Shown one piece after another: positions 1-64,000 of a DNA stretch of 64,000 nucleotides. The notes below the pieces were generated by a model. The model had not been told where the DNA came from and searched no databases. It saw only the letters and a list, made by a program, of their open reading frames with translations. Each line of letters opens with the position of its first letter. Positions within the stretch are counted from its first letter, which is position 1. Origin of the DNA: Candidatus Iainarchaeum sp. GTDB taxonomy: Archaea; Iainarchaeota; Iainarchaeia; Iainarchaeales; JAFCCJ01. The translations under genes were made by a program, and so were the position numbers. The stretch spans positions 3,548 through 67,547 of the forward strand of contig JBDRHK010000015.1 in assembly GCA_043816965.1 (NCBI GenBank), given 5' to 3'.

Positions 1-282
1 CACGCAGTGCACATCAACAGTAACCCCGGTCGCAAAATCATACCTGAATGCCCTTGCACAGTAACCATATGCTCCTGTTAATGGGGGAGGGATTCCTCCA
101 CCGGCAGGTCTCGTATAAAAAGAAACCATTGCAGCATCAATTGCCTGCTGCCTTGTGCTTTTGGCGGCCTCAACATCTGCCTTTTCAACAAGGTAAAGGT
201 TTGCATAGGCGGCCGCAAGAATAACAACCACAGCTATTGCAAACATGGCGTCAACACTGAAAGCAAAACCTTTATCAGACAT
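1..282 (-). CDS. Pilin-like protein with class III (prepilin-type) signal peptide; C-terminus lies beyond the window edge
   Basis: Absent from the ORF track because there is no stop in the window. Hand translation from ATG (282-280): MSDKG/FAFSVDAMFAIAVVVILAAAYANLYLVEKA... This is a short charged leader, then Gly, then about 20 hydrophobic residues. The ATG overlaps the stop of ORF 275..916 (ATGTCTGA). Confidence 0.55.
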   Translation of the reverse strand, partial: MSDKGFAFSVDAMFAIAVVVILAAAYANLYLVEKADVEAAKSTRQQAIDAAMVSFYTRPAGGGIPPPLTGAYGYCARAFRYDFATGVTVDVHCV

Positions 283-916
283 TCTTCCACACCTTTAGCG
301 TTATTGTCCCCTGCTCCAAAGGGCAACCTAAACTGTCATTGTCCCTAATGCAATTATGGTATAACTCTTTTTTGAATATCCACTCCTCAAACCCTGGGCC
401 TTGTGTGCCATTAAGAAAAACAACATCCCTTGTCGATGAATACACATTGCTTGCGGACCCGTCAAAAATAGCTCCGCATTCATTTGCAGTCAGGTTTAAT
501 TCAGCAGTGATATTGCCAGAAACTGAACCATTTCCAGTAATATTGCAGGAATAGTCAGATGGAATCCCCAATTTTTCCTTTGTTATTTCTAATTCCGGGG
601 GAGGAGCCGTGAAAAGAGGAATGCAGCCCATCACAGGCGCAAGAGAGGTAAGCGTACCTGCAAAATCGCGTCCTGCCATTCTGCAGGAAAAATATTCATT
701 ATCTGTCGCAAGAAAGGAAGGCTTGCTCATAAGGATAAGTGTGGCGGTCTCCCCAACTGAATAAAGTTCGTTATTGATTTCCGCCTCCCTTTGGTTGTAT
801 TCCTGCAACTCCATAAACTGAAGCATCAGCCCAATTGCAAGAATTATGATTGTGAGGGAAAGGATAAAATCCAATGAAAAAATCTGGCCTTTTTTATTCA
901 ACATATCACCCAACAT
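275..916 (-). CDS. Pilin-like protein (class III signal peptide)
   Basis: N-terminus MLGDMLNKKG/QIFSLDFILSLTIIILAIGLML: basic leader, G/Q junction, acidic residue near +5/+6, hydrophobic helix. Overlaps neighbouring genes within the pilus operon. Confidence 0.6.
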   Translation of the reverse strand: MLGDMLNKKGQIFSLDFILSLTIIILAIGLMLQFMELQEYNQREAEINNELYSVGETATLILMSKPSFLATDNEYFSCRMAGRDFAGTLTSLAPVMGCIPLFTAPPPELEITKEKLGIPSDYSCNITGNGSVSGNITAELNLTANECGAIFDGSASNVYSSTRDVVFLNGTQGPGFEEWIFKKELYHNCIRDNDSLGCPLEQGTITLKVWKNV

Positions 917-1364
917 CCACCGTTTCTCCGCATTTTATTGGAAAGGTTCCATTAAGGGTCGTTGTCTCCCTTGTTACAGCAACAGCCAGTTCCTCCGGGG
1001 CATCACCATAAATATTTCCCGCATCATCAAAATCAAAATTCATTGTCAATTTGTTGCCGGCATAATTTATCTCACAATCCAATGCCCGTCTCTCGCCAAT
1101 AAGAATTAGTTTTGGCACCGAATACGTAATATCAACAGTACTGGTGATTTCTGCCCCTGTTCCCGCAGTAAAAGACTGCGAAAGCTCCTCATTCAAGGTG
1201 TAAATCCTTGCAACCTCGTTTAAAATTGCCCTTCCCTGGGAACGTATTGAAATCGCCTGCTGGCTTTCAGTGACATCATCCATTAAAATTGCCATTCCCT
1301 GCACAAAAAGCATTGCCACCAAAATGGTTAATGTCAAATCAATGCTTACCTGACCCCTCTGCAT
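906..1364 (-). CDS. Pilin-like protein (class III signal peptide)
   Basis: N-terminus MQRG/QVSIDLTLTILVAMLFVQG matches the [KR]G/Q-x-S-x-[DE] plus hydrophobic-helix pattern shared by the locus. Confidence 0.6.
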   Translation of the reverse strand: MQRGQVSIDLTLTILVAMLFVQGMAILMDDVTESQQAISIRSQGRAILNEVARIYTLNEELSQSFTAGTGAEITSTVDITYSVPKLILIGERRALDCEINYAGNKLTMNFDFDDAGNIYGDAPEELAVAVTRETTTLNGTFPIKCGETVDVG

Positions 1365-2582
1365 TCAATCACCATAAAGAATTGCTTTTCCCGCAATATT
1401 AATCAGCTCAGGAACAAGATCTCTTCCGTTAATCCTCTGCAATCCCCCTGATGCGCAGGCCCTCTCCCCAAATTCCTTTACAGCATCAACCCTGACCCCT
1501 GGGCCATTTATCAGGATAGGGAGAGGGTCGCCTGAATGTGCCTTAAGTGAGCAGGGAGTTGAATGGTCCCCTGTAACCGCAATCACCGTATTCTTAAGTC
1601 CCCTTAATTCACCAATCGCCAAATCATCCTTCTCAATAAACTTCATTTTGCCCCTGCAATTTCCATCCTCACCCAAAGAGTCAGTTCCCTTTACATGCAG
1701 GAAGATGAAATCGTATTTATTCAGGGCTTTTTTCGCCTCCCTGAACTTTGCCCCGGCATTTGTTGCAGGGGTACCTGTCGCCCCCTTAACATCTATCAAA
1801 TCCATTCCCAAAAATCTGGCAACTCCCCTGTAAAGTCCCCCGCCTGCAATGCACCCTGCCTTCAGCCCAAACTTTTTCTCAAAACTTTCCAGTTTCGGGA
1901 CAAATGCCGCGCCCCTTATGAGGACATAGTTTGGAATAAGTTTTCCGGATTTTTTCCTTTTTGCATTTTCAGGATTTTTGGAAACCACATCCCTAGCCTT
2001 AGCCAGGAAGTTGTTCATAACCTTTGCGGTAAATTTCGCCTGCCTTGTATTTTTGGTGGGCCTTACGGCAAGAACATTCTCCCCCGCAATATGGGGGTCA
2101 TTGTCGGCCACATCCCCCGATAATCCTTTTCCCCTTGCAATAATTCCCATGCGGTGCGCGGTGCCTGGCTGAACCATAAATTTAATCCCGTTAATTGCAA
2201 TCCCATCCAGTTTCTTTGCATAGGGGGAAGTGTCACCAATCCTCCCTGCTCTCCGGTCTATTATTTTCCCGCCTTTATCCACGGTCGCAAGGTTTGCCCT
2301 GAAACAAACATCTCCCTTTTTTGGGTTCATCCCAATTCCCAAAACCTCAAACAGGCCCCTCCCTGCATAATACTTTTCAGGAGGAAAGCCAAGAATTGAA
2401 AGATGTGCTGTGTCACTCCCAGGCCTTACTCCCCTTCCGATTGTGTCCATTAAGCCAGTGATTCCATTTTTTGCAAGTTTGTTAAGGTTTGGGGTTTTCG
2501 CTTTCTCCAAAGGAGTAAGGCCCCCGAATTCCTTAACCGGCCTATCCCCGAGACCATCCAGAATTACAAGTAAAATCTTCAT
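1365..2582 (-). CDS. apgM: 2,3-bisphosphoglycerate-independent phosphoglycerate mutase, archaeal type
   Basis: MKILLVILDGLGDRP..., GSDTAHLSILGF and TGDHSTP motifs, 405 aa, typical of archaeal ApgM (alkaline-phosphatase superfamily). Ends with TGA. Confidence 0.9.
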   Translation of the reverse strand: MKILLVILDGLGDRPVKEFGGLTPLEKAKTPNLNKLAKNGITGLMDTIGRGVRPGSDTAHLSILGFPPEKYYAGRGLFEVLGIGMNPKKGDVCFRANLATVDKGGKIIDRRAGRIGDTSPYAKKLDGIAINGIKFMVQPGTAHRMGIIARGKGLSGDVADNDPHIAGENVLAVRPTKNTRQAKFTAKVMNNFLAKARDVVSKNPENAKRKKSGKLIPNYVLIRGAAFVPKLESFEKKFGLKAGCIAGGGLYRGVARFLGMDLIDVKGATGTPATNAGAKFREAKKALNKYDFIFLHVKGTDSLGEDGNCRGKMKFIEKDDLAIGELRGLKNTVIAVTGDHSTPCSLKAHSGDPLPILINGPGVRVDAVKEFGERACASGGLQRINGRDLVPELINIAGKAILYGD

Positions 2583-2602
2583 CAGAACCGATATTAATTA
2601 AA

Positions 2603-2968
2603 TCAAACTACTATAAATTCTTGTTGCTTTCCCCCAGAATCAAATGCAGCGATGGATTCCAGGTCATATGGATATGCTGCAATAAGATGGAAATCCCCGA
2701 ATTTTGTAAAACTGCTTAAATCCGCCATTGAGGGATATGCATTGGGGGATGGGTGGGAATGGACACTCCCCATTACCCTGGAATCTATGGGGATAAGCCA
2801 GCTCTTTATTGCGGTGAAATTTCTTCCATAAGTTGCGGGAACCACGACCAATTCATCAATAATGCCATTTTTCTTATCCCCGCCAAGAAGGGAAAAGAAC
2901 TCGTTAGGATAGGTATTGTGAGAAGCAATAATTATTGATTCTATTGTTTCCTTTTTAATTCGGTACAT
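2603..2968 (-). CDS. JAMM/MPN+ metalloprotease domain protein
   Basis: NEFFSLLGG (Glu) and HSHPSPNAYPSMADL (HxHx7Sx2D JAMM motif). The track ORF extends to 3022, but MYRIKKE (ATG at 2968) is the more plausible start. Confidence 0.75.
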   Translation of the reverse strand: MYRIKKETIESIIIASHNTYPNEFFSLLGGDKKNGIIDELVVVPATYGRNFTAIKSWLIPIDSRVMGSVHSHPSPNAYPSMADLSSFTKFGDFHLIAAYPYDLESIAAFDSGGKQQEFIVV

Positions 2969-3015
2969 CGGAACCCCAAATAATAAGGGCAGAAAAATTA
3001 AAATACCGCAACAAA

Positions 3016-3354
3016 TCAGCAATTTTCCAATTGGGAAGGAATTCCGTTTGGGTATTCCTTGGCAGAGCAGACTTGGTTTTTAACATACCAACAGCAACCC
3101 ATAGCATAGCTGGCTCCAGCTGGGGCGAAATCACCTAAATCTGATGGATCAGCCTTACAGTTATTTTCATCGCCACCATATGTATTAATACATGATATTT
3201 TTGCGCCAGACAGCCGGCTAGGGGGATCGGGATTGATCGGAGGTAATATCGAAATTAGCACCACCGAAACAACAACTACGACAACCAATGTCATCAGAAC
3301 AGCCGCACCGACAATCAAAATCAACTTCTTATCCATGCAAACGAATAAGCCCAA
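3016..3354 (-). CDS. Cysteine-rich pilin-paralog lacking the prepilin cleavage motif (membrane-anchored)
   Basis: The C-terminal ~60 aa align with pilin 7861..8193: SC[IL]NTYGG...LGDFAPA..Y..GCCW....VCSAKEY........C, with six conserved Cys and a C-terminal Cys. The N-terminus MDKKLILIVGAAVLMTLVVVVVV has no G/Q-x-x-x-E site. Confidence 0.6.
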   Translation of the reverse strand: MGLFVCMDKKLILIVGAAVLMTLVVVVVVSVVLISILPPINPDPPSRLSGAKISCINTYGGDENNCKADPSDLGDFAPAGASYAMGCCWYVKNQVCSAKEYPNGIPSQLENC

Positions 3355-3377
3355 ACTACTATTTATTTATGCCTGAT

Positions 3378-4568
3378 TCAAATTCCCAGGTAAAAAACTA
3401 TCACCGGCACCATCAGGAACGCCATGCAATTTGTCCTTTTTGTCCCTGTGCAAATTGTGAGCAACCCAACAGCTGCTGAAACAACCAGCAAAAGAATTCC
3501 AACAACCCCGCTAAACCAATAGACCAAAAAGAAAAGTAAAATAATTATTATTTTGTTAATTAGGGAGTAATCGAATCTCGAAAGATTCTTTGCAACAATT
3601 ATTGCCATCACCTCAGCGGCGATTGCCCCCACCCCAATCGCAATCAAGATAACCGCAATGAAAATCAGCAGGGTATTCCAGTCCAGTTTAACCAATTCCT
3701 TGACCGCAACAGCTGCTCCTGTCCTTGTTTTCCCAAGCAGGAAAAGGATAAAGAAACTGAAAATTATATTGGTTGTATTAATCCCGCCCAGCATTACAAG
3801 ATAGCCCTTGCTGCTCATTTTCCCCTTTAGTTTCCCTGCCATGAATGCTGCCTGGCTTGCCCCGACCCCGGGCAGTATGGAAACAAAACCCCCGGCCAGT
3901 GTGCTAAGAAGGGAATATTTTAAGACAGGATTTAATGGATATGAATCCTTTTTCACCAATTGTTTCCTCAATCTTGTTTTCACCCTTAAGGAGTTGAGCA
4001 GCGTGGATAGGCCAAAAAAACCAGTAACCAACGGAAATATTGGATTGCCTATTGCAAGGAAGTTCAGTGAAATTAATCCAATTACTGAGGAAAGCGCTAC
4101 AATAGCAAAACTCCACAGGATTTTATTCTGTTTCTTCTGCCAGAAAACCATAAAGAGAAGAATCAGGATAAGGATGAACGGAACAAACTGGTAAATTATT
4201 TTTCCCCATTCCTCAATGAAGAGAAAGTAAACAGGGGAAATCAGCACCGCAACAACACCCCCAAAAACCCCGCCAATGATTGTGAATTTTATCGCCGAAA
4301 CCCCCTCCCCCTTAAGCAGTAATTTATGCCCGGGAAGAACCGAAAGAAAAGTGCTTTCTTCCCCTGCCCCCAAAAAAACACTTGGGATGAAATCAACAAA
4401 TGACTGCACTGTGCTCATTGCGACAATCATCACCGCAACACCCAGGCCAAATTCCCCGAAAAGGCTGACCGCAACAAGGGCAACAGTGTTTGCATGGATT
4501 CCTGGAACCAGGCCTGTGGCAACTCCAAAAAAACAACCTACAAAAATAAAAAACAGAATCTCAATCAA
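3378..4568 (-). CDS. Polytopic membrane protein, DUF112/TctA-like
   Basis: About 10 or more hydrophobic segments. N-terminal GLVPGIHANT and the later LPGVGASQAA resemble the duplicated TctA/DUF112 motif. Assigned from memory of the family only. Confidence 0.5.
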   Translation of the reverse strand: MIEILFFIFVGCFFGVATGLVPGIHANTVALVAVSLFGEFGLGVAVMIVAMSTVQSFVDFIPSVFLGAGEESTFLSVLPGHKLLLKGEGVSAIKFTIIGGVFGGVVAVLISPVYFLFIEEWGKIIYQFVPFILILILLFMVFWQKKQNKILWSFAIVALSSVIGLISLNFLAIGNPIFPLVTGFFGLSTLLNSLRVKTRLRKQLVKKDSYPLNPVLKYSLLSTLAGGFVSILPGVGASQAAFMAGKLKGKMSSKGYLVMLGGINTTNIIFSFFILFLLGKTRTGAAVAVKELVKLDWNTLLIFIAVILIAIGVGAIAAEVMAIIVAKNLSRFDYSLINKIIIILLFFLVYWFSGVVGILLLVVSAAVGLLTICTGTKRTNCMAFLMVPVIVFYLGI

Positions 4569-4923
4569 CGCTTTCCACTTCCTCGGCGATGATTTCCAGC
4601 TGCCCCTTATATTTCTTAACCACGCCCCTGATTCTCACAAATTCATTTTCCCTTACCCCCGCCAATTCCCTGACAGTTGGGGAGAAAACAACAACCCTCA
4701 AACCCCCTTCCCCCCCGAGTGAAAAGAACAATGTGTCATTTGCGAAAAACCTTTCCCCAACCTTTCCCTGGGAAATAACTCTTTTGTCTAGCCAGCTTTC
4801 ATCAATTTCCCCGGGGGAGATTTCCAATGGCTCCTCCATAAACGCCAGAAACAGGAGCAGGATAATTCCTGCAAGGGAAACCAGGAGAGAAATCTTTTTC
4901 ACCAGAAAATCATTGAATTCCAT
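4561..4923 (-). CDS. Membrane-anchored OB-fold protein
   Basis: N-terminal TM helix, then a ~70-aa beta-rich region ending FVRIRGVVKKYKGQLEIIAEEVE, typical of tRNA_anti-like OB folds. Confidence 0.45.
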   Translation of the reverse strand: MEFNDFLVKKISLLVSLAGIILLLFLAFMEEPLEISPGEIDESWLDKRVISQGKVGERFFANDTLFFSLGGEGGLRVVVFSPTVRELAGVRENEFVRIRGVVKKYKGQLEIIAEEVESVD

Positions 4924-4956
4924 AGCTTATTTGGAAAAGAAAAGAAGATAAATAAT

Positions 4957-4970
4957 TCGTCAATTGACGA
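4957..4970. promoter_or_regulatory. Perfect 14-bp palindrome TCGTCAATTGACGA abutting a TATA-like box upstream of gene 4561..4923
   Basis: Read directly. On the minus strand the order is palindrome, ttatttatc (4947-4955), then ATG at 4923 about 23 nt later. The same arrangement occurs at 34283 and 31935. Confidence 0.45.
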
Positions 4971-4973
4971 ATA

Positions 4974-5567
4974 TTAGATTTTCTCTATTTCGACAGGCCT
5001 GGGCCCCAAAAGGCCCCTTTTAAGCCTAAGCTTAACCCTTTCCCCTTTTTTGAATTTCAAGCCTGATTTTATATTGTGCTTTTTCGCAACAGTCCAGGAC
5101 CTAAGATCAAATTCTGTTTCCACAAGGCAGTTCTCCCCGTCACTCATAATAACCTTTCCAAAACCATAGTTTCTTCTGAAAACCACCCAGAAAATTGCCA
5201 TGAAAATAAATAGCAGAATAATAAGCGCAAAAAAGAAAAAGCTCTGGCCTGAAAATTCAGGGGCAAAAACCGGCCCAAGCCAGCTCAGTTGGGCAATAAT
5301 AATCAAACCGACAAAGAAGTAGAGGTATGCGAAAAAATCCTCCTTGAATTCCTCCCGCCCCTCTGTTGCAAGCTCATAAAGGAGAATAACAATCAGAATT
5401 AATTCCGCAATCAAAAATAATTCATAAGGAATCAAAAATTTGAGAAAAACCCCTGCAATAATAACAAGCAGCAGAATCTGCATCTTGTAAACAAGATATG
5501 TGCGGTGGCTGAAATTGCCGACATTTTTCTCCAGGAATTTTTCAATCAAGCCAATCAGCTCGGGCAA
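4974..5567 (-). CDS. Hypothetical membrane protein
   Basis: Four or five hydrophobic helices followed by a soluble basic C-terminal domain. No recognisable motif. Confidence 0.4.
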   Translation of the reverse strand: MPELIGLIEKFLEKNVGNFSHRTYLVYKMQILLLVIIAGVFLKFLIPYELFLIAELILIVILLYELATEGREEFKEDFFAYLYFFVGLIIIAQLSWLGPVFAPEFSGQSFFFFALIILLFIFMAIFWVVFRRNYGFGKVIMSDGENCLVETEFDLRSWTVAKKHNIKSGLKFKKGERVKLRLKRGLLGPRPVEIEKI

Positions 5568-5980
5568 TTAGTGCTAGAAGGAATATTGTCCCTATCTGTG
5601 CCGTTAATGCACACATGCACAGTCTCATATTTGCTCCTCAAAATAATCTCGTCCCGAAGATAATCTTTGAATGCGGTGGTGTCTAGGTTCATGCTGCCCC
5701 CGGAAAGAATTAAATCCAGCTTAATTGTGTCATCGCCTACAGTCTCAAAAAGTATTTCCTCAATGTACTCCATAGAATCAATCTGGCTCAGTTTGTCGAT
5801 TGTTTTTTCCTTTGCAATTATCAGCGCAATTGTTGAATCTTTTATGACCACGTAATTGGAAAGAATCATGGTAACCAAACCTATTACCGCCGCGAAAACG
5901 ATAATCAGCTCATAGCTGACCTGGCCGGAATTACTAAGCCAATTTGACAGTGGTTGTAGAACCATCTTTTTCAACCTCAA
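5555..5980 (-). CDS. Pilin-like protein (class III signal peptide)
   Basis: ...LSNSG/QVSYELIIVFAAVIGLVTMIL. Overlaps the upstream gene. Confidence 0.6.
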   Translation of the reverse strand: MRLKKMVLQPLSNWLSNSGQVSYELIIVFAAVIGLVTMILSNYVVIKDSTIALIIAKEKTIDKLSQIDSMEYIEEILFETVGDDTIKLDLILSGGSMNLDTTAFKDYLRDEIILRSKYETVHVCINGTDRDNIPSSTNCPS

Positions 5981-6488
5981 GAGTTACCACTATTCCGGCA
6001 TAATTATCCATATTGTCTATTTTTAATCCGCCTGAGCAGTTAACACTGCTACTATCTAATAATAAGTCAAACACCTTGGCACATTTTTCATTATCCCCAT
6101 CAATGTCATTAATGCAGGCAGACGGGGCCGAGTAAGCATTCAATAAAATCCCGTCCAGCGCAACCTGGAAGCAGATCCCATTCACGCAAGTTGCGCCAAT
6201 ATCGCTTAACTGGCAGGTTAGGATGGTGTTCCCAGGCACAAAAAGAGTAATGGTCCTTTTATTTTCCCCGGGAGCAACGCTCACAGCATCAATGGTATTT
6301 GCAAGCTTTTCCGCGGCAAATCTCGCCTGGCCAATCCTTGCGGTTTCCTTGCCGCTTGCGGCGGCAATTGTAAGCGAAGGGTTAACGACAGTCTGAATGA
6401 ACAGGGCAATAATCATCACAAGCATAATTATTTCAATAGAGGCCTGACCCCGCCTGCCTAAATTTTGAAAAAAGGAAATAGAACCCAT
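5934..6488 (-). CDS. Pilin-like protein (class III signal peptide)
   Basis: ...NLGRRG/QASIEIIMLVMIIALFIQ. The start overlaps the end of the peptidase gene. Confidence 0.6.
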   Translation of the reverse strand: MGSISFFQNLGRRGQASIEIIMLVMIIALFIQTVVNPSLTIAAASGKETARIGQARFAAEKLANTIDAVSVAPGENKRTITLFVPGNTILTCQLSDIGATCVNGICFQVALDGILLNAYSAPSACINDIDGDNEKCAKVFDLLLDSSSVNCSGGLKIDNMDNYAGIVVTLEVEKDGSTTTVKLA

Positions 6489-7669
6489 AAAACATCCCCT
6501 ATCAATTGAAGCAACAAATAACCAATCAATATTCCTGGCACAAATGCTGTTGTTCCCTTCACCTCTATCTTTTTCGGAATTAAGCCCTTATTCGCAAGTT
6601 CCTTAATCTCTTTTAATTGCTCCCCTGTAAGGCCGCCGGCGCTTGAGGAACTTGCAACAACCCTTGCCCCTGGCTTAATCGCCTGGTTAAGGGCATCCAA
6701 ATTATTATCCATTAACTGCTTTATAAGTGTTCCTATAGAGGCCCCTTCCAGAATCTCTATTTTTCCGCCCTTTTCAACAATGGTTTTTAGCGGAATCTCC
6801 CCCTCCTCCAGGTCCCTGACATCTTTCTCCATTCCCAAAAGCCTTGCCAATGCCTTTTTTGGCCTGTGGTGCACAACAATTTCAATTGTGAGAGTAATGG
6901 TGAGAATGATAACAAAAACTACGGCAAAACTAAATATTGCGCTTGGCACAGAAAGGTAGAGCGCGAAGGCCAACAGAATGGCCGCAAGGAATTTCTGCAG
7001 GAGATAGCTTATTTTTTTAAGCCCAAGCAAGCCAATCACTGTAACAATTGGCAGATGGAATATTTCAGGAACTCCCAGGAAAATAAGAAGGGTTGCTGTC
7101 CCAACAATCGCCGCAGTTGTTATAACAATGCCGTTAATTTTTCTTTTCACCAATGCAACAACAACCCCCTTCAAATTCATTTTCTTTATCATTTCCCTTC
7201 TATCAATCATGCGCTTTAATGTTATTGCAGTCACCCATGGGACCATTGAAATAATGCTGAAAACGAAAAGCGAAAAAGGGAAGATTGGCTCTGAAACAGA
7301 CGCAAAATTAAAAGTAATGCCGAGAAGTGAAAGGCTTTCTAAACCAATTAAATCCCTGAGGACACCATGGTTTACTGTGTTGATTGTGGCAAGCCCTGTC
7401 ATCAGCTTAACATCGCCCCCCGCCCATCCCCCTGCCTTGTAAAGGAGCAATGAGCCAACGGCGGTGGCGAAGGTTACGGCGCCGGTTACAATGATTATTG
7501 AAGGGTCATTCGCAAGCAGGGACCTGATTCCCTGCAGAATCAGCCCGCCAAAAATAAGTGAAAATGTGAGTTTATTGGAAACAATCCTTTCCCGTAAATC
7601 GGTAAATGTGGCGATAATAAGGGCGATTATTGAAATTATGAAGAAGAAAATAGGAAAGCTGATAGGCAT
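6458..7669 (-). CDS. A24-family prepilin/preflagellin peptidase (FlaK/PibD/EppA-like) with an extra ~105-aa soluble domain
   Basis: Two catalytic Asp contexts: TFTD(24)LRERIVSN and GGWAGGD(86)VKLM (GxGDxK). Multiple TM helices. A soluble segment at aa ~267-373 precedes the last TM helix. Confidence 0.8.
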   Translation of the reverse strand: MPISFPIFFFIISIIALIIATFTDLRERIVSNKLTFSLIFGGLILQGIRSLLANDPSIIIVTGAVTFATAVGSLLLYKAGGWAGGDVKLMTGLATINTVNHGVLRDLIGLESLSLLGITFNFASVSEPIFPFSLFVFSIISMVPWVTAITLKRMIDRREMIKKMNLKGVVVALVKRKINGIVITTAAIVGTATLLIFLGVPEIFHLPIVTVIGLLGLKKISYLLQKFLAAILLAFALYLSVPSAIFSFAVVFVIILTITLTIEIVVHHRPKKALARLLGMEKDVRDLEEGEIPLKTIVEKGGKIEILEGASIGTLIKQLMDNNLDALNQAIKPGARVVASSSSAGGLTGEQLKEIKELANKGLIPKKIEVKGTTAFVPGILIGYLLLQLIGDVLWVLFPFFKI

Positions 7670-7673
7670 GTTA

Positions 7674-7844
7674 TCAGCCCATCAGAGATTCAATAGTTTC
7701 CGACCTGAATGAAAGAATTTTTGCCTGCGCAACATTCGCAATCGAAGCCAAGTTCATGGTTACAACCGAAGCTACCAAAACCAGCACCAGCACAAAGCCG
7801 ATGCTGATAAGGTACTCCAATGAAACTTGTGCCCTATTGTTCAT
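7674..7844 (-). CDS. Small (56 aa) pilin with class III signal peptide, not in the ORF track
   Basis: Hand translation: MNNRA/QVSLEYLISIGFVLVLVLVASVVTMNLASIANVAQAKILSFRSETIESLMG*. 171 nt including the stop. Confidence 0.65.
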   Translation of the reverse strand: MNNRAQVSLEYLISIGFVLVLVLVASVVTMNLASIANVAQAKILSFRSETIESLMG

Positions 7845-7860
7845 GCTTTACACATCATTC

Positions 7861-8193
7861 TTAGCAATCTGTAAGTGCGGGAAGTGGTGTAGCATATTCT
7901 TTTGCAGAACAAACCTTATCTATAGTGTCCCAACAGCAACCAGCAGCGTAGTCTGCATTAGCAGGTGCGAAATCACCCAAAGCTTTGTCTGTTGCGTCAC
8001 CCAAACAGCCAGTGCCGCCTACAGCTCCCATAGTACCGCCATAAGTATTCAAACAGCTTACTTTCGCAGCACTAATTCTTGCCGGTTTGTCGTCACTTAT
8101 GGTTGTCAGCAATACTATAACCACCACAGCAACAAGCACAGCACCGCCAATCAGCAGCAGATACTCAAGTGCACCTTGTCCTTTTCTATCCAT
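7861..8193 (-). CDS. Candidate major pilin, cysteine-rich C-terminal domain
   Basis: MDRKG/QGALEYLLLIGGAVLVAVVVIVLL, with six Cys in the C-terminal domain. A near-perfect Shine-Dalgarno (minus-strand AAGGAGGATGA; tcctcc at 8201-8206) lies 7 nt before the ATG, with TATA-like boxes upstream. Confidence 0.75.
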   Translation of the reverse strand: MDRKGQGALEYLLLIGGAVLVAVVVIVLLTTISDDKPARISAAKVSCLNTYGGTMGAVGGTGCLGDATDKALGDFAPANADYAAGCCWDTIDKVCSAKEYATPLPALTDC

Positions 8194-8278
8194 ATGTTCA
8201 TCCTCCTTTTGTTGGTTATAAATATGATATAATCTATCTAAACATATCCATTCTAGTATTTAAACCTTCTTCCGGCAT

Positions 8279-8443
8279 TTATCCAGTACTTTCCTCAAGC
8301 GCTTCGCCTGAAGTATCCTGGAGCTCCCGGCCAAGTGTTTTTAGATAAAAACCAACTGCCGCTGCAACTGCCAGAACCCCCCCTAAAATAAGGAGCATTT
8401 CAAGCGAACTTTGCGCCCTTTCCTCAAAAATCAATCCTTTCAT
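8279..8443 (-). CDS. Small (54 aa) pilin-like protein with class III signal peptide, not in the ORF track
   Basis: Hand translation: MKGLIFEERA/QSSLEMLLILGGVLAVAAAVGFYLKTLGRELQDTSGEALEESTG*. The ATG overlaps the stop of 8440..9414. Confidence 0.6.
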   Translation of the reverse strand: MKGLIFEERAQSSLEMLLILGGVLAVAAAVGFYLKTLGRELQDTSGEALEESTG

Positions 8444-9414
8444 GAAATACCACCCATTATTGACCTTGAACCAAACAATACAACTGTAAAGCAGATGTAT
8501 GCCACTAATAAGAGGAGTGGGAAGTATATAATACTTTTGCTCATCTTTCCATCTCTCATAAGTGAAATCATTATGCTTGCCGCAAGGGTTTCTATAAGAA
8601 CATATATCTGGATAAGCAGGGTTATGTCCTCCCTTGCCTTATCAGCAGCTTTGATTGCGGCATCATCTGCAACACCCTGGGCCGCAAGTATTAGGAAGCT
8701 TACAACAGTTGAAATAAAACCAAAGATTGCGGGAGCAACCAATGAGCCTGCAGTTACTAAGAAGATTACCTGCAGGCCTGTTTTTGACCTTCTTTCCTTG
8801 TTTATTCTATGTGTGGATCTGACATCTTCCGCAATCTGCTCAAGGATATCTGCCAATCCAGCACCTGCCTTGACAGAGTCAACAATTATTGTGACAGTTC
8901 TCTGTATAAGCCTTGAATCAATCTTGGAAAGAACTTTCAGCGAATTCTCGAAGTTTTCCCCCTCCTCAAGCTTCCTCAGGACATAGCCCATCTCCATTTT
9001 CAGTGCCCCATATTCGGATGCGGCAACTTCCCTCAGGGCATATTCATATGTTCCCCCGGCCCTCAATGTGTCGGCCATCTGCCTCAGCGCATCAGGCAGG
9101 GTTTCCTCAATTTCATCAATCCTTTTAAGTGCGTTCAGCAGGGGAAAGCCGATTGTAAGGTCAATGGCAACTATAAAAACTACTAATGGCAGGCCAGCCA
9201 GAACGCTCGTAAGAGAATCCATTTCAAGATAGTTTATCAGGGCATCAGAACCTGCCCAGGAACCGACAACAAGAAAAATCGACAAAAAAATGGAAAACAA
9301 AATCCAAAGGAAAGGGTCAAACCTGAATCCGCTCCATGCAAGCATTTTTGAGTAATATTTCAAAAAGCCTATGCTGTTCAGGACAGGAATCCTTTCCATC
9401 AGTCTCAATGCCAT
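8440..9414 (-). CDS. Type II secretion system F-domain membrane protein (TadC/FlaJ-like)
   Basis: T2SSF-like cytoplasmic helical domain (LPDALRQMADTLRAGGTYEYALREVA...AGAGLADILEQIAEDV) flanked by TM helices. Confidence 0.75.
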   Translation of the reverse strand: MALRLMERIPVLNSIGFLKYYSKMLAWSGFRFDPFLWILFSIFLSIFLVVGSWAGSDALINYLEMDSLTSVLAGLPLVVFIVAIDLTIGFPLLNALKRIDEIEETLPDALRQMADTLRAGGTYEYALREVAASEYGALKMEMGYVLRKLEEGENFENSLKVLSKIDSRLIQRTVTIIVDSVKAGAGLADILEQIAEDVRSTHRINKERRSKTGLQVIFLVTAGSLVAPAIFGFISTVVSFLILAAQGVADDAAIKAADKAREDITLLIQIYVLIETLAASIMISLMRDGKMSKSIIYFPLLLLVAYICFTVVLFGSRSIMGGIS

Positions 9415-9418
9415 AACA

Positions 9419-10570
9419 TCACACCGTCGGTTGCGCTATTTTTAGGTAATAAACAAGTAAAATCATTATCCCTGGCATAAGCACCAGGTAGAATATTCCC
9501 ATCATTGTGGGGTTAAGCCCAAGGCCGCCAACATTCGGCAGTGGGGAGTTTGTTATTCCCCCAATAACGGCAACAAACACAGGAATAACAATTGCCATAA
9601 AGATAAATATCACCCCGAAGAAATTCATCTTCTCCCCGAAATCCCTCATCGCAATCCTGAGCTCAAAAGAAACATCCTCGGCAATCTTGTTCATTATGTC
9701 CGAGAGGTTTCCCCCTGTCTTAAGCGCACGTATTATGTGGAGCAATGCGCTTCTTAAGGATTTGGATTCTGTCCTCAGTGCAAAGTGCCTTAGGGCAACT
9801 TTAGTGTCTGTTCCCTCCTCAACCTCGGAAATGGTCCTTGAAAATTCCTCTGAAAGGACGCCATAATCAGAAACAGCGATTGCCTGCAGTGTTTTGTAAA
9901 GCCCTATTCCTGCCTTTAATTCTGTTGACATATGCCTGAGGGCAAAGGGAAGCTCAACACTGATTTCCTTACCCCTCTTCATTGCCTTACTTTTTGGGTT
10001 GAGGAAGCAGATAATGGCTGCAAATAGGAACACAAAAATTGCAATAATCGGCGAAAGCAGCAAAATTAAGTTGTTGTCAAGGAACCAGCCAAGTCCTGCA
10101 AACAAAAGCAGCACAAAGAATGCAGCAATCACTGAAACAGAGGTTGAAATCGCAAGATATTGCTGGATGCTGTATTTCATGTTTGCGCTGTAAAGGTAAT
10201 AGCCTAACTCCCCCGCCCCCGGCATTCTTCTCAGAATCTTTGAAATGAACTTTAAGGGAAGCTCAAACAAAAGATAAACCCTGCCCAAGCTCCTGATTGT
10301 GGGGGAACTGAATTCAGTTAAATCCTCAATTCCCTGCACCCTTATTTTTGACAGCTGGCTTTCGGCAATTATTCCCCGCAGTTCGCTTAATCTGCCGCCA
10401 ACTTCCTCAAATTCAACTCCCTGATCCCGATATTTTTTTTTCATCCTGGTTACAATCTTGTCCACCGCATCAAGGTCGATTGATTCCTCATCCTTTTCAA
10501 TCGCGCCGAACTTTTTGGCCGTTTTCTTTTTTTCTTCAACCTGTTTTCTCAGATCATCAAGTTCAGGCAT
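9419..10570 (-). CDS. Type II secretion system F-domain membrane protein (TadB/FlaJ-like)
   Basis: [26 protein letters not shown]...[16 protein letters not shown] plus TM helices. Paired with 8440..9414 like TadB/TadC. Confidence 0.75.
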
Positions 10571-13500
10571 ATTCTCCCCTCTTCTTTAGCAGGTGGTCCT
10601 GGCAGGCTTTTGATACCTCTTCTATAGACCTTATCTTCTTGTCAACAAGGCTCTTAAGAAACCTTTCCCTGTCCTTAAGTTCGGCATCAATCTGCTTTTT
10701 TGACAGTCCGGTGTATTTTTCAAGTGTCCTGAGGTATGCGCTGGAGAAATTGGACCGAATGAGTTGATCAGTTATTGCATCCCTTTCGAAAAGGGTTTGG
10801 GTTGTTGATTTGCCCTCCAAGACCCCGCCAACCTCCGCCATCTCGGTAATTCTTCTAATGGTGCCTTTTTTCCTGTCATGAAGCCTGTGTTCTATAAGCA
10901 CGAAATCAAGCCCTGAAAGCATCATCTTAGGGACATTCATCGGAGGGCTTGTGACCCTTACTAGTGCCTCTTGGGGAGAGTTTGCGTGGACAGTCCCCAT
11001 GCAATTTGAAACAAACAAGCCATTGGCAATGTAATTGTGGTTATCTTTAACAGTCAGGTCGTAAACATATCCCTCGAATTCCCGGTCCTTCACTTCAACT
11101 ATTTCCTCGAACCTGAAATCAGATTCAACTAATTTTAAAAGTTCCTTTCCAATGGAATTTTCGGAAGTTATCATTGCAATTTTTTCCAGTTGCCCTCTCG
11201 ACGGATTTCTTTGGTTAGTTTCGTATGCCTCAATCGTTGACCTTGTTTTTGCATTCATAAAAGATGCCAATTCTGTTTGCGTTAAGTAACAATCGCTCCT
11301 CGCCCTTTTGATTAAACCGGAAATTTTCGGGAACAAATCCATCGAATTTTTTGAAACTTTCAATAGTCCTGCTAGTTTTTGCCTTTTTGCAGAATGCCTG
11401 AAGCCGATTTTCCCCTGGTATTTTTCAAGGTTATCCTTACCATAAATTGAAATTCTGTAGTAAGGGCCAATATTTCCTTTGCCGTCTTTTTCCTGAATAT
11501 TTGTTGAGGAGTGAATCCCGAATCTCTGGAGAATCATCGGAAGTTTTTTTGCCAGGTCGGGGTTTGATGTTGAGAATTGGATTGAGTTTGAATGCAGATT
11601 CACATGGGCCTCAGCATCGAAAAACCCGCATAATAATTCCCCGATATTTGACTCACTTGAACTTAAAGCCTTTTTCGTTATTTTGAATTTTTTTGTTTTA
11701 TTCCCTAGAGGAATATCATACTCCTCTTCAAAAAGTTTAACCAATTTTTTGTCAAAAACATTTACTCTGGAATAGTTTCCATAGTTTTTGACCGATACCT
11801 TGTTTTTGGTGGTTTTTCCAATCCCGTCCGCAAAATTTTCAATGACTGATTTTTCGTTGTTCACAAACTGAATCCCTTCGCTGTGAATGTGCCCATCTCC
11901 ATAAATCAATCCTGCCAAGTAGGGATGTTTTATTTTTTCCGTGGCACTAATCGTGATTGCCTTTGGAAATGCAATGAAATCCCCCCCCTTTGCCTCTTCA
12001 GAATTTATTTCCTGAATGCCATTATGTATCCTGTAAATCGGATGGTCTTTTGTCAAACAAATGCGTTTTCCTGAGCGGGTTTTTATTATTTTCATCATTT
12101 CTTTTGTTTTCTTCTTCCAGACCCGCGTAATTGGCCTGTTTTCAATTTTCAATGTCTTTTTGTTAAAGCTTGGGACAAGCAGTTCTTCACTTAATTCAAC
12201 AAATTTAAATTCTCCGTCGCTTATTGGACATGTTTCATTAAATTGCCTTTCAACAAAATCCCCAATTGCCTCAATATTCCCGTCTGAAAACTGAATTAAT
12301 GTTTCTCCATTTAATGCGCCTTCATGGCCGGTATTCATGGCGGTAAAAAGCGAGAATGCCTCATCATGCCTTATCTCACCAACTATAATTCTGTCAGGCC
12401 TCATCCTGAGGGAATTTTTAGTCAAAATATCCATTGTTATTTCCCCAGTTCCCTCCATTCCCGGGGGCCTTGATTCAAGCCTTATCCAGTGTTTTAAGGG
12501 AAGGTTCAGTTCTGCAGTGTCCTCAATTGAAACAATCCTTTCAGAAGCAGGAATAAATGAGGCAAGAACATTCAAAGTTGTTGTTTTCCCTGAACCGGTT
12601 CCTCCCGCAATCAGAATGTTTGCGGGCTTTACCCTCAATCCCTCAACACAAAGCCAGAGGAATGCAGCGGTTTCAAGGTTTACTGTATTGAGGTTCAGCA
12701 AATCAACTATTGACAACGGGTCTTCCCTGAATTTCCTTATAGTGAGGGTTGCACCACTTACAGATATGGGGGGGATGGTCGCATTAACCCTGCTCCCATC
12801 AGGGAGTCTTGCATCCAGCAAGGGGGCGGAAATATCAACCCTTCTTCCCACCTGCCTTCCTATCCTGTTTACGAGGTCCTCTATCTCGGACTCGGAAAAG
12901 AATTCAATATTGGTTTTCATCATTTCATATTCCCTGTGGAAAACATAAACCGGGCGTTTTGCGCCAATAACCATAATTTCCTCAAGCCTGTCATCCTTTA
13001 TCAGGGAATCAATAAGCCCATATCCGACCATCTCCCTCACAACAGCATCTGCATAAAACTCAAATCTTCTAGTTGGAATCCTTAACTCTTTCGAGGTCTG
13101 CAGGATTTCCATTATTTTCTGCTGGTAAACACTTCTCCTCTCTTCAGGGTCACGGATTTTGTAGGGGATTATGCTGATTATTCTTGTTGCAGCTTCCTTT
13201 ATTGTGTTGATTATTGTTTTATCCCCCTTCGTCGGCCTTGGCACAGGGGTATAGTAGTACATCAGGGGTTGGCCAGGAATTTCATATATTGTCGTATTTC
13301 CGTAAGATGCAACCTTAATTTTCTTTACATTTTCCATCTCCTTTTCGATTGTTGATTTATCCGGTTCTTCCTCTCCTTCTTTGGCGGGAATTCCCTCCAC
13401 CGAGGCAGGCCCCTTAGGCACTTCAGGGGATTTTCTCCTCTCAAAAATGTTCATAATCCCCTCCTTCCTGCTCTCAATTTCAGGAGTCTCCTCTTTTACC

Positions 13501-13682
13501 GGGGCAGCCACTGGCTCTTGGCGGGCCAAAAATTCATCTGCAGAAGGACCATTGGCTATAGGTTGCGAAGTTGCAGGGCCAGTTTCTATAGTAGACCCCT
13601 CTACCTTAATCCCCTTTTTTTCCTTTGCCTTTCTAATCAGATCATCCAAAGGGTTAGACATATATATCCCATTAATCAACAA
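10563..13682 (-). CDS. Type IV pilus/secretion ATPase (VirB11/FlaI/KlbA family) interrupted by an intein
   Basis: Walker [33 protein letters not shown]. The conserved AMNTGHEG...CMGTVHANS box is split by 438 aa. The extein alone would be ~601 aa with a low-complexity acidic N-terminal extension. Confidence 0.9.
11004..12317 (-). mobile_element. Intein (438 aa) with LAGLIDADG homing endonuclease and HTH insert; Ala1 ... Ser-Asn / Cys+1
   Basis: Boundaries by hand: GHEG|[10 protein letters not shown]... and ...[13 protein letters not shown]|CMGTVHAN. Block [18 protein letters not shown] motifs [13 protein letters not shown] and [13 protein letters not shown]. Visibly more AT-rich than the flanking extein. 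Confidence 0.85.
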
Positions 13683-13827
13683 CGTTTCTTTTATTTAATG
13701 GTTTTGGCACGGCTATTTCCCTCCGGGAACTTGCACCCTTCCGGGCACAAGCGAGCTCCGTGCACACGGCGGCTCCCTACGGGGAACCTTGTTCGCTGCG
13801 TTCGCCAATTTGAATTATAAAATCAGC

Positions 13828-15732
13828 CTATTCCTTAGTTTCAATTTCCTTTTTCAATTTTTTTACAAATTCGCCAATCTTAAGCGCCTTCAATACCTTT
13901 TCATCCCTTGTGCGGGGAGTTACGGTTTTTCCTTTTTCTTCCCTTTCACCGACAACAACCATGTAATTAATTTTTTTCATCTGCGCATCCCTTATTTTGT
14001 AGGAAACAGTTTCAGTCCTCAAATCCAGTTCGGTTCTGATTCCCCCGGCCAGCAGTTTTCCATTCACGTCCTCCGCATAATTATTAAATTTCTCACTGAC
14101 AGGAATAACCTTAACCTGAACAGGGCTCAACCAAAGTGGGAACCGCCCGGCATAATGCTCAACAAGAATCCCCATAAACCTTTCAATCGAGCCATAGCAC
14201 GTCCTGTGGAGCATGGTTGGCCTGTGCTCTTTGTCATCCTTTCCGATATAGGAAAGTTCAAACTTCTCAGGCATAGTAAAATCAAGCTGGATTGTTCCGC
14301 ACTGCCAACTCCTTCCCAAAGCATCATTGATATGGAAATCAATCTTTGGCCCGTAAAATGCGCCATCGCCCTCATTCAATTTGTAATCAATCTTCTTTGC
14401 ATTCAATGCATTTTTCAATCCTGATTCTGCGGCCTCCCACATCTCAGCAGAACCCATTGCCTTCTCTGGTTTTGTGCTTAATTCGATTCTGTAATCCTTG
14501 AAGCCAAATGTCCCGTAGATGAAATCAAAAAGATCAATCACGCCGATAACCTCGCCCTTAATCTGCTCGCTTGTGCAATAAATGTGGGCATCATCCTGGG
14601 TAAATTTCCTCACCCTGAACAAACCATTCAGAACCCCGGAAAGCTCATGCCTGTGAACAGTTCCCAGCTCGGCAATCCTTAATGGCAAATCCCTGTAGGA
14701 ATGCCTCCTGGTTTTGTAAATTAAAATTCCTCCAGGACAGTTCATTGGCTTAACAGCATAATCCTCCTCATCAATTTGCGTAAAATACATGTTCTCCTTG
14801 TAGTGGTCCCAATGCCCTGACTTTTCCCACAACTCCCTTTTCAGGATTATGGGTGTGTTGACCTCGCCATAGCCTCTCTTAGAATGCTCATCCCTCCAGA
14901 ATTTCAGGAGCTCATTCCATATCACCATTCCATTCGGATGGAAGAAGGGAACCCCCGGAGATTCAGGGTGGAATGAGTAAAGCTCCAGATCAGTTCCAAT
15001 TTTGATGTGATTTCTTTTCTCTGCCTCTTCAATCAAATGCAGCCACTCATCCAGCATTTTTTTCTCGGGAAAAGCAATTCCATAAATTCTTGTAAGCATT
15101 TTATTTTTTGAGTCTCCTCTCCAATAAGCCCCTGCAATTTTTGTCAATTTAAAGGCGTTAATATAATGCGTATTTGGAACATGTGGCCCTTTGCATAAGT
15201 TATCAAATTCGCCCTGGCGATAGATGCTGACTTTCCCGCCCTTAACTGCATTAACCAGTTCAGTTTTATATGGGTCATTTTTGTAAAAGGCGAGTGCCTC
15301 TTTTTTGGGAACATCCCTTTGGCTTATCCCCCGTTTTTCCTTCACAATCTTCCGCATTTCTTCCTCAATTTTTTTTAGGTCCTCGGGATGCAGTTCTTTT
15401 ATATCATAATCCTGGTAAAAACCGTCATCTATTGCCGTACCCACGCCCAAACCAATATTTTGGCCTTTAAAGACCCTTAATACTGCCTGGGTCATAATAT
15501 GGGATGCGCTGTGCCAGAAAACGCTTTTTCCTTCATCATTTTTGAAAGTGATTATCTCAATCTTCCCATTTTTTTCAATCGGCTTGTTCAAATCCAGCAA
15601 TTCATCATTTACCTTAACCGCGAGCGCGGCCCTTGCAAGGCCGCTGCCTATTGATTCCGCTATCTTCCCGCCGGTAATGCCCTTCTTGAACTTCTTTTTC
15701 GAATTATCCGGAAATGTAAGTTCAATATCCAT
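13828..15732 (-). CDS. thrS: Threonyl-tRNA synthetase (TGS + bacterial/eukaryal-type N2 editing domain + class II core + anticodon-binding domain)
   Basis: MDIELTFPDNSKKKF (TGS), FWHSASHIM (editing-domain His motif), class II motifs, 634 aa from ATG 15732. The track ORF start at 15960 adds 76 implausible residues over the promoter region. Confidence 0.9.
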   Translation of the reverse strand: MDIELTFPDNSKKKFKKGITGGKIAESIGSGLARAALAVKVNDELLDLNKPIEKNGKIEIITFKNDEGKSVFWHSASHIMTQAVLRVFKGQNIGLGVGTAIDDGFYQDYDIKELHPEDLKKIEEEMRKIVKEKRGISQRDVPKKEALAFYKNDPYKTELVNAVKGGKVSIYRQGEFDNLCKGPHVPNTHYINAFKLTKIAGAYWRGDSKNKMLTRIYGIAFPEKKMLDEWLHLIEEAEKRNHIKIGTDLELYSFHPESPGVPFFHPNGMVIWNELLKFWRDEHSKRGYGEVNTPIILKRELWEKSGHWDHYKENMYFTQIDEEDYAVKPMNCPGGILIYKTRRHSYRDLPLRIAELGTVHRHELSGVLNGLFRVRKFTQDDAHIYCTSEQIKGEVIGVIDLFDFIYGTFGFKDYRIELSTKPEKAMGSAEMWEAAESGLKNALNAKKIDYKLNEGDGAFYGPKIDFHINDALGRSWQCGTIQLDFTMPEKFELSYIGKDDKEHRPTMLHRTCYGSIERFMGILVEHYAGRFPLWLSPVQVKVIPVSEKFNNYAEDVNGKLLAGGIRTELDLRTETVSYKIRDAQMKKINYMVVVGEREEKGKTVTPRTRDEKVLKALKIGEFVKKLKKEIETKE

Positions 15733-15855
15733 ATTCACCACTATAATGCTTACTATGAATTCATTAATAAATAATTTAATATAATAAGCCCATAAACTGA
15801 ATTTTACCAATTTCGCGCAGAAGCAGATTAAAGCACTTCTTTCCCAAAATTTTAT

Positions 15856-17088
15856 ATGATTTCGCCCTCGTTCTGCGTAAGGTGCAAGGGAAGGGGCTGG
15901 TGTGGGGGAAACTGCAGAATTCTCGAAAAGCACACCAACCAGCTGAAGGCTCTTTCCCAATTCTCAGGCACAGAACTGCATGGAAACAGCCCTCCTGCGC
16001 TTTTTGTGGGAAGATACGGCTACCCAAAAGTGAATTTAGCCCCGCTTTCCCCGCCATCGATACTCAAGGATTCCTCCATTCTGGAATCCCCTGAAAGGTG
16101 GTTTGGCCTGTCGCAGGAAAAAATAATTTCCATGCGCGAGCAGTTGGTTAGGGGCAATATAAAGGTTGAAATCAATTCAGCAAGGGACCCCTCCTACCAA
16201 ATCGGCGAAATTCAGGAAACCGCAATGGCAGCCTCCCCGGTAGAAGTTGAAATTGATTTGAAAAACCGGCCCATCCCAAAACTTTCCTTCTCAGATTCCT
16301 CTGCACCAATGGGGCCTAGTGCGGAGATGAAAAAATTCACCCTCACTGAAAATCCATCAATTCCCACTAAAGTGGATTACCTGGTTTCTGATACTGATGT
16401 GCTAAGCACAACCGCCCTCAACGAATTATACCGTTCAGGAATTCCTGTTTCTTCCCTGAGCAAATTATTAAGTGCCGGCCTTTTAGGTGTGAAAAAAAGA
16501 AGAAAGTTTGTTCCGACCAGGTGGGCGATAACAGCTGCAGACTCCAACATCGCAAAAGAGATGGTTGAGGAAAAGGTAAAGGGATTCCAGCAGATAGGTT
16601 CCCATTTCCTGTTCAATTCCAACTACCTTGACAACAACTTTTTTGTCCTCCTGATTCCTGGCGAATGGCAGTTCGAGCAGCTTGAGGCATGGGCTCCTGG
16701 AGGAGTGTGGACAGAGGGGGCGAAAGAACCGAGTGTAATTTCTGATTTCGAATTTTACGGAGGGAGGAAGAAATATGCGGACAATGTTGCAGGCGCCTAC
16801 TATGCGGCAAAGCTTGCAGTTGCAGAATATCTGGTGAAAGAGAAGAGGCAGGCAGGGGCGTTAATTTTCAGGGAGATTGGAGCTGGCTACCAGACGCCAA
16901 TGGGCGTTTGGGTAATTCGCGAGGTGGTAAGGAATGCCTTCTCCAAAAAACCAATGGAATTTTTCGATTTGAATTTGGTGCTAAAATACATCGAATCCAG
17001 ATTAAAAATCCCGATGAAATTCTACCGAAAGGAAAGCAAAATCCTCGAAAGAATAAGAACACAGCGCAAATTGAGTGAATGGTATTAA
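15856..17088 (+). CDS. nreA: NreA-like (Nre family, DUF650/DUF651) DNA repair protein with C-terminal PIP box
   Basis: N-terminal Cys cluster CVRCKGRGWCGGNC, ~410 aa, and a C-terminal QRKLSEWY* fitting Qxx[LIM]xx[FWY][FWY]. Family assignment is from memory. Confidence 0.6.
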   Translation: MISPSFCVRCKGRGWCGGNCRILEKHTNQLKALSQFSGTELHGNSPPALFVGRYGYPKVNLAPLSPPSILKDSSILESPERWFGLSQEKIISMREQLVRGNIKVEINSARDPSYQIGEIQETAMAASPVEVEIDLKNRPIPKLSFSDSSAPMGPSAEMKKFTLTENPSIPTKVDYLVSDTDVLSTTALNELYRSGIPVSSLSKLLSAGLLGVKKRRKFVPTRWAITAADSNIAKEMVEEKVKGFQQIGSHFLFNSNYLDNNFFVLLIPGEWQFEQLEAWAPGGVWTEGAKEPSVISDFEFYGGRKKYADNVAGAYYAAKLAVAEYLVKEKRQAGALIFREIGAGYQTPMGVWVIREVVRNAFSKKPMEFFDLNLVLKYIESRLKIPMKFYRKESKILERIRTQRKLSEWY

Positions 17089-17705
17089 TCAGAACTTTCC
17101 AGTTCCTTAATCCCTTTCTCAATCTCCGCCTTTAATTCCTCATATGTGTCGGTAATTGGAATCCCGTGCTTTTCTTTTATGATATTTTTGGGCGGCCTGA
17201 AGAAAACCCCCCTATCCGCCTCCTTCAAAAACGTAATATCGTTGTAACTGTCCCCGACCCCAATTATTTTAAAACCCATTTCATGGAATTTTTGAACGGC
17301 CTTCTTTTTCCCGTCCTGCTGCCTTAGGGAGTAACCAATCAATTCCCCGTTTCCATTAACCTCGATGTTGTTGCACAACAGCGGCGGATAGCCAAGCTGC
17401 GCAACCAATGGCATTGCAAACTCGTAAAATGAATCAGAAAGAATGATTGGAACACTCCTTTCCCTTAACCACTGGATGAAATCTTTCGCTCCCTCAAGAA
17501 CACCCATTGAGCCAATCACTTCCTGTATCTCTTTCAGCCCAATGCCGTTCTCTTTCAGGATTCCAAGCCGCCATTTCATTAATTTATCATAATCTGGCTC
17601 ATCCCTGGTTGTTTTCCTCAGGACCTCAATACCTGTTTTTTCAGCCACTCCAATCCAAATCTCAGGGGTAAAAACACCCTCAAAATCAAGGCATACAAGA
17701 ATCAT
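17085..17705 (-). CDS. thrH: HAD-superfamily phosphoserine phosphatase / homoserine phosphotransferase (ThrH-like)
   Basis: MILVCLDFEGVFTPEIWIGVAEKTGIEVLRKTTRDEPDYDKLMKWRL..., ILSDSFYEF and GDSYND, 206 aa. Very similar in length and motifs to Pseudomonas ThrH as I recall it. Confidence 0.75.
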   Translation of the reverse strand: MILVCLDFEGVFTPEIWIGVAEKTGIEVLRKTTRDEPDYDKLMKWRLGILKENGIGLKEIQEVIGSMGVLEGAKDFIQWLRERSVPIILSDSFYEFAMPLVAQLGYPPLLCNNIEVNGNGELIGYSLRQQDGKKKAVQKFHEMGFKIIGVGDSYNDITFLKEADRGVFFRPPKNIIKEKHGIPITDTYEELKAEIEKGIKELESSD

Positions 17706-17782
17706 CGCTTATTCACTTTAGTGATTGACTATAATTAGTTTTTTAATTGTATTAGTTAACGCCGTTATTTTTCCACCATCCC

Positions 17783-18388
17783 CTAATCCTTCGGCAAGTG
17801 GCTTTCAAGTAAATCTCTATTTAGATTAACGCTCGGGTACTTATACCTTGCTTCTTCTTCCAGGAGCTTTAAAATGACTGACAAGCCATAATTTGCGCTT
17901 TCAGCAGTTACCGATTTCTTAACCATGCTGCCCAGTTCTTTGGAATATCTGCTGATTAGTTCATCCCCCTCAGGTTTCCTGCCAACAGTTCTGGCGTCGC
18001 CCCTCCGATGCGTGAACCATTCAAAAGTATGTGGCATTGAAATCTGATTTTTCCCGTAAAACAGCCTAGATACCTCTACTTTGGCACCAGTCAGTTCTTT
18101 CAATTTATTCGCGAGAATATGGGATGACGGCACAGTTTTCCAACGTCGTGAATAATCGCCTATAAATATATCGACGACCGTTATTTCTTTTGGAAATTCC
18201 CCTTTATTTTTAGGCAAAACGCGGTATTTTTTCAGTGCTGTTTGAAACTTTTCATTTTGTGTTTTATCATCCTTGTTTCTATCGGCACTAAATGGCAGAA
18301 GGATTAGCCGGTTTTTCGCTTTTCCATTCTTTGCGCCCCTTGCAACTGCATTAGCCATTTGGTAACCAATTCTTGCCCCTACATCCAT
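17783..18388 (-). CDS. Hypothetical protein
   Basis: ORF only. 32 open codons lie upstream in frame back to a TGA (see finding). Confidence 0.4.
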   Translation of the reverse strand: MDVGARIGYQMANAVARGAKNGKAKNRLILLPFSADRNKDDKTQNEKFQTALKKYRVLPKNKGEFPKEITVVDIFIGDYSRRWKTVPSSHILANKLKELTGAKVEVSRLFYGKNQISMPHTFEWFTHRRGDARTVGRKPEGDELISRYSKELGSMVKKSVTAESANYGLSVILKLLEEEARYKYPSVNLNRDLLESHLPKD

Positions 18389-18484
18389 GAAAATTATTTT
18401 ATCCGCCTCACTTTGGAGAAGCCCCCTAAAATAATTAACAATGCTGGCTGCATCATAATGCGAAAATTTTTCAAAGAATCTTTT

Positions 18485-18811
18485 TCAGTTCAAGCTCAGA
18501 TTTTCGGCCTCTAAACGCGCCATTAGTTCTCCTTCGTGCGCCCGATTTCTTCGCACGTTTCTATTAAATGCTTCAGTTTCAAGCTCCTCGAGCCTTTTGT
18601 TGAACAATCGTTCTCTGGAATTTATTAATCTTTTTACTAGGGCATGAAATTGCTTTTTCGGCATTGAATTTTTTCCTTTGAGAAGCCTTTCATCGGCGCG
18701 CATCATGGACAGGACTTGCTCACGCAATCTCCCCCGTTTTAAAGAGTTTTTTCTGGCCAGCACTTTTTGCAAAGGCACACTTTTTCTGGCCAGCACTTTT
18801 TTCAAATCCAC
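18485..18811 (-). CDS. Hypothetical highly basic coiled-coil protein with an 11-codon internal duplication
   Basis: KKVLARKSVPLQKVLARKNSL. The DNA repeat tttttctggccagcactttt occurs at ~18747-18768 and 18781-18803. Confidence 0.4.
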   Translation of the reverse strand: MDLKKVLARKSVPLQKVLARKNSLKRGRLREQVLSMMRADERLLKGKNSMPKKQFHALVKRLINSRERLFNKRLEELETEAFNRNVRRNRAHEGELMARLEAENLSLN

Positions 18812-18813
18812 AC

Positions 18814-19776
18814 CTACTTCTCAGGCTTCATAAACTGCGCCAGCAGCGCCTCTAATTGAATCCTCTCGTTCGCCCCTTCAACCAACCTAAAATTATACTC
18901 CCCAATTGTATCAATCAGGTCAATTTTCCTCTTGTCATCAATAACCGATTTATCAAGGTTTACAAGTTCGCGGTACATCTGAACAATTATGTCCTCCCCA
19001 CTCAGCCCATACTCGTAGAGCAATTTATCCAGCTTGTCCCTTGCCTCCATGAATTTCTTCCCGAGCGCAAGTTCGATTAATTCCTTAACCTCTTCAGGCC
19101 TTGCGCGTGAGGAAACACTGTAAACAATTTTCTCAGAAATATCCTTGTCAAGTGTTGAAGCTGCCTGCAGTATATTCACGGCCTTCCTCATGTCCCCCTC
19201 TGAAACATAATTGATGGCAACCAATGCATCATTTGCAATTTTAATTCCCTCAATTTTCGCTATCTTTTCCAGTCTTGCATCAACATCTTTAGATGAAAGC
19301 GGCCTGAACCTGAAAATCACGCACCTGGACTGAATAGGGTCAATTATTTTGCTGGAGTAATTCACATTCAGTATAAACCTGCAGGTTTTTGTGTATTTTT
19401 CCATAGTCCTTCTCATGGCCTGCTGGGCCTCAGGAGTTAAAGCATCTGCCTCATCAAGGAAAATAATCTTGAATTTAGTGTTAAATGCAAGGGTCCTTGC
19501 AAAATCCTTGATATTTTTCCTTACAATCCCTATTCCCCTGTCGTCAGAGGCATTCAATTCAAGGAAATTCTGCCCAAAATGCTCGCCAAAAAGTTCATTA
19601 GCAAGCGCAACAGCTGCAGATGTCTTTCCCACCCCTGCAGGGCCTGAAAACATCATGTTCGGGACATTGCTGTTGGAAACATATCTGCTAAGCCTTTTAG
19701 TAATTTCTTCCTGGCCGATTACCTCATCCAAATTCTTTGGCCTGTATTTTTCAACCCAAGGCAGCTCTAAATCCAT
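18814..19776 (-). CDS. rfcS: Replication factor C small subunit
   Basis: [26 protein letters not shown] (Walker A), FLDEADALT (Walker B), SRC motif (IQSRC), 320 aa. Confidence 0.9.
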
Positions 19777-19847
19777 CTTCCCACCGAAAAAATCATTCCA
19801 TCAAAACAGTTTTAAAGTAATAGATGTTATATTTTAGTGGTGTTGCA

Positions 19848-20204
19848 ATGGCCGAAATTAATACCGAAAAACCGGAAAAAGGGATTCAGATAGTTTCCCT
19901 TGAAAATGTGCCTGGCTACAGGACAGTGGAGATAAAGGGCCTGGTTTGGGCAAGCAGTGTAAGGGCCAAATTTATTCTCAGTGACATAATTGCGATGGTA
20001 AGGATTTTTCTTGGCGGGGAAATTCACGAGTACAGGGACCTCATGAATGAGACAAGGCACGAAATCCTCCAGAGGCTGAACAAAAGCACAAAAGAACTGG
20101 GGGCAAATGCAGTCCTTAATGTGAGGATGGTTTCCTCACAGATAGTTCCCGGAACAATTGAAATCCTCGCCTATGGAACCGCGGCAATAATTGAAAAAGA
20201 GTGA
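19848..20204 (+). CDS. YbjQ/UPF0145 family protein
   Basis: GYRTVEIKGLVWASSVRAKF...GGEIHEY...GANAVLNVRM...ILAYGTAAI is typical of the DUF74/UPF0145 fold. ATG at 19848 follows a TATA-like box. Confidence 0.75.
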   Translation: MAEINTEKPEKGIQIVSLENVPGYRTVEIKGLVWASSVRAKFILSDIIAMVRIFLGGEIHEYRDLMNETRHEILQRLNKSTKELGANAVLNVRMVSSQIVPGTIEILAYGTAAIIEKE

Positions 20205-20737
20205 TTTTATTGGAATTTAACCGCCCACTTAAACTGTTAGCGCTTTTTGCAGTAAGTTACATACTGCTCTATTTCCTGCCGGCCTTGACCCAAATGATCG
20301 GAATTTTCCCCATGCATCCCTGGGGAGATTTAAGTGTCGGGCTTGGAAATCTGGATTACATGTTTTTCCTTATCCCAATTCCGGGGTTCTTCCTGATTTA
20401 CCTCCTTATTGGCTGGATGGATGAATACTTCAATACTGAATTTGGCCATTCGCTATGGTTTCCGATAGTGTTTTTCCTGATGGCAGTACTTGCATTCTAT
20501 GTTGCAATCTTCTGGCAGAACTGCAATTTGCTAACTCTTTCCCCGAGTGTAGGCGGGGAGGTGATACCCTTTACCGGTTGCAGTTCTGAAGCTGCCGGAA
20601 AGCTGCTCCCTGCACTGACTGCGCAATTTGCCGAAAACCTTAAGGAATCAGCATTCCTCATATTTGTCCTTGCCGGAATTCTTGGCTGGGCGTCAAAAAT
20701 GGTACTTGAGAAAATTGAGGAAGAGCCAGAGGATTAA
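20201..20737 (+). CDS. Hypothetical membrane protein
   Basis: Four or five hydrophobic helices and an acidic C-terminus. Confidence 0.4.
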   Translation: MILLEFNRPLKLLALFAVSYILLYFLPALTQMIGIFPMHPWGDLSVGLGNLDYMFFLIPIPGFFLIYLLIGWMDEYFNTEFGHSLWFPIVFFLMAVLAFYVAIFWQNCNLLTLSPSVGGEVIPFTGCSSEAAGKLLPALTAQFAENLKESAFLIFVLAGILGWASKMVLEKIEEEPED

Positions 20738-20775
20738 TTTATAACCCTCATGCAGCCAGATTTTTTGGGTAAAAT

Positions 20776-22020
20776 ATGAAATTCCATGTAGAGGGCTATG
20801 GCTGCTCACTTAACAGGTCTGATACCGAAAAGATACGCCATTTCCTGTCCAAGCACAACTGCACAATTTACCCACTTGATAAGGCTGAAACAATAATAAT
20901 CAACACCTGTGCGGTGAAGGAACCTACCGAATTCAAGATGCTGAACCGCATAAGGGAACTGAAGAAAATAAGCGATTCAAATAATGCCGAACTTATTGTG
21001 TTTGGCTGCCTTGCAGGAATGAATGCCGCAAAGGTGATGGAAATATCGAAGGATATTATCCTAATTCCCCCAAGCCTGGAAGAGCTCGCCAGGCATTTAG
21101 GCATTGAAGAAACTGAATTCTCGCCTGCAATTGAAAGCATAAGGGAGAATGAATTTGTTGCAATAATCCCCATCTCAAGAGGCTGCAGAAACAACTGCAG
21201 CTACTGCGGCGTAAAACAGGTCAGGGGAGAACTAAAAAGTTACGGGATAAAAGAACTTAAGGAGAATTTCACAAAGGAAATTGCAAGGCCTTGCGAGGTC
21301 TGGCTTACCGCGCAGGACACCGCAGACTATGGCTTTGATTTGGGAAATTCCCTTCCTGAATTGCTGGGGCAATTGCTGGAGATTGAGGGAAACTATATGA
21401 TAAGGATTGGGATGATGAATCCCAAAAATTTGATGCGGATTAAGGACGAGCTGATTCCGCTGATGCAGGATGAAAGGGTTTACAAATTCCTCCATATTCC
21501 TGTGCAGTCAGGCTCTGACAGGATTCTGAAAGCAATGAAAAGGAATTACATTGCCGCAGAATTCCTTTCCCTGGCAAAAGAACTCAAGGAAAAAATCCCC
21601 GGGCTGAATATTTCGACAGATGTAATCGTTGGCTTTCCCGGGGAAAGCAAAGATGATTTCAAAAAATCCGTCGAATTGCTGAAAGAGTTAAAGCCAGGGG
21701 TTGTCAACATTTCCCGATATGGGGACAGGCCAAATACTGCTGCGGAAAAGATGGATGGAAAGATACATGGAAGGGATAAGAAGGCAAGGAGCAGGGAACT
21801 TTCCTCCCTTTGCAGGGAGATTTTTCTTGGCGAAAATAAGGCGATGGAGGGAAAAACCCTTAAAATTTTTGTTTCAGAGAAGGGCCCAAAGGGCGGTTTT
21901 GTGGGCAGAAACCTTTCCTACAAGCCGGTTGTAATAGGGAAGGATTTGATGGGTAAAATGGCAAAAGTGAAGATTTTAAGGGCCCATCCATTTTATCTGG
22001 AAGCAATGGCTGAGCTATAA
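20776..22020 (+). CDS. Radical-SAM methylthiotransferase, MiaB/CDKAL1-like (archaeal type)
   Basis: UPF0004 N-domain (GYGCSLNRSD...NTCAV), radical-SAM CRNNCSYCGV and a C-terminal TRAM-like region. Confidence 0.85.
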   Translation: MKFHVEGYGCSLNRSDTEKIRHFLSKHNCTIYPLDKAETIIINTCAVKEPTEFKMLNRIRELKKISDSNNAELIVFGCLAGMNAAKVMEISKDIILIPPSLEELARHLGIEETEFSPAIESIRENEFVAIIPISRGCRNNCSYCGVKQVRGELKSYGIKELKENFTKEIARPCEVWLTAQDTADYGFDLGNSLPELLGQLLEIEGNYMIRIGMMNPKNLMRIKDELIPLMQDERVYKFLHIPVQSGSDRILKAMKRNYIAAEFLSLAKELKEKIPGLNISTDVIVGFPGESKDDFKKSVELLKELKPGVVNISRYGDRPNTAAEKMDGKIHGRDKKARSRELSSLCREIFLGENKAMEGKTLKIFVSEKGPKGGFVGRNLSYKPVVIGKDLMGKMAKVKILRAHPFYLEAMAEL

Positions 22021-22055
22021 ATATTTAATCACTTCCCAATTCAATAATTCAGTGG

Positions 22056-22829
22056 TTGGGAATGGTTTTTAGGGAATCTTTGAAGCAATATGTGCAGAAC
22101 TACAAGACTGCTTTGGGCTTTGCCCTCCTGCTTGTTTTTGTGCTTTTCTTTGTCCTATCCCAGAATTTCTTTGTTTCATCAGGGTCAATCTTCGCCGATT
22201 TCAACATTATCAAGAGCGGAGCAATCGATGCAGTGCTTGCCCTGCTTGCCATTGCGGTCTTTGAGTTTTTCTATGCGATACTTATTACCCTTGTTGTTTT
22301 TGCGGTCAGGAATAACATGAGCAAAGTGAGGGTACAGTATTATCTTTCTGAGAAAATACAGAAATTCTCCTTCAAACTGTTTATTTTCTTCTTTGCATTT
22401 ACCCTTGCGGCCCTTGCCCTCCAGTCATTTCTCCCCCTAGTGGGAATACCCATCGCGGCCGTTAATCTGCTTTTACTTATTGCATCACTTCTATTAATCT
22501 TCTTCCCTCAGGCAGTGGTCATTGACGAATCAGGAATAAGAAGCTCAATAATTGCAAGTGCGGAATTTCTCATGTCCCACCTTAAGGAATCTGCCCAAAT
22601 AATTATTGCCGGGGCGCTAATGCTCATTGCATTGGGGATTTTTGAGTTTGCCCTTGACCAGTTTTTTTTTGCGGGAAATTTCATCACACCCCTGATTTCA
22701 CTGGTGTTCATAATCCCCTTCCTGGAAATAGTAAAATCGGTTATTTACCTGCACAAATTTGAGTTGGTTAAATCCGTTAACAGGGAAATAAAACCAAAAG
22801 CGGCACCGGCATCAGTCAATGCCAACTAG
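22056..22829 (+). CDS. Hypothetical polytopic membrane protein
   Basis: Six or more hydrophobic helices and no motif. Confidence 0.4.
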   Translation: MGMVFRESLKQYVQNYKTALGFALLLVFVLFFVLSQNFFVSSGSIFADFNIIKSGAIDAVLALLAIAVFEFFYAILITLVVFAVRNNMSKVRVQYYLSEKIQKFSFKLFIFFFAFTLAALALQSFLPLVGIPIAAVNLLLLIASLLLIFFPQAVVIDESGIRSSIIASAEFLMSHLKESAQIIIAGALMLIALGIFEFALDQFFFAGNFITPLISLVFIIPFLEIVKSVIYLHKFELVKSVNREIKPKAAPASVNAN

Positions 22830-24413
22830 GTCTGTTCCACTGTCGATAATTTTTCCGGCATCTTTCAAATTTCCGGCCCTGGCCAGGCTGAAACATCCCC
22901 CACAATCTCCACAGCCCCATCTCTCTGATTCCATCCCGGTTTTTTTAAGGGCTTCCCCGTTAACTTTCCCAAATCTTCTAATGCCCCCAACATCGCCGAA
23001 CATGTTGGTATGCATGCCGTTTTTAGAATGCACTAAATCAACAAGCTTCTGGCGCAGTTCCCTGCAGGATGTTTTCTTTTCCGAAAACTTTTTCAGCGCA
23101 AATTCCATGCCATAAAACCCAACAAATGAAACAAGCTCCTTTGCTTCAATTCCTGCTGAAGGAAGGTAATCCCTCCTGGCGAGATTTTCCTCCTTAATCT
23201 TAACAAGCCCGCCAATTCCCTCAATCACTTTGGCGGCATTTTGCAGGAATTCCGGTTTATCCTGTGAATTTTCCGCAATCTTAATCAGATTGACCCCACA
23301 ATTAAGCAGCACCCCTGAAGCATTCTCCAGAACAAAGCCATTGCAGTTTCTTGTCCGGTCCTTTTTCGCATTCAGAAGGCTTACTCCTGATAATTTGATG
23401 TCCCCATCAATCAGCTTGGTTTTGAATTTACTGTCGACAGAAAGGCATGCCTGGAGAAATGGATTTTTATTCGCACGCAAAAATTCATTTGCAAAGAAAA
23501 ACGCATCCTCTCTTGAGGAATTAAAGTCCAGGAGATGGTCGGGAATAAATAGGCCAAGATTGATGGTTGCGGGGGAATTTCCCGAATAGGAGGAGTCCAG
23601 CAATTTGGAGAAAAGCCTGACAATCCTTTCCTTATTTTTCCTGCTTTTTCCGGAAAGGAATTTTGATAAATATATATTTGGGGATGCGATAGACGGCGCG
23701 AATGAAAGCACCGGTTCAAGCTTATTGATTTTCGCATTCAGCCCTATAAGCATTTCCTCAAAGCCATCCTCATTTTCAGGCTCAATGCAATATGCCAAAG
23801 GCCTTGTTGAAAAATCAGCCACATTTGAGATATGGATTACTGACTCAAAGTGCAGGGCCCTCATATCTTCAGGAATCACCTCAAGAAAATTGTACTCCCT
23901 CAGTATTTCCCTCTCGTTTGTGAGCTTGCCAATCCTGTTTTTCACATCATGCACTGGCAGGCCAAGGCGGGTATACTGCCTGTGCGCAATCTCATGCCCA
24001 TACTCCAGAAGCTTAACATCAGCCATCTCCCTTATGAGTGAGGTGGTAATAAAGCCAATGCTTAGGTCCTTTATTTTGTCCTCAACCTCAGAACTTATTT
24101 TCTCAGCAACAGTTCTTGAAAGGCTTGTTTCCCGAAGAAGGGATTTGGTTATGTTTCCCCTGTCAAATGCCTCCTTACTCTCCCCTGAAGTGTAAACCTG
24201 GAGCCGTTCAAAAGAGCTATAGACCTTTGCAGCTTCAGGATTCAGTTCCCACAATATCTCGAGAGCCAGTTTCCTGAGTTCTTTCTCCCCGCCCCCAATG
24301 CCTGAAATCTCCTTGATAACCTTCATTGCCTCGAATTTAGTTGCACCAGCCTCCCGGCATTCATTGGCAATCTTACCTATAGTTTCCTTTACTGGCTTTG
24401 ATTTTACTTTCAT
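22812..24413 (-). CDS. ATP-cone domain protein with large uncharacterised C-terminal region
   Basis: The ATP-cone pattern spans LQVYTSGESKEAFDRGNITKSLLRETSLSRTVAEKISSEVEDKI...SLIREMADVKLLEYGHEIAHRQY. The C-terminus has CGDCGGC but no glycyl-radical RVxGY motif. Confidence 0.45.
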   Translation of the reverse strand: MKVKSKPVKETIGKIANECREAGATKFEAMKVIKEISGIGGGEKELRKLALEILWELNPEAAKVYSSFERLQVYTSGESKEAFDRGNITKSLLRETSLSRTVAEKISSEVEDKIKDLSIGFITTSLIREMADVKLLEYGHEIAHRQYTRLGLPVHDVKNRIGKLTNEREILREYNFLEVIPEDMRALHFESVIHISNVADFSTRPLAYCIEPENEDGFEEMLIGLNAKINKLEPVLSFAPSIASPNIYLSKFLSGKSRKNKERIVRLFSKLLDSSYSGNSPATINLGLFIPDHLLDFNSSREDAFFFANEFLRANKNPFLQACLSVDSKFKTKLIDGDIKLSGVSLLNAKKDRTRNCNGFVLENASGVLLNCGVNLIKIAENSQDKPEFLQNAAKVIEGIGGLVKIKEENLARRDYLPSAGIEAKELVSFVGFYGMEFALKKFSEKKTSCRELRQKLVDLVHSKNGMHTNMFGDVGGIRRFGKVNGEALKKTGMESERWGCGDCGGCFSLARAGNLKDAGKIIDSGTDLVGID

Positions 24414-24427
24414 TTATTTAACTGTAT

Positions 24428-24997
24428 TTGCAACAATTCTTAACTATTGCCAGGCAAAAGTGGATTTTCTTTGAAAAGCAAACTTTTTATTTGTTTTCGC
24501 TTAGAATTACTAATGGTGCTAATTTGGAAATAACCCTTGATAAGACCGACCATAAGATTATTCAGTGCCTTCTTGAGGATGGGCGCATGAGTTTCAGCAG
24601 CATAGCAAAAGACGTCCAGCTTACCGATGTTGCAATAAAGAAAAGGGTTGAAAGGCTTAAGAGAAAGGGCGTGATAAATTCAATAACTGCCGATTTGAAC
24701 CTCAAGGTTTTGGGCTATGAAAATCCGATTTTTGTGCAAATCCGCTCCGAAATGGGCAAGACAAAAAATTTGGTTAAGAGGCTTTCTGATTTTGATTATG
24801 TGATAGAACTCTACCAAATTCTGGGCGAGTATAATCTCCTTGCGAAGTTAGTGCTTCCGGACATTGATTCTGCCGAGAAATTCATTAACCAGCTTGGGGT
24901 TTTGGATGGGATTCTTGACATAAAAACCCAGATGATTCTTAGCGAACTGAAGAAAAGCAATTCTCTCCCCATATTCTCCTTCCAGAAAAAACTTTGA
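24428..24997 (+). CDS. Lrp/AsnC family transcriptional regulator
   Basis: LDKTDHKIIQCLLEDGRMSFSSIAKDVQLTDVAIKKRVERLKRKGVI (HTH_AsnC) plus a RAM-like C-domain. The true start is probably downstream (in-frame TTG at 24524, about 30 nt after TATA-like ctttttatt). Confidence 0.8.
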   Translation: MQQFLTIARQKWIFFEKQTFYLFSLRITNGANLEITLDKTDHKIIQCLLEDGRMSFSSIAKDVQLTDVAIKKRVERLKRKGVINSITADLNLKVLGYENPIFVQIRSEMGKTKNLVKRLSDFDYVIELYQILGEYNLLAKLVLPDIDSAEKFINQLGVLDGILDIKTQMILSELKKSNSLPIFSFQKKL

Positions 24998-25092
24998 TTT
25001 CAATTACGCTTATGGCGCCCTGTATTTTTATGCTTTTTGATGTAAGAAAATCTAATGTTGATTTGTTGATGGGTTTTTGTTGGTGAGCTGAC

Positions 25093-27234
25093 TTGAGAAT
25101 AATAATCGCAGAAAAGGCAATAGCAGGAAGGAGAATTGCGTCAATTCTGGCGGGAAAAGATGTCCCATCCACCATGCTGGGCAATGCACAGGTTTTCAGT
25201 TTTGGGTCTGGTGAGGGCAAAAATATGGTAATTCCCCTGCGCGGCCATATATCTGATGTTGAATTCCCAAAGCAGTACAGCTACTGGTTAGGCACTGATT
25301 TGAAAAAACTGGTTGATGCAGATATAGAGTACATTGGCAAGGAAGTGGCAATAATTTCGGCGCTCAAAGCGGCGGCCAAGGATGCAGACAGTGTTGTAAT
25401 CGCTACTGATGCCGATAGGGAAGGGGAAGCTATTGGTGTTGAGGCACTGAATTATATGAAAGAGACAAATCCGAAAATCAAGGTTGAGAGGGCATATTTT
25501 TCTGCAATAACCCCTAAAGACATTGAAGTTGCGTTTTCCAAATTTTCAAAGGTTGATTATAATTATGCAGATTCCGCAGATTCAAGGAGGGAAATTGACC
25601 TCATCTGGGGTGCTGTTCTAACAAGGTTCCTTTCGCTCATTTCAGGGAGGTTAGGGAAAGAATTCCTTTCGGCAGGAAGGGTTCAGACACCGACACTTGC
25701 AATAATAGTTGACAGGGAGAATGAAAGAAGGGCATTCAAATCAAAAAAATACTGGGATCTGAATGCGGAGTTTGAAAAGGATTCCAAAAAATTCGAGGCC
25801 CAGCATAAGGAAGGGAAGTTTTGGGATAAGGAAAAGGCTGAAAAGGCATTTGAGAAAGGCGGGAAGAAAGGAAAGGTCATAAATGCCATAAAGAAGAAAA
25901 GGATACTGCAAAGGCCAATCCCCTTTAACACAACAGGCTTTCTTCGTGCGGCAACGGCTATCGGCTACACCGCAGGAGAGGCAATGAGTATAGCGGAATC
26001 CCTGTACCAGTCAGGCTATACCTCATATCCAAGAACAGACAACAGCGTCTATTCCCCCACGCTAGACCTGAGAGAAATACTCAATGAACTTTCCAAAATT
26101 CCTGAATTTTCACTGATGACTGGGAAACTCCTCGCAATGCCAAAGTTTGACCCATCAAAAGGAAAGGAATCCAAGGATCATCCACCCATACACCCGGTTA
26201 CCGCCGCACCAAAAGCAAAGATCAGTGAAAAGCAGTGGAAAATCTATGAGCTCATATGCAGGAGGTTTTTCGCTACCTTATGGGAGGAGGCTATAACAAA
26301 CAATGTTACTGTTGAAATTGACCTGAATTCAGAGATTTACCTTGCCCATGGCCAGGTGCTGGAGAAAGCCGGCTGGAAAGAATTTTATCCCTACTCCACC
26401 TTGAAAGAGGTTCATCTCCCTGAGATGGAGAAGGGCGATGAAGTTGACCTTGTAAAACTTTCAATGGATGGGAAGGAAACCCAGCCGCCAAACCGCTACA
26501 GCCAGGCAACGCTCATAAAGTTGATGGAGGATAATGGCTTGGGGACTAAATCAACGCGGCATACAATAATCCAGAAGCTTTTTGTGAGGCATTACATCTC
26601 CGGCCTTAAGGCAATTGAGCCAAATGAAATTGCCTTCTCAGTGATAGGGGCGCTGGAGAAGTATTCTGAGGATCTTGCAAAACCAGAGATGACAGCCAAA
26701 CTCGAAAAGGAAATGGATGAAATTTCTGCCGGAAAGAAAACCAGAAAAGAAGTTGTTACAGATTCAAGGGAAATGCTGAAAAGGATGCTCCTTGAGCTCC
26801 TGGAAAATAAGGACAAAATAGGGGCTGATTTAAGGAAGGCCCTTCAGGCAGATTCAATTCTGGCTAAGTGTGATGTGTGTGAAGGGGATTTGAGAAAGAT
26901 AAAGAGCAGAAACAACAAGTGGTTTTTGGGCTGTACCAATTACCCAAAATGCACAAACACATATCCCCTTCCCCAAAAAGGAAGAATCATTACTGCGACT
27001 GAACTCTGCAAGACCTGCGGCAAAGGGGCAATAAAGGTTTTTGGAAAACGCTATCGCTATGAAATGTGCATTGACCCAAATTGCGCAAGCAAAAAGGACT
27101 GGGCAAAAAAGAAGGAAGAGAAGGAACAAAAAGAGAAAGAAAAGAAAGATGCAGAGGAAAGTGCCGCAAAGGAAACCAAGAAATCAGCTGCAAAAGAAAA
27201 GAAGCCCAAGAAAGCTGCAGCGAAGAAAGATTAA
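25093..27234 (+). CDS. topA: DNA topoisomerase I (type IA) with C-terminal zinc ribbons and a Lys-rich tail
   Basis: TOPRIM MRIIIAEK...DADREGE, active-site SYPRTDN, Cys4 fingers CDVCEG...CTNYPKC and CKTCG...CIDPNC. TTG start. Confidence 0.9.
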   Translation: MRIIIAEKAIAGRRIASILAGKDVPSTMLGNAQVFSFGSGEGKNMVIPLRGHISDVEFPKQYSYWLGTDLKKLVDADIEYIGKEVAIISALKAAAKDADSVVIATDADREGEAIGVEALNYMKETNPKIKVERAYFSAITPKDIEVAFSKFSKVDYNYADSADSRREIDLIWGAVLTRFLSLISGRLGKEFLSAGRVQTPTLAIIVDRENERRAFKSKKYWDLNAEFEKDSKKFEAQHKEGKFWDKEKAEKAFEKGGKKGKVINAIKKKRILQRPIPFNTTGFLRAATAIGYTAGEAMSIAESLYQSGYTSYPRTDNSVYSPTLDLREILNELSKIPEFSLMTGKLLAMPKFDPSKGKESKDHPPIHPVTAAPKAKISEKQWKIYELICRRFFATLWEEAITNNVTVEIDLNSEIYLAHGQVLEKAGWKEFYPYSTLKEVHLPEMEKGDEVDLVKLSMDGKETQPPNRYSQATLIKLMEDNGLGTKSTRHTIIQKLFVRHYISGLKAIEPNEIAFSVIGALEKYSEDLAKPEMTAKLEKEMDEISAGKKTRKEVVTDSREMLKRMLLELLENKDKIGADLRKALQADSILAKCDVCEGDLRKIKSRNNKWFLGCTNYPKCTNTYPLPQKGRIITATELCKTCGKGAIKVFGKRYRYEMCIDPNCASKKDWAKKKEEKEQKEKEKKDAEESAAKETKKSAAKEKKPKKAAAKKD

Positions 27235-27240
27235 AAGTTA

Positions 27241-27320
27241 GGGAACGGGGTTCAAAATAAACCAATTAGCTTGGTGAGCCTAACCCCGTCCCTTGGTTTT
27301 TATTTTTTTGATTTTTTTTA
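27241..27320 (+). terminator. Hairpin plus oligo-T tract downstream of topA
   Basis: gggaacggggtt (27241-27252) pairs with aaccccgtccc (27282-27292, one bulge), followed by ttggtttttatttttttgatttttttta. Confidence 0.45.
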
Positions 27321-27400
27321 CTTTTTAGGATTGGATCCCCCCAATTTCTTGTACGATATAATTACTGCTTATCCACCTTAAAAGTATTTAGTAGTTTTAG

Positions 27401-28006
27401 TTGTACAAAAAAGTACATTTAATTGCCTTTCGTTATACAATATGTTATAATTTACAGGTGGTAATTATAGCATCCAATAAACAAATAGATGACGAGATAA
27501 GGCTGAATATCCTTAATGCCCTGCTAGGGAAGGGGACAGTGCAGCCAAACATAAGGCGGCTGCAAAAAATCACCGGCTACCACAAAGCAACGATAAAGGC
27601 AAGCCTTGATTTTCTGGAAAAAGAAGGGGTTCTTGAAGGCTATGGCCCAAAGGTTGGCTTTAAAAAATTCGGCTACAACCTTGAGGCAAAGGTAATGCTG
27701 CAGATTGACAGTTCAGAAAAGGACATATTCAAAAAATTCCTGAAGCAGGCAGAGGGTGATCCCCACCTCTACAGGATGACGGCAATAATTGGGTCAGGCA
27801 ACCTGAACATTATGACCAACCACATCTATCCTGATGTGGAATCCTACCACAAAAATGTTCAGGAAAGATATTATGAGTCCATTCCTGGAATTTACAAGCT
27901 GATAAAGGATCGGCAAATATTTTATGCCACCGAACCTTATTACAAAAACGTTTCAAGGACAAGTTCAGTGATAGAGCTTATAAGGAAGGAAAAGGGATTC
28001 ACGTGA
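27401..28006 (+). CDS. Winged-helix transcriptional regulator with Lrp-like C-terminal domain
   Basis: LNILNALLGKGTVQPNIRRLQKITGYHKATIKASLDFLEKEGVLEGY. The start is likely GTG 27458. The stop overlaps the next gene start (GTGA). Confidence 0.5.
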   Translation: MYKKVHLIAFRYTICYNLQVVIIASNKQIDDEIRLNILNALLGKGTVQPNIRRLQKITGYHKATIKASLDFLEKEGVLEGYGPKVGFKKFGYNLEAKVMLQIDSSEKDIFKKFLKQAEGDPHLYRMTAIIGSGNLNIMTNHIYPDVESYHKNVQERYYESIPGIYKLIKDRQIFYATEPYYKNVSRTSSVIELIRKEKGFT

Positions 28007-28809
28007 AGGTAATAATAAACCTGAAAAAATCCCTGCAGGAGAATGCCAGCCTCTATTTTGATGCCGGGAAGAAATCCAAAAGAAAGCTAATTGGTTTGGA
28101 AAAGGCCCTGCTTAGTTCTGAGAAAAGGAAAAGTGAGCTGGAAGAGAAGGCAGCAAGGCTTGGGGATGCAAAGGCAATAATGAAAAGGAAGAAGAATTGG
28201 TTTGAAAAATTCCACTGGTGCAATTCAAGCGATGGTTTCCTCATCATTGGGGGGAGGGATGCAAAGAGCAATGAGATTGTGGTAAAGAGGCATATGGAAA
28301 AAGATGACCTTTACTTCCATGCGGAAATCCAGGGAGCCCCTCATGTAATAGTTAAGGCAGATGGGAAAAAGGTAAGTGAGGCGACAAAAAAAGAGGCCGC
28401 AGAATTTGCCGCCGCCTTCTCAAAGGCATGGAGGGAAAAAATACCCGCAATTGATGTTTATTCTGTTTCCCCGGAACAGGTCAGCAAAAACGCCCCAAGC
28501 GGCGAGGCATTGGGCACAGGGGCATTCATGATTTATGGGGAAAGGGAGTATTTCAAGAAAACAGCGCTTGCCTTTGCAACTGGCCTAATTGAGGAAGAAG
28601 GTTCATTTATCGTAATTTCCGGGCCTGAATCTGCGGTGAAAAAGCAGACAAAACACTTTCTAAGGCTTAAACAAGGCCCTTTGGAGAAAGGGGCTGCGGC
28701 AAAGAAAATTAAGCAGATTCTTGAGAGGAAGATTGGAGGGAAAAATCCGGTTGATTTGGATGAGATTAATTCCATGCTCCCGAATGGCGGAATTGAAATC
28801 AGGGAATAG
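28003..28809 (+). CDS. NFACT-R (DUF814) domain protein, short CCDC25-like form of the Rqc2/NEMF family
   Basis: A coiled-coil N-part, then [54 protein letters not shown], the hallmark DUF814 core. Confidence 0.75.
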
Positions 28810-28852
28810 ATATATAAGTATATTTCGGCTAATTGGATTTAGAGGGAGTTCA

Positions 28853-31210
28853 TTGATAGATAAATTGAAGGAAATTGTTTTGAGGGTCCAGGACCCTGAC
28901 CCAAGCCATGTGGGAAGAAATATTATTACCCTAGATAGGCAGTCCAAGGAAAAATTAGGGGTTACATCAGGAGACATAGTCGAGCTGGAAGGCTCAAGAA
29001 AAACCGCGGCAGTCATCTGGCCTGCAAGGCAGGAGGATGAGGGAAAGGACATTATTAGGATGGACAACCTCATAAGGCACAACTCGGGCATAGGTTTGGG
29101 GGAAAGAGTAAGGGTAAGGAGGGCGGCTTATACTGATGCAAAAAGGGTTGTTCTTGCGCCGACACAGGAGGTAAGGATTATTGCCTCAGGATATGACCGG
29201 ATATTGAAGAAAAATTTTATCGGCAGGCCATTGACAAAAGGGGACAATGTCTGGATTTCAGTTTTCGGCTCTGGCTTTGTTTATTCTGTTATTGACACAA
29301 ACCCGCGGGGAATAGTGAAGATTACTGATTTCACCCAATTTGTCCTGAAGCAGGAACCTGTCAAGGATGATTTGGCTGGAATTCCACGCATTGCTTATGA
29401 GGACATTGGCGGATTGGAGGCCCAGGTGCAAAAAGTCAGGGAAATGATAGAGCTTCCTATGCGCCATCCGGAAATTTTCAATAAGCTGGGCATTGCCCCC
29501 CCAAAAGGGGTTTTGCTGCATGGCCCCCCGGGAACCGGAAAAACCCTTTTGGCAAAAGCGGTTGCAAACGAAACCCAGGCACACTTTATTTCTGTTGCCT
29601 CGCCCTCAATAATGAGTAAATTTGTCGGGGAAGCGGAAGAGAGAATAAGGAAACATTTTAAGGATGCCGAGAAAAATGCCCCATCAATAATTTTCTTTGA
29701 TGAGATTGATGCAATTGCCCCAAAAAGGGATGAAGTGGTCGGCGAGGTTGAGAGAAGGGTTGTTGCCCAGATACTTTCCGCAATGGATGGCATGGAGGCA
29801 AGGGGAAATGTGATTGTAATTGCCGCCACAAACAGGCTTAATTCACTGGATGAGGCTTTGCGAAGGCCAGGAAGGTTTGACAGGGAGATTGAAATAGGGG
29901 TGCCTGATGTTACCGGAAGAAAAAAGATTATGCAGATTCACACAAGGGGAATGCCAATCGCTCCGCCATTGGAAAAGGAAAGCATTGACCATGCCCTTAC
30001 TAAAATAAAGGAAAATTATGCGTCTGAAACCACTAAAGAATTGCTTAAAAAGCTTTCAGAAACAAAAACAATGGATGAAAAGAGAAAGTTAATGTCTTCC
30101 TTGGATGAAAAATCCAGAAGCGATTTATCAAACCTGCTGGTATCTGTTTTTTTGGATGATTTGGCAGCCATAACCTATGGTTTTGTCGGGGCTGATTTGG
30201 AGGCCCTTGCAAAAGAGGCTGCGATGAAAGCCCTGAGAAGGTATCTTCCGAAAATACATCTGGAAGACGAAACAATCCCTCCCGAGGTATTGGAATCCCT
30301 TGAGGTAAACAGGAATGATTTCATGAATGCGCTTAAGGAGGTTCAGCCCTCGGCCCTGAGAGAGGTCGCAATAGAAATCCCCAATGTCAGGTGGAAGGAT
30401 ATAGGTGGGTTGAAAGAGGTTAAGCAGGAACTGCAACAGGCGGTTGAATGGCCGCTGAAGAAACCTGAAGCTTTCAAAAAATTAGGGATATCCCCGCCGA
30501 GGGGGGTTTTGCTTTACGGGCCGCCAGGATGCGGAAAAACAATTCTCGCGAAAGCGGTCGCAACAGAGAGTGAGGCAAATTTCATTTCAATCAAGGGCCC
30601 GCAGCTGATTTCAATGTGGGTCGGCGAGAGCGAAAAAGGAATCCGGAAGGTCTTCCATCGCGCAAGGCAGGTTTCCCCGTCAATAATTTTCTTTGATGAG
30701 ATTGATTCCATAGCCTCAAGGAGGGGAGGCAATCATGACGCAGGAACAGGGGAAAGGGTTGTTAACCAGCTGCTTACTGAATTGGACGGAATTGAAAACC
30801 TCAAAGATGTTGTTTTCATAGCCGCCACAAACAGGCCTGATTTGCTTGACCCTGGCCTGATTAGGCCTGGGAGGATTGATAAAGTTATAAGGGTCACCGC
30901 ACCCGACAAGGAGACTAGGCTTGCGATTCTTAAGGTGCATACAAAAGATGTCCCCTTGGCCAAGGACATATCCCTTGAGGAATTGGCAGATAAGACTGAA
31001 GGCTATAGCGGAGCCGATTTGGAAGGCGTGATAAAAGAGGCTGCGCTAATAGCGCTGCAGGAATCCAATTTCAAGGCAATTGTGGTCGATAAAAAGCATA
31101 TTGATGCCGCCCTTCTTAAAATAGTTCCAAGCATCAGCCAGGAAACAGCAGACGCATATGCTGCTTTCAGGACCCAGATGGCGGAATTCAAGCCAAGTTA
31201 TGCCAGATAG
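28853..31210 (+). CDS. cdc48: CDC48/VCP-like AAA+ ATPase (two AAA domains)
   Basis: N-domain ([21 protein letters not shown]...GDIVELEG). D1 [16 protein letters not shown] and D2 [16 protein letters not shown]. Likely TTG start at 28853 after agagggag and a TATA-like box at 28811-28825. The track start 28721 overlaps the previous gene. Ends with TAG. Confidence 0.9.
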
Positions 31211-31216
31211 GCTGTT

Positions 31217-31837
31217 TCAGAATATTGGCTGCAGGATTAAAAAATAAATCCACGGGGCAAACACACCTATTGCGGCAATCGCCATTGCCACCCCCCAAAC
31301 AGGAATGCTCCATGTAAAAACCTTGGAGCCATCCAAAGGCCCAATAGGGAGAAGATTGAACAGGGCGAGGAAGAAATTTATCATTGCCGAATAAGAGAAA
31401 ATGTCTGACACCAAATCCGTCGGCTTAAACACGGCAAGCAGGATAAGGAACATGAATGCCACAACAATATTTGTGGCAGCACCGGCAACAGAAATTAGCC
31501 CATTTTGCTCCCTTGTTATATGGCTGCCAGATATGTAAACTGCGCCAGGTGCGGCAAACAAAAACCTTCCAAAAGTTATCAGCGGAAGGAGTATTGTGAA
31601 AAGCAATCCTGTTGTCCATGCCCTGTATTCTGCGTTAAGCCCATAATATTTGGCAACCTGCCTGTGCGCAAGCTCATGCAAAATAAAGCCAGTTCCAACC
31701 CCGACCAGTGCGATGGGAAGTTTTTCCCCAAAATCACCAAAATTCAGAAATTCCGACAGCACCCATGCAAACCCAAGGCTGATGGTTAACCATGAAATGA
31801 TTAAATCGTTTCTTTCCCTGGATTCCAAAACAACCAC
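31217..31837 (-). CDS. M50 (site-2 protease) family membrane metalloprotease
   Basis: HELAHRQVAKYYG (HExxH) and NLLPIGPLDGSKV (NxxPxxxLDG) within TM helices. Confidence 0.8.
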   Translation of the reverse strand: MVVLESRERNDLIISWLTISLGFAWVLSEFLNFGDFGEKLPIALVGVGTGFILHELAHRQVAKYYGLNAEYRAWTTGLLFTILLPLITFGRFLFAAPGAVYISGSHITREQNGLISVAGAATNIVVAFMFLILLAVFKPTDLVSDIFSYSAMINFFLALFNLLPIGPLDGSKVFTWSIPVWGVAMAIAAIGVFAPWIYFLILQPIF

Positions 31838-31934
31838 CTAAAAGCAGTAATTATTTGTTATCGGCATCACTTAAATAAGCTTTAGGTCTGTTTATCGCCC
31901 CTTTTTGCGTACTAATTTCTTTAAATATAAATAT

Positions 31935-31946
31935 CGTCAATCAACG
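31935..31946 (+). promoter_or_regulatory. Degenerate copy (CGTCAATCAACG) of the CGTCAATTGACG motif abutting the TATA box of the second pilin-like cluster
   Basis: atatcgtcaatcaacgtaatatttaag, with ATG 31982 about 24 nt after the TATA-like aatatttaag. Confidence 0.35.
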
Positions 31947-31981
31947 TAATATTTAAGTTATTTTCCCAGCACCATTATTGC

Positions 31982-32554
31982 ATGAATCCCCGAGGAATTT
32001 TCTCCTTCATATTGGTTTTGCTCTTCATCCAGCTAATTGTTGTTTCTGCAGGAATCAATTCCTCAACCAGCAGGGAAATTGGGGAAGCCATAAACACCCT
32101 CATTGAACTTGAAAACTCCTCCCTGAAAAGGGCCGAGCTGGAGCAGAATCTGGATTTCCTGATAAAAAAGGCTGTTGAGAGGGAGGTTTTCTTTGGAAAT
32201 TCCGAGCCTGAGTTGATTGAGCAGAAACTAAACCATGAAATTGATTCCTTTGTTTCCCAAACTGAAAGCATTTACGGTGCAAGCCCGAAAATGGAATTCA
32301 ATTTAGTTCAGGATTTCCAAAGATTGAAAATTCCCCAAAAAAAGGCCCGCAGGAAACTGGGAAAAGGGGAGCTGCACAACTACTTCAATGTAATGGTTCT
32401 GAACCTTGAGGAAAATATTTTCATCGTGGAATTTGATTATTCCGGGGGCCTGATGAAAGACCATCGCTTCTTTGCGGTAATTTCCTCTCCAAAAACCGAG
32501 CAGTTGTTTGAGATTCCGGCAGGATACACGCAAATCATTACGGTGGTTAGATGA
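31982..32554 (+). CDS. Pilin-like protein (class III signal peptide-like N-terminus)
   Basis: MNPRG/IFSFILVLLFIQLIVVSAG. Confidence 0.5.
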   Translation: MNPRGIFSFILVLLFIQLIVVSAGINSSTSREIGEAINTLIELENSSLKRAELEQNLDFLIKKAVEREVFFGNSEPELIEQKLNHEIDSFVSQTESIYGASPKMEFNLVQDFQRLKIPQKKARRKLGKGELHNYFNVMVLNLEENIFIVEFDYSGGLMKDHRFFAVISSPKTEQLFEIPAGYTQIITVVR

Positions 32555-32892
32555 TAAGTATTGAGGCGATGATTTGCTTCCTTGTGTTTGTAATACTTCT
32601 CGGAATTATTGCCGCAGGAATTGGGGAACAGATTCAATTGTTTGATTTTTCATCAGGCGCATTCATTGCAAGAAATGAATCAGAAAAATGCGCGGTTCTT
32701 GTTGATGCCCTCTATTCGAATGGAGGGGGGACACTGAATGAAAACAAATTTGGCTGCTTTATTTCGGAAAACGGGATTTCCTCAAAGTTTGGGGATTGGG
32801 AAAAGGCATCCCTCACTGTAAGCAATTCTGCAGTGCAGGTTGAGGGGGATTTAAGCATGATTGAGGTTAATGGGGATGGCCATTATAGGTGA
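32551..32892 (+). CDS. Pilin-like small protein (very short leader)
   Basis: MISIEAMICFLVFVILLGIIAAGI: x-S-x-E followed by a hydrophobic helix. ATGA overlap with the upstream gene. Confidence 0.4.
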   Translation: MISIEAMICFLVFVILLGIIAAGIGEQIQLFDFSSGAFIARNESEKCAVLVDALYSNGGGTLNENKFGCFISENGISSKFGDWEKASLTVSNSAVQVEGDLSMIEVNGDGHYR

Positions 32893-33361
32893 GAGGGGCC
32901 TTATATTCAGCCTGGATTTGGCTGTGGCGGTGATGGTTATGTTTGCGATTGCCTTTCTCATACTCCTGCATTCAGCCTCACTAATCGAAAATAACGCTTC
33001 CCTCCAAAACAGGCTCTCTTTGGAAAGAAAGGCAATCTATCTTGCGGATTCCCTTGTAAAAAACCGGAGTCCTGAAAATCCGCTTTTAGGGTCGGCCAGT
33101 TACAATCCTCTCCTGAAAAGGGTGGAAACAAACAAAATTGATTATTCACTACTCAAATCAATTTCAGATAAAAATTTTGGCCTTAATGGAATTTCAATTT
33201 CACTTTTGGAAATCGAATACAAAAACAGGGAAAAGGAAAAAATAATTGAAAACCCCCTTTCTGGCGAATGCATCTCAGTTGAAAGATTTGTCCTGATGCA
33301 AAAAATCTTGCCTGAAAAGGCATTGTTAAGGCTGGTGGTGTGTGATGCATCTCTCAACTGA
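32861..33361 (+). CDS. Pilin-like protein (class III signal peptide)
   Basis: ...IIGERG/LIFSLDLAVAVMVMFAIAFLIL. Confidence 0.55.
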   Translation: MRLMGMAIIGERGLIFSLDLAVAVMVMFAIAFLILLHSASLIENNASLQNRLSLERKAIYLADSLVKNRSPENPLLGSASYNPLLKRVETNKIDYSLLKSISDKNFGLNGISISLLEIEYKNREKEKIIENPLSGECISVERFVLMQKILPEKALLRLVVCDASLN

Positions 33362-33686
33362 GGCCCTATTTTCCCTCTTTCTGCTTTGCTCAGTCCTGCT
33401 GCTCCCAGCCTCCTTTTCCAGCCCATCCTATTCCGAGGTGCTGCTTGTGCAGAAGGGGAATGACCTATTGGCGGTATGGATGATGCAGCGCTCATTTTCG
33501 CAGAGGGAAATCCTTTCTGACATCCAATTGGTTTTTCCCATGCATGCTGTTCTTGTTGAAATTGACGGAAGTGAATACTGGCACAATAAAAGAAATTTTG
33601 CGGGAATGGACGCAACGTCCTCATCAATATTTTTTCTTGATGATTCCCTCCAGCTGAAAGAATTAAGGCTCACCATTTACCACTGA
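33342..33686 (+). CDS. Pilin-like small protein (short leader)
   Basis: MMHLSTEALFSLFLLCSVLLL. Confidence 0.4.
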   Translation: MMHLSTEALFSLFLLCSVLLLPASFSSPSYSEVLLVQKGNDLLAVWMMQRSFSQREILSDIQLVFPMHAVLVEIDGSEYWHNKRNFAGMDATSSSIFFLDDSLQLKELRLTIYH

Positions 33687-34076
33687 AACTTTCCCGGAAT
33701 TTTTTTCCAGTTTCAGCCTGATTTCATTTTCGGCCCTGAAAGGTAAAAGGGAAAAATTTGCATTCACTTCCCTCTCGAGTTTCTTCCCTCTCCCAAGTTC
33801 TGAACTTTCAACTATCAGGATTAATTTCATGTTCTCGTTTTTGAGTTCCCATTGATTTATCACGTTAGAGGAAATTTGGAGGGAACTTCCATCACCAAGG
33901 ACATTCATCCTCTCTATCCCCAATTTTAAATCATCAATAAAGTGCTCGGCATTCCTCACATCCAGGCCAAACTTGGCGGCCTGGACAGTATTGTTTATCG
34001 CAGGAACAAGGAAAAGCAGGCAGGAAAAGAATGCGGCCAGAAGTATGATATATTCCAGGCTTAGTTGTCCGCGCAT
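33663..34076 (-). CDS. Pilin-like protein (class III signal peptide)
   Basis: MRG/QLSLEYIILLAAFFSCLLFLV. Confidence 0.6.
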   Translation of the reverse strand: MRGQLSLEYIILLAAFFSCLLFLVPAINNTVQAAKFGLDVRNAEHFIDDLKLGIERMNVLGDGSSLQISSNVINQWELKNENMKLILIVESSELGRGKKLEREVNANFSLLPFRAENEIRLKLEKNSGKVSVVNGEP

Positions 34077-34247
34077 TCAGATATCCTCAATCTGCTCGAA
34101 TATTTCGCTTGTTTTGTTGTCGATTACCTTTGCCCCCTCCTCGGTTGTTTTCTGGAGCTGGCTTACGAGAAGCAAAACTATCGCAACAACCGCGGCAAGG
34201 ACAATAATCATTTCCACAGAAATCTGCGCTTTTTCCTCATAAAACAT
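34077..34247 (-). CDS. Small (56 aa) pilin with class III signal peptide, not in the ORF track
   Basis: Hand translation: MFYEEKA/QISVEMIIVLAAVVAIVLLLVSQLQKTTEEGAKVIDNKTSEIFEQIEDI*. The stop abuts the ATG of 33663..34076. Confidence 0.6.
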   Translation of the reverse strand: MFYEEKAQISVEMIIVLAAVVAIVLLLVSQLQKTTEEGAKVIDNKTSEIFEQIEDI

Positions 34248-34282
34248 AAGGAAATGATGAAGGGAAGTTATTTTAAATATTA

Positions 34283-34294
34283 CGTCAATTGACG
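34283..34294. promoter_or_regulatory. Palindrome CGTCAATTGACG abutting the TATA box of small-pilin gene 34077..34247
   Basis: On the minus strand: atattcgtcaattgacgtaatatttaaaa, then 23 nt, then ATG 34247. Confidence 0.45.
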
Positions 34295-34316
34295 AATATA
34301 ATCAATTGCCCTTTTT

Positions 34317-34345
34317 TGCCTAGGGTTTCGGAAGGCATAAATACC
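34317..34345 (+). promoter_or_regulatory. Promoter copy 1: tgcctagggtttcggaaggcataaatacc
   Basis: 26/29 identical to 34763-34791. The TATA-like ataaata lies ~25 nt before ATG 34368. Confidence 0.5.
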
Positions 34346-34367
34346 AGTTTGGGCTTATTTGTGAGTT

Positions 34368-34679
34368 ATGGATATTACTTCAGTATGTATTTTTTTCTCA
34401 GCTATCGTGAGCATAATTTTTTTGATTAGCGGAATTCTTATTATTATTTTTAGTAAAAAATGTGCAGATTTTATTGTAAGATTTGAAATAGGATTGCCAG
34501 ATTTCCTGCCACCTAAAATTATTTATAACACTGTTTTCAATAGTGATGAAAAAAGTTATGGGTCTTTTAGAAGGATTATTTTTATTTTGCTCGGTCTTTT
34601 TTTAATTATTGGTTCCCTTTTGAACTTTTTAGTTTGGAGTTTTTTGTTTTGTGGGCTATTTCCCCCACTCACTCTGTAA
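34368..34679 (+). CDS. Hypothetical small membrane protein
   Basis: Three hydrophobic helices in an AT-rich gene. Confidence 0.4.
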   Translation: MDITSVCIFFSAIVSIIFLISGILIIIFSKKCADFIVRFEIGLPDFLPPKIIYNTVFNSDEKSYGSFRRIIFILLGLFLIIGSLLNFLVWSFLFCGLFPPLTL

Positions 34680-34762
34680 AGGTCTTTTTGCTCAACCCCC
34701 CACACCCCGAAAGGGTTGGTGGCTGCCTGAAGATGGATTTTGCACAAAAAGGGAGCTGGCGC

Positions 34763-34791
34763 TGCCCAGGGTTTCGGAAGTAATAAATACC
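34763..34791 (+). promoter_or_regulatory. Promoter copy 2: tgcccagggtttcggaagtaataaatacc
   Basis: See copy 1. The TATA-like box lies ~23 nt before ATG 34812. Confidence 0.5.
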
Positions 34792-34811
34792 GTCACGAAC
34801 TTAAATTATGC

Positions 34812-35828
34812 ATGGTTAGTAAAAGGAAATTTCTATCTGTGCCATTAGATGCTTTAAAAAGGGCGAGAGCAAAAACAAGAACTGCTGAAAAATCATCCTC
34901 TCCAAATCAACCAAAAAAGAAATTTTCGAGAAGGAAAATGCTTGGTTTATTGGGAACTGGTGCCGCAGCAGGTACTGGATTTTACCTATCCCGAAAAAAA
35001 AGATATTTTGGGGTTTTAAAGTTTTTAGGCAGGGAATGGCCCTATTCAGTAAAGCTTTTTTTTAGTTCACATGGGGAAAGAAATAATGCACAAAAAATTT
35101 TAGAGGAGTTAGATAAATCCAAAAAGAAAGGAAGAAAATATGACCTCGTTTTTTTGGAGGGCCCCATTAGTGAAGAAATGAAAAAACAATTTATGAATGG
35201 TTTTTCAAGAATTCGAAGTAACTATTTAAGTGGAAAATATCGGGATGAAAAGGGGATTCAATCTGATCTTCAAAAAGAGTATGGTAAACTGGTTCCTTTT
35301 CCTGAATTTACCGTTGAATTGTTTGCCGGATGTATAAAAAGAGGAGTATCTATTGAGCCTATCGAGGTTTATTCTCCTAACAGGTTTGTAAAATTGACTA
35401 GTCATGAATTGTATAAGGATGACTCTCTTCGAAATTATAGAAAAATTCCAAAAACTGATATTGAATCAAAAAAGAAAGCTGCAATGGAATACTTAGTTGC
35501 CAGAACAAATTATTTAAGATTTAGAAATAAAATGATTGAAATAACTTTAGAAGATAAAGTAAAAGAAAGATTTAAATCTTTAAAGGTTAAAGATGGAAGA
35601 TTAACTGATATGCTTTTTGTTGGAGCAGATCATCAGTCACTTTCAGATACCTTTGCTAAAAAAAGAAGCTGGGATTTAGATTATGAATTTGAGAGTGTTT
35701 TGCCCTCTAGATTTGAGACAGTATTTAAGCAAACCTTGTTAAGAATGGTTGAAGATCCAAAGTATGTTCCCAGTGAAAGAGATTTGGAAAAAATAATGAA
35801 CTATCTGGATATGGGACATGACTTGTAA
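34812..35828 (+). CDS. Hypothetical protein with N-terminal RR-containing signal/anchor (weak TraB/GumN/TIKI-like motif pattern)
   Basis: FSRRKMLGLLGTGAAAGTGFYL (Tat-like RR plus hydrophobic stretch). FFSSHGE...DLVFLEG...LFVGADHQ loosely recalls the TraB/TIKI GxxH..E..GxxH pattern. The track start 34740 lies inside the promoter copy. Confidence 0.35.
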   Translation: MVSKRKFLSVPLDALKRARAKTRTAEKSSSPNQPKKKFSRRKMLGLLGTGAAAGTGFYLSRKKRYFGVLKFLGREWPYSVKLFFSSHGERNNAQKILEELDKSKKKGRKYDLVFLEGPISEEMKKQFMNGFSRIRSNYLSGKYRDEKGIQSDLQKEYGKLVPFPEFTVELFAGCIKRGVSIEPIEVYSPNRFVKLTSHELYKDDSLRNYRKIPKTDIESKKKAAMEYLVARTNYLRFRNKMIEITLEDKVKERFKSLKVKDGRLTDMLFVGADHQSLSDTFAKKRSWDLDYEFESVLPSRFETVFKQTLLRMVEDPKYVPSERDLEKIMNYLDMGHDL

Positions 35829-35897
35829 AAAGATATTCAGGTAATTCATCTAAGTAATCTAATCATATTGCCCCTGGTTCAAACCCCCCACAGCCAG

Positions 35898-36602
35898 TTA
35901 CCCCTTCCTCTTCCTAATTAAAACCGCCGCGAAAAAGCCCACAATAAGTGCGGTTGCGACTATTGGGATAAGGAACAAAATTGCCTGCTCAAAAGTAATT
36001 ATCGGGTCTGTGGGGATATCGGTCCACATTACCTGTTTATCTTCAGGAACCAGATTTTCCCCGGCCTTCCCTATCTCATCTTCCCTTTCAGCAGCTGGTT
36101 TTGGCTCCTCCCCGCCTGCCACAGTGGTTCCTCCTCCGGAATCGACTAAATCCTTATCAGCCACAGGTGCCACAATATTGTCCACCCCGCCATCACCGAA
36201 CATTTGAGGAGGGGCCATTGTTTCAGAGGATGCAAGTGTGCCTGTTGACATATAATAAATTCCAAAACTGCTTGCAAACAAAAGCAAAAATCCAACCAAT
36301 GCAATTGCCGAGATTGAAAGAACTATCAGTATTGTTGTATCGCTCTCATCCCCCTCAAGAAGGTTCTTCCCCTTCCTTGTGAGCGTATAATACTTCCATT
36401 TTCTCCCCTCATCAATCTGCTCAATAATCTCTGACTTAAGGAGAATGTCCAAATGCTGCTTAATGCTGGGAGAAGCCATCTCCATTTTAGAGGCAATTTC
36501 AGTAAGTGTGTGGTTCCTCTCCTTTAGCAGCTTAATTATTTGCACCCTGGTATCAGAACTCAGGGCCTTGAATTCTGTTGATGAAAGTGTCAGTTCAGCC
36601 AT
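35898..36602 (-). CDS. ArsR-family wHTH regulator fused to TM segments (membrane-anchored)
   Basis: FKALSSDTRVQIIKLLKERNHTLTEIASKMEMASPSIKQHLDILLKSEIIEQ...KYYTLTRKG, followed by two TM helices flanking an acidic/Gly-rich loop. Confidence 0.75.
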   Translation of the reverse strand: MAELTLSSTEFKALSSDTRVQIIKLLKERNHTLTEIASKMEMASPSIKQHLDILLKSEIIEQIDEGRKWKYYTLTRKGKNLLEGDESDTTILIVLSISAIALVGFLLLFASSFGIYYMSTGTLASSETMAPPQMFGDGGVDNIVAPVADKDLVDSGGGTTVAGGEEPKPAAEREDEIGKAGENLVPEDKQVMWTDIPTDPIITFEQAILFLIPIVATALIVGFFAAVLIRKRKG

Positions 36603-36612
36603 GCAAATCACA

Positions 36613-36675
36613 TAGTTAGCTAATTACATAACTATCCTTTTTAAGCTTTAAATAGCTTTCATTTTAGTTAGCTAA
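36613..36675. promoter_or_regulatory. Two exact copies of TAGTTAGCTAA (core palindrome TTAGCTAA) in the divergent ArsR/membrane-protein intergenic region
   Basis: Copies at 36613-36623 and 36665-36675, spaced 52 bp apart. Confidence 0.5.
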
Positions 36676-36728
36676 CCGGCTTTCTGAAAGGATTAAATAC
36701 TCGAATGGAGTAATAAATTAGGGTCAAA

Positions 36729-37562
36729 ATGGTTGATTTGAACACTCTGAATGTGGAGCAAATAGCTACGGATAGCGTAAACTACATCCAGAACAACTTT
36801 ATCCCCAGTGTTTTTGCCCTTGACCCGGGTGCGATTGCAATAGTGGGGATTGCGGCATTAATCCTGATTGCAATTATATTCAAAACAAGCCAGATTCTTT
36901 TCACCTTGGTAAAAAAATTATTCCTCCTTATAATTGTCGGCTTCTCCCTTTTCTTTTTCATTTCAACTTTTGGGGAAAAGCTTCTGGCCGAAGGCTTTAG
37001 TGGCCAACTAATAATAGTTGGTGTTGTGGGCATTTCCCTGGGGTTGGTTGCACTTGTAATGGCTCTTCTCTCTGCGCACAGGCACACAAAAAGTGCAATT
37101 GCCGGAAGCAGGTCTGAGGTGTTTGAGGAAAAAGTGGCGAAAGAAAAGAAGGAACCGCTGCAAGAGGGCAAAACAACATTTTCTGCCAGCGGCTTCCTGG
37201 ACTCAATGCAGAACGACAGGAGCATTCTTGCGGTTTTGAGCTATGTGATTATCGCCCAGTTTGGCGTTTTCAGTTCAGTTACCCTTGCCGCCCCAAATTC
37301 AACAACAGGAATGGTGCTTGCTGCCGTTTTCTTTATCGGGGCATTTATTTTCATAAAGAGCTCATACCACAACTATCTCACAGGGGTAAAGCATCTCCTG
37401 ATTGCTGCGGCATTTGCCCTGGTCCTTTCTGTCGTGCTTGGGCTTTACTGGGCCGAGATTCCACAGGATATTTTGTTTTCAATAGAATATTTCGCATCGC
37501 CCTCGATGATTGCATTTGCAACAAGCATAGCGGTAAGCCTCTTGATGGGAAGCAAGGAGTGA
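36729..37562 (+). CDS. Hypothetical polytopic membrane protein
   Basis: Seven or more hydrophobic helices. Divergent from the ArsR-like gene. Confidence 0.4.
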   Translation: MVDLNTLNVEQIATDSVNYIQNNFIPSVFALDPGAIAIVGIAALILIAIIFKTSQILFTLVKKLFLLIIVGFSLFFFISTFGEKLLAEGFSGQLIIVGVVGISLGLVALVMALLSAHRHTKSAIAGSRSEVFEEKVAKEKKEPLQEGKTTFSASGFLDSMQNDRSILAVLSYVIIAQFGVFSSVTLAAPNSTTGMVLAAVFFIGAFIFIKSSYHNYLTGVKHLLIAAAFALVLSVVLGLYWAEIPQDILFSIEYFASPSMIAFATSIAVSLLMGSKE

Positions 37563-37843
37563 TTCAAATGCCCCTTGATGTTGGATGGCCTGGTGGCAAG
37601 AAGAAGGCAAAGAAGCATGAAAACCAGGTTATGGCCGACTCTGGAAAGGAAAAGATTGAAGAGATTCTTATCAGCTCATTAAAGAAGGAAATTGGCGGGG
37701 ATAATGTATTTTTCCTAATTAAAATGGAGCCGACAAATGTGGGGTGGCGTGCGGAAGTGAAAATAAACAACGCCCTGTATGAAATAAAACTCAACAAGTT
37801 TGGCGAACTCATGAGCTATAGTGAAATTTCAAAAGCTAAGTGA
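37559..37843 (+). CDS. Hypothetical small protein
   Basis: ORF with ATGA-type overlap to the upstream gene. Weak PepSY-like feel only. Confidence 0.3.
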   Translation: MIQMPLDVGWPGGKKKAKKHENQVMADSGKEKIEEILISSLKKEIGGDNVFFLIKMEPTNVGWRAEVKINNALYEIKLNKFGELMSYSEISKAK

Positions 37844-38663
37844 TCTTTCTCAAGTATTTCTGCATCTTCAGCGCATCTTCCTCTAAATTGGGGCTTTCAC
37901 AAATGACCGTTCCTGAAACACCCGATTCCTTCAATGCTTCAATTGCAAGTTTGTAATTCAGGGTGTTTCCCGCATCATCAAAATTCAAATGCTTCCTCTC
38001 ACCCTTCTCAGTGAATTTTATTCCCGAACAATGGAAGTGCGCGTCCTTCAGGAACTTTTTATCCACAGTGCCCAATGCCTTAATGAAATCTTTCTTCTCT
38101 TTAAGGCAGCCAACACCTCTTGCATGGAGATGGGAAAAATCAATCACAGGATAGACAGAATCAATCTCATTGGAGAGGGTAGCGATTTCCTCCAGCGAAC
38201 CAAACTGGCTTCCCTTGCCCGTAGTTTCCAGGCCAATTTTGATTTCAATCCCCTCGTGTTTCAACTGCTCATCAATTTTCATCAATGCCCCCTCCACACT
38301 TACATAAGCAATTTCAGATCCCATCCCCAAATAGAAACCAGGGTGTGCAACGATGATTTTTGCCCCTGCCGCGGCACCGATCCTCGCGCTGTCAAGAATC
38401 CTCTTTTTGCTTGCCTCAAGTTTTGCCCTTTCCTTTGCATTAAGGTTGATGTAATAAGGGGCATGTACACTCAGTGAAATATCCTGTTTTTCCGCAACTT
38501 TCCTGACCTCTGCAGCAAGTTCCAATCCCATATTTACTCCATAAACAAACTCCAGCTCCATTGCCCCCAAACCCAGTTCGGCAACCCTTTCAATACCAGA
38601 AACAGTATCCTGCTTTTTTGTGGAACATGGGATTCCTGCAGTCCCAAAAAGAATTTTCGCCAT
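37836..38663 (-). CDS. Xylose-isomerase-like TIM-barrel protein, endonuclease IV (AP endonuclease 2) family
   Basis: ILFGTAGIP...GLGAMELEF, SVHAPYYINL, VAHPGFY, IGLETTG, DFSHLHA: the metal-ligand pattern of the Nfo-like family. Confidence 0.65.
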   Translation of the reverse strand: MAKILFGTAGIPCSTKKQDTVSGIERVAELGLGAMELEFVYGVNMGLELAAEVRKVAEKQDISLSVHAPYYINLNAKERAKLEASKKRILDSARIGAAAGAKIIVAHPGFYLGMGSEIAYVSVEGALMKIDEQLKHEGIEIKIGLETTGKGSQFGSLEEIATLSNEIDSVYPVIDFSHLHARGVGCLKEKKDFIKALGTVDKKFLKDAHFHCSGIKFTEKGERKHLNFDDAGNTLNYKLAIEALKESGVSGTVICESPNLEEDALKMQKYLRKIT

Positions 38664-38699
38664 ATTAGCAATTAAATTGTAAAATTAATAAAAAGGCAA

Positions 38700-39575
38700 T
38701 CATCCTTTCCTCTGTGTCTGCCGATATGCGTCCTGACTTACCTCTTTTATAAGATTCCCCAGTATTTCAATATCCCTTTTTCCTCTAATTGGCAATTTAT
38801 TAACAATTTTCTGCGCCTCTTCAAGTTTTCCTGATAATGCAAGACAGATAACAACCATGCGAACATTGCCATCTCTTCTATAGTTCCTCGCAAGATTTTC
38901 AAGAGTGGTATGCGTCTTAATTTCTTCAGTAATTAAACTCCTTACAGTTCTTGCATCCTCCGATTTCATAAGAAGTAATTTTTCATAAATCTCAAGAGCT
39001 TTTATGAATTTTTTGGCTATGCAAAAATTTATGGCGGCAAGTCTATACTTCCCCCGCCTAAGAGAAATATTCCCCAATTTTTCTAATGCTTTCCTATCAT
39101 TTAATGCTTCTGCTATGCTGGAAGCCACTGAAAAATTCCCCCGCCTTTCAGCAGATGCCATCAGATCCCCCATCAAACCGATCTGCCCCATCCTCCTAAG
39201 AATGAAAGGAATATGCTCAAAGTCCTTCATCCCTGAATTTAATAACCTCTTAAGTGTTCTTTCTGCCGCATTATTTTCGCCATTAATCATATGATTTAAA
39301 GCGGTTTTTAAAATAATTTCATCAGGGCTAAGATGAGACTTATTCAAATCTGCCAATATTTGAGAAAGGGCCTGTTTTTTAGGTTTAAAACTCCTGGCGG
39401 TTTTTCCTTTATGGCTTACAGCCCGCTTGTCAACGGATGAAGGTTTACTTTGAGTTGGTTTGAGAAGGATTAAGTTGGTAGTTTTCCTATTACCCATAAA
39501 AGAAGAACACTTCCACGAAATATAATAATTTGCTTCTTTAAAAATTCCGAAAAAACCAATAAAAACAGAATTCAA
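38700..39575 (-). CDS. Hypothetical alpha-helical repeat protein
   Basis: ORF only. TPR-like helical periodicity. The start is possibly the internal MGNRK. Confidence 0.3.
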   Translation of the reverse strand: MNSVFIGFFGIFKEANYYISWKCSSFMGNRKTTNLILLKPTQSKPSSVDKRAVSHKGKTARSFKPKKQALSQILADLNKSHLSPDEIILKTALNHMINGENNAAERTLKRLLNSGMKDFEHIPFILRRMGQIGLMGDLMASAERRGNFSVASSIAEALNDRKALEKLGNISLRRGKYRLAAINFCIAKKFIKALEIYEKLLLMKSEDARTVRSLITEEIKTHTTLENLARNYRRDGNVRMVVICLALSGKLEEAQKIVNKLPIRGKRDIEILGNLIKEVSQDAYRQTQRKG

Positions 39576-39578
39576 AAT

Positions 39579-39815
39579 TCACATTTTCCTTATTCCGTCG
39601 CAGGAAGGATATGCCGCGCAGCCCCAGAAATTTCCATATTTTCCAACTCTAGGAGCCATCGCAATCCCGCATTCAGGGCATAGTGGCGCTTTCCCGATAG
39701 TTTGGGTGTGCTTGCCGCAGACAGGCTGTTTTGCCTTGTTATAGGCCACAGCATTTCCATCGCATACAGTGCATTTCATCAAAATCAACCTTGCCGGATT
39801 ATATGTAAGACTCAT
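39579..39815 (-). CDS. Stand-alone topoisomerase-type C4 zinc-finger protein
   Basis: CTVCDG...CGKH and CPECG...FWGCAAYPSCDG (zf-C4_Topoisom signature). Confidence 0.7.
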   Translation of the reverse strand: MSLTYNPARLILMKCTVCDGNAVAYNKAKQPVCGKHTQTIGKAPLCPECGIAMAPRVGKYGNFWGCAAYPSCDGIRKM

Positions 39816-39891
39816 ATGTTTAAATTACTTTTCACGAAGGGGACTCAATTCTTTTTTAATATTGTTTTTACAACTATTAAATAGGTACAAT

Positions 39892-41019
39892 ATGAAAAGG
39901 AACATTTTTGACAATGCCAGGGGTGAAAAGCGCATTTTCAAGGACGAAAGATATCTCTATCCGGAATTTGTCCCTGAGAGGCTTTCCCACAGGGATTCTG
40001 AAATCAACAGCCTTGTATACGCATTCAATCCTGTTGCCAAGGGCGGAAAACCCCATAATGTTTTTGTCACAGGGGCAACAGGGACAGGGAAAACAGTGAG
40101 CGTGAAATATGTCCTGAACGAACTGGAGGAATACAGCGACAGGGCTAAGAAACTATACCTGAACTGTTTTGAATACAATTCCCGCCATGCAATCCTATCA
40201 AAAATCGCGAATTTTCTTGGGGCGCCGATTCCAAGAAGGGGCCTTGCAACAGACGAGATTTACTCCAAGATGCTGGAGGCAATGAAAAAGGTGGATTTCT
40301 TCCCGATAATAATCCTTGATGAAATCGACCAGATAATGAACATAACAGAATCCTCCAATCTGCTTTATGATTTATTGAGGGTAATTGAGTATCAGAGAAA
40401 CCGTTTCGGACTTGCGATAATTTCCAATGACCCGTCTTTCACCTCAAAACTTGACTCAAGGGTCAAAAGTTCCCTTGCGGAGGAGAAAGTTGTTTTCAAT
40501 CCCTATACCCCGATCCAGATTAAGGACATATTGAAAGAAAGGGCAAACTACGCTTTCCAGGGGGATGCGCTTAATGAAGAGGTAATCCCAGTTGCCGCAG
40601 CCCATGCCGCGAAAAGGGGAGGGGATGCGAGGGTTGCGATAGAGGCGCTCTGGAAAGCAGGAAGGGAAGCTGAAAGGGAAAATGCGGGGAAAGTTGAATT
40701 AAAGCATTTGAAAATGGCATTTGAGATTGTGGATTCGGTTTCTGCCCTGAAGCACGTGAAGGAGCTTGATGACAACGAAAAGGCGGTTCTCAAAATCATC
40801 GCCGAGCTTAGCCCAATCGCTTCAGGGGATTTGTATGAGAAATACTGCGCTTCAGAAAAGGAGCCCCTTTCCCAGCGCAGGGTGAGTGAATTCGTAACCA
40901 ACCTCGAAAAAAGGAATTTAGTTTCTGCAGCTCTTATAAGCATGGGCAACAAGGGAAAAACAAGGCAGATTTCCCTCACTGCGCCAAAAGATGCCGTGCT
41001 GAAAGAATTAACGGATTAA
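39892..41019 (+). CDS. orc1/cdc6: Orc1/Cdc6 replication initiator
   Basis: YLYPEFVPERLSHRDSEINSL, Walker A GATGTGKT, Walker B ILDEID, RGGDARVAIEAL and a C-terminal winged helix. ATG 39892 rather than the track start 39769. Confidence 0.9.
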   Translation: MKRNIFDNARGEKRIFKDERYLYPEFVPERLSHRDSEINSLVYAFNPVAKGGKPHNVFVTGATGTGKTVSVKYVLNELEEYSDRAKKLYLNCFEYNSRHAILSKIANFLGAPIPRRGLATDEIYSKMLEAMKKVDFFPIIILDEIDQIMNITESSNLLYDLLRVIEYQRNRFGLAIISNDPSFTSKLDSRVKSSLAEEKVVFNPYTPIQIKDILKERANYAFQGDALNEEVIPVAAAHAAKRGGDARVAIEALWKAGREAERENAGKVELKHLKMAFEIVDSVSALKHVKELDDNEKAVLKIIAELSPIASGDLYEKYCASEKEPLSQRRVSEFVTNLEKRNLVSAALISMGNKGKTRQISLTAPKDAVLKELTD

Positions 41020-41100
41020 TTCGATAACACCTTCTTTCGTACGCCGCACCGGAAACCCACTCCCGAAGGCGTATTTAAAGACCCAATACAAAATTTTATT

Positions 41101-42363
41101 ATGGGTATTAAAGGACTTGATTGTAAAACAGAATATCATTGGTTTGATGAGCCAGATACTGTAAGAGTTAGATTAGAAAAAGAGCTCTGGGAAATATTTA
41201 TAAATAAGGCAATTGCGAAGGCAGGCTCAAGAACCAGATTAGCAAATGCAACTGGACTATGCAAGGTAACTGTTTTCAATTATTTCCACAATATAAGTTT
41301 GACCGTAGGAGGGGTAAAGAAAATTCTTAATTTTTTAAACATTGATTACATGTCGGTTGAAGATAAAGTTAGGGAAATTGCTTGGACTAAAAACATTAAA
41401 TTGCCAATAAAACTTAATACGCCATCTATGGCTACTATTTTAGCAGCAGTAATTGGAGATGGAACTATTAGTGAAGTGCACGTAGAATATAAAAACAAGG
41501 ATAGTGAGCTACTGAATAAAGTCGAGAAAGAAATAAAAAAGACTTTTGGAAATGTTAAAATAGATCATAGAATTTCTGAGAAGGGCATTCCTTATATAGT
41601 TGCTAACAAAATTGTTAAAAGAGTTTTAATAAACGTTGGAGTGCCCGTTGGCAAAAAATTAAATAAAAATTCTGGAGTTCCAAAGATTATTGTGAATGGT
41701 TCAAAAAGAATGCAAAAAGCATTTATTCAGCAATTATTTGATGATGAAGGTTGGGTTGAAAACACCAATTATAAAATTGGATTATCGCAAGCCAATGAGT
41801 GTACTAATGCAATTAACAAAAAATTTTTTTCTGGAATGAAAATAAACAAGCCCTACAGCATAAATAAAATCCCCGAAGAAAATCGAAATAATGTTTTGCC
41901 TCCTCAACTCTTAACAGGCATAAGAAAAATCCTACATGAAAAATTTTTAGTCGAGTCCAATCTAAGGCTAAAAAGAATAATAAGGCGGAGAAAAGGATAT
42001 GTTACTGCATTCTGGGAACTTAATGTGGGCAAGAAAGAATCATTATTAAACTTCAAAAATAGAATTGGATTTTATTGCAAGAGAAAAAGAAAAGACTTTG
42101 ATTTAATGGTTGGATTAAGAGAAAGCATGGTTCCAAAAGACATTCTAAGTCAAATATTTTACGAAGGAGCGAATCTTTCGAAGGAAAATGGGAGGTTTAA
42201 AGTTAAGGAAATATCCAAAAAGGTAAATCTCCACCCGTCCCGTATCAGGAAGAGGCTACAGACTCTCGTAAAAAGAGGTGTTTTTTATAAGAAAAATGGC
42301 GACTATGGCCTAAATCATAGTTATTTAATTAAAACCTTTTTTAACTCAACTAATAGGGGTTTA
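41101..42363 (+). mobile_element. LAGLIDADG homing-endonuclease-like ORF (421 codons) with HTH/wHTH segments, open in frame into the downstream GTPase
   Basis: LAAVIGDGTIS and FIQQLFDDEGWVE (two LAGLIDADG motifs). HTH-like GSRTRLANATGLCKVTVFNYF. Markedly AT-rich. No stop before ATG 42364. A TATA-like tatttaaag lies ~25 nt upstream of 41101. Confidence 0.7.
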
Positions 42364-43560
42364 ATGCAAATAGGTTGTGTGGGTAAACCATCGAGTGGTA
42401 AGAGCACGTTTTTCAGTGCTGCAACACTTACTGATGTTGAAATTGATATGCGGCCATTCACAACTATCAAAGCTAATATTGGAACAGGATATATAACGAC
42501 AAAATGCGTGCATGGGGAATTTGGCAAACAGTGCCAACCCCAGAATAGTAAATGCGTAAATGGCATTAGACTCATACCAATTCAACTTTTAGATGTTGCA
42601 GGGCTAATTGAAGGTAGCTGGCAAGGTAAAGGACTTGGAAATTCTTTCATGTCGGATTTAATGCAAGCAAGTGCTTTAATCCATGTTTTGGATGTTGCCG
42701 GAATAACAGATGCGCAGGGCAATGTCTGTGGTTCAGGAACGCATGATCCGGCAGTTGACATTAAGTTTCTCGAGAGGGAGATTTCATATTGGATAAAAAG
42801 CATTTTAACAAAAAACTGGGCTAAAATAAGTAAACAATCCGGATTGAATGAGAAGGGTCCTGGAGTAGCATTGGCAAAACAGTTGAGCGGATTGGGAATA
42901 AGTGAAGATTGTGTGAATGATGTTTTGAAAGAAGGCAATTTCAGTGATAAGCCATATTCATGGAACGAAGAAGAAATTTTGAGATTTAGCGGGCTGGTTA
43001 GGGATAAAAGCAAACCTTTGTTGATTGCTGCCAATAAGATAGATCTTGCTGGGGCGCGAGAAAAATATGAAAAAATAAAGAAAGAATTTCCAAATTATAA
43101 GATTTTTCCAACTTCCGGAGCGGCAGAGCTTGCATTAAGAAAAGCAGAGAGAAATGGGATAATAAAGTATGTTCCAGGTGAAGATAAGTTCGAGATTGTA
43201 AAAGGAGATATTGATGAAAAGCAAAGGAAAGGATTAGATTTTATTCAGAAAAATATCCTTGATAAATATGGTTCGACCGGGATACAGAACGTGTTAAATA
43301 AAACAGCATTTGAACTTTTGGATTTGATAGTAGTTTATCCTGTTGAGGACCAGAATAAGTGGACAAGTGGGCAGGGAAATATTCTCCCAGATGCTTATTT
43401 GTTGAAGAGAGGAAGTACTCCAAAAGATTTATCTGGCAAAATTCACAGTGATTTTATTGATAAGTATATTGGGTCAATAAATTGCAAAACAGGCCAAAAG
43501 ATTTCTGAAAATTATAAACTGCAAAACAACGATGTTATCAAAATTATGCTCTCTCACTAA
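42364..43560 (+). CDS. YchF/OLA1-like P-loop GTPase with C-terminal TGS domain
   Basis: MQIGCVGKPSSGKSTFF (G1), DVAGL (G3), NKID (G4) and a TGS-like C-terminus. 398 aa from ATG 42364 is the normal family length. Confidence 0.85.
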   Translation: MQIGCVGKPSSGKSTFFSAATLTDVEIDMRPFTTIKANIGTGYITTKCVHGEFGKQCQPQNSKCVNGIRLIPIQLLDVAGLIEGSWQGKGLGNSFMSDLMQASALIHVLDVAGITDAQGNVCGSGTHDPAVDIKFLEREISYWIKSILTKNWAKISKQSGLNEKGPGVALAKQLSGLGISEDCVNDVLKEGNFSDKPYSWNEEEILRFSGLVRDKSKPLLIAANKIDLAGAREKYEKIKKEFPNYKIFPTSGAAELALRKAERNGIIKYVPGEDKFEIVKGDIDEKQRKGLDFIQKNILDKYGSTGIQNVLNKTAFELLDLIVVYPVEDQNKWTSGQGNILPDAYLLKRGSTPKDLSGKIHSDFIDKYIGSINCKTGQKISENYKLQNNDVIKIMLSH

Positions 43561-43707
43561 CATTATATAAGATTTTATAAGATTTAAGAATTTACCAACA
43601 ATTCCTATCTGCATTCAACCACAATTAATCAATTTATGGAAAAAGCCTTATTAGGATATACTAAAATTCAGTCAATATATTTATGGATTTCCCTCAGAAT
43701 ATATATT

Positions 43708-45081
43708 ATGGCTGATTTATGGACAGACAAATATTCCCCGAAAACTCCTGAGGAATTTGTCGGAAACAGCGAAATTCTCGCAAAAGCCCTTGATTGGGCC
43801 AATGGATGGGGCCAGGGGAAAAAACAATCCCCGCTGCTTTTATGGGGCCAGACAGGCTCAGGGAAAACATTGCTGGCATATTTGATTGCAAAGCTGCAGG
43901 ATTGGGAGATGTTTGAGTTAAATGCATCTGATTTCAGGTCCAAAGATATAATTGAAAGAATTGCAGGTGCGGCGGCGGCAAATGCGAGCTTCTCCGGAAA
44001 GAAAAGGCTTGTGCTGATTGATGAGTTGGACGGGCTGCACGGCACCAAGGACAGGGGCGGAGCCGGAGCGATTGCTTCTGTAATCCGGCAGGCGCAGAAC
44101 CCGATGATTTTAACCGCGAATGACATTTACTCCAACAGGAATATTTCCTCCCTGAGGTTTGCCTGCACAACACTGGAATTCAAGAAAATAAATTACCTTT
44201 CCATTGCAAAACGCCTGAGGGAAATTCTGGATGGGGAGAATGCAAAGTATGATCCTGAAGCAGTAAAGGAACTCGCAAAAAACTCCGGGGGGGATTTTCG
44301 TTCTGCGCTTCTGGATTTACAGACCCTTGCAATGGAGGATGAAATAGGGATGAAGGAAGTCCAGTCCATGGGGGGGAGGGAAAGAAGCGAAAAGATATTT
44401 ACAGTTATGAAATACGTCTTTAAAGGAAAGGATTTAGGGGAGATAAGGAAGGCAAGGATGGCATCTGACCTAAGCAATGATTTATTGCAAAGATGGGTTG
44501 AGGAAAACATCCCTAGGCAGTATTCCGGCGCAGATATGGCAAAGGCATTTGACAGGTTCAGCAGGTCTGATATTTTTAACGGGAGGATAAGAAGGATGCA
44601 GTACTGGGGCTTTCTCCGTTATTCATCAGAACTTATGACCTCAGGAATTGCATTTTCTAGGGAGAATGATTACAGTTCATTTGTCCCCTACCAGTTCCCA
44701 ACACTCCTCTCTAAACTTTCAAAATCCCGCCCAATAAGGGAGCTGAAAAAAGGGCTTGGGAGAAAAGTGGGGAAACAAATACACTCCTCAGCAAGGGATG
44801 TTATGGCCCATGACCTCCCTTTTATGCAGATGCTTTTCGAGCAGAAAGAACTTGCCCCAAGAATCGCCGCCCAGTTTGACCTGAATGAGAAAGAAGTTGC
44901 GTTCCTAATGAACACAAAACCAGAAACAAAGAAAGTGCAAAAAGTAATTGAGGAGGCTGCTGAATTGAGAACCCAAAACATTACTGAAAAAAGGTCAATC
45001 TTCCGCGAAAACTTCAGCTCCAAGGAAAAAATCGAAGAGAAACCGGAAGAAGAAAGCGGCAACCAAACCAAATTATTCTAA
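43708..45081 (+). CDS. rfcL: Replication factor C large subunit
   Basis: LWTDKYSPKTPEEFVGN, GQTGSGKT (Walker A), LIDELDG (Walker B), acidic/basic C-terminal tail ending NQTKLF. Confidence 0.85.
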   Translation: MADLWTDKYSPKTPEEFVGNSEILAKALDWANGWGQGKKQSPLLLWGQTGSGKTLLAYLIAKLQDWEMFELNASDFRSKDIIERIAGAAAANASFSGKKRLVLIDELDGLHGTKDRGGAGAIASVIRQAQNPMILTANDIYSNRNISSLRFACTTLEFKKINYLSIAKRLREILDGENAKYDPEAVKELAKNSGGDFRSALLDLQTLAMEDEIGMKEVQSMGGRERSEKIFTVMKYVFKGKDLGEIRKARMASDLSNDLLQRWVEENIPRQYSGADMAKAFDRFSRSDIFNGRIRRMQYWGFLRYSSELMTSGIAFSRENDYSSFVPYQFPTLLSKLSKSRPIRELKKGLGRKVGKQIHSSARDVMAHDLPFMQMLFEQKELAPRIAAQFDLNEKEVAFLMNTKPETKKVQKVIEEAAELRTQNITEKRSIFRENFSSKEKIEEKPEEESGNQTKLF

Positions 45082-45143
45082 TCATGAATTAACCTACCCA
45101 AAAGAATAAATATAATAATCTGCCTAATTATGTCGGTGTTTTT

Positions 45144-45569
45144 ATGAGAAAACCAAGAAAGCCATCTACCCCGACTCCTGATGGGAAAATGGTAAAAGGA
45201 GAACAAATGGAAAAAAGGCTTGGCGACAGGCGTCAAATAGAAACCTGGACTAAAGAGCACCCGCTGCCTAAAGAAATTTACGGTAGACGAAACCCCCCCC
45301 TTAGTTATGCAATTGTTAATGGTGCCGGAAAAAACAGAAAAGTTATTGATTTACGTGAGTCTGAACATGGGGAGCCGTATCCTTATAAGGAAGGGCTGAA
45401 AGTAGTAAAAGGAAGAAGAGATGGTCTGGTTAAACGTGTTATTAAACGTGTTATGAAAACAAATTCCAAATACCCTTTTCTCAATGGAAAGGTCATAACT
45501 TCGGAAGATGCAGGGCCGCGATTAGCAACCACGAGAAGAGAAAGAGGGGAAAGGCGCATAAAAAAATAA
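45144..45569 (+). CDS. Hypothetical basic protein
   Basis: ORF only. Confidence 0.3.
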   Translation: MRKPRKPSTPTPDGKMVKGEQMEKRLGDRRQIETWTKEHPLPKEIYGRRNPPLSYAIVNGAGKNRKVIDLRESEHGEPYPYKEGLKVVKGRRDGLVKRVIKRVMKTNSKYPFLNGKVITSEDAGPRLATTRRERGERRIKK

Positions 45570-45586
45570 AACCAAGGGCCAGCTTT

Positions 45587-47224
45587 CTAAATTTCAATTT
45601 CCATAACACTAACAGGCATTTCCAAACCAAACGCATCAAGGGTTTTCCTGTTTATTTCCCCGAGAACACCCCTCTTCTTTCCCATTGAAATTTCCCCGCT
45701 TTTCCCCTTCTCAAATGCAGGGTCGCTGGAATCTGAAATGGAATAATTAATTCCCAAATTGCTGCAGACCGCATCGAGGACAGATTTCATCTGGGTAAAC
45801 CCAAATCTCCTGTCGCTTACCACAATACATAGCTTTTCCATTTCCTTAACGCCAGTTTCGTTTTTAGGGCCCAGTTCAAGTGCCCTCCCTATTTCAAAAA
45901 TCCTCTGAGGATAATCTGCGTTCTTGTTCCTGAATAAAAATCCCAAATGCTCGGGGTAAAGCCTTTTTCGCATAATTACCCAGTTAAGTGAAACAGGATT
46001 GGCAAGCTCAACAAATTTCTCGCCCTTAAGGCCAATCTTTCTCTCCTGCCTCTCCCTGGAGCTAAGGACAAAAGTGAGAATTTCCTGCAGGCCCAAACCA
46101 ACACAGACATCCCTCACCTTATCAAGGTAAATGCTTTCCACCCTTTCATGCCCGACAACATCCATCTCCACCTTTTCCGGTTTTATGGAATTAAATCCCT
46201 CACTAATAAGCACATCCTCAATAACATCCACTGCATGTATTATATCTCTTCTATAATCCGCATAAGTAACCTCAACTTTCTTACCCTTCAATTTCCCGAC
46301 CATTCCTGATTTCTGAATTAGGGAAAGGAAATGTCTAGATGTAAAATCAATTCCCGACATCTTCCTTGCAAAATCCAAATCAACAGAAATTTTCTTCGTT
46401 CCAAATTCAGGAGTTGTTAATTTCTTTCCATTATACTTAATCTCGACAGATTCAATCTTCCCGCCCCTGTCTGCCAAAGCCATGCAGATTATTTTCAGCG
46501 CGGTGTTAATCTTCTCCTGATCAAAACCAGTGACATCAACAAACAAATTCCTTGTTTTTTCAGTTATCTTCCCGCTTCCAGCAGAATTGATGATTGGCGG
46601 CATTGAAAGAACCTCGCCCTTGCTGTCCACCAGCAGTGGAAACTTGTCAAACTTCGCAATTAAATGTCCGTACTCCTTTCCCTTCGGATGCTCCTGCAGA
46701 ATTTCATCCAGCCTCATTTTCACACCATAATCAAGCGGAATAAATTCCTCACTCTTCTTGGCGGCATAGTACTTAACATTTCCATGAACCTGATCCAAAT
46801 CAAATAAACCTATTGCAACTTCATCCCGTTTCCTGCCAAAAGTCATGCAGATTTTCTCCTGCAACTGAACTATCTGGCGAATAAATTCATCAGTAACTTT
46901 AACCCCCCTCGCAATCGCATATGCTGCCTTTGGCCTTATATTTTTGAGAGCAGGGTCAACCTCAGCTGAAATCCCTGATTTCTTAACCTTGTATTCAGGC
47001 ATTCCTTTCCTTATACCCAATCTCCCCTTAAGTTCCCTTGCAATTCCTTCAGTGCTCCACAAATCTGGCCGGTTGGTATCTTTCATATCAACCTTTAGCA
47101 AATCCCCTTCCCAGGCATCAACCTCGCCCTTGACATACATGAGCGCGTCCTCAAGTTCCTGCTTGGAGAATTTCTTCCCGATTAATTTTTCCAGATCTTT
47201 CTTCTCAACTTCCACAGTAGGCAT
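45587..47224 (-). CDS. pheT: Phenylalanyl-tRNA synthetase beta subunit (archaeal type)
   Basis: MPTVEVEKKDLEKLIGK... B3/4 and B5 domains, 545 aa, directly downstream of pheS. Confidence 0.9.
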   Translation of the reverse strand: MPTVEVEKKDLEKLIGKKFSKQELEDALMYVKGEVDAWEGDLLKVDMKDTNRPDLWSTEGIARELKGRLGIRKGMPEYKVKKSGISAEVDPALKNIRPKAAYAIARGVKVTDEFIRQIVQLQEKICMTFGRKRDEVAIGLFDLDQVHGNVKYYAAKKSEEFIPLDYGVKMRLDEILQEHPKGKEYGHLIAKFDKFPLLVDSKGEVLSMPPIINSAGSGKITEKTRNLFVDVTGFDQEKINTALKIICMALADRGGKIESVEIKYNGKKLTTPEFGTKKISVDLDFARKMSGIDFTSRHFLSLIQKSGMVGKLKGKKVEVTYADYRRDIIHAVDVIEDVLISEGFNSIKPEKVEMDVVGHERVESIYLDKVRDVCVGLGLQEILTFVLSSRERQERKIGLKGEKFVELANPVSLNWVIMRKRLYPEHLGFLFRNKNADYPQRIFEIGRALELGPKNETGVKEMEKLCIVVSDRRFGFTQMKSVLDAVCSNLGINYSISDSSDPAFEKGKSGEISMGKKRGVLGEINRKTLDAFGLEMPVSVMEIEI

Positions 47225-47225
47225 T

Positions 47226-48665
47226 TTATTTCACCATTTTGCTGTTTCTTAACCAGTTCAAATCTTCGCTGAACAAATATCTAATATCTTTAATCCCAAG
47301 CTTAAACATCGCCAACCTGTCAATTCCAATCCCCCAAGCAATTGCCTGGCCCTTAATCCCCAAATTCTCCAGCATCTCAGGCCTGAACATTCCACTTCCC
47401 CCCAATTCAATCCACCCTAAATCAGGGTGCTTGGCGGAAAGTTGCACAGATGGTTCTGTAAATGGATAATAATCGGGATAAAATTTCACTTCTTCAGCCC
47501 CCGCAAATTCAATCGCAAACTGTTTCAACATCCCTAGCAGATGCCTGAAATTCAAATCTTCGCCGACAATAAATCCCTCACACTGGTTGAACTCAATCAA
47601 ATGCGTGGCATCCAAAACATCAGGCCTAAAGCATCGCGCAATCGCAAAATATTTCCCAGGAACCTGCAGATTGTGAATCAGCTGCCTTGCCGAATGTGCG
47701 GTCCCATGCGCGGCAGGCATCAATTTTGCCGCAATTTCCTCAACCCAGCTATAACCCCAGCCAGAAGAGGCAGAAACACCTCCTGTTTCGTGCGCATCCT
47801 TCACTGCCTTGACAATTTTCTTGTCAGGCAACTTTCCCAATTTAGGATTCTTCAATTGATAGGTATCGGACCAGCTCCTTGCAGGATGGTTCTGCGGCTG
47901 GAAGAGAACATCAAAATTGTAAAACTCCTGAACAACTAGAGGGGCATACATTTCCTTAAAGCCCAGTTCAGTTAACTTCCTCCTAACACTATTAAGGAAC
48001 TGAACATAAGGCTGCTTCTTTCCAATAAATATTTTCGGAACCTCGCCATGGATGTTATACTTTCTTTCCTTAACTCCCTTAAGCTGGGAAAGAACCTTCT
48101 CCCCTGGAGAATTAATCTTCACCTTCCTTTCAACAGCCTCTCTCTTCTCAACCAGCCCCCGCTTAATCAAATTCGCAACTTCAGATTCGGCCGTATTTTC
48201 AATTTCCGAGAGAATGCTTTTCCCGGATTTCCTTGAAAGAAAATCCTTCCCAACCTCTGTAATTTCAATCTCCTGTTTTCCGGGAACAATCGCAATATAC
48301 GCATTCCTCTTGTTCAAACCAAGAGCAATATTGAATTCCTGCTGGTCCAATTCAGCACTCTTTTTCAAATCATCAAAGCCCTGCCTTTCCCTCCCGCTCA
48401 AAGAATTCAGCATCCTTTCCTCAGGAAGCCCTTTCTCCAAAGCAGTCTTCCCCTTGGCAGTAAGCCCAAGCATAATTTCTCCGCTTTCGCTTAGGTCAAC
48501 AATCTTTTTCTCAGCCATCCATGCCATTGCCCTCCGCGCAGAATCAATTCCAATTCCTGCCCTTTCGCCCAATTCCTTGGCATTCATTTCCCCCCCTTCA
48601 GAGAGGGCCTTAAGCGAATCCTGCTCTATTTTTGACAAACTCTCGGCAATTGCTTTCAGATCCAT
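47226..48665 (-). CDS. pheS: Phenylalanyl-tRNA synthetase alpha subunit (archaeal type)
   Basis: Class II core motifs (HPARSWSDTY, FRPD..DATHL.EF.Q.EG, GSGMFRPE), 479 aa. Confidence 0.9.
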   Translation of the reverse strand: MDLKAIAESLSKIEQDSLKALSEGGEMNAKELGERAGIGIDSARRAMAWMAEKKIVDLSESGEIMLGLTAKGKTALEKGLPEERMLNSLSGRERQGFDDLKKSAELDQQEFNIALGLNKRNAYIAIVPGKQEIEITEVGKDFLSRKSGKSILSEIENTAESEVANLIKRGLVEKREAVERKVKINSPGEKVLSQLKGVKERKYNIHGEVPKIFIGKKQPYVQFLNSVRRKLTELGFKEMYAPLVVQEFYNFDVLFQPQNHPARSWSDTYQLKNPKLGKLPDKKIVKAVKDAHETGGVSASSGWGYSWVEEIAAKLMPAAHGTAHSARQLIHNLQVPGKYFAIARCFRPDVLDATHLIEFNQCEGFIVGEDLNFRHLLGMLKQFAIEFAGAEEVKFYPDYYPFTEPSVQLSAKHPDLGWIELGGSGMFRPEMLENLGIKGQAIAWGIGIDRLAMFKLGIKDIRYLFSEDLNWLRNSKMVK

Positions 48666-48730
48666 AATAACCCTACTATTTGAACAATGAATTAATTAAA
48701 TATTAAATAGGTGTATATATAAGTTGTCTT

Positions 48731-49123
48731 ATGAAAGATAAGAAAAAAGAGTTAATTCTGCTGGATTCCAGCGCGGTCCTAAATGACTTCAATTTCGAGT
48801 TTGATTCTGAAAAGGGCTATTACACAACCTCGAAAGTATTTGGCGAATTCAGGGATTTAAGGTCAAGGGCATTGGTTGATAATGCCCTGAAAATGGAAAC
48901 CCTGAAAATTGTCGACGCCTGCCCATTGAGCGTCCAGAATACAATGAAAGAGATTGGAAGAACCAGGCTTAGCGATGCCGATATTTCAATAGCGGCACTT
49001 GCAAGGGATTTCAAAAAAAAGAACGAAATTTTCTTAGTAATAACCGATGATTTCAGCCTGCAGGCCGCGCTGAAAAAAATCGGAATAAAATTCAAAGGGG
49101 TTTTCCGCGGAAGCATAAAATAG
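48731..49123 (+). CDS. PIN-domain protein (Nob1-like), no zinc ribbon
   Basis: LLDSSAVLN...SDADISIAALA...VITDDFSLQ matches the acidic PIN residues. 130 aa. Confidence 0.55.
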   Translation: MKDKKKELILLDSSAVLNDFNFEFDSEKGYYTTSKVFGEFRDLRSRALVDNALKMETLKIVDACPLSVQNTMKEIGRTRLSDADISIAALARDFKKKNEIFLVITDDFSLQAALKKIGIKFKGVFRGSIK

Positions 49124-49936
49124 CTATGCTTCAATTTCAACTTCAATTTCCTCTTCACCAATTCCTGTTTCGAGTTCCGAGTGATTAACGATATATTCCT
49201 GAACCCTGCCGCTTATTTCTTTTCTTTTGAGATAGGCGCCCCCAAAGACTATCAGCAAAAACAAACCGGAAAGGACTAGCAAGTTATAATCCGAAATAAT
49301 TTCGAGGACAATTCCGCTGATTAGGCTAAACAGGTCAAGCCCTTCGGGAACAATCGGCTTAGGTACCCTGTATTCGATATTGATGATTGTCCTGTTTGTG
49401 CCGTGCAGCTCAACATTGTTAGGCCCAAAAAGCGTTGCCTCCGGCGGGAGAAGGTCAGCGGAAATCTCTGCCTCAAAAGGCAAGATAAATTGTATTTTGG
49501 TTTCATCCGGTATAGAAATCAGCCCGCCGCTTATGAAATTCTGAAACACATCCTCCCTGAATTTCCAGTCTGTTTCCCTTAAAGTATCTGATTCAATAAC
49601 CGCAATCCCGTCCAGCCCATACTCAAAAGTAACTGAGTTTTCACCATAACTTATGCTCACATCATGGATTCTATTTTCCCCCTGTATTTCGCCAAAGTGC
49701 GGGCCAAACCAGGAGAAATCAGCCCTCCACGCATCAATGCTTGATGTGTTTTCACTCGCGGTTTGGGCAAAGATATCCCTTTCCCCGGCGAAAAAACTGA
49801 GCTCATATTTTTCAGTTATTTTCGCATTGCCCTCATCGTCAACCTCAACCGTAATAATATTCTCCCTTACACTGAGAGAATTTACCACGGGAACAATAAG
49901 GCAGAATAACAGGGCCAGTGCAATAAATTTCTTCAT
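49124..49936 (-). CDS. Secreted/anchored hypothetical protein
   Basis: Signal peptide MKKFIALALLFCLIVPVVNS, a C-terminal TM helix and an acidic tail. Confidence 0.4.
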   Translation of the reverse strand: MKKFIALALLFCLIVPVVNSLSVRENIITVEVDDEGNAKITEKYELSFFAGERDIFAQTASENTSSIDAWRADFSWFGPHFGEIQGENRIHDVSISYGENSVTFEYGLDGIAVIESDTLRETDWKFREDVFQNFISGGLISIPDETKIQFILPFEAEISADLLPPEATLFGPNNVELHGTNRTIINIEYRVPKPIVPEGLDLFSLISGIVLEIISDYNLLVLSGLFLLIVFGGAYLKRKEISGRVQEYIVNHSELETGIGEEEIEVEIEA

Positions 49937-50125
49937 AGTATTATAAGTGCTTTAATTGATTATAAATTTATTCATTTTATGAGTGCCGAAAAATATCCTG
50001 AAAAAATAAAAATTGCGGAAAGTATCCCAATTAATTTTATTTAGTTAATGAATTTCATTTTTTTCCCTTAAAACATTGATTTAAATTCCCCCCAGATTTA
50101 TCTATTATAGTTCTATGGTGTTTTG

Positions 50126-50812
50126 ATGAAGATTCAGTACCTTGCCCACTCGTTTTTCAAGTTTTCATTCAAAGGGCTGAATGTTTTGGTTGACCCTTTC
50201 ATCAATCACAACTCGAAAGATGCGAAGTACAAATCACTCATCGAATGCCCTGTTTGTGAGGATGATCTTAATGACATAAGCCTTATTCTAGTCACCCATG
50301 AGCATTTCGACCACTGCGACAGGCAGGCAATTGAGTGCATTGCGAAAAGGGACTCAGCCTGTGTTGTTGCCCATGAAAGTGTCATGAGGAATCTGGATAT
50401 TCCCGATACGCTGAAAAAGCCGGTTTCAATAGGCGAGAATATAAATTTTAAGGGCGCGGCTGTAAAGGCATTTCCTGCCCATCATCCAAGTTCATTTTAT
50501 CCAATGTCATTTCTCCTAACCTGTGATAATCTTTCACTTTTCCATGCAGGGGACACTGACATACTTGATGCCTTCAATAGCATCACTCCTGATATTGCCC
50601 TCCTCCCAATAGGCGGGAATATGACAATGGACCTGATTGATGCCGTAAAGGTAACCAAAACAATGAAGCCAAGAGCAGCGATACCAATGCACTACAACAC
50701 ATTTGATTTCATAATGGCCGATCCAAGTGAATTCAGCTACAGGATTAATAAGAGCATATTGAAAACAAAGCCCATTATCCTTGAACCAGGCAAATCATTT
50801 TCCCTTGAATAA
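50126..50812 (+). CDS. Metallo-beta-lactamase-fold hydrolase (UPF0173-like)
   Basis: MKIQYLAHSFF...LVDPF, LVTHEHFDH, HAGDT. Confidence 0.75.
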   Translation: MKIQYLAHSFFKFSFKGLNVLVDPFINHNSKDAKYKSLIECPVCEDDLNDISLILVTHEHFDHCDRQAIECIAKRDSACVVAHESVMRNLDIPDTLKKPVSIGENINFKGAAVKAFPAHHPSSFYPMSFLLTCDNLSLFHAGDTDILDAFNSITPDIALLPIGGNMTMDLIDAVKVTKTMKPRAAIPMHYNTFDFIMADPSEFSYRINKSILKTKPIILEPGKSFSLE

Positions 50813-51514
50813 TTCTTCCGCACTTTTCAGGTCTTCCTTATCGCCAATATCTGCACAGAGCCCATCATAAATTTTAACCATTACTTTCCCTTCTTTGGCG
50901 AGGGCATTAATGGCGTCAACAATTTCATACTCCCTGCGCTTGCTCATCTTGACTTTTTCTATCTTCTTGAAAATCTTTTCATTGAAGCGGTAAATGCCTG
51001 CATTAATTATTTTGGAACTGATACTCCCGAATTCCGGCTTCTCCACAATTTTTTCCAGCCTCTCTCCCGATAATTCCATAACCCCATATCTCCAGGGGTC
51101 ATCAACCTCCCTTCCCACAACAACCGCATCAGATGTATCGAATTCATCCTTGTGGGCAAGGCCCGTTATCAGTTCCTTTTCAACAACAACATCTCCATTC
51201 ATTACAAGAAAATCGCCCTCACCTATAAACTCCTTTGCAAGCCCGATTGCATGGGCAGTCCCCAGCTGTTTTTCCTGCCAGAGATAGTTGATGGGAACTC
51301 CCCTATAACTTCCCTTGAAATAGTTCTCAACATTTTCCTTCAAATAACCGACAACAATCTCAATCTCCCCAATCCCTGCATCCACCAATGAATCAAGAAT
51401 CCTCTCAAGAATCGGCCTGCCGCCCAACTTAACCATGACTTTTGGGATTCCATTTGTAAGGGGCCTTAACCGCACTCCCTTTCCTGCCCCAAGAACAACA
51501 GATTTCATCATCAC
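50795..51514 (-). CDS. Sugar-phosphate nucleotidyltransferase
   Basis: VVLGAGKGVRLRPLTNGIPKVMV (GxGxRLxPLT), 239 aa. Confidence 0.8.
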   Translation of the reverse strand: MMMKSVVLGAGKGVRLRPLTNGIPKVMVKLGGRPILERILDSLVDAGIGEIEIVVGYLKENVENYFKGSYRGVPINYLWQEKQLGTAHAIGLAKEFIGEGDFLVMNGDVVVEKELITGLAHKDEFDTSDAVVVGREVDDPWRYGVMELSGERLEKIVEKPEFGSISSKIINAGIYRFNEKIFKKIEKVKMSKRREYEIVDAINALAKEGKVMVKIYDGLCADIGDKEDLKSAEELFKGK

Positions 51515-51516
51515 AC

Positions 51517-52428
51517 CTATAATTCAATCTCCATAAGGTCCTTGGCAGCATAGCTTTGGGCAAAAACCATCCTTGCCTCATTTTCCATTTTTTCGGTTTC
51601 CTTATGCCTTGGGGAAATATGGGTCAGGTATAATTTTCCGGCCCCTGCCCTTTCAGCGAGCCTTGCAACATCCTTAACCATGGAGTGTTTTGTTTCAACA
51701 GCACGGGATTTCATCTTTTCGGTGAATGATGATTCATGAATTAAAATATCTGCCCCGCTAATTTCCTCAAGGTAACTCTCACTCACAACAGTGTCCATCA
51801 CAACCGCAATCATTTTACCCTTTCTCCCTTTCGAGTAATCCATCACCTGCTCAGGCTTGAATCTTTTATTGCCGACTTTAACACTCTCTCCCTTTTGCAG
51901 TTTGCTCCAAAGAGGCCCCTCAGGAATTTCCAGTTTAAGTGCCGTTTCCCTTGAAAACTTTCCGGCCTTTCCCTCCTCCCTGAAAACATATCCCCTTGTC
52001 GGCACCTCATGCTTCAGTGGAAAGCTGCTTACCTCAAAACCATTGCCATTCAGGATTACGCCGTTTTTTGCCTCAACACATTTAATCTCGAAATTCGGTT
52101 TCAGCCCGATAAGATTAATGCTCTTTTCCACGAATTCCTTTACTCCCTTTGGGCCATATACCTTGACCGGATAATCCCTCCCATGCAAAGCCATTGTGGC
52201 AAACAATCCTGGAAGGCCCAAAACATGGTCTGCATGGAAATGGGAAAGGAAAATATTCTGGATTTTCATATAGCTGACCTTTGCCCTAATCATCTGCCTT
52301 TGCGTTCCCTCAGCACAGTCAAAAAGGAACCACTCACCATTGAACCTGAGGGCTATAGAACTCAGGTTTCTGTCCTTCGTGGGGTTGCTGCACCCTGTCC
52401 CTAAAAAAATGATTTTCATTTTCTCCAT
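51517..52428 (-). CDS. rnz: Ribonuclease Z (tRNA 3' endonuclease)
   Basis: IIFLGTG..., LFDCAEGTQRQ, HFHADH (HxHxDH), 303 aa. Confidence 0.85.
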   Translation of the reverse strand: MEKMKIIFLGTGCSNPTKDRNLSSIALRFNGEWFLFDCAEGTQRQMIRAKVSYMKIQNIFLSHFHADHVLGLPGLFATMALHGRDYPVKVYGPKGVKEFVEKSINLIGLKPNFEIKCVEAKNGVILNGNGFEVSSFPLKHEVPTRGYVFREEGKAGKFSRETALKLEIPEGPLWSKLQKGESVKVGNKRFKPEQVMDYSKGRKGKMIAVVMDTVVSESYLEEISGADILIHESSFTEKMKSRAVETKHSMVKDVARLAERAGAGKLYLTHISPRHKETEKMENEARMVFAQSYAAKDLMEIEL

Positions 52429-52531
52429 TAGGAATTACTTGCCTGAAAAGATTTAATAAAGAAATCATGCCTTACTGGAACGATTAACCGCAACATTAGG
52501 TTAATTAATTTGTTTATTTACTATTCTAACT

Positions 52532-53554
52532 ATGGCTGAGAAATCCAAATACCCGGATACCAATAAGATAGAGGTTCCCCGCAAGCTTATTGACCAGGTT
52601 ATCGGGCAGGAATCTTCAGTGGAGCTTATCCGGAAAGCCGCCGCGCAAAAAAGAAATGTATTGCTTGTAGGCCTCCCAGGAACTGGAAAATCAATGCTTG
52701 CCCAGGCAATGTCTGAAATTCTGCCGATTCAGCGTTTGGTGGATGTCCTAATTTACCCCAATTCCGAGGATGCCAATACCCCGAAAGTGAGGGTTATGAG
52801 GGCAGGAGAGGGGCAGAAAGTTCTCCAACGGGCAAGGCTGGATGCAAAGGGCCAGGAAGACAATATTAGGCTGATGGGCCTGCTTCTCCCTTTGGGCTGG
52901 TTTATAATAACCTGGCTGATGTATGCTGTTTTTGGCTTAATGCATGTGAATGTTTATGCCGCAAGCCTTATTTTGGGCGGATTCCTTATAGTCGCACTTG
53001 CATTAGGGAGCCAGATGAAAATAAGGCAGGGAACAACAATCCCAAAACTCCTAATTAACAATGCCGGAAAAAAGATTGCCCCTTTTATTGAGGCAACTGG
53101 TGCAAGGGCAGGTGCATTGCTAGGGGATGTAAGGCATGACCCGCTGCAATGTTTTTACGGCTTTAACGTGCTTTATTTACAAAAAGAAGATCAAAATGGA
53201 TCTGAATTTGTAGAAAAACCATTTTTAGAGCTTTGGGAAGAAATGTACGAAAAGTATGGCAAAGAAGTTATACGAAACAGTAAAGGATACGAAGCAATAA
53301 TGATTCCGCCTGAGGAAAAGATTTATACTTTGGGGCATAAAGATGGCAAGGTCATTTTATCAAGAATACTTTCCCTTAACAGACAGCCTTTTGAGGGAGA
53401 GCTTGTTGAATTAAAAGTTGGAGATAAGACAGTTTCATTGACGCCAGAGCATAAAGTAGATACTGCAAAAGGCGACAAAGAGGCAGGTCAGATTTCTGAA
53501 AGAGACGGTTTGATTAAACTGGTTAAGGTTGAACTTGCCAAGATTCTCAGTTAG
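52532..53554 (+). CDS. lonB: LonB protease N-terminal fragment (AAA+ Walker A + TM hairpin) fused to intein N-fragment
   Basis: VIGQESSVELIRKAAAQKRNVLLVGLPGTGKSMLA, two TM helices, GALLGDVRHDPLQ, then Cys207 onwards is a Hint N-region. Stop at 53552-53554. Confidence 0.85.
   Translation: MAEKSKYPDTNKIEVPRKLIDQVIGQESSVELIRKAAAQKRNVLLVGLPGTGKSMLAQAMSEILPIQRLVDVLIYPNSEDANTPKVRVMRAGEGQKVLQRARLDAKGQEDNIRLMGLLLPLGWFIITWLMYAVFGLMHVNVYAASLILGGFLIVALALGSQMKIRQGTTIPKLLINNAGKKIAPFIEATGARAGALLGDVRHDPLQCFYGFNVLYLQKEDQNGSEFVEKPFLELWEEMYEKYGKEVIRNSKGYEAIMIPPEEKIYTLGHKDGKVILSRILSLNRQPFEGELVELKVGDKTVSLTPEHKVDTAKGDKEAGQISERDGLIKLVKVELAKILS
53150..53551 (+). mobile_element. Intein N-terminal splicing fragment (IntN, 134 aa)
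   Basis: CFYGFNVLYLQ... (block A, Cys1) and VSLTPEHKV (block B TxxH). Terminated by a stop about 30 aa after block B. Confidence 0.75.
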
Positions 53555-53607
53555 AGATATGCCCTATCTTGTTGATAAGGGGCAGCCTCCAGAAAATTAA
53601 CGTTCAA

Positions 53608-54108
53608 TTAGGCTTCAACAAATTGCCCTGTTTCTAGATTTCTTTTGCATTTGTCCCAAGTATAAACTCTGCCATTCATTGCAATGTAAACGCCGTTCTC
53701 AAGGACATTTATAAGGCCAATTGCCACCCCGATATTAAATGAGGCATCTGAATTAGAGAATTTTTCTGGCCTCATAGCGCCTGTCAAAATTATAACTTTA
53801 TTAATATCGCTTAGATTTTTGGCAGTTTCAATCATTGTATCTGTTCCATGGGTAATTATAATTTTATCAGCATCTGCCTTTTGGCAAGCAGCATATATTT
53901 TCTACCTGTCTTTTTCTGTAATGTCTAGGCTATCTTTTTTGAGAACTGAGATCACTTCAAAATCAAAGCAGGGATTTACTTTTTGCAGTATTCTTGTTAC
54001 GGCAGGTTCAGCGATTTCAAAGGCATACCCATTTGTCGTTCTTGGATAGTCTTTATCAATTGTTCCCCCAGTTTGAATGAAAAATATCTTCATAGTATAA
54101 CCAAGCAA
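53608..54108 (-). pseudogene. Short L-asparaginase-family (N-domain) gene interrupted by one in-frame TAG
   Basis: MKIFFIQTGGTIDKDY (TGGTI) ...EKDR-TAG(53902-53904)-KIYAACQKADADKIIITHGTDTM (HGTDT)...ILTGAMRP. The two track ORFs (53902..54108 and 53608..53835) are in the same frame. Confidence 0.6.
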
Positions 54109-54319
54109 TAAAATAGTTTAAATAACATAGGATTCAAAGTAGGCCGTATTTTTAAAAAATTCACCACCTCCAATAGAGAATTTTTTCTAAGGACTCTGAT
54201 TTTCTCGGCTTAAACCTTTGCACGCCTGATTTCTACTTTTGGTGCAAAGGATTTAATGCCTCCAAAATCAGCAGAGACGTCCACGAAAAAATTCATTATT
54301 CTTGGAGGTGGTTTGATTG

Positions 54320-54451
54320 ATGAATTTTCAAAATATTCAACTTCCCACAAGGGGAGAGATAAGGATGGCTGAAGAACTAGCCAGGTCAAATCCGGAGAAC
54401 CTGACAGACAGGGAACTCTGGATTCTGAAAGAGACAGTGGGTGATTTCTAA
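54320..54451 (+). CDS. Small ORF (43 aa) with strong SD, translationally coupled (TAATG) to the LAGLIDADG gene
   Basis: GGAGGTG at 54304-54310, ATG at 54320. MNFQNIQLPTRGEIRMAEELARSNPENLTDRELWILKETVGDF*. The stop overlaps ATG 54451. Confidence 0.4.
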   Translation: MNFQNIQLPTRGEIRMAEELARSNPENLTDRELWILKETVGDF

Positions 54452-55527
54452 TGCTTTTCCCGCATCGGAAGCCTACTCCCAAAATAGTTTATAAGAGTGA
54501 AAAACAGAATTTTAACAGAAGGGCTATAATGTTGATCACTGAACAAGACATAATTAATACTTATTCACAAGAGGAACAATGCTCTTGTAGAAAATATGTT
54601 GAATACAAGGAACTAATGCGAGAGAATCCTTCTTTTGGTTATAAGCGTTGTGCAAAACTATTAGGCGTTTCTCAGGGCAGAGTAAGGTGGTGGCATACCA
54701 AAGGGGCAAAGAGAGCAGTTCCATTAGCCCTGAAGGCGGTTGAGAAACTTAAGAACGTTGGCATAATTCCATTTACTGAAGAGCACAAACACGCCAACGT
54801 AATTCTCAATATTTTAGGGACCCTTTTTGGAGATGGCGGAATTGACAGAAGGCTCAATACAGCGGCGTTCATCTCCTCAGACAAAAAGGATGTTGATTTA
54901 TGGAAGAAAGATTTGCTCGAGGCATTTCCCTTTGCAAAAAACAAAATGAATCTTGTAGAAGGGGGAGAGTGGGGGCATTCATATAACATTAGGACTTTTG
55001 ATAGGAGTATTATAAGATTCTTTGTTGCATTAGGAGCGCCAGTTGGGGATAAGGTTGCTATAAAATACAGTTTGCCAAACTACATTTTCAACGTATCCTA
55101 CGAACATAGGATTGCATTTTTGGATGGTATGTTAGCATCAGAGGTCTCAGTTCCGAGATTTAGGGACGATTCTTACCAGAACAAGAGATTCACAGATTTC
55201 AGTTTAAGTTTATCAAAAATTGATACATTACAAGACGAGCATAGGCTTTTTATGAGGAGTTTTGAAGATTTATTAAATTCTGTTGAAGTGGCCACAACAG
55301 GTAATCTGAGAAAAGATTTTCATCTAAAAAGAAAAAGAAAGGACGGTCATTTAAGTTCGCCTTACAGGATTTTCATTAGAACAATTTTTTGGAGAGTTTT
55401 ATATTTCAACAATTTATTTCCTTTAAGGTACTGTCATGGCAAGAAAAAACGTCTGCAAAAAGAAATTGAATTTGCAGTAAACTACAAGCAGAAATCTGTT
55501 AAACGGGGATTGGAGAAATGCCTATGA
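54451..55527 (+). mobile_element. Free-standing LAGLIDADG homing endonuclease gene with N-terminal HTH
   Basis: ILGTLFGDGGID and IAFLDGMLASEVS (two LAGLIDADG motifs). HTH-like YKRCAKLLGVSQGRVRWW. Alternative start ATG 54529. Confidence 0.7.
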
Positions 55528-55637
55528 AATCTGTTTTAAAAATACTATTGGTGTTGGCTATACTTGCTGGTTTTATTTTTTTAGCATCCTATGTATTTGG
55601 TTTTATTAATATGCTTGTTTTTTCTACAATTTTCTAA
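55524..55637 (+). CDS. Small hydrophobic peptide ORF (37 aa), ATGA-coupled to the endonuclease gene
   Basis: MKSVLKILLVLAILAGFIFLASYVFGFINMLVFSTIF*. Hand translation with no further support. Confidence 0.25.
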   Translation: MKSVLKILLVLAILAGFIFLASYVFGFINMLVFSTIF

Positions 55638-55726
55638 CTGCGGCAAATCGAGTTGTAGAAATGTAATTTTATTGTGATATCCTTGCAATGCAAGATATTT
55701 AATAATATTGTAATTATTATCTATTT

Positions 55727-55849
55727 ATGGAACATAAATCAAAAACAGAGAGGGTTTCTTCAGTATCTAAGCGGCCTTTTAGGGGTCATGTCTATAATGT
55801 TACAACTGAAACAGGCAACCTCTTTGTTGAGGATGTTCTGGTTCACAAT
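55727..55849 (+). mobile_element. Intein C-terminal splicing fragment (IntC, 41 aa; blocks F and G, His-Asn / Ser+1)
   Basis: [22 protein letters not shown] followed by Ser at 55850-55852. Confidence 0.75.
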
Positions 55850-57148
55850 TCGGGCGGGTTGGGAACACCCCCTCACTTGCGTGTTGAGCCAGGAATGGTC
55901 CACAGGGTTAATGGAGGGGTTCTCTTTTTGGATGAGATTTCCACTCTCTCCCCAAAATCCCAGCAGGAATTGCTTACAGCAATGCAGGAAAAGAAATTCT
56001 CAATTACGGGCCAAAGCGAGATGAGTTCAGGTGCAATGACAAGGACAGAGCCGGTTCCATGCGATTTTGTCCTTATTGCCGCAGGGAATTACAATGATTT
56101 GAGAAAAGTTCATCCTGCACTTAGGAGCAGGATAAGGGGCTATGGTTATGAGGTCTATATGAACCTTGAAATGGAAGACAATGAGGAGAACAGGAAAAAG
56201 ATTGTGCAGTTTATTGCGCAGGAAGTAACAAAGGATGCCAAAATCCCGCATTTCTCGGCAGATGCAATTGAGTCAATTATTTTCGAGGCAAGGAGAAGGG
56301 CAGGAAGGAAAAATAAACTCACCCTTAAGTTAAGGGATTTAGGCGGGCTGGTCAGGGCCGCAGGAGACATTGCAAAGGAAAAAGGCCATGGCCTGGTTGA
56401 CGCACAGGATGTTCTCGAGGCAAAGATGTCGGCAAGAACCCTGGAACAGCAGATGGTTAACAAAATTATTGATGAAAAGAAGGATTATGATGTTTACCTT
56501 TTTGAGGGAAGTGCCATTGGGAGGGTTAACGGCCTTGCGGTTTCAGCAGACGGGGATGCGGGGCTCATCCTGCCCATAGAGGCAGAAGTTGCCCCTGCCC
56601 AGAGCAGTGCTGAAGGCAAGCTAATTGCAACCGGAAAGCTTGGGGAGATAGCAAAGGAAGCTGTGCAGAATGTCTCCGCAATAATAAAGAAATTGAGCGG
56701 AAAAGACATTGCCAGCCATGACCTCCATATTCAGTTCCTCCAAACCTACTCAGGTGTTGAGGGCGACAGCGCGTCAGTTAGTGTTGCAACAGCGGTGATT
56801 TCCGCGCTTGAGGGAATTCCTGTAAAGCAGAGCCTTGCAATGACCGGTTCTTTAAGTGTCAGGGGAGAGGTTCTGCCAGTGGGAGGTGTTACGGCGAAAG
56901 TTTCAGCTGCAATCTTTGCTGGATTTAAGGAAGTAATTGTCCCATATGCAAATAAGGACGATATTATTCTTCACAAAGAACGCCTGGATAAAATAAAAGT
57001 AATTCCCGCAAAAAACCTTTCCGATGTCCTGGAAAATGCATTTGAAAAATCCCCTAAAAAGAAAAAGTTCATGACCTCCTTGAAAAAACTGCTTCACATC
57101 GAACTTTCAAATGTAGTGGAAAAAGTGATTCCCAAAACAGTGGCATGA
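55727..57148 (+). CDS. lonB: Intein C-fragment fused to LonB C-terminal part (Walker B, sensor regions, Lon protease domain)
   Basis: [41 protein letters not shown]|[31 protein letters not shown]...GDSASVS...GGVTAKV. Confidence 0.85.
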
Positions 57149-58420
57149 TTAAACAATCTGAATTCTTCCGTCGCGGAAAATGAACTCTTTTTTATTAAGT
57201 TGGAAATCCTTTTTTGAGCCAAAGCCCTTTACGGCAATTGAATTTTTTGCCTTTTCAATTTCCCCCACCTTTCCAACCCATTTTCCATCTTTATTGTAAA
57301 CAGGAAGGCCAATCATCAGTTTTGTGATTTTATCCCTGACCTCAAATACGCCGGATGCCCAGGTGACTATTAGCGCAACAACAAAGCTTGCAAAGGCGCT
57401 CAGGATAAACACATACAAATCTATGTTTTGTATAATAACATGCTTGCCTGCTTCAAGGACAAAAAGAATCAGAAGCACATAAATCCCGCTGAGGAAATAT
57501 GTTCTTAAGTAGAACGCCTTCTTGAGGTGAATGGCGTCTATTGCCCTGCCAATAAGAAAAACAATTATTGCAAGTGCGCCGAACTCCATAAGCCCGCCCA
57601 AACCATTGGCCGCATTATTAACCACATTATCCGTAACCCCTGCAGAATAGTACTCGAATAACGCCGTTATAAATTTCGGGTATGCGGTAATGCCCCCGAA
57701 GACAAAAAGCAGAAGCACAACAACATATGCAAATACTGAGGTCCTTTGGAGGGAAAAACTCCTTGCGAAAGAGACCACAAATTTCTCAATTTTTTCCTCA
57801 AGCCCAAGCCCCCTCAGAATTGCGTAAAGGCCGACAATGGCTGCAATTATCATGATAAAAAGTTCCTGCCTCCCTATCGCATAGAGGATTGCCCCAAAAA
57901 GAATTATTATCCCCGGGATGAGAAAGAAAATCCTCGCAAGTGCAGGGTCCTTTAAGGCGGCCTTTATTGTGTAATATGTGGATTCCACCTGCTTTGCCTG
58001 CTTTATTATCAGGATCTCTTTGGAAATTATCGGGAGCCTGCTTTGCAAAATCGGAATAACCTGGTCATCTTCCGCGCCATCAGTAACCAGGACAAAGCCA
58101 TCGGCGGGAAAATTCTCCAACACCTTGTCAATCTGCTGATTAATCTTCTTGTCTGACTCATAATCTGTTTTACCATGCCCTGTAAGGGTCACAATTTCCG
58201 CAGCGGCAGAATGCTTCTTTACCTCGTCAAATTTCTTAACCGCGGCAAAAATGCTGTTTACATCACTATCGGAAGGGTCCTTTATCGCGAGTTTTGCGGC
58301 GGCATTAATGTTTGCCTTTCTCCCCAATATCGGGCCGGTAATTCCTGCCTTTATCCCGAGGTCGTTGTCCCTATCAACACATACTACGAGAATATTGTTC
58401 AGTTCAGCCATTGCAAACAA
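57149..58420 (-). CDS. DUF373-like archaeal membrane protein
   Basis: N-terminal soluble domain ILVVCVDRDNDLGIKAGITGPILGR...DPSDSDVNSIFAA, six or seven TM helices and a small C-terminal beta domain. Family recalled from memory. Confidence 0.5.
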   Translation of the reverse strand: MFAMAELNNILVVCVDRDNDLGIKAGITGPILGRKANINAAAKLAIKDPSDSDVNSIFAAVKKFDEVKKHSAAAEIVTLTGHGKTDYESDKKINQQIDKVLENFPADGFVLVTDGAEDDQVIPILQSRLPIISKEILIIKQAKQVESTYYTIKAALKDPALARIFFLIPGIIILFGAILYAIGRQELFIMIIAAIVGLYAILRGLGLEEKIEKFVVSFARSFSLQRTSVFAYVVVLLLFVFGGITAYPKFITALFEYYSAGVTDNVVNNAANGLGGLMEFGALAIIVFLIGRAIDAIHLKKAFYLRTYFLSGIYVLLILFVLEAGKHVIIQNIDLYVFILSAFASFVVALIVTWASGVFEVRDKITKLMIGLPVYNKDGKWVGKVGEIEKAKNSIAVKGFGSKKDFQLNKKEFIFRDGRIQIV

Positions 58421-58492
58421 CCCTTAGTAAGTTATTTATATTATTGTTAGCATCTAATATAAGTATATTACGGCTATACAAACAATAAAAAA

Positions 58493-59467
58493 ATGCCTTT
58501 TTGGGGCCTGAAAATGGATACTGAAAAAATGAAACAGGTTGTATTTTTGGTGGTGGTTGCCATAATTGCGGCTGCCCTGCTGATTGGCTTATTTGCAATG
58601 GATTTCATCATTGCGAATGCGCCAATAATTCTGGGAATTATCTTCATTATAGTGCTCCTCATAATTCTGCTTAATTTCGGGCTTATTATTTTCCTCAAGG
58701 ATTATGAAAGGGCAGTAATTTTTCGTTTTGGAAAGGTGAACAGGGTAGGCGGGCCTGGATGGGCCATAATGATTCCTGTTCTTGAGAGCTTTACAAAAGT
58801 TGATACAAGAGTTCACACAATTGATGTAACCAAACAGGACGTGATAACAAAAGACGGAATTGAGGTAAGGGCAGATGCGGTAATCTACATCAGGGTTAAG
58901 AGGGACAAGCAATCCGTGATAAATTCTGTTATTGAGGTTGAGAATTATGAAAAGGCGTCATTGCTTTATGTTGTTGCATTAATCCGTGATATTGCGGGTT
59001 CACTGGAATTGAATGAACTCATCTCAAATATTGACGCATTGAATAAGCGCCTTACCGATGGCCTGGATAAAATTTCCGTAAACTGGGGAGTTGACTGTGA
59101 GACCGTTGAAATAAAGGACATCCAAATTCCAAGGCTGGTTCTTGATGCGATGCACGAGGAAAAGGCGGCGGTCCAGCAGAAGCTGGCGAGAATGGAATCT
59201 GCAAAGGCCCACCAGGCAGAAATTGATGCAGTTAAGGAGGCAGCGGAAAACTTAAGTGACAGGGCACTTGCATACTATTATGTGAAGGCACTTGAAAAAT
59301 TGGGGGAAGGGCAGAGCACAAAATTCATTTTCCCAATGGAGCTGACCAAGCTAGCCTCAGCTGTTAGTGGCGGAGGCTCCAAGAGCGAGGATTTGGAGGA
59401 GCTGTTCAGGAAATATGCCCCTGCAATAAAGAAAATCGTCGGTGCAGCGGCAAAGAAAAAGAAATAA
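58493..59467 (+). CDS. SPFH/band-7 (stomatin/prohibitin-like) protein
   Basis: TM anchor, then YERAVIFRFGKV...GPGWAIMIPVLE...VDTRVHTIDV...TKDGIEVRADAVIYIRV. Confidence 0.85.
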   Translation: MPFWGLKMDTEKMKQVVFLVVVAIIAAALLIGLFAMDFIIANAPIILGIIFIIVLLIILLNFGLIIFLKDYERAVIFRFGKVNRVGGPGWAIMIPVLESFTKVDTRVHTIDVTKQDVITKDGIEVRADAVIYIRVKRDKQSVINSVIEVENYEKASLLYVVALIRDIAGSLELNELISNIDALNKRLTDGLDKISVNWGVDCETVEIKDIQIPRLVLDAMHEEKAAVQQKLARMESAKAHQAEIDAVKEAAENLSDRALAYYYVKALEKLGEGQSTKFIFPMELTKLASAVSGGGSKSEDLEELFRKYAPAIKKIVGAAAKKKK

Positions 59468-59485
59468 CCATTTTTTTTCATAAAT

Positions 59486-60481
59486 CTACTTTTTCAGAAT
59501 CACAAATGCCGCAACCAAGCCCATGATTAACCATGAGCCGAGTGTGACAAGCAGAATAAGCATTGAATCCCCTGAAACAATTGCCACTGCCTCAATAATC
59601 CCCCCAATGAGAAGGAAGAAGAGGGCGAAGAAAAGCAAAATCAAAACATCCTTTGCAATAATCTCAAATTCATGGGTCATGTATTTCTTTTTTGTAATCG
59701 CGACCGAAATAATTCCCCCCGCAATCGCGCCTATGAAATAACCCACCAATTCAGGAATTCCATGCGGCACAAATGAAACCGCCCTTAGAATTCCCATCCC
59801 GATATCAGTTGTCAAAATTTCCTTCCCTATAAACAAGCCCATTACAGATGCATTCCAGCTTAGGAGCCAGAGGGCACCTGCCCCTAGAAGAAATGAAAGC
59901 AGCACTGCAAGCAGCAAAACCATCGTGTTGTTCATGAAGACCAATTCAAAGCATGCCGGAATTGATTTTGTTGAATCGTTCTTGCATTCACTGTAACCCT
60001 TGCCAACCTCAACGGCTTTTGCGGTTGTGATTTCGGTGAAATTGCCCCCTGTTATCGCCCTCCAGCTGTTCTCCTGCTCCATGAAAACTTTGTCTTTGGT
60101 GGGCATAATGCACTCAAATCCACCTCCCTCAGCGCAGTTTTGGGGCTTTTCCAAAGGGAGTACTACAAACCAGAAACTGTAGCTTATAACCAGGCCTATG
60201 AAGAACCAGCCATAGATTTTTACTAAACTAAAATGCCTTGCCATAAACCCCAAAGTCGGACCTGGATGCCTTGCCTCGGCGGTTTCCTCAGCCACGAAAA
60301 TGCTGTGTATTATTGGCATAAGGCCCAATGCCACAATCAGCAATGCGGAAACACTTGCCGCATTCGGGAACAAATGATAGCTGATAAAAATCGCAAAACT
60401 TGAGAGCAGAATGGACATTACAAGTATCTTTACAGGATGGGTCCTAACCCCAGAATAACTGAAAATCGCTTCCAGAACCAT
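59486..60481 (-). CDS. SpoIIM/DUF95-like membrane protein
   Basis: VPHGIPELVGYFIGAIAGG motif with multiple TM helices. The ATG at 60481 follows a TATA-like box and avoids overlap with csl4. Confidence 0.5.
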   Translation of the reverse strand: MVLEAIFSYSGVRTHPVKILVMSILLSSFAIFISYHLFPNAASVSALLIVALGLMPIIHSIFVAEETAEARHPGPTLGFMARHFSLVKIYGWFFIGLVISYSFWFVVLPLEKPQNCAEGGGFECIMPTKDKVFMEQENSWRAITGGNFTEITTAKAVEVGKGYSECKNDSTKSIPACFELVFMNNTMVLLLAVLLSFLLGAGALWLLSWNASVMGLFIGKEILTTDIGMGILRAVSFVPHGIPELVGYFIGAIAGGIISVAITKKKYMTHEFEIIAKDVLILLFFALFFLLIGGIIEAVAIVSGDSMLILLVTLGSWLIMGLVAAFVILKK

Positions 60482-60614
60482 AATATTGAGATTACAGCAC
60501 CGCAATTTATATATCTTTCTAATTAAAAGAATCTTATAGGCATAGAAAAGTATAAGCAGTTTTATTGCAGGCAAAATAACTGATTTTATGCGGTTTTTTA
60601 AAGAGGGGATTTGA

Positions 60615-61181
60615 TTGAAAAAAGACAAGGAAATGGTTTATCCAGGCAGCTTTCTTTCAACTGAAGAGGAATTTGTTCCTGGAAAAAATGCATATGGTGA
60701 TGAGGAAGGCAATGTCACTTCGACCACTGTTGGCGAAAAAGACCTTGACATGGAAACAAGGGAAGCCAATGTGATACAGAAAACCGGCGAGGTAAAGCCC
60801 CTTGATGTTGGGAGCATAGTTATTGCAAGGGTATCTCTTGTGAAGGACAGCTCGGCAATGGTTGAGATGCTCTCAGCGGAGAAAGATGGCGAGGAAAGGA
60901 AAATACTGAAATCCTATGCAAGCATTCCTGTCTCAAATATCAGCACAGAATATGTCAGGAATGTCAAGGACATGTTCAGGATTGGGGATTTTGTAAAGGC
61001 AAGGGTCGCAAAAGTTGTTCCTTGGGGAATTGATTTGGAAACAAGGGACAAAGGACTGGGGGTCATAAAGGCATACTGCGTTGAGTGCAGGAAGCCGATG
61101 GAATTGTTTGATGGTAATTTGAAATGCCCTGGCTGCGGGGCATCAAGCCCAAGAAAAGTTTCCGCAGACTACGTACATTAA
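60615..61181 (+). CDS. csl4: Exosome complex RNA-binding protein Csl4
   Basis: VYPGSFLSTEEEFVPGKNAY, an S1 domain and a C-terminal zinc ribbon CVECR...CPGCG. Conserved csl4-rpoL adjacency. Confidence 0.8.
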   Translation: MKKDKEMVYPGSFLSTEEEFVPGKNAYGDEEGNVTSTTVGEKDLDMETREANVIQKTGEVKPLDVGSIVIARVSLVKDSSAMVEMLSAEKDGEERKILKSYASIPVSNISTEYVRNVKDMFRIGDFVKARVAKVVPWGIDLETRDKGLGVIKAYCVECRKPMELFDGNLKCPGCGASSPRKVSADYVH

Positions 61182-61194
61182 AGGAGGAATTCAA

Positions 61195-61470
61195 TTGGAC
61201 ATAGAAATTGTAAAAAATGAAAAGAATTTGCTGGAGTTTATTCTGAAGGGGGAGAGGCACACCTACCCAAACCTTTTGAAAAGCGCACTTTTGGAGGATT
61301 CAAGCGTTGAATTTGTTTCCTATATCCTTGACCATCCAATGGACAATGATTCAAGGTTTGTGGTGAGAACCAAAAAATCCACCCCGAAAAAGGCGCTGGA
61401 AGATGCAACAAAAAAGATTGAATCAGATATTAATGCATTTGATTTGGCGATGAAAAAGGCCCTTAAATAA
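61195..61470 (+). CDS. rpoL: DNA-directed RNA polymerase subunit L (Rpo11)
   Basis: LEFILKGERHTYPNLLKSAL...VEFVSYILDHP...RFVVRTK, 91 aa. Confidence 0.8.
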   Translation: MDIEIVKNEKNLLEFILKGERHTYPNLLKSALLEDSSVEFVSYILDHPMDNDSRFVVRTKKSTPKKALEDATKKIESDINAFDLAMKKALK

Positions 61471-61509
61471 TTGCATTAATTTAAATAAGTCTCCACTCAA
61501 TTCATATTC

Positions 61510-62355
61510 ATGCTTAAGGAACTAAAGGAAAAATTAAGGTGGCTGGACCCCTTCACCTATGTTGACATGTTTATTGTTGATAAGGTTAAGGGACAAAACA
61601 AAACCATCCAGAACATAGTTTTCCTTTTCAGCATGGCTCTGGTCTCGGTTTTATTTTACCTATTTGCAATTAAGGGGGCAGAACTTTCATTCCTCCCCAT
61701 AATAATTTTCATTGTATTTACTGCACTCATATATTTCGTTTTGAAAGAAGAATATGTTGAATGGGGCATTTACCTTGCAACAGCATTCATTCTTGCACTG
61801 GTTGTTTTTTCAGCTTCAGGATTAATCCTTGGCACAGATTCCCCGATGGTGATAGTGGTGAGTGGTTCAATGGAGCCATTCTACTATAGGGGGGATGTTG
61901 TCTTTTTGCAGGGAGTGCCACCCGAACAACTCGTGGGCAAGGAAGTGACAATTGACCGTTCCCTTAAGGGCATTCCACTAAGCCAGTTGGGCCGGATAAT
62001 AAGATCCAATGGCGAAACAACCGCAATCCAGTTCAACGATGGCCCTCTTTTGGAACTGGATGCTAAGGGGGATATTGTTGTTTACCCATCCAGCTACATA
62101 AACGGCCCGGTAATCCATCGCATTGTGGCAAAAATTAATGCAAAGGACGGCATTTACCTAATCACAAAAGGGGACAACAATACCAAACTCGATCAGGAAA
62201 CTGCAATAAGCCCAACATTAGTGGATGCCTCAAAAATAACTGGGAGGAGTGTTTTCGACATTCCTGCAATTGGGTATGTAAAGCTCATACTTTTTGATGA
62301 CCTGTCAATTTTAATTTTCGGCTGCCCAAATCAATTGGGATGCCCCTTTCCATGA
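61510..62355 (+). CDS. Signal peptidase I (archaeal/ER S26B type)
   Basis: VVSGSMEP (catalytic Ser), GDVVFLQG, VIHRIV (His), TKGDNN. Confidence 0.8.
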   Translation: MLKELKEKLRWLDPFTYVDMFIVDKVKGQNKTIQNIVFLFSMALVSVLFYLFAIKGAELSFLPIIIFIVFTALIYFVLKEEYVEWGIYLATAFILALVVFSASGLILGTDSPMVIVVSGSMEPFYYRGDVVFLQGVPPEQLVGKEVTIDRSLKGIPLSQLGRIIRSNGETTAIQFNDGPLLELDAKGDIVVYPSSYINGPVIHRIVAKINAKDGIYLITKGDNNTKLDQETAISPTLVDASKITGRSVFDIPAIGYVKLILFDDLSILIFGCPNQLGCPFP

Positions 62356-62573
62356 GATATTGTGTATAAAATGCTGAATTTATGCGTAGAAATCAGTTTT
62401 TAGGCATTTTTCAGATTAAGTATCTATTATTAATAGAATTCTCAAAGGGAAAAATTTTAAATACTACTTCATATAATATGTAATAGATAAGTCCCCCGCC
62501 ATTCTGTAAGGAACGGCGGGCTTTCTCTTATTTTAACATTGTTTTTTATTGTTTTCATGGCCTAATTTCTTGG

Positions 62574-63212
62574 ATGAGTCAAAATAAAAATTTGAGAAAG
62601 GTCTTGTTTATAGACGGCAGTAATTTGTATCACAGTATGAAGGATAACGACTACGACCCCAACAATCTCCATTTTCTAAAGTTTTGTGAAAAAATTTCGA
62701 GGGAGGAGAAGCCTGTCGTTCGCTATTATACTGCCCCGAGAAAAAGGCAAGATGGTCTCAGAAAGTATGTTAATCAACAAAACTTCCATGAGAAAATAAA
62801 GGGACAAAACCCTAACCTATCTATCTATTTTGGGAGATTACAGAGCAATCATAGAATAAAAGACCTTTATGATAATGCGATTATGAAAAGTTTTGGGTTT
62901 GATGAAGAAACTATCCTAAAAATTCATACTTTAATGAAAGCATTGAAACTACATACACTTCATAAAGAAAAGGGGGTTGATGTAAAAATCGCTGTTGACT
63001 TAATAGATATGGCACAAAGAAATGAATACGACATTGCCATTTTGGTTTCCGGGGACGCGGATATTACCCCGTCTGTAAAACTTGCCAGAAGAGAAGGCAA
63101 AAAAATCATCAACGCCCATTTTTACAAGTGCAGTTCTTCAGAGCTTCGAATGGCCTGCAATTCACATTTTGTTTTAGCTGAAAAGACCTTTGAAGGGTGT
63201 TGGATTAGCTAA
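62574..63212 (+). CDS. NYN/LabA-like domain protein
   Basis: VLFIDGSNLYHS...KGVDVKIAVDLIDMA...DIAILVSGDADITP matches the NYN acidic residues. Confidence 0.7.
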   Translation: MSQNKNLRKVLFIDGSNLYHSMKDNDYDPNNLHFLKFCEKISREEKPVVRYYTAPRKRQDGLRKYVNQQNFHEKIKGQNPNLSIYFGRLQSNHRIKDLYDNAIMKSFGFDEETILKIHTLMKALKLHTLHKEKGVDVKIAVDLIDMAQRNEYDIAILVSGDADITPSVKLARREGKKIINAHFYKCSSSELRMACNSHFVLAEKTFEGCWIS

Positions 63213-63310
63213 TATGCAAATATTATTGCACAGAACCTTATCCAGAATTAACCCCTTCCCATGAGAGAGGTTTTTAAGGATAATCAAACTAAATGGTTTT
63301 AGTGGTAAAA

Positions 63311-64000
63311 ATGACTGAACTAATGCTTGAGAGCGCAACCAATTTCAAGAAGTGCATTGATGCAATTTCCGTGCTTATAGATGAGGCGGAATTCACAATC
63401 GACAAGGAAAAACTGAGCCTAAAGGCAACAGACCCAAGCCAGATTTCAATGATTGATTTCGAGATTCCAAAATCAGCATTCAAGGAATTCAATCTTGCCG
63501 CACCTACCAAAATCGGCCTTGATCTGGATTATTTAAGCCAGATAATGGCAAGGGCAAGCGCAAAGGACTCGCTGAAACTCTCTTTGGATGAGGAAAAATC
63601 AAGGCTGAAAATCACATTCAAGGGGGATTCAACACGCTCCTTTTCTGTTTCGCTTGTTGATGTCAGTGCAACTGAGCCCCCATCACCGAAAATAGAATTC
63701 GACGCCGAGATAAGGATAAAGGCAGACGCCCTGCAGAACGGGCTCAAAGATGCGGCACTTATTTCCTCGCACATAACAGTCGGGGCAGATGCAGAGGAAT
63801 TCTATATCAAGGCATCTTCCTCAAAGGGAAATTTGAAAAACGACACAAAGAAGGGCGATGCCTCTCTTGTAGAAATGAAGGTGAAAAACCCGGCAAGCGC
63901 AACCTTCCCCCTGGATTACTTGGCAGATATGGTAAAGGCAGCCAGCTCAGACACAGATGTAACGGTAAACCTCAAAAACGACGCGCCAATTGAAATCTCC
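63311..64000 (+). CDS. pcn: PCNA sliding clamp, 3'-truncated by window edge
   Basis: Not in the track because there is no stop. Hand translation: MTELMLESATNFKKCIDAISVLIDEAEFTIDKEKLSLKATDPSQISMIDFEIP...FPLDYLADMVKAASSDTDVTVNLKNDAPIEIS. Confidence 0.85.
   Translation, partial: MTELMLESATNFKKCIDAISVLIDEAEFTIDKEKLSLKATDPSQISMIDFEIPKSAFKEFNLAAPTKIGLDLDYLSQIMARASAKDSLKLSLDEEKSRLKITFKGDSTRSFSVSLVDVSATEPPSPKIEFDAEIRIKADALQNGLKDAALISSHITVGADAEEFYIKASSSKGNLKNDTKKGDASLVEMKVKNPASATFPLDYLADMVKAASSDTDVTVNLKNDAPIEIS

Follow-up and report, generated by a model that had tools for sequence, protein, structure and literature searches.

The locus considered here raises a simple question: what are the very short reading frames that sit in the gaps between its genes? 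Three such frames, ORFs A, B and C, lie in the 64,000-nt stretch of DNA that was analysed (the window), from an archaeon of the Iainarchaeota (Diapherotrites, DPANN). An earlier note proposed that they encode minimal pilins which could be the actual fibre subunit or a priming or cap subunit. It has to be asked, then, whether the frames are genes, whether their products are pilins and which protein makes the fibre.

The short frames as genes

All three frames lie on the minus strand: A at 8279..8443 (54 aa), B at 7674..7844 (56 aa) and C at 34077..34247 (56 aa). The coordinates and translations given in the earlier note, which did not state the strand, were reproduced, and reading the same coordinates on the plus strand gave translations riddled with stops. 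The predicted mature lengths (44 aa for A, 51 aa for B and 49 aa for C) agree with the Flp-like size that had been claimed. Two antisense ORFs, 7756-8232(+) and 8411-8986(+), were dismissed as shadows of constrained minus-strand genes.

Each frame is closely fitted to its neighbours. At the start of A, its ATG and the TGA stop of the T2SSF gene upstream run together as ATGA; this is the start/stop overlap that had been noticed and indicates translational coupling. B begins 16 nt past the stop of the gene for a 110-aa pilin, M, and ends 4 nt ahead of the ATG of a prepilin peptidase gene. C, correctly recognised as a third gene of the same type in a second locus, opens a two-gene operon and its stop abuts the ATG of its partner, which encodes a 137-aa class III protein (33663-34076, minus strand).

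For the comparison of loci, 80 Iainarchaeota loci were gathered with a 12-sequence T2SSF alignment. Their gene order is the second T2SSF gene, A, zero to three M genes, B, the peptidase gene and genes for two larger class III proteins, and proteins of about 160–200 aa and 110–140 aa come after the peptidase in 53–56 loci. An A homologue occupies the same slot in 67 of the 80 loci and a B homologue does so in about 50. In the 45 loci with all three pilin types that were measured, A starts 0–51 nt past the end of the T2SSF match; in most loci the B-family member has 55–58 aa, and in 41 of 48 the distance from B to the peptidase gene falls between −8 and +15 nt. For C there are 90 homologue clusters (49–93% identity, mostly 53–65 aa), with partner gene and synteny conserved. 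In the relatives that were compared, A is 75–98% and C 73–93% identical overall and the tails are kept. At one locus, L070, A and B are present and M is absent.

A scan of the window for [GAS]Q.[SATG].E followed by a hydrophobic stretch returned exactly seven ORFs, all of them in the two pilus loci, and gave no match in 100 mononucleotide and 100 triplet shuffles of the window. In the prepilin motifs of the three frames (EERA|QSSLE in A, NNRA|QVSLE in B and EEKA|QISVE in C) the key positions vary little or not at all across the family alignments.

Could A, B and C nevertheless be chance open frames in intergenic gaps, and not genes? They are very short, and the Pfam scores of B and C fall under the gathering threshold. 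Such frames would hardly keep their length and position across dozens of genomes, be predicted as genes by independent pipelines and carry a motif that shuffled sequence does not yield. The earlier note had let its case depend on conservation and on synonymous-site constraint in relatives, and both were found: conservation is phylum-wide and dN/dS is low, with many synonymous changes, for A (0.02–0.08), B (0.02–0.125) and C (0.07–0.17). The corresponding values are 0.07–0.17 for the T2SSF genes, 0.19–0.29 for the peptidase and 0.25–0.46 for the 137-aa partner of C. Because of these conservation data the chance-frame explanation is refuted, and its probability is negligible. A, B and C are real genes under strong purifying selection, conserved in position and bearing the motif.

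The claim that annotation had missed them does not hold for public records. A standard ORF track would omit all three because each is shorter than 60 aa, the default cut-off for listing ORFs, but GenBank and JGI do call them. All four pilins, M included, are present in GenBank; on the same MAG contig, 69,627 bp long, A is MFH1586396.1, 'class III signal peptide-containing protein', and B (MFH1586394.1) and C (MFH1586422.1) are hypothetical proteins. The orthologues on related contigs were also predicted by gene callers. An identical database entry exists for B.

Prepilin features and the assembly machinery

The three products share one plan, in which a leader ending in [KR]A|Q..SxE runs into a single hydrophobic helix and then a tail of 19–26 residues, so that the minimal architecture described in the earlier note (little beyond leader, one helix and a short tail) applies to all of them. 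The tail of A is acidic and polar, that of B is conserved and fairly hydrophobic and that of C is acidic and amphipathic. The leaders are MKGLIFEERA|Q in A, MNNRA|Q in B, where it is followed by the pair E5-Y6, and MFYEEKA|Q in C. A class III signal peptide, as cut by EppA, was defined as a short charged leader ending in [KR][GA], Gln at +1, Glu at +5 and a hydrophobic helix of at least 20 residues. In A, B and C alike, position −2 is charged, positions −1, +1 and +5 are Ala, Gln and Glu, and a run of over 20 hydrophobic residues comes next. EpdA, a validated EppA substrate, is also cut at RA|QI, i.e. with Ala at −1 (PMC4371748, Table 1).

Against the class III signal peptide family PF04021 (gathering threshold 23.7 bits) A scored 27.1 bits, B 20.1, C 20.0 and M 32.4. 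At E ≤ 0.01 the family was matched by all 31 of the C members sampled and by 14 of 41 B members. Certain homologues of C have precomputed PF04021 matches or the name 'UPF0333 family'. No match to Flp_Fap (PF04964) was obtained for A, B or C at E ≤ 1, and Flp1_like gave a sub-threshold match for C alone (13.9 bits against a cut-off of 33.5). Two other assignments were rejected. The archaeosortase D-associated family TIGR04205 (classIII_w_PIP) was matched by A at 27.8 bits and by C at 14.4 bits against a 65-bit cut-off, through leader and helix only. Matches of C to ComGE and ComGC in NCBIfam and Pfam (E 0.002–0.012) were far under the cut-offs and confined to the hydrophobic helix.

AlphaFold2 modelled B as a single helix over residues 2–55 (pLDDT 89.6, from a shallow alignment of four sequences) and C as a single continuous helix over residues 2–54 (pLDDT 89.2). 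A Foldseek search of the PDB with the single-helix model gave no match, as expected of a lone helix, and searches of solved-structure sequences with the C-family profile and with M (as a query off by one codon) gave chance matches only (E > 0.3). Signal peptide and pilus-locus setting together bear out the pilin-type nature that had been proposed. A, B and C are genuine class III signal peptide, PF04021/UPF0333-type, helix-only type IV pilin-like proteins. The kind is already known from the short Epd- and Tad-type pilins EpdE, EpdD and Flp, of which they are new members.

The genes around A, M and B encode the machinery of such a pilus, all on the minus strand. The peptidase (6458..7669, 403 aa) is an EppA-like multi-pass membrane protein with domains PF01478 and PF06819 (Arc_PepC). 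Its top NCBIfam match is PrePilPeptEppA, ahead of FlaK, at 47 bits and thus far under the 450-bit equivalog cut-off, and a crude hydropathy count gave eight hydrophobic segments against about nine transmembrane segments in the EppA type. Two platform genes, TadB/TadC- or EpdJ/K-like, lie at 9419-10570 and 8440-9414 and have one T2SSF domain (PF00482) each. The assembly ATPase, of T2SSE/VirB11 type (10563..13682, PF00437), is split by an intein with LAGLIDADG and HTH domains; its orthologue in the related locus L001 has 592 aa and is without the intein. Two class III proteins, at 5934-6488 (184 aa) and 5555-5980 (141 aa), may be minor pilins that carry globular domains; the gene at 4974-5567 encodes a DUF2101 membrane protein. 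Two single-T2SSF genes plus a T2SSE ATPase define the Epd-like/Tad systems (Denise et al., PMC6668835), and here the two platform genes are adjacent and accompanied by the ATPase. By its gene content, the host system is an Epd-like, i.e. archaeal Tad-like, pilus.

From these sequences we infer leader cleavage, incorporation into the filament, the division into minor and major subunits and the role in DNA uptake of the system of A, B, C and M. In the assembly proposed, each small pilin would enter the membrane via its single hydrophobic helix and the adjacent EppA-like peptidase would cut off the leader of 5–10 residues between Ala(−1) and Gln(+1). The processed subunits would then be pulled into the filament by the T2SSE ATPase and the two TadB/TadC-like platform proteins. 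A, coupled to a platform gene, B, coupled to the peptidase gene, and C, at the head of its operon, may prime, anchor or cap the fibre.

The tight and conserved coupling of A to T2SSF and of B to the peptidase also fits a different role, in which A, B or C would never be polymerised and would act as single-pass subunits of the machine, A with the TadB/C platform and B with the peptidase. As such, B might be a cofactor or regulator of the peptidase or a decoy substrate. The tail of B, conserved and hydrophobic (mean Kyte–Doolittle +0.42), is easier to reconcile with a buried interface than with the surface of a filament, and purifying selection on the small proteins exceeds that on the enzymes. 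However, the full processing motif that polymerising subunits need is kept (Gln+1 and Glu+5, with the Tad-like Glu5-Tyr6 in B), and minor pilins of small size without which piliation fails are known, EpdD among them. A purely non-polymerised role is considered improbable.

Pilin M and the composition of the fibre

Pilin M (7861..8193, minus strand, 110 aa, leader MDRKG|Q) is the candidate major pilin and lies between A and B. A near-invariant head (GALEYLLLIGGAVLVA), which contains the E5-Y6 pair, precedes a tail that is hypervariable and rich in Cys; pairwise identity averages 72% over the head and 17% over the tail. In relatives its length ranges from 51 to 196 aa and tandem copies occur. 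The gene has the ribosome-binding site AAAGGAGG, stronger than those of the small pilin genes, and an AT-rich 85-nt spacer upstream. A Shine–Dalgarno match of at least 5 nt precedes M in 76% of loci, A in 38% and B in 29%. In 10 of 45 loci M has a TATA-like box upstream, and B has one in none of 45; this enrichment gives weak support because it is modest.

A variable cassette at 7845..8103 (minus strand) comprises the C-terminal domain of M and the 16-nt spacer and has no DNA homology to the closest relative. In a blastn comparison of the window with L001, identity was 88% over 10600-8104 and 83% over 7844-4900, with nothing between. The tails of the M proteins could not be aligned in the relatives L001, L003 and L005. 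Between close relatives, the M tail has been swapped in the manner of a cassette, and A and B stay 96–98% identical there. It is most likely, from these sequence patterns, that the variable pilin M is the main fibre subunit and that A, B and C are probably invariant accessory pilins of low abundance. Of the two roles that the earlier note had left side by side, a priming, cap or other accessory one is plausible for the small pilins, and we lean against A and B as the actual fibre subunit, since it is M, between them, that bears the signatures of a major pilin.

The fibre might instead be built from a small pilin, with M as a decorating or adhesive subunit. A would then be the equivalent of EpdE and Flp, or else C, which stands alone away from the machinery, would be EpdE-like. 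Short pilins are a documented trait of Epd and Tad systems (PMC3875500, PMC6668835, PMC10710030). EpdE (MMP1685), the major pilin of Methanococcus maripaludis, has 74 aa (62 mature), and Tad pilins have 40–60 residues and no globular domain (PMC10710030); both are helix-only and yet form fibres. EpdE, the arCOG06620 major pilin, was the orthologue family set for comparison. Run against the family HMMs, EpdE (Q6LWM4) scored 27.5 bits with A, 17.9 with C, 17.7 with the small M and 13.4 with B. The match is weak and driven by the N-terminal helix, though the alignment spans most of the protein. A could be the equivalent of EpdE because this validated major pilin scores best with the A-family profile, and the polar, acidic tail of A, variable across the phylum (17% identity, the same as the M tail), is what would be expected of a filament surface.

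C could also form the fibre because its head is conserved like that of M (77% identity, in a sample skewed by the way it was collected) and because it has its own TATA promoter. It precedes a set of pilin-like genes as gspG and comGC precede minor pilin genes. M, moreover, is missing from the L070 locus. Against a small-pilin fibre, the tails of A and C are kept in the relatives compared, where that of M is completely replaced; A is translationally coupled to a platform gene and has a weaker Shine–Dalgarno match than M; the M head is the most conserved in matched genomes; and among these genes only M occurs in tandem copies. C is conserved over its whole length, which points to a fixed partner rather than an exposed surface. 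A fibre of A or C is judged unlikely, and M is retained as the probable main subunit.

The gene set that C precedes consists of four overlapping pilin-like genes on the plus strand, at 31982-32554, 32551-32892, 32861-33361 and 33342-33686, with degenerate xxSxE motifs and hydrophobic N-termini. L086-88 and L093-94 show the same six-gene arrangement, and the short contig L092 shows part of it.

The OB-fold/TctA pair and a probable role in DNA uptake

After the pilus locus comes a pair of genes on the minus strand that overlap by 8 nt: an OB-fold protein with one transmembrane helix (4561-4923, PF01336) and a TctA-like multi-pass membrane protein with at least ten hydrophobic segments (3378-4568, PF01970). 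In M. maripaludis the pilus is needed for natural transformation, and an OB-fold/TctA-like pair is likewise essential (PMC10133366). In domain architecture and order, the pair in the window equals that of M. maripaludis (MMJJ_13020 and MMJJ_13030). In architecture, the natural-transformation gene set of Fonseca et al. (2023) is present here: a single-TM OB-fold protein, then a TctA-like protein, together with an Epd pilus. Among the 44 Iainarchaeota loci with enough flanking sequence, a TctA gene is linked on the same strand in 34 and an OB-fold gene was detectable in 24.

A palindrome, TTCGTCAATTGACG, lies at 34280..34297, directly upstream of a TATA box and 33–50 nt ahead of the ATG of ORF C. 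Further copies are found at 31933-31949, ahead of the four-gene operon, and at 4955-4972, ahead of the OB-fold/TctA operon. The five matches in the window correspond to three sites, against 0.09 expected, and the exact 12-mer occurs twice against 0.05 expected. The module of palindrome and TATA box is conserved in relatives. That it is common to the ORF C and OB-fold/TctA operons suggests a DNA-uptake pilus. The whole system probably serves surface or host attachment together with DNA uptake, because a pair of the type essential for transformation adjoins the locus and has its promoter/operator module in common with the ORF C operon. The reading as a whole, with A, B and C as genuine helix-only accessory pilins, M as the main fibre and an Epd-like pilus used for attachment and DNA uptake, is held with reasonable, though by no means full, confidence.

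The M. maripaludis Epd pilus is the closest point of comparison drawn here. Its small minor pilin EpdD (MMP1283) and two further small pilin-like proteins, MMP0528 and MMP0903, all have 67–76 aa. Class III leaders ending in [KR][GA], Gln+1, Glu+5 and pilins made up wholly or almost wholly of a helix are common to the two systems. Each also has a long EppA-like peptidase, a pair of platform genes with one T2SSF domain apiece and a single ATPase; several larger minor pilins, which in the window are candidates, are encoded beside the peptidase, and one small pilin gene or more lies away from the machinery. The mature small pilins of the window are shorter, however (44–51 aa against 54–63), their N-glycosylation sequons number 0–1 against four in EpdE, and residue −1 is usually Ala instead of Gly. 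In the window, machinery, pilins, peptidase and OB-fold/TctA pair are clustered together, where the Methanococcus genes are spread across four loci or more, and the candidate major pilin M, with a Cys-rich tail of 75 residues, is unlike the helix-only EpdE.

Bacterial Tad/Flp (type IVc) pilins (Caulobacter crescentus PilA, PDB 8U1K; Aggregatibacter Flp-1) are, as predicted for the small pilins of the window, one continuous helix with a polar C-terminal half, and Tad is thought to descend from an Epd-like archaeal system (PMC6668835). Further likenesses are the Glu5-Tyr6 pair in B and M and the TadB/TadC platform pair. The pilin genes of the window are also directly upstream of the prepilin peptidase gene. 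In tad loci the gene order is flp-tadV, pilin then prepilin peptidase. The cleavage context differs, being the archaeal [KR]A|Q and not the G|xxxxEY of Flp; A and C carry Met rather than Tyr at +6; and the system in the window is without secretin or outer-membrane component. In the Gram-positive Com (type IVd) systems comGC is followed by minor pilin genes, much as the small pilin C leads a cluster of pilin-like genes, and there too a link to putative DNA-uptake genes exists. No ComEA or ComEC homologues are present here, the candidate translocator is TctA-like, and the likeness is one of analogy only.

A more speculative reading, possible but held tentatively, is that of a compact 'competence island' in genome-reduced DPANN Iainarchaeota, in which a four-family Epd/Tad-like pilus and the OB-fold/TctA pair would be fused in a single cluster. 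A, B and C would be the invariant helix-only families (44–51 residues) and M the family with a swappable tail, and the OB-fold and TctA-like proteins would be the proposed archaeal DNA receptor and translocator. The ORF C, four-gene pilin-like and OB-fold/TctA operons would make up one regulon under the palindrome CGTCAATTGACG, with a regulator that may be the Lrp/AsnC protein encoded beside C in relatives; in the window an Lrp/AsnC protein lies at 24428-24997. If this were true, A, B and C would constitute a helix-only priming or anchoring module, unlike the beta-sheet-based tip complexes of other type IV filaments.

The small genes alone are mostly a housekeeping result, and the wider locus context is worth more. 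B and C, listed as 'hypothetical proteins', can now be recognised as pilin families that hold set places in a pilus locus found across the phylum, and since pilins of fewer than 60 codons are the rule in these systems, 60-aa ORF cut-offs will always truncate the picture. In the literature searched, no description was found of these Iainarchaeota pilins or of a TctA–pilus linkage in DPANN. Invariant A, B and C beside an M tail that is swapped as a cassette offer a system for telling the exposed from the structural parts of a minimal pilus. The linkage of the pilus with OB-fold/TctA genes at the informative loci provides independent comparative support for the DNA-uptake hypothesis that came from Methanococcus genetics, and it leads one to expect a DPANN lineage capable of natural competence or of nucleotide scavenging.

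Three short genes of prepilin type

An earlier note had proposed three genes of under 60 codons as minimal pilins missed by the ORF track: A and B in the pilus machinery cluster (locus 1), and C in a second pilin-like cluster (locus 2). All three were found at the positions and with the translations claimed, on the minus strand. ORF A (54 aa, 8279-8443) shares bases of its ATG with the TGA that ends the gene upstream, the overlap reading ATGA. ORF B (56 aa, 7674-7844) starts 16 nt past the stop of M, the 110-aa variable pilin between A and B (7861-8193, minus strand), and stops 4 nt short of the following gene. ORF C (56 aa, 34077-34247) runs right up to the start codon (ATG) of a gene for 137 aa. 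As all three fall below the 60-aa default of the ORF list, their absence from that track is credible. The gap does not extend to the public annotation, as GenBank already holds A (MFH1586396.1), B (MFH1586394.1) and C (MFH1586422.1). GenBank also has a protein from 'Candidatus Diapherotrites archaeon' with exactly the sequence of B; the 90%-identity protein cluster of B further includes a 368-aa JGI 'DNA processing protein', probably through gene-call fusion or a clustering error.

A, B and C each have a short leader that is charged at -2 and ends in Ala (-1). Gln occupies +1 and Glu +5, ahead of a run of over 20 hydrophobic residues. EpdA, a validated EppA substrate, likewise has Ala at -1 (cleavage RA|QI). 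When the whole 64-kb window was scanned for hydrophobic stretches preceded by [GAS]Q.[SATG].E, seven ORFs matched, all seven inside the two pilin loci; shuffled sequence (100 mononucleotide and 100 triplet shuffles) gave none. The best Pfam match of all three proteins was the class III signal peptide family PF04021, with a score for A that clears the gathering threshold and scores for B and C that narrowly miss it; at the family level 31/31 C members and 14/41 B members matched. The predicted mature proteins have 44 (A), 51 (B) and 49 (C) residues, and AlphaFold2 gave a single uninterrupted helix for B (pLDDT 89.6) and C (pLDDT 89.2). HMM cross-scoring separated A, B, C and M into four paralogous families. 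With a prepilin-type leader, PF04021 as top match and a pilus locus as context, the reading of the small ORFs as pilins was right.

Selection was assessed as dN/dS (Nei-Gojobori) against orthologues on related contigs. Values were 0.02-0.08 for A, 0.02-0.125 for B and 0.07-0.17 for C, alongside 0.07-0.17 for the two T2SSF platform genes, 0.19-0.29 for the peptidase and 0.25-0.46 for the 137-aa partner of C. Between A and its orthologue in L001, the closest relative of the window, there are 13 synonymous differences and 1 non-synonymous. The checks that the earlier note had named, dN/dS (0.02-0.17 across A, B and C) and homologues in relatives, thus both bear it out: A, B and C are real genes.

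Gene order and relation to Epd and Tad systems

Locus 1 reads, on the minus strand, threonyl-tRNA synthetase, T2SSE ATPase, two TadB/TadC-like platform genes with one T2SSF domain apiece, A, M, B, a 403-aa A24 peptidase, two class III proteins (184 and 141 aa), a DUF2101 membrane protein and an OB-fold/TctA-like pair. The ATPase gene (10563-13682, minus strand) is interrupted by an intein (~430-450 aa; LAGLIDADG and HTH domains) that the 592-aa L001 orthologue lacks. The peptidase also has an Arc_PepC domain, and its top NCBIfam match was EppA, far below the cut-off.

The window belongs to a metagenome-assembled genome of the Iainarchaeota (Diapherotrites, DPANN). Its gene order was compared across 80 related loci, retrieved via the TadC-like gene and mostly labelled Iainarchaeum, Diapherotrites or unclassified archaeon. 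In 67/80 the T2SSF gene has an A-type ORF (40-62 aa) behind it, which begins 0-51 nt further on in the loci measured. M-type pilins (51-196 aa; 0-3 per locus) come next, before a B-type ORF, mostly of 55-58 aa. In 41/48 loci the spacing between B and the peptidase gene is -8 to +15 nt. Behind the peptidase lie class III proteins of ~160-200 and ~110-140 aa. For C, homologues form 90 clusters (49-93% identity, mostly 53-65 aa), and distant relatives keep its partner gene and a six-gene neighbourhood.

In locus 2, four overlapping pilin-like genes (190, 113, 166 and 114 aa; 31982-33686, plus strand) are convergent toward C and its 137-aa class III partner. Their N-termini resemble degenerate prepilins (e.g. 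M-ISIE and a hydrophobic stretch without leader, or GERG|LIFSLD). None of the four has a Pfam match, and the arrangement is kept in relatives.

What defines the Epd-like/Tad clade among type IV filaments is a pair of single-T2SSF platform genes combined with short pilins (PMC6668835). EpdE has 74 aa (62 mature), and MMP0528, MMP0903 and EpdD/MMP1283 have 67-76 aa, the last of these being essential for piliation (PMC3875500); Tad pilins, of 40-60 residues, have no globular domain, and their fibres are all-helical with packing of archaeal type (PMC10710030). Short pilins are thus documented in both systems, as here, although A, B and C are slightly shorter and their similarity to EpdE is weak and mostly within the helix. 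They showed no recognisable membership in Flp_Fap (Pfam) or TIGR04205 (NCBIfam). A, B and C are ordinary for an Epd/Tad-like system, and belong to a kind of pilin already known.

Which pilin forms the fibre

The earlier note had left open whether the small pilins are the actual fibre subunit or a priming/cap subunit; the fibre option now appears less likely than an accessory role. Over mature residues 1-28, identity across matched genomes is 72% for M, 52% for B and 43% for A, and the M tail, at 17%, is at noise level. From the platform genes through A to nucleotide 90 of M, the window and L001 share unbroken homology at 88% DNA identity. Homology is then absent from 8103 to 7845 and returns exactly at the ATG of B (flanks 83-88%), A and B being 98% and 96% identical to L001 while the M tail differs. 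Because homology breaks off at codon 30 of M and resumes at B, this C-terminal domain (7845-8103, minus strand) looks, from the alignment, like a cassette swapped between close relatives. Several genomes carry 2-3 tandem M paralogues, in some all below 66 aa. One tandem pair (L035, 7283-7573 and 7667-7957) is identical over the first 75 residues, the part compared of 96 aa. In ~40% of loci M, at 51-66 aa, is likewise helix-only.

M is preceded by an SD match of 5 nt or more in 76% of loci, A in 38% and B in 29%, and a TATA-like box lies upstream of M in 10/45 loci and of B in 0/45. A is coupled with a platform gene and B with the peptidase gene, suggesting stoichiometry at the level of the machine and not of the fibre. 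The B tail, conserved and rather hydrophobic, does not resemble a filament surface.

That one of A, B and C is itself the fibre subunit would fit the helix-only form of EpdE, a proven major pilin whose top HMM match is the A family (weak, 27.5 bits). The tail of A varies across the phylum, C has a strongly conserved head and a promoter of its own, and M is absent from one locus. Weighing these points against those for M, we consider a small fibre subunit rather unlikely and lean towards M as the major pilin, with A, B and C as accessory pilins.

A shared palindrome and a possible link to DNA uptake

Three start codons have the palindrome TTCGTCAATTGACG 33-50 nt upstream, immediately next to a TATA box. 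As (T)TCGTCAATTGACG it precedes the ORF C operon (34280-34297), the first of the four locus 2 pilin-like genes (31933-31949) and the OB-fold gene of the OB-fold/TctA operon after locus 1 (4955-4972). A search gave five matches, representing these three sites, against 0.09 expected by chance, and the palindrome-TATA module recurs at equivalent positions in relatives. It looks like a shared operator of the three operons. A candidate for its binder is an Lrp/AsnC-family regulator (24428-24997, plus strand), encoded ~9 kb from ORF C in the window and directly upstream of the C homologue in relatives (L086, 6464-6937; L093, 3438-3911).

Immediately after the pilus locus come the genes for the OB-fold protein (one TM helix) and the TctA-like transporter (3378-4923, minus strand). 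In architecture and order they match MMJJ_13020/MMJJ_13030 of Methanococcus maripaludis, a pair essential for natural transformation (PMC10133366). The same transformation screen also found an M50 peptidase (PMC10133366); an M50-family (site-2 protease-like) gene (31217-31837, minus strand) adjoins locus 2 in the window and in relatives. In a distant relative the M50 gene directly follows the partner gene of C. Among 44 Iainarchaeota loci with enough downstream sequence, 34 have a same-strand TctA-like gene after the pilus locus and 24 a detectable OB-fold gene. A literature search found no paper connecting a TctA-type pair with a pilus in DPANN.

The gene linkage and the shared module point to a pilus that may be used for DNA uptake, and to co-regulation of the C operon with the putative translocator. 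The linked candidate DNA-uptake genes and the apparent shared operator are of more interest than the small pilins themselves.

Follow-up and report, generated by a model that had tools for sequence, protein, structure and literature searches.

A DPANN pilus ATPase very probably carries a full-size KlbA-type class 2 homing intein whose Ser-Asn terminus is the family norm

In the 64-kb stretch of DNA analyzed here (the window), taken from a Diapherotrites (DPANN) MAG, a pilus ATPase gene is interrupted by an intein that ends in Ser-Asn and not in His-Asn, which raises the question of whether this ATPase can mature. A sequence-only reading of the locus had taken the penultimate serine for an oddity that might impair splicing. 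Our analyses instead lead us to conclude, with high confidence, that the pilus ATPase, the only one in this locus, carries a full-size KlbA-type class 2 homing intein, in which Ser-Asn is the family norm and no lesion. The features on which this conclusion draws are collected in Table 1.

Table 1. Positions of the ATPase gene, its intein, and the neighboring pilus genes in the window (aa, residue numbers of the intein unless a protein length is given)
Feature	Positions (nt)	Strand	Basis
Precursor gene, CpaF/TadA/FlaI-type type IV pilus ATPase plus intein	10563..13661	minus	ORF; Pfam T2SSE
N-extein part, ending ...AMNTGHEG (first half of the NTGHxG-xMGTxHAN motif)	12318..13661	minus	empty allele
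Intein, 438 aa, Ala1 ... Ser437-Asn438	11004..12317	minus	empty allele, Pfam, NCBIfam, PDB match
HINT splicing domain, N-terminal half (aa 1-125), block A (Ala1) and block B	11943..12317	minus	alignment to Mja KlbA
Block B, LTKDHPIY (aa 88-95); Thr89 = B:7, His92 = B:10	12033-12056	minus	
Putative LAGLIDADG homing-endonuclease domain (aa about 131-325)	11343..11927	minus	Pfam LAGLIDADG_3, two stretches
LAGLIDADG motif 1 (aa 133-144), containing LAGLIYGDG, acidic Asp141	11886-11921	minus	
LAGLIDADG motif 2 (aa 228-239), containing CGFFDAEA, acidic Glu236	11601-11636	minus	
Cro/C1-type helix-turn-helix accessory domain (aa 336-381)	11175..11312	minus	Pfam HTH_3
C-terminal HINT segment of the intein	11004..11132	minus	alignment to Mja KlbA ...HIYDLTVEDNHTYIAGKNEGFAVS
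C-extein part, opening with Cys+1 (codon 11001-11003)	10563..11003	minus	empty allele
T2SSF (TadB/TadC/FlaJ-like) membrane platform protein, 383 aa, MFH1586398.1	9419..10570	minus	Pfam T2SSF E 5e-20
Second T2SSF membrane platform protein, 324 aa	8440..9414	minus	Pfam T2SSF E 1.3e-15; syntenic with L029
Three small pilin-like ORFs (8279-8443, 7861-8193, 7674-7844)	7674..8443	minus	class III signal-peptide-like N-termini
Prepilin peptidase (Peptidase_A24 + Arc_PepC)	6458..7669	minus	domain matches; syntenic gene in L029

The precursor is encoded by an ORF on the minus strand (10563..13682), in which Met8, at nt 13661, is the NCBI start and gives a product of 1032 aa. An exact-sequence look-up returned this product as MFH1586399.1, which is labeled only 'ATPase, T2SS/T4P/T4SS family'; the sole shortfall of the NCBI record is the intein annotation. 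Pfam T2SSE matches the precursor (E 5.5e-40), and the spliced extein finds CpaF (8rkd) as its top match (E 3.5e-78), followed by AfGspE (2oap) and FlaI (4ii7), with all of which it aligns along the full ATPase core. After splicing, its junction reads as in CpaF/TadA-type ATPases, AMNTGH(D/E)G-(S/C)MGT(L/V)HANSP, and, as in CpaF/TadA-type systems, its locus carries a pair of T2SSF genes along with pilins and a prepilin peptidase. Unlike the CpaF/TadA/FlaI references, however, the window ATPase is an archaeal protein of a DPANN lineage, and its assignment as a FlaI or TadA equivalog was rejected, with scores under both NCBIfam cut-offs. In L029, a related locus with an empty insertion site, the gene order around the first T2SSF gene is the same, and the counterparts of the three pilin-like ORFs give Pfam Class_IIIsignal matches. 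The ATPase, the T2SSF platforms, the class III signal-peptide pilins, and the prepilin peptidase together mark an archaeal type IV pilus/Tad-like locus. The host protein is thus, as had been proposed, a pilus ATPase of the VirB11/FlaI/CpaF superfamily, and no second T2SSE ATPase was found within the 64-kb window.

The limits of the intein were defined by comparison with a close relative, whose copy of this ATPase (P0167, in L029) lacks the intein and is 92% identical to the window ATPase across the conserved core (85% and 89% in the two BLASTP segments). In this allele, NTGHEG runs directly into CMGTVHANS (junction ATGAACACAGGCCATGAGGGA/TGTATGGGCACAGTCCATGCA), whereas in the window the intein begins with Ala (codon GCA) after Gly(-1) and finishes NGLFVSN, followed by Cys+1. 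Because the allele of the relative is uninterrupted, these boundaries are fixed without appeal to motifs; further, since the flanking Gly and Cys differ from the terminal residues of the intein, a shifted placement is impossible, and the inserted block is exactly A...N. The insert first described, from Ala to GLFVSN, is therefore exact, with the minus strand as our only addition, and no alternative placement with an upstream Cys or Ser1 is left. Relatives at the same site could suggest that the boundaries are misplaced and that the intein truly belongs to class 1 (Cys, Ser, or Thr at position 1) or to class 3 (with a block F cysteine), given that P0048 and P0049, from other archaea, carry Cys1 and a Gly-Asn/Ser end and that L006 carries Ser1. 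The empty allele already refutes this reading, to which we assign a vanishingly small probability. Moreover, position 1 of the window intein is Ala and not Cys, Ser, or Thr, and the WCT triplet (Trp B:12, Cys F:4, and Thr G:5) that defines class 3 together with a non-nucleophilic residue 1 (PMC2807308) is absent, the three positions being occupied by Ile94, Asp420, and Val436.

Within these boundaries, the likeness to inteins is beyond chance: the insert matches Pfam Intein_splicing (E 1.4e-24) and exceeds the cut-offs of both NCBIfam intein_Nterm and intein_Cterm. Its GC content (37.1%) is below that of the exteins (45-47%), which makes it AT-richer than its host gene. Block B and the two LAGLIDADG motifs of the sequence-only reading were all located, and the domain that holds these motifs (Pfam LAGLIDADG_3, E 2.4e-18) has the two-motif layout of LAGLIDADG endonucleases, with an acidic residue supplied by each motif, Asp141 and Glu236; P0001 and P0002 retain both acidic positions as well. 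The helix-turn-helix (HTH) domain (HTH_3, E 5.7e-6; 26.7 bits against a cut-off of 23) follows the endonuclease, ahead of the C-terminal HINT segment, and also occurs in P0020, P0021, P0023, P0025, P0038, P0044, and P0049. The same three-module layout is found in other archaeal inteins, namely TliVMA and PI-TkoII, where an HTH-like accessory domain likewise separates the endonuclease from the C-terminal splicing segment (PMC8966425), although these are class 1 inteins with V-ATPase and DNA polymerase hosts, and homology to the Cro/C1-type HTH of the window is not implied.

To the intein alone, the top match among solved structures is the precursor of the Methanococcus (Methanocaldococcus) jannaschii (Mja) KlbA intein (2jmz, E 5e-24); with the N-extein added to the query, the match reaches E 1.9e-25, and the alignment runs from MNTGH(D/E)G/AL on. 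The N-extein heptapeptides, MNTGHDG in Mja KlbA and MNTGHEG in the window, are identical except for D/E, both inteins start at the same residue, and the alignment places them at the same site in homologous ATPases, as had been suspected. In the N-terminal part, Mja ALAYDE...LTHDHPVY aligns with the window intein, including LTKDHPIY, and on the far side C-M-G-T-V-H of the window C-extein faces S-G-T-L-H of the (mutated) Mja construct. Residue by residue, Thr89, His92, and Asp420 align with Mja Thr93, His96, and Asp147, and Asp420, Tyr429, Ser437, and Asn438 map to Mja Asp147, Tyr156, Ser167, and Asn168; our numbering reproduces the published Asp147 and Tyr156. The two inteins thereby share Ala1, Thr B:7, His B:10, Asp F:4, His F:13, Tyr F:15, Ser G:6, Asn G:7, and Cys+1, and every residue known to matter in Mja KlbA occurs in the window intein. 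They differ in that (i) Mja KlbA (MJ0781; PDB 2jmz/2jnq), the prototype of class 2, is a 168-aa mini-intein that lacks an endonuclease, whereas the window intein has 438 aa with LAGLIDADG and HTH domains; (ii) the loop ahead of block G is 3 residues longer in Mja KlbA (YIAGKNEGFAVSN); and (iii) the Mja host is a hyperthermophilic methanogen. Class 2 inteins all combine Ala1 with Ser in place of His at G:6 (PMC4031507, Mills, Johnson and Perler 2014; PMC7765530), and their Cys+1 attacks directly, with a need for Thr B:7, His B:10, and Asp F:4 (PMC4031507; PMC2807308; PMC7765530). The window intein, which has each of these residues, is an unannotated further member of the known KlbA/class 2 kind, in agreement with the family first given to it.

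The same comparison bears on the penultimate serine. If splicing were impaired without a penultimate His, the sole pilus ATPase of the locus would be made poorly or never, and such an effect could be argued from the help that His G:6 gives to Asn cyclization in most inteins (PMC2807308), from P0025, in which a natural combination of Ala1 with His G:6 (His-Asn/Cys) shows that His is tolerated at this site, and from the lack of another T2SSE ATPase in the window. Ser G:6 is, however, described as universal in class 2, including Mja KlbA, which splices experimentally and whose structure construct reads ...FAVS where the window has ...FVSN; moreover, His G:6 is missing in about 5% of functional inteins, and its restoration harms some of them (PMC4031507). 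Among the 29 same-site inteins that we collected, Ser is found at G:6 in 26, Ala1 in 21, and Cys+1 in 27, while Asn G:7, His B:10, Asp F:4, and Thr or Ser at B:7 are present in all 29, and the window intein holds the consensus state at every one of these catalytic positions. Its ORF is intact, and comparison with its nearest relative, the AR10 intein, gives a dN/dS well under 1, at 0.22 in the N-terminal splicing domain and about 0.07 overall (rough values, because dS is saturated), which points to purifying selection; neither the catalytic positions nor this ratio showed signs of decay in the window intein. We therefore consider impairment highly improbable and the serine ordinary, and the ATPase should mature normally.

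How such an intein would splice can be proposed by analogy with the experiments on Mja KlbA, a single intein from a hyperthermophile, whose splicing domain shares only about 30-45% identity with that of the window intein. With Ala at residue 1, the precursor would be unable to form an N-terminal thioester. Instead, Asp420 (F:4) would activate Cys+1 for direct attack on the Gly(-1)-Ala1 amide, a bond that Thr89 (B:7) and His92 (B:10) would themselves activate, and this attack would yield the block G branched intermediate. Asn438 would then cyclize, with Ser437 and not His at G:6, to free the intein, and an S-to-N acyl shift would restore the contiguous motif of the active ATPase. Our AlphaFold2 model of the intein, built on a 5-sequence alignment, was poor (mean pLDDT 59.5, pTM 0.37) and was left out of the analysis of fold and geometry.

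The nested LAGLIDADG endonuclease and Cro/C1-type HTH would make the intein a homing element, whose endonuclease would cut an empty allele (at a site as in L029), after which the intein would be copied in. Homing fits the patchy occurrence of the intein among close relatives, in that only 4 of the best 120 extein homologues contain an intein and the closest, P0167, is empty. The flanks of the insertion show no co-conversion tract in comparison with the empty allele, so that recent homing is not demonstrated. That result could also mean that splicing is retained while the endonuclease is dead, leaving the intein to vertical inheritance only, on its way to a mini-intein. Mini-inteins of this allele do exist (L013, L014, and P0004, of 181-183 aa, as well as P0019 and P0022), L011 has an in-frame stop, and some archaeal inteins, such as PhoVMA, keep the domain although their endonuclease is inactive (PMC8966425). 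In the window intein, by contrast, both motifs with Asp141 and Glu236 are intact and conserved, the endonuclease segment (dN 0.22 and 69% amino-acid identity to AR10) has diverged to a similar extent as the splicing domain, and distribution is sporadic even where the host proteins are close. We regard loss of the endonuclease as a possibility to be taken seriously, though an unlikely one, and the homing intein as the better reading. A stretch of about 60 endonuclease residues shares 90-100% amino-acid identity with P0002/L010, and a mosaic origin for it was rejected: identity at the DNA level amounts to only about 73%, and all relatives conserve this region, so that the likeness reflects conservation and not recent recombination. 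The empty-site allele of L029 offers a possible substrate for endonuclease assays.

One peptide-pattern scan of genome contigs returned 15 species-level DPANN loci with same-site inteins; its patterns (ending in [EK][DG]NHNY) are highly specific and brought back the DPANN branch only, and the Mja and Pyrococcus-like same-site inteins were taken from the PDB and from a representative-sequence search. Among the latter kind are P0036, P0037, and P0023, which, judged from sequence resemblance only, look like the full-size Thermococcales/Methanococcales KlbA inteins (Pyrococcus, InBase). These share with the window intein the insertion site, Ala1 ... Ser-Asn/Cys, and the nested LAGLIDADG endonuclease; P0036 and P0037 are longer (520-526 aa) and have low identity to it beyond the blocks. 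P0023 resembles the window intein in its HTH_3 domain, for which a scan of P0036 gave no significant match. The 15 DPANN loci widen the KlbA/class 2 family from the few Methanococcales/Thermococcales orthologues of the literature to many DPANN genomes.

At this one site, a single HINT-LAGLIDADG-HTH architecture is found with Ala1, Met1, Val1, or Ser1 and Ser-Asn/Cys, with Ala1 and His-Asn/Cys (one intein), and with Cys1 and Gly-Asn/Ser. On these grounds, the DPANN (Diapherotrites/Micrarchaeia) copies, that of the window included, might tentatively be viewed as a natural series relating class 2 to class 1 splicing. To our knowledge, none of the organisms in this series is a hyperthermophile. 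Should the Met1 and Val1 forms prove able to splice, Ala1 would not be a requirement of class 2 chemistry, and if the series holds, its members would be the first class 2 inteins beyond Methanococcales/Thermococcales for work on mechanism and tools; experiments could in any case compare the variants that occur naturally at residue 1, G:6, and +1. For the genome itself the intein has little consequence, and its value for intein biology is modest. Elsewhere in the window, LonB is encoded in two pieces (ORFs 52532-53554 and 55727-57148) with a conserved split intein.

The 438-residue insert that the sequence-only reading had placed at 11004-12317 was reproduced exactly, together with its block B, LTKDHPIY (intein residues 88-95), and two LAGLIDADG-type motifs (residues 133-144 and 228-239). 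It matched the Pfam Intein_splicing profile (E 1.4e-24), and the window protein scored above the cut-offs of both NCBIfam intein_Nterm and intein_Cterm; with matches of this strength, chance can be dismissed as the source of this predicted intein. The boundaries were examined independently of motifs by searching with the predicted spliced ATPase core, for which the best match was P0167 (92% identity over the core, 592 aa), a protein without the intein domain, encoded on contig L029. In BLASTP, the window protein and this empty allele form two aligned blocks (85% and 89% identical) that join at ...AMNTGHEG / CMGTVHANS..., contiguous in P0167, and the empty-site DNA on L029 reads ...ATGAACACAGGCCATGAGGGA / TGTATGGGCACAGTCCATGCA.... 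Since Gly(-1) differs from Asn438, and Ala1 from Cys+1, the inserted block can only be Ala1 to Asn438. The alternative of an upstream boundary at a Cys1 or Ser1 is ruled out by the empty allele, and the junctions first proposed stand.

The flanks of the insert matched Pfam T2SSE in a profile search, and the whole core of the spliced extein aligned to (i) CpaF (8rkd, E 3.5e-78), (ii) AfGspE (2oap), and (iii) FlaI (4ii7). The junction motif, which we take to be the His box of secretion-superfamily ATPases, is uninterrupted in CpaF (AMNTGHDGSMGTLHANSP), whereas in the window ATPase the intein lies inside it; in the unspliced precursor, a 438-aa insert in the His box should inactivate the ATPase. 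NCBI calls the precursor, from a DPANN (Diapherotrites/Iainarchaeia) metagenome-assembled genome (MAG), with a start at Met8 (nt 13661) and 1032 aa (MFH1586399.1, by exact-sequence look-up), on a 69,627-bp contig whose record also holds the adjacent proteins of the window; the intein is missing from the GenBank annotation. The gene order on L029 is that of the window pilus locus, and among the three small genes in syntenic position there, two matched Class_IIIsignal, one only weakly. A tblastn search of the 64-kb window found neither a second copy of the intein nor a second T2SSE ATPase, in agreement with the claim that the locus has only this pilus ATPase.

Features of the window, with nucleotide positions unless marked otherwise
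Feature	Position	Strand	Remarks
ATPase-intein precursor ORF	10563..13682	minus	1039 aa from first possible start
Intein, 438 aa	12317..11004	minus	between N- and C-extein halves of ATPase motif
Cro/C1-type HTH	intein aa 336-381		downstream of endonuclease; Pfam HTH_3 26.7 bits, cut-off 23
Two T2SSF platform genes	3' of ATPase	minus, as ATPase	
Three small ORFs	3' of ATPase	minus, as ATPase	class III signal-peptide-like N-termini
Prepilin peptidase gene	3' of ATPase	minus, as ATPase	
MFH1586431.1	41101-43560	plus	819 aa, 'YchF-related putative GTPase'
LonB N-piece ORF	52532..53554	plus	LonB N-part to GDVRHDPLQ, then IntN, stop
Two short asparaginase-like ORFs	53608-54108	minus	between LonB N-piece and endonuclease-like ORF
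Free-standing ORF with LAGLIDADG-like motifs	54451-55527	plus	358 aa, between LonB pieces
LonB C-piece ORF	55727..57148	plus	41-aa IntC, then LonB from profile position 189 to end

Among all PDB chains, the top match of the insert was 2jmz/2jnq ("hypothetical protein MJ0781", E 5.4e-24), which is an NMR structure of the intein precursor of M. jannaschii KlbA (Mja KlbA). When the PDB search was repeated with junction-spanning window fragments, the N-extein of the Mja construct, MNTGHDG, aligned with MNTGHEG of the window, and both inteins begin at the next residue with Ala-Leu; at the other end, ...GHIYDLTVEDNHTYIAGKNEGFAVS aligns to the C-terminal end of the window intein, with Ala-Ser, presumably substitutions for blocking splicing, where the window has Asn438-Cys+1. 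With 2jmz as the best PDB match and the junctions aligned on both sides, the earlier assignment to a KlbA-type intein at the homologous site was borne out. In Mja numbering (chain numbering minus 7 extein residues), Thr89, His92, and Asp420 of the window intein correspond to Thr93, His96, and Asp147, while His427, Tyr429, Ser437, and Asn438 correspond to His154, Tyr156, Ser167, and Asn168. The subtraction reproduces the published Asp147 (F:4) and Tyr156 (F:15) (PMC2807308), and the register is therefore right.

By analogy with Mja KlbA (PMC4031507, PMC2807308), Cys+1, aided by Asp420, would directly attack the Gly-Ala1 amide, a bond that Thr89 and His92 would activate, and in the last step an S-to-N shift would yield the mature ATPase. 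The class 3 WCT triplet is absent from the window intein (B:12 Ile, F:4 Asp, and G:5 Val). Membership in KlbA class 2 is shown by sequence, site, and catalytic residues, with the chemistry taken over by homology.

The penultimate Ser (block position G:6) had been read as a departure from the norm with a possible cost to Asn cyclisation, a view that the literature does not support: reviews report Ser instead of His at G:6, with Ala1, in all class 2 inteins (PMC4031507; likewise PMC7765530). The His is missing in ∼5% of functional inteins, some of which are impaired when it is restored (PMC4031507). In a genome scan with one genome per GTDB species, an intein occupied the same site at 15 further loci, all in DPANN MAGs, among them that of the complete genome GW2011_AR10 (intein 68% identity); searching 1.84 billion representative proteins with a profile gave 14 more, some of which look like Methanococcales and Thermococcales types. 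In the combined table (n=29, window intein counted; the Mja KlbA construct displayed, outside the counts), G:6 is Ser in 26, Gly in 2, and His in 1; residue 1 is Ala in 21, Met in 3, Val in 2, Ser in 1, and Cys in 2; and position +1 is Cys in 27 and Ser in 2. Gly at -1, His at B:10, Asp at F:4, and Asn at G:7, the last residue, are found in all 29, and at every tabulated position the window intein agrees with the majority. Its closest relative is the AR10 intein (dN 0.22), against which dN/dS is ∼0.2 where dS is measurable and ∼0.07 overall; with dS saturated, these values point no more than roughly to purifying selection. The window intein contains no frameshift or stop. Given the majority residues, the Ser norm, the low dN/dS, and the intact frame, the sequence offers no evidence for impairment.

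The window intein belongs to a known kind and shows no unusual feature of its own. KlbA orthologues are given in reviews as five in 2009 and as "all orthologs of Mja KlbA" in 2014, and our literature search found no paper on this intein in DPANN archaea. The variation among its relatives, which lies outside the window, may merit specialist attention, namely Met1, Val1, or Ser1; His at G:6; and Cys1 with Gly-Asn/Ser. At this ATPase site, Ser-Asn/Cys inteins whose first residue is Met (3), Val (2), or Ser (1) occur in L005, L014 (= P0006-P0008), P0038, P0024, P0044, and L006; class 2 is described in reviews only as Ala1. The same-site inteins of P0048 and P0049 (and of N-truncated P0126), of HINT-LAGLIDADG-HTH layout, combine Cys1, a Gly-Asn C-terminus, and Ser+1, a class 1-type signature in which three positions co-vary relative to the class 2 signature. 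P0025 is a natural Ala1 intein ending His-Asn/Cys, the very S-to-H back-mutation that had been proposed. P0024 and P0048 carry a second intein upstream in the same ATPase, with a Cys/Val start, after IEDS / MEDS, and the ATPase gene therefore has at least two insertion sites. The intein of L011 (CAZOVD010000024.1) has an in-frame stop, from decay or assembly error, and the L006 contig (JAFCBY010000013.1) is labelled 'Candidatus Falkowbacteria bacterium' yet holds an archaeal ATPase and intein, probably a binning error. Three weak scan matches (L015, L017, and L021; Woesearchaeota) are inteins at an unrelated site in a PEP-utilising enzyme (GGRTC/F ... VNN/CHAAIISRE), with similar blocks B and F.

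The window intein matched LAGLIDADG_3 (Pfam, E 2.4e-18), and both acidic residues of its two-motif endonuclease, Asp141 and Glu236, are present, with equivalents kept in P0001 and P0002. Endonuclease and HTH together separate the two splicing-domain halves, a HINT-LAGLIDADG-HTH-HINT layout that recurs in 7 other, highly divergent inteins of the same site, the Cys1 form among them. This arrangement is also of a known kind, as the TliVMA intein and PI-TkoII have HTH-like "accessory domains" at exactly this position, which aid DNA recognition (PMC8966425). The GC content is 37.1% in the intein versus 45-47% in the host gene, only 4 of the 120 best host-ATPase homologues contain an intein domain, the closest being empty, and mini-intein derivatives of 181-183 aa exist for this allele; such AT-richness, sporadic presence, and mini-inteins are the usual picture of a homing cycle. 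No co-conversion tract was found in the flanks on comparing the window with the empty allele. The 236-aa intein of P0021 has kept the Cro/C1 HTH (HTH_3 E 1e-10) and lost the LAGLIDADG domain.

The most interesting observation in the window, unrelated to the KlbA intein, is that two genes encode LonB. The IntN (∼130 aa) has Cys1 and a T-x-x-H block B, SLTPEHKV, and the IntC ends VLVHN/SGG; joined, they cover the whole Pfam Intein_splicing profile, below cut-off (E 7e-6), and align end to end with mini-inteins. The pieces look like carriers of a natural split intein, in the same layout as the "fractured gene" of Dassa et al. 2009 (PMC2677866); we found no paper on this layout for archaeal Lon. 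The truncated N-piece recurs across at least 120 clusters of proteins, most of them from Diapherotrites, and the order of N-piece, endonuclease-like ORF (61% identical), and C-piece is kept in two other Diapherotrites assemblies (L030 and L032) and likewise on a third contig (L033), which is near-identical. In the records, the pieces carry no annotation beyond 'ATP-binding protein' or Lon-like protease.

The asparaginase-like ORFs, one of which matched Pfam Asparaginase (E 1.8e-7), resemble remnants of a disrupted gene, and neither L030 nor L032 has a counterpart called at this place. In MFH1586431.1, the complete GTPase spans aa 421-819, preceded by an in-frame 420-aa N-terminal extension that has a LAGLIDADG_3 match (aa 205-323) and an HTH-like segment and lacks HINT blocks. 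The extension may represent a homing-endonuclease-like ORF of the free-standing type that was fused to the GTPase or is read through into it.

What the first reader, a model, noticed from the sequence alone, without database searches (positions are those of the whole stretch)
41101..43560. LAGLIDADG homing-endonuclease ORF fused in frame to the N-terminus of an essential YchF/OLA1-like GTPase, without intein splice junctions
Seen: the 819-aa track ORF is composite. Residues 1-421 carry two LAGLIDADG motifs (LAAVIGDGTIS, FIQQLFDDEGWVE) plus HTH/wHTH-like segments and are visibly AT-richer than the surroundings. Residue 422 onward (MQIGCVGKPSSGKSTFF...) is a complete 398-aa GTPase beginning at its family-typical N-terminus. 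There is no stop between the two parts. There is also no Hint block (no Cys/Ser1, no TxxH, no His-Asn before a nucleophile), so it cannot splice as a canonical intein. The only TATA-like box (tatttaaag, ~41072-41080) precedes the endonuclease ATG, and a weak SD-like aggggt precedes ATG 42364. Inference: a free-standing HEG has inserted immediately upstream of the GTPase start codon and captured its promoter. The result would be either a fusion protein or a GTPase made by internal initiation.
Basis: partly seen in the sequence, partly recalled or inferred. Interest (0 to 1): 0.6.

Follow-up and report, generated by a model that had tools for sequence, protein, structure and literature searches.

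The report
Endonuclease gene frameshift-fused to neighbouring GTPase
A DNA-cutting "homing endonuclease"-type gene normally sits as a separate gene just in front of a housekeeping GTPase gene in a few tiny (DPANN) archaea; here one extra T removes its stop codon and creates an apparent 819-aa fusion, which is probably incidental, although the gene family and its habit of sitting directly in front of housekeeping genes seem to be undescribed.

Summary
The 819-aa ORF (41101-43560) is real and composite. Residues 1-408 form an XRE-HTH + two-domain LAGLIDADG nuclease + winged-helix protein with no Hint/intein blocks. Residues 422-819 are a complete YchF-related (YGR210-type) GTPase.

It is not an ancient or designed fusion:
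- In the closest relative (Iainarchaeota/Diapherotrites MAG, L001) the two are separate genes.
- The window differs by one extra T (42318), three codons before the ancestral TAA (42326-28). This shifts the frame through a 35-nt spacer into the GTPase ATG.
- That TAA lies inside a conserved ATTTAATTAAAACC block. The block is also present in front of the GTPase in a relative lacking the endonuclease gene (L029), so it is the GTPase's own promoter. An SD-like GGGGT follows it. The GTPase is therefore most likely still made on its own.
- None of the 120 best GTPase homologs is fused.

The LAGLIDADG gene belongs to a large, apparently undescribed family (962 cluster representatives). Both catalytic acids are kept in about 99% of members. 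Every sampled member lies directly 5' of a housekeeping gene (GTPase, RtcA, Pus10) or is fused to one (cytidylyltransferase). It is patchy, AT-rich and occasionally decayed. The best reading is a free-standing homing-endonuclease cassette; a domesticated regulator is the main rival.

The parts
41063..41081 (+). BRE/TATA-like promoter of the LAGLIDADG gene (CCGAAGGCGTATTTAAAGA). ATG 41101 lies 20 nt after the TATA, so the transcript is likely leaderless.
   Evidence: Conserved with L001 (CCGAAGCCATTTATAAAGA), although the upstream neighbours differ. Spacing is like other promoters in the window.
41101..42328 (+). LAGLIDADG endonuclease-type gene proper (ancestrally 408 aa, ending at TAA 42326-42328, which is now out of frame).
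   Evidence: 65% identical to the separate 403-aa gene of L001. Only 4 close homologs, all free-standing. Deleting one base in 42311-42326 restores a 408-aa product with a family-typical tail.
41134..41385 (+). N-terminal invariant YHWF.EP motif plus helical XRE-like HTH domain (aa 12-95).
   Evidence: Invariant columns in A1. Helices 27-78 in the model. HTH_3 hit on the equivalent part of P0066.
41413..42090 (+). Two-domain LAGLIDADG nuclease core (aa 105-330).
   Evidence: Pfam LAGLIDADG_3. Foldseek matches to TliVMA intein endonuclease, PI-PfuI, I-DmoI and PI-SceI.
41431..41469 (+). LAGLIDADG motif 1 (ATILAAVIGDGTI) with metal-binding Asp120.
   Evidence: D120 is invariant in A1. Acidic in 146 of 147 family domains.
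41716..41760 (+). LAGLIDADG motif 2 (KAFIQQLFDDEGWVE) with metal-binding Glu216.
   Evidence: E216 is invariant in A1. E/D in 146 of 147 family domains.
42133..42324 (+). C-terminal winged-helix (Lrp/AsnC/TrmB-like) DNA-binding domain (aa 345-408).
   Evidence: Sub-threshold Pfam HTH_24/AsnC/TrmB hits. PDB profile hits to Lrp-type regulators. Helices 348-391 plus a beta hairpin in the model.
42318..42318 (+). Window-specific extra T (CA[T]AG) that shifts the frame and removes the stop.
   Evidence: Absent from both L001 and L029 in alignments A2 and A4. Removing it gives ...DYGLNQVI-TAA.
42325..42363 (+). Read-through linker (aa 409-421, LIKTFFNSTNRGL): the translated former stop codon plus the intergenic spacer.
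   Evidence: No counterpart in any family member. This frame has no stop between 42301 and 42364, while the other two frames do.
42323..42336 (+). ATTTAATTAAAACC: TATA-like core promoter of the GTPase gene, containing the ancestral TAA of the upstream gene.
   Evidence: Identical TTAATTAAAAC in L001. The full block is present at the same distance from the ATG in endonuclease-free L029. Same spacing as the TATA of divergent-type loci and of other genes in the window.
42337..42342 (+). T6 run: a possible archaeal terminator for the upstream transcript.
   Evidence: Read directly from the sequence. T6 in L001, interrupted (TTCTTT) in L029. Its function is inferred.
42356..42360 (+). GGGGT Shine-Dalgarno-like motif 3 nt (motif end) to 8 nt (motif start) before ATG 42364.
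   Evidence: Similar GGGT/GGTG motifs precede other ATGs in the window. L029 has GGTGTGAT and L021 has GGAG at the same place.
42364..43560 (+). YchF-related (YGR210-type) GTPase gene, 398 aa. P-loop GKPSSGKST is encoded at 42382-42408.
   Evidence: NF007171 E 2.6e-156. 67% identical to the L001 GTPase.
41020..43635 (.). Low-GC island comprising the LAGLIDADG gene and the GTPase gene, inverted relative to the conserved neighbours Cdc6 and RFC-L.
   Evidence: GC3 0.276 and 0.314 against about 0.46. Synteny comparison with L009-L014 and L029.

Best explanation
The locus is a two-gene cassette. A free-standing LAGLIDADG homing-endonuclease-type gene (XRE-HTH + two-domain nuclease core with both catalytic acids + winged helix) has its own promoter. 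Immediately downstream is the housekeeping YchF-related GTPase gene with its own TATA-like promoter and SD-like motif.

In this sequence one extra T (42318), three codons before the endonuclease's TAA, shifts the frame. The ORF then reads through the 35-nt spacer into the GTPase ATG, giving an 819-aa ORF.

Expected products (inferred):
- Mainly the normal 398-aa GTPase, from its own promoter and start.
- An endonuclease whose last three residues are changed.
- A fusion protein on any transcript that reads through the T6 run.

The endonuclease gene belongs to a large DPANN-archaeal family that resides directly 5' of housekeeping genes. It most likely persists as a selfish homing element that cuts endonuclease-free alleles in or near the conserved 5' coding region (here the P-loop codons) and is copied in together with flanking DNA.

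Shown: gene architecture, separate genes in relatives, the 1-nt cause of the fusion, the conserved GTPase promoter block, conserved catalytic residues, strict linkage to the GTPase 5' end, and presence/absence polymorphism.
Inferred: nuclease activity, the target site, homing, and which products are made.
For: Fusion is secondary:
- L001 has separate genes, and the alignment shows +1 nt in the window 9 nt before a conserved TTAATTAAAAC that holds the TAA.
- Both L001 and the empty-site L029 lack that T.
- Removing one base restores a 408-aa protein with the family-typical end Y.LN..Phi-stop.
- None of the 120 best GTPase homologs, and none of the close N-part homologs, is fused.

GTPase is independently expressed:
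- ATTTAATTAAAACC lies at the same distance from the ATG in L029, which has no endonuclease gene.
- The spacing and the GGGGT motif resemble other genes in the window and the promoters of divergent-type loci.

Nuclease-type protein:
- Pfam LAGLIDADG_3 hit and fold matches.
- D/E at both motif ends in 146 of 147 family domains, whereas domesticated WhiA lacks them (PMC3384342).

Selfish-element features:
- Always at the 5' flank of the YGR210 GTPase gene in about 12 independent loci.
- Absent from 8 other Iainarchaeal GTPase loci.
- A possible 11-codon footprint in L029.
- AT-rich outlier in GC-richer hosts.
- Frameshifted copy in L006-8; overrunning or overlapping 3' ends in L017 and L019.
- Distant members sit 5' of RtcA and Pus10, or are fused to a cytidylyltransferase.
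- Both genes in the window are compositional outliers, and the cassette is inverted between conserved neighbours.
Against: - No cleavage or homing has been shown.
- LAGLIDADG and GTPase divergences are congruent by clade, and synonymous sites between the window and L001 are near saturation. There is therefore no evidence of recent independent movement. The gene evolves almost as slowly as the GTPase, which also fits a host function.
- Two orientations exist (tandem and divergent), which simple homing does not produce.
- The L029 footprint is statistically weak (E about 0.09).
- No family member was found on viral, phage or plasmid records, so no vector is known.
- Whether T42318 is real cannot be checked without reads.
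Confidence: 0.6

Rival explanations
1. Sequence or assembly artefact. The organism really has two separate genes, as in L001. The extra T at 42318 (or an extra T in the TTT run at 42324-42326) is a consensus error, so no fusion ORF exists in vivo. This differs from the best explanation only on whether the fusion is real.
For: - A single base anywhere in 42311-42326 makes the difference.
- The fusion is unique among all homologs.
- The exact protein is not on record anywhere.
- Both relatives lack the base.
Against: - The rest of the window has long intact ORFs (up to 1039 aa) and no obvious run of frameshifts.
- The alignment places the inserted T outside a homopolymer.
- Other family members also show variable 3' ends: an out-of-frame overlap in L017 and a true fusion in P0085 seen in two assemblies.
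Confidence: 0.3
2. Domesticated LAGLIDADG-derived DNA-binding protein (WhiA-like). It would be a transcription factor or partner dedicated to the adjacent housekeeping gene and inherited with it, not a mobile endonuclease.
For: - The architecture (LAGLIDADG core plus HTH domains) resembles WhiA, and full-length WhiA is the third-best fold hit.
- Tandem-operonic or divergent placement next to one gene is typical of regulators.
- Divergence is congruent with the GTPase, with strong purifying selection.
Against: - Both metal-binding acids are kept in about 99% of the family, unlike WhiA.
- Distribution is patchy: absent from 8 of 10 Iainarchaeal loci examined.
- Composition stays AT-rich in GC-richer hosts.
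- One lineage carries a decayed copy.
- Relatives sit next to unrelated genes.
Confidence: 0.2
3. A selected, functional bifunctional fusion protein (endonuclease/DNA-binding module plus GTPase).
For: - The ORF is uninterrupted.
- An analogous in-frame fusion of this module to a cytidylyltransferase exists in two assemblies, without an internal Met at the junction.
Against: - The fusion arises from a frameshift 3 codons before a conserved stop.
- The linker is translated promoter and spacer sequence.
- The GTPase promoter block and the SD-like motif are retained.
- No other GTPase or family member has it.
Confidence: 0.05
4. A degenerate or N-terminal intein of the GTPase.
For: The nuclease core is most similar to intein-borne endonucleases: NCBIfam hits to intein-containing VMA, GyrA and RtcB, and TliVMA and PI-PfuI as top fold matches.
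Against: - No Hint/Intein_splicing hit at E <= 1, while the same search finds a real intein at 10563-13682.
- No Cys/Ser/Thr at the insert start, no TxxH, and no HN plus nucleophile at the junction.
- The N-terminal domain is helical, not a Hint fold.
- Homologs are separate genes with their own stop.
Confidence: 0.01

Closest known systems
Free-standing homing endonuclease genes of phages (T4 seg/mob genes; 'intronless homing')
   Same: A stand-alone nuclease gene lodged between or next to conserved genes. It is patchy among relatives, AT-rich, and expected to spread by double-strand-break repair with co-conversion of flanking host DNA. (The comparison is from general knowledge. Linkage and patchiness were shown here.)
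   Different: - LAGLIDADG rather than GIY-YIG/HNH.
- Chromosomal, in DPANN archaea.
- Always directly 5' of the target gene, often with a 2-36 nt gap or an overlap.
- No vector was found.
Intein-encoded archaeal LAGLIDADG endonucleases (PI-PfuI, TliVMA/PhoVMA inteins, PI-SceI)
   Same: Best structural and sequence matches for the nuclease core. Two motifs ending in D and E.
   Different: No Hint splicing domain, and not inserted within a coding sequence. Flanked by an N-terminal XRE-type HTH and a C-terminal winged helix instead.
WhiA/DUF199 (domesticated LAGLIDADG + HTH transcription factor)
   Same: LAGLIDADG scaffold tethered to a C-terminal HTH. Full-length fold hit 3hyi, E 4e-8.
   Different: WhiA lacks the catalytic acids and basic residues and is universally conserved in Gram-positive bacteria (PMC3384342). 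This family keeps both acids and is sporadic.
'Fractured genes': split inteins with a free-standing endonuclease gene between the halves (Dassa et al. 2009, PMC2677866)
   Same: A free-standing endonuclease gene embedded in a housekeeping locus. The same window has such an arrangement in its Lon gene, with a distantly related LAGLIDADG ORF.
   Different: At the GTPase locus no intein halves exist. The endonuclease gene lies outside the host coding sequence.
Yeast HO endonuclease
   Same: A free-standing LAGLIDADG enzyme related to intein endonucleases (from general knowledge).
   Different: HO retains Hint-derived domains and is a host-domesticated, single-locus enzyme. Here there is no Hint remnant.

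Membership tests
LAGLIDADG homing endonuclease (monomeric, two-domain) | [quoted passage not shown] | tested here: met
   Pfam LAGLIDADG_3, 31 bits against a gathering score of 22.5. Foldseek matches to 7qsu, 1dq3, 2vs7 and 1vde, E 9e-9 to 1e-5.
LAGLIDADG homing endonuclease (monomeric, two-domain) | Metal-binding acidic residue at the C-terminal end of each LAGLIDADG helix | tested here: met
   D120 and E216 are invariant in A1. Acidic in 146/147 and 146/147 family domains.
LAGLIDADG homing endonuclease (monomeric, two-domain) | Site-specific cleavage of an element-free allele | not testable with these tools
   Needs purified protein and synthetic empty-site substrates (L029-type and L009-type alleles).
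LAGLIDADG homing endonuclease (monomeric, two-domain) | Mobility: presence/absence at one conserved genomic site, with phylogeny incongruent with the host | tested here: inconclusive
   Presence/absence at the GTPase 5' flank is clear, and a weak footprint is seen in L029. However, LAGLIDADG and GTPase clades are congruent and the divergence is old.
Intein (Hint domain) | N-terminal Cys/Ser/Thr nucleophile, block B TxxH, and C-terminal His-Asn followed by Cys/Ser/Thr | tested here: not met
   The insert starts MGIKG and ends ...NRGL|MQIG. No Intein_splicing/Hint hit at E <= 1. As a positive control, the intein at 10563-13682 is detected at E 2.4e-23.
WhiA-like domesticated LAGLIDADG regulator | Loss of catalytic acids; uniform vertical conservation in a clade | tested here: not met
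   The acids are retained. The gene is absent from 8 of 10 Iainarchaeal GTPase loci examined.
YchF-related / YGR210-type Obg-like GTPase (C-terminal half) | Full-length match to the family model, with P-loop, YGR210-like G4 domain and TGS domain | tested here: met
   NF007171, 520 bits against a cutoff of 387, model positions 3-394 of 397. PF01926, PF08438 and PF02824 hits.
Natural LAGLIDADG-GTPase fusion protein family | The fusion is recurrent in orthologs | tested here: not met
   The best 120 GTPase homologs are all 387-420 aa. Close N-part homologs are 395-407 aa. The exact product is not on record.

The most novel reading that the evidence does not exclude
The N-terminal module represents a large, undescribed family (about 1000 clusters at 50% identity) of active free-standing LAGLIDADG homing endonucleases in DPANN and other archaea, with a distinctive lifestyle. 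They lodge between the promoter region and the start codon of housekeeping genes (YchF-like GTPase, RtcA, Pus10, cytidylyltransferase). They would recognise the conserved nucleotide-binding-motif codons in the first roughly 20 codons of the host gene, be co-transcribed with it, and spread as endonuclease-plus-host-gene cassettes, replacing resident alleles of essential genes across lineages. Occasional stop-codon loss then produces in-frame fusions such as this one and P0085.
Probability: 0.35. Interest if true: 0.65.

Novelty: new variant of a known kind. Interest (0 to 1): 0.42.

Why it matters
The apparent fusion of a homing endonuclease to an essential GTPase is explained by a single-base change, so it should not be read as a new protein architecture or a non-canonical intein.

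What is worth keeping is the gene family behind it. A free-standing, catalytically intact-looking LAGLIDADG enzyme is tied to the 5' boundary of housekeeping genes in genome-reduced archaea. If it is a homing system, three things follow:
- It would show how selfish nucleases persist in very compact genomes without introns or inteins.
- It could drive lateral replacement of essential genes.
- It would offer a set of new, naturally diverse monomeric LAGLIDADG scaffolds with predictable targets (motif-coding DNA) for genome engineering.

Tried and rejected
- Intein hypothesis: rejected. No Hint hits, the N-domain is helical, and homologs are separate genes.
- Ancient N-terminal domain of the GTPase: rejected.
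- Exact-protein look-up: nothing on record.
- Younger age of the cassette, tested with synonymous sites: only a weak excess for the LAGLIDADG gene (35/82 against 25 expected). All genes are near saturation, so the test is uninformative.
- Identity ranks of housekeeping genes against the GTPase across Iainarchaeal loci: no clear incongruence.
- HEG-versus-GTPase distance comparison: the clades are congruent, so independent mobility is not supported.
- Boundary repeats around the low-GC cassette: only chance-level matches.
- L029 upstream gene as a decayed relative: rejected. It is an unrelated double Lrp/AsnC protein (hhalign probability 3%).
- Viral contigs, phage and plasmid records: no family member.
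- PHROGs and PADLOC: only weak wHTH-level hits, so this is not a known defence or phage family.
- tRNAs in the window: none.
- Literature searches for this family: nothing specific.
Full report
**Observation.**
The ORF 41101..43560 (+) of 819 aa exists exactly as described.
- The C-terminal 398 aa match the YchF-related GTPase model NF007171 almost end to end (model 3-394/397, E 2.6e-156, 520 bits against a cutoff of 387). They carry MMR_HSR1, YGR210-like_G4 and TGS domains.
- The N-terminal 421 aa hit LAGLIDADG_3 above the gathering score, plus weak winged-helix models near residues 360-400. Their NCBIfam hits are to the endonuclease parts of intein-containing proteins.
- An AlphaFold model (pLDDT 73; core 80-90) shows a helical N-terminal domain, a duplicated alpha-beta-beta core and a C-terminal winged helix.
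- Foldseek matches the model to archaeal intein endonucleases (TliVMA 7qsu E 9e-9, PI-PfuI), I-DmoI, PI-SceI and full-length WhiA.
- No Hint or intein-splicing model hits at E <= 1, whereas the same library detects a genuine intein elsewhere in the window.
- Neighbours are Orc1/Cdc6 (39769-41019) and the RFC large subunit (43636-45081). The closest relatives are Iainarchaeota/Diapherotrites MAGs.

**The fusion is secondary and caused by one nucleotide.**
- The N-part has only four close homologs among 5.8 billion proteins, and all are free-standing proteins of about 400 aa.
- In the closest one (L001, 65% identity) the LAGLIDADG gene ends at a TAA, and the GTPase gene (67% identical) starts 36 nt later.
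- Alignment of the junctions shows an 11-nt block, TTAATTAAAAC, identical in both and holding the TAA in L001. The window has one extra nucleotide 9 nt upstream (CA[T]AG), so the TAA (42326-28) is out of frame.
- Deleting any single base in 42311-42326 restores a 408-aa protein. Removing T42318 gives ...DYGLNQVI-stop, matching the family's conserved ending Y-x-L-N-x-x-hydrophobic-stop.
- A third sequence, L029 (second-closest GTPase, 65%), also lacks this T, so the insertion is specific to the window.
- The shifted frame happens to be stop-free for 13 codons and to be the GTPase frame. Residues 409-421 are therefore translated stop codon plus spacer.
- None of the 120 best GTPase homologs (387-420 aa), and none of the close family members, is fused. 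The exact 819-aa product is not on record.
- Without reads I cannot tell whether the T is a real mutation or a consensus error.

**Expression logic.**
- The LAGLIDADG gene has its own BRE/TATA (41063-41081), conserved with L001 although the upstream neighbours differ.
ATTTAATTAAAACC (42323-42336) ends 27 nt before ATG 42364. It is conserved in L001 and, decisively, in L029, where no LAGLIDADG gene exists and the block lies in plain intergenic DNA in front of the GTPase.
- The TATA-to-ATG spacing equals that of the conserved promoter in loci where the two genes are divergent and of other genes in this window. Several of those genes also carry a GGGT-type motif 5-9 nt before the ATG, as here (GGGGT, 42356-60).
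- I therefore infer that the GTPase is still produced as a normal 398-aa protein. A T6 run (42337-42) may terminate many upstream transcripts.

**What the upstream gene is.**
- A profile search shows the four homologs are the tip of a large family: 962 cluster representatives at E <= 1e-3. Most are 380-450 aa and match over the full length.
- The acidic residue ending each LAGLIDADG motif (D120, E216 here) is acidic in 146 of 147 aligned family domains for each motif.
- Domesticated WhiA proteins have lost these residues and cannot cut DNA (PMC3384342). This argues that nuclease activity is under selection.

**Genomic behaviour.**
- Every member of the GTPase-linked clade whose contig reaches far enough lies at the 5' flank of a YGR210-type GTPase gene. 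It is tandem in the window, L001, L017, L021/22, L023/24 and L025/26, with gaps of 2-36 nt or an 18-codon out-of-frame overlap in L017. It is divergent in L002/3, L004, L006-8 and L016.
- The divergent arrangement is confined to one clade.
- Eight other Iainarchaeal GTPase loci (L009-L015, L029; 44-65% identity) lack the gene.
- L029 keeps, just upstream of the TATA block, 11 codons reading ENGKYYLNQDI-stop, against KNGDYGLNQVI-stop in the window. This is a possible deletion footprint, but it is statistically weak.
- One lineage carries a frameshifted copy in three assemblies (L006-8).
- In GC-richer hosts the gene is a marked AT-rich outlier (GC3 0.21-0.28 against 0.40-0.47).
- In the window the GTPase is an outlier too (GC3 0.314). 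The two-gene island is also inverted relative to the conserved neighbours. Other loci have RFC-L(-) <-> GTPase(+) ... Cdc6(-), while the window has Cdc6(+) cassette(+) RFC-L(+). This suggests the cassette was acquired or rearranged as a unit.
- More distant family members show the same placement next to other housekeeping genes. One overlaps the start of RtcA by 20 nt (L019). One lies 1 nt before Pus10 (L030). One is fused in frame to a cytidylyltransferase in two assemblies (P0085).

**Interpretation.**
- The most economical reading is a free-standing LAGLIDADG homing-endonuclease cassette that lives directly 5' of housekeeping genes. Its target is presumably in the adjacent conserved 5' coding DNA (P-loop codons 42382-42408).
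- This last step is inference. It rests only on the pattern that the GTPase, RtcA and the cytidylyltransferase all encode their conserved nucleotide-binding motifs within the first roughly 20 codons, and that the closest empty alleles have a different P-loop (GKTNTGK against GKPSSGK).
- Points against recent homing: the LAGLIDADG and GTPase clades are congruent; synonymous sites between the window and L001 are near saturation; the gene evolves about as slowly as the GTPase; and no viral or plasmid carrier was found.
- A WhiA-like domesticated regulator therefore remains a serious rival (about 0.2), although the retained catalytic acids and the patchy distribution argue against it.
- A selected bifunctional fusion (about 0.05) and an intein (about 0.01) are unlikely.

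**Novelty and verdict.**
- Literature searches found no description of this family or of LAGLIDADG genes linked to YchF-like GTPases.
- The fusion itself is ordinary: a one-base frameshift, or possibly an artefact.
- The underlying family and its placement at the promoter/start boundary of housekeeping genes look like a new variant of the known free-standing homing-endonuclease theme.
- Interest is moderate.

Noticed in passing
window 52532-57148: The Lon protease (LonB) gene is broken at the classic Lon intein site.
- ORF 52532-53554 ends with an intein N-half (...HDPLQ|CFYG..., with TPEH) and a stop.
- ORF 55727-57148 begins with an intein C-half (...VLVHN|SGGLGTP...) followed by the rest of Lon (Lon_C, LonB lid).
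- Between them lie a low-GC 358-aa LAGLIDADG-related ORF (54451-55527; family HMM E 6.7e-11) and minus-strand asparaginase fragments with an in-frame stop.
This looks like a 'fractured gene' with a split intein and a free-standing endonuclease gene (compare PMC2677866), or a decayed intein.
   Followed up: partly
window 10563-13682 (-): A 1039-aa FlaI/T2SSE-type ATPase containing a canonical intein (Intein_splicing E 2.4e-23) with a LAGLIDADG_3 domain and an HTH_3 domain. This is the third LAGLIDADG element in the 64-kb window.
   Followed up: partly
window 41020-43635: The LAGLIDADG-GTPase cassette is a low-GC island and is inverted relative to its conserved neighbours Cdc6 and RFC-L, compared with seven other Iainarchaeal loci. 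No boundary repeats were found.
   Followed up: partly
L027 401-2161 (also L028): P0085: the same LAGLIDADG module is fused in frame to a cytidylyltransferase-like enzyme, with no Met at the junction. It is seen in two independent assemblies.
   Followed up: partly
L029 4930-4968: The endonuclease-free locus retains 11 codons (ENGKYYLNQDI-stop) resembling the LAGLIDADG protein's C-terminal tail, immediately before the GTPase TATA block. This is a possible deletion footprint. An unrelated double Lrp/AsnC gene occupies the upstream position.
   Followed up: partly
L006/L007/L008 6001-7226: The LAGLIDADG gene is split by a frameshift into 307-aa and 72-aa ORFs in three assemblies. This is a likely decaying copy.
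   Followed up: no
L017 5140-5251: The LAGLIDADG ORF overruns the GTPase start by 18 codons in another frame, overlapping the P-loop codons.
   Followed up: no
window 34368-35828: Two adjacent ORFs (103 and 362 aa) have very low GC3 (about 0.24) and no Pfam hit. They form another compositional island of unknown nature.
   Followed up: no
window 62574-63212 and 38700-39575: Further low-GC ORFs: a NYN-domain protein (E 3e-20) and a TPR-like protein.
   Followed up: no
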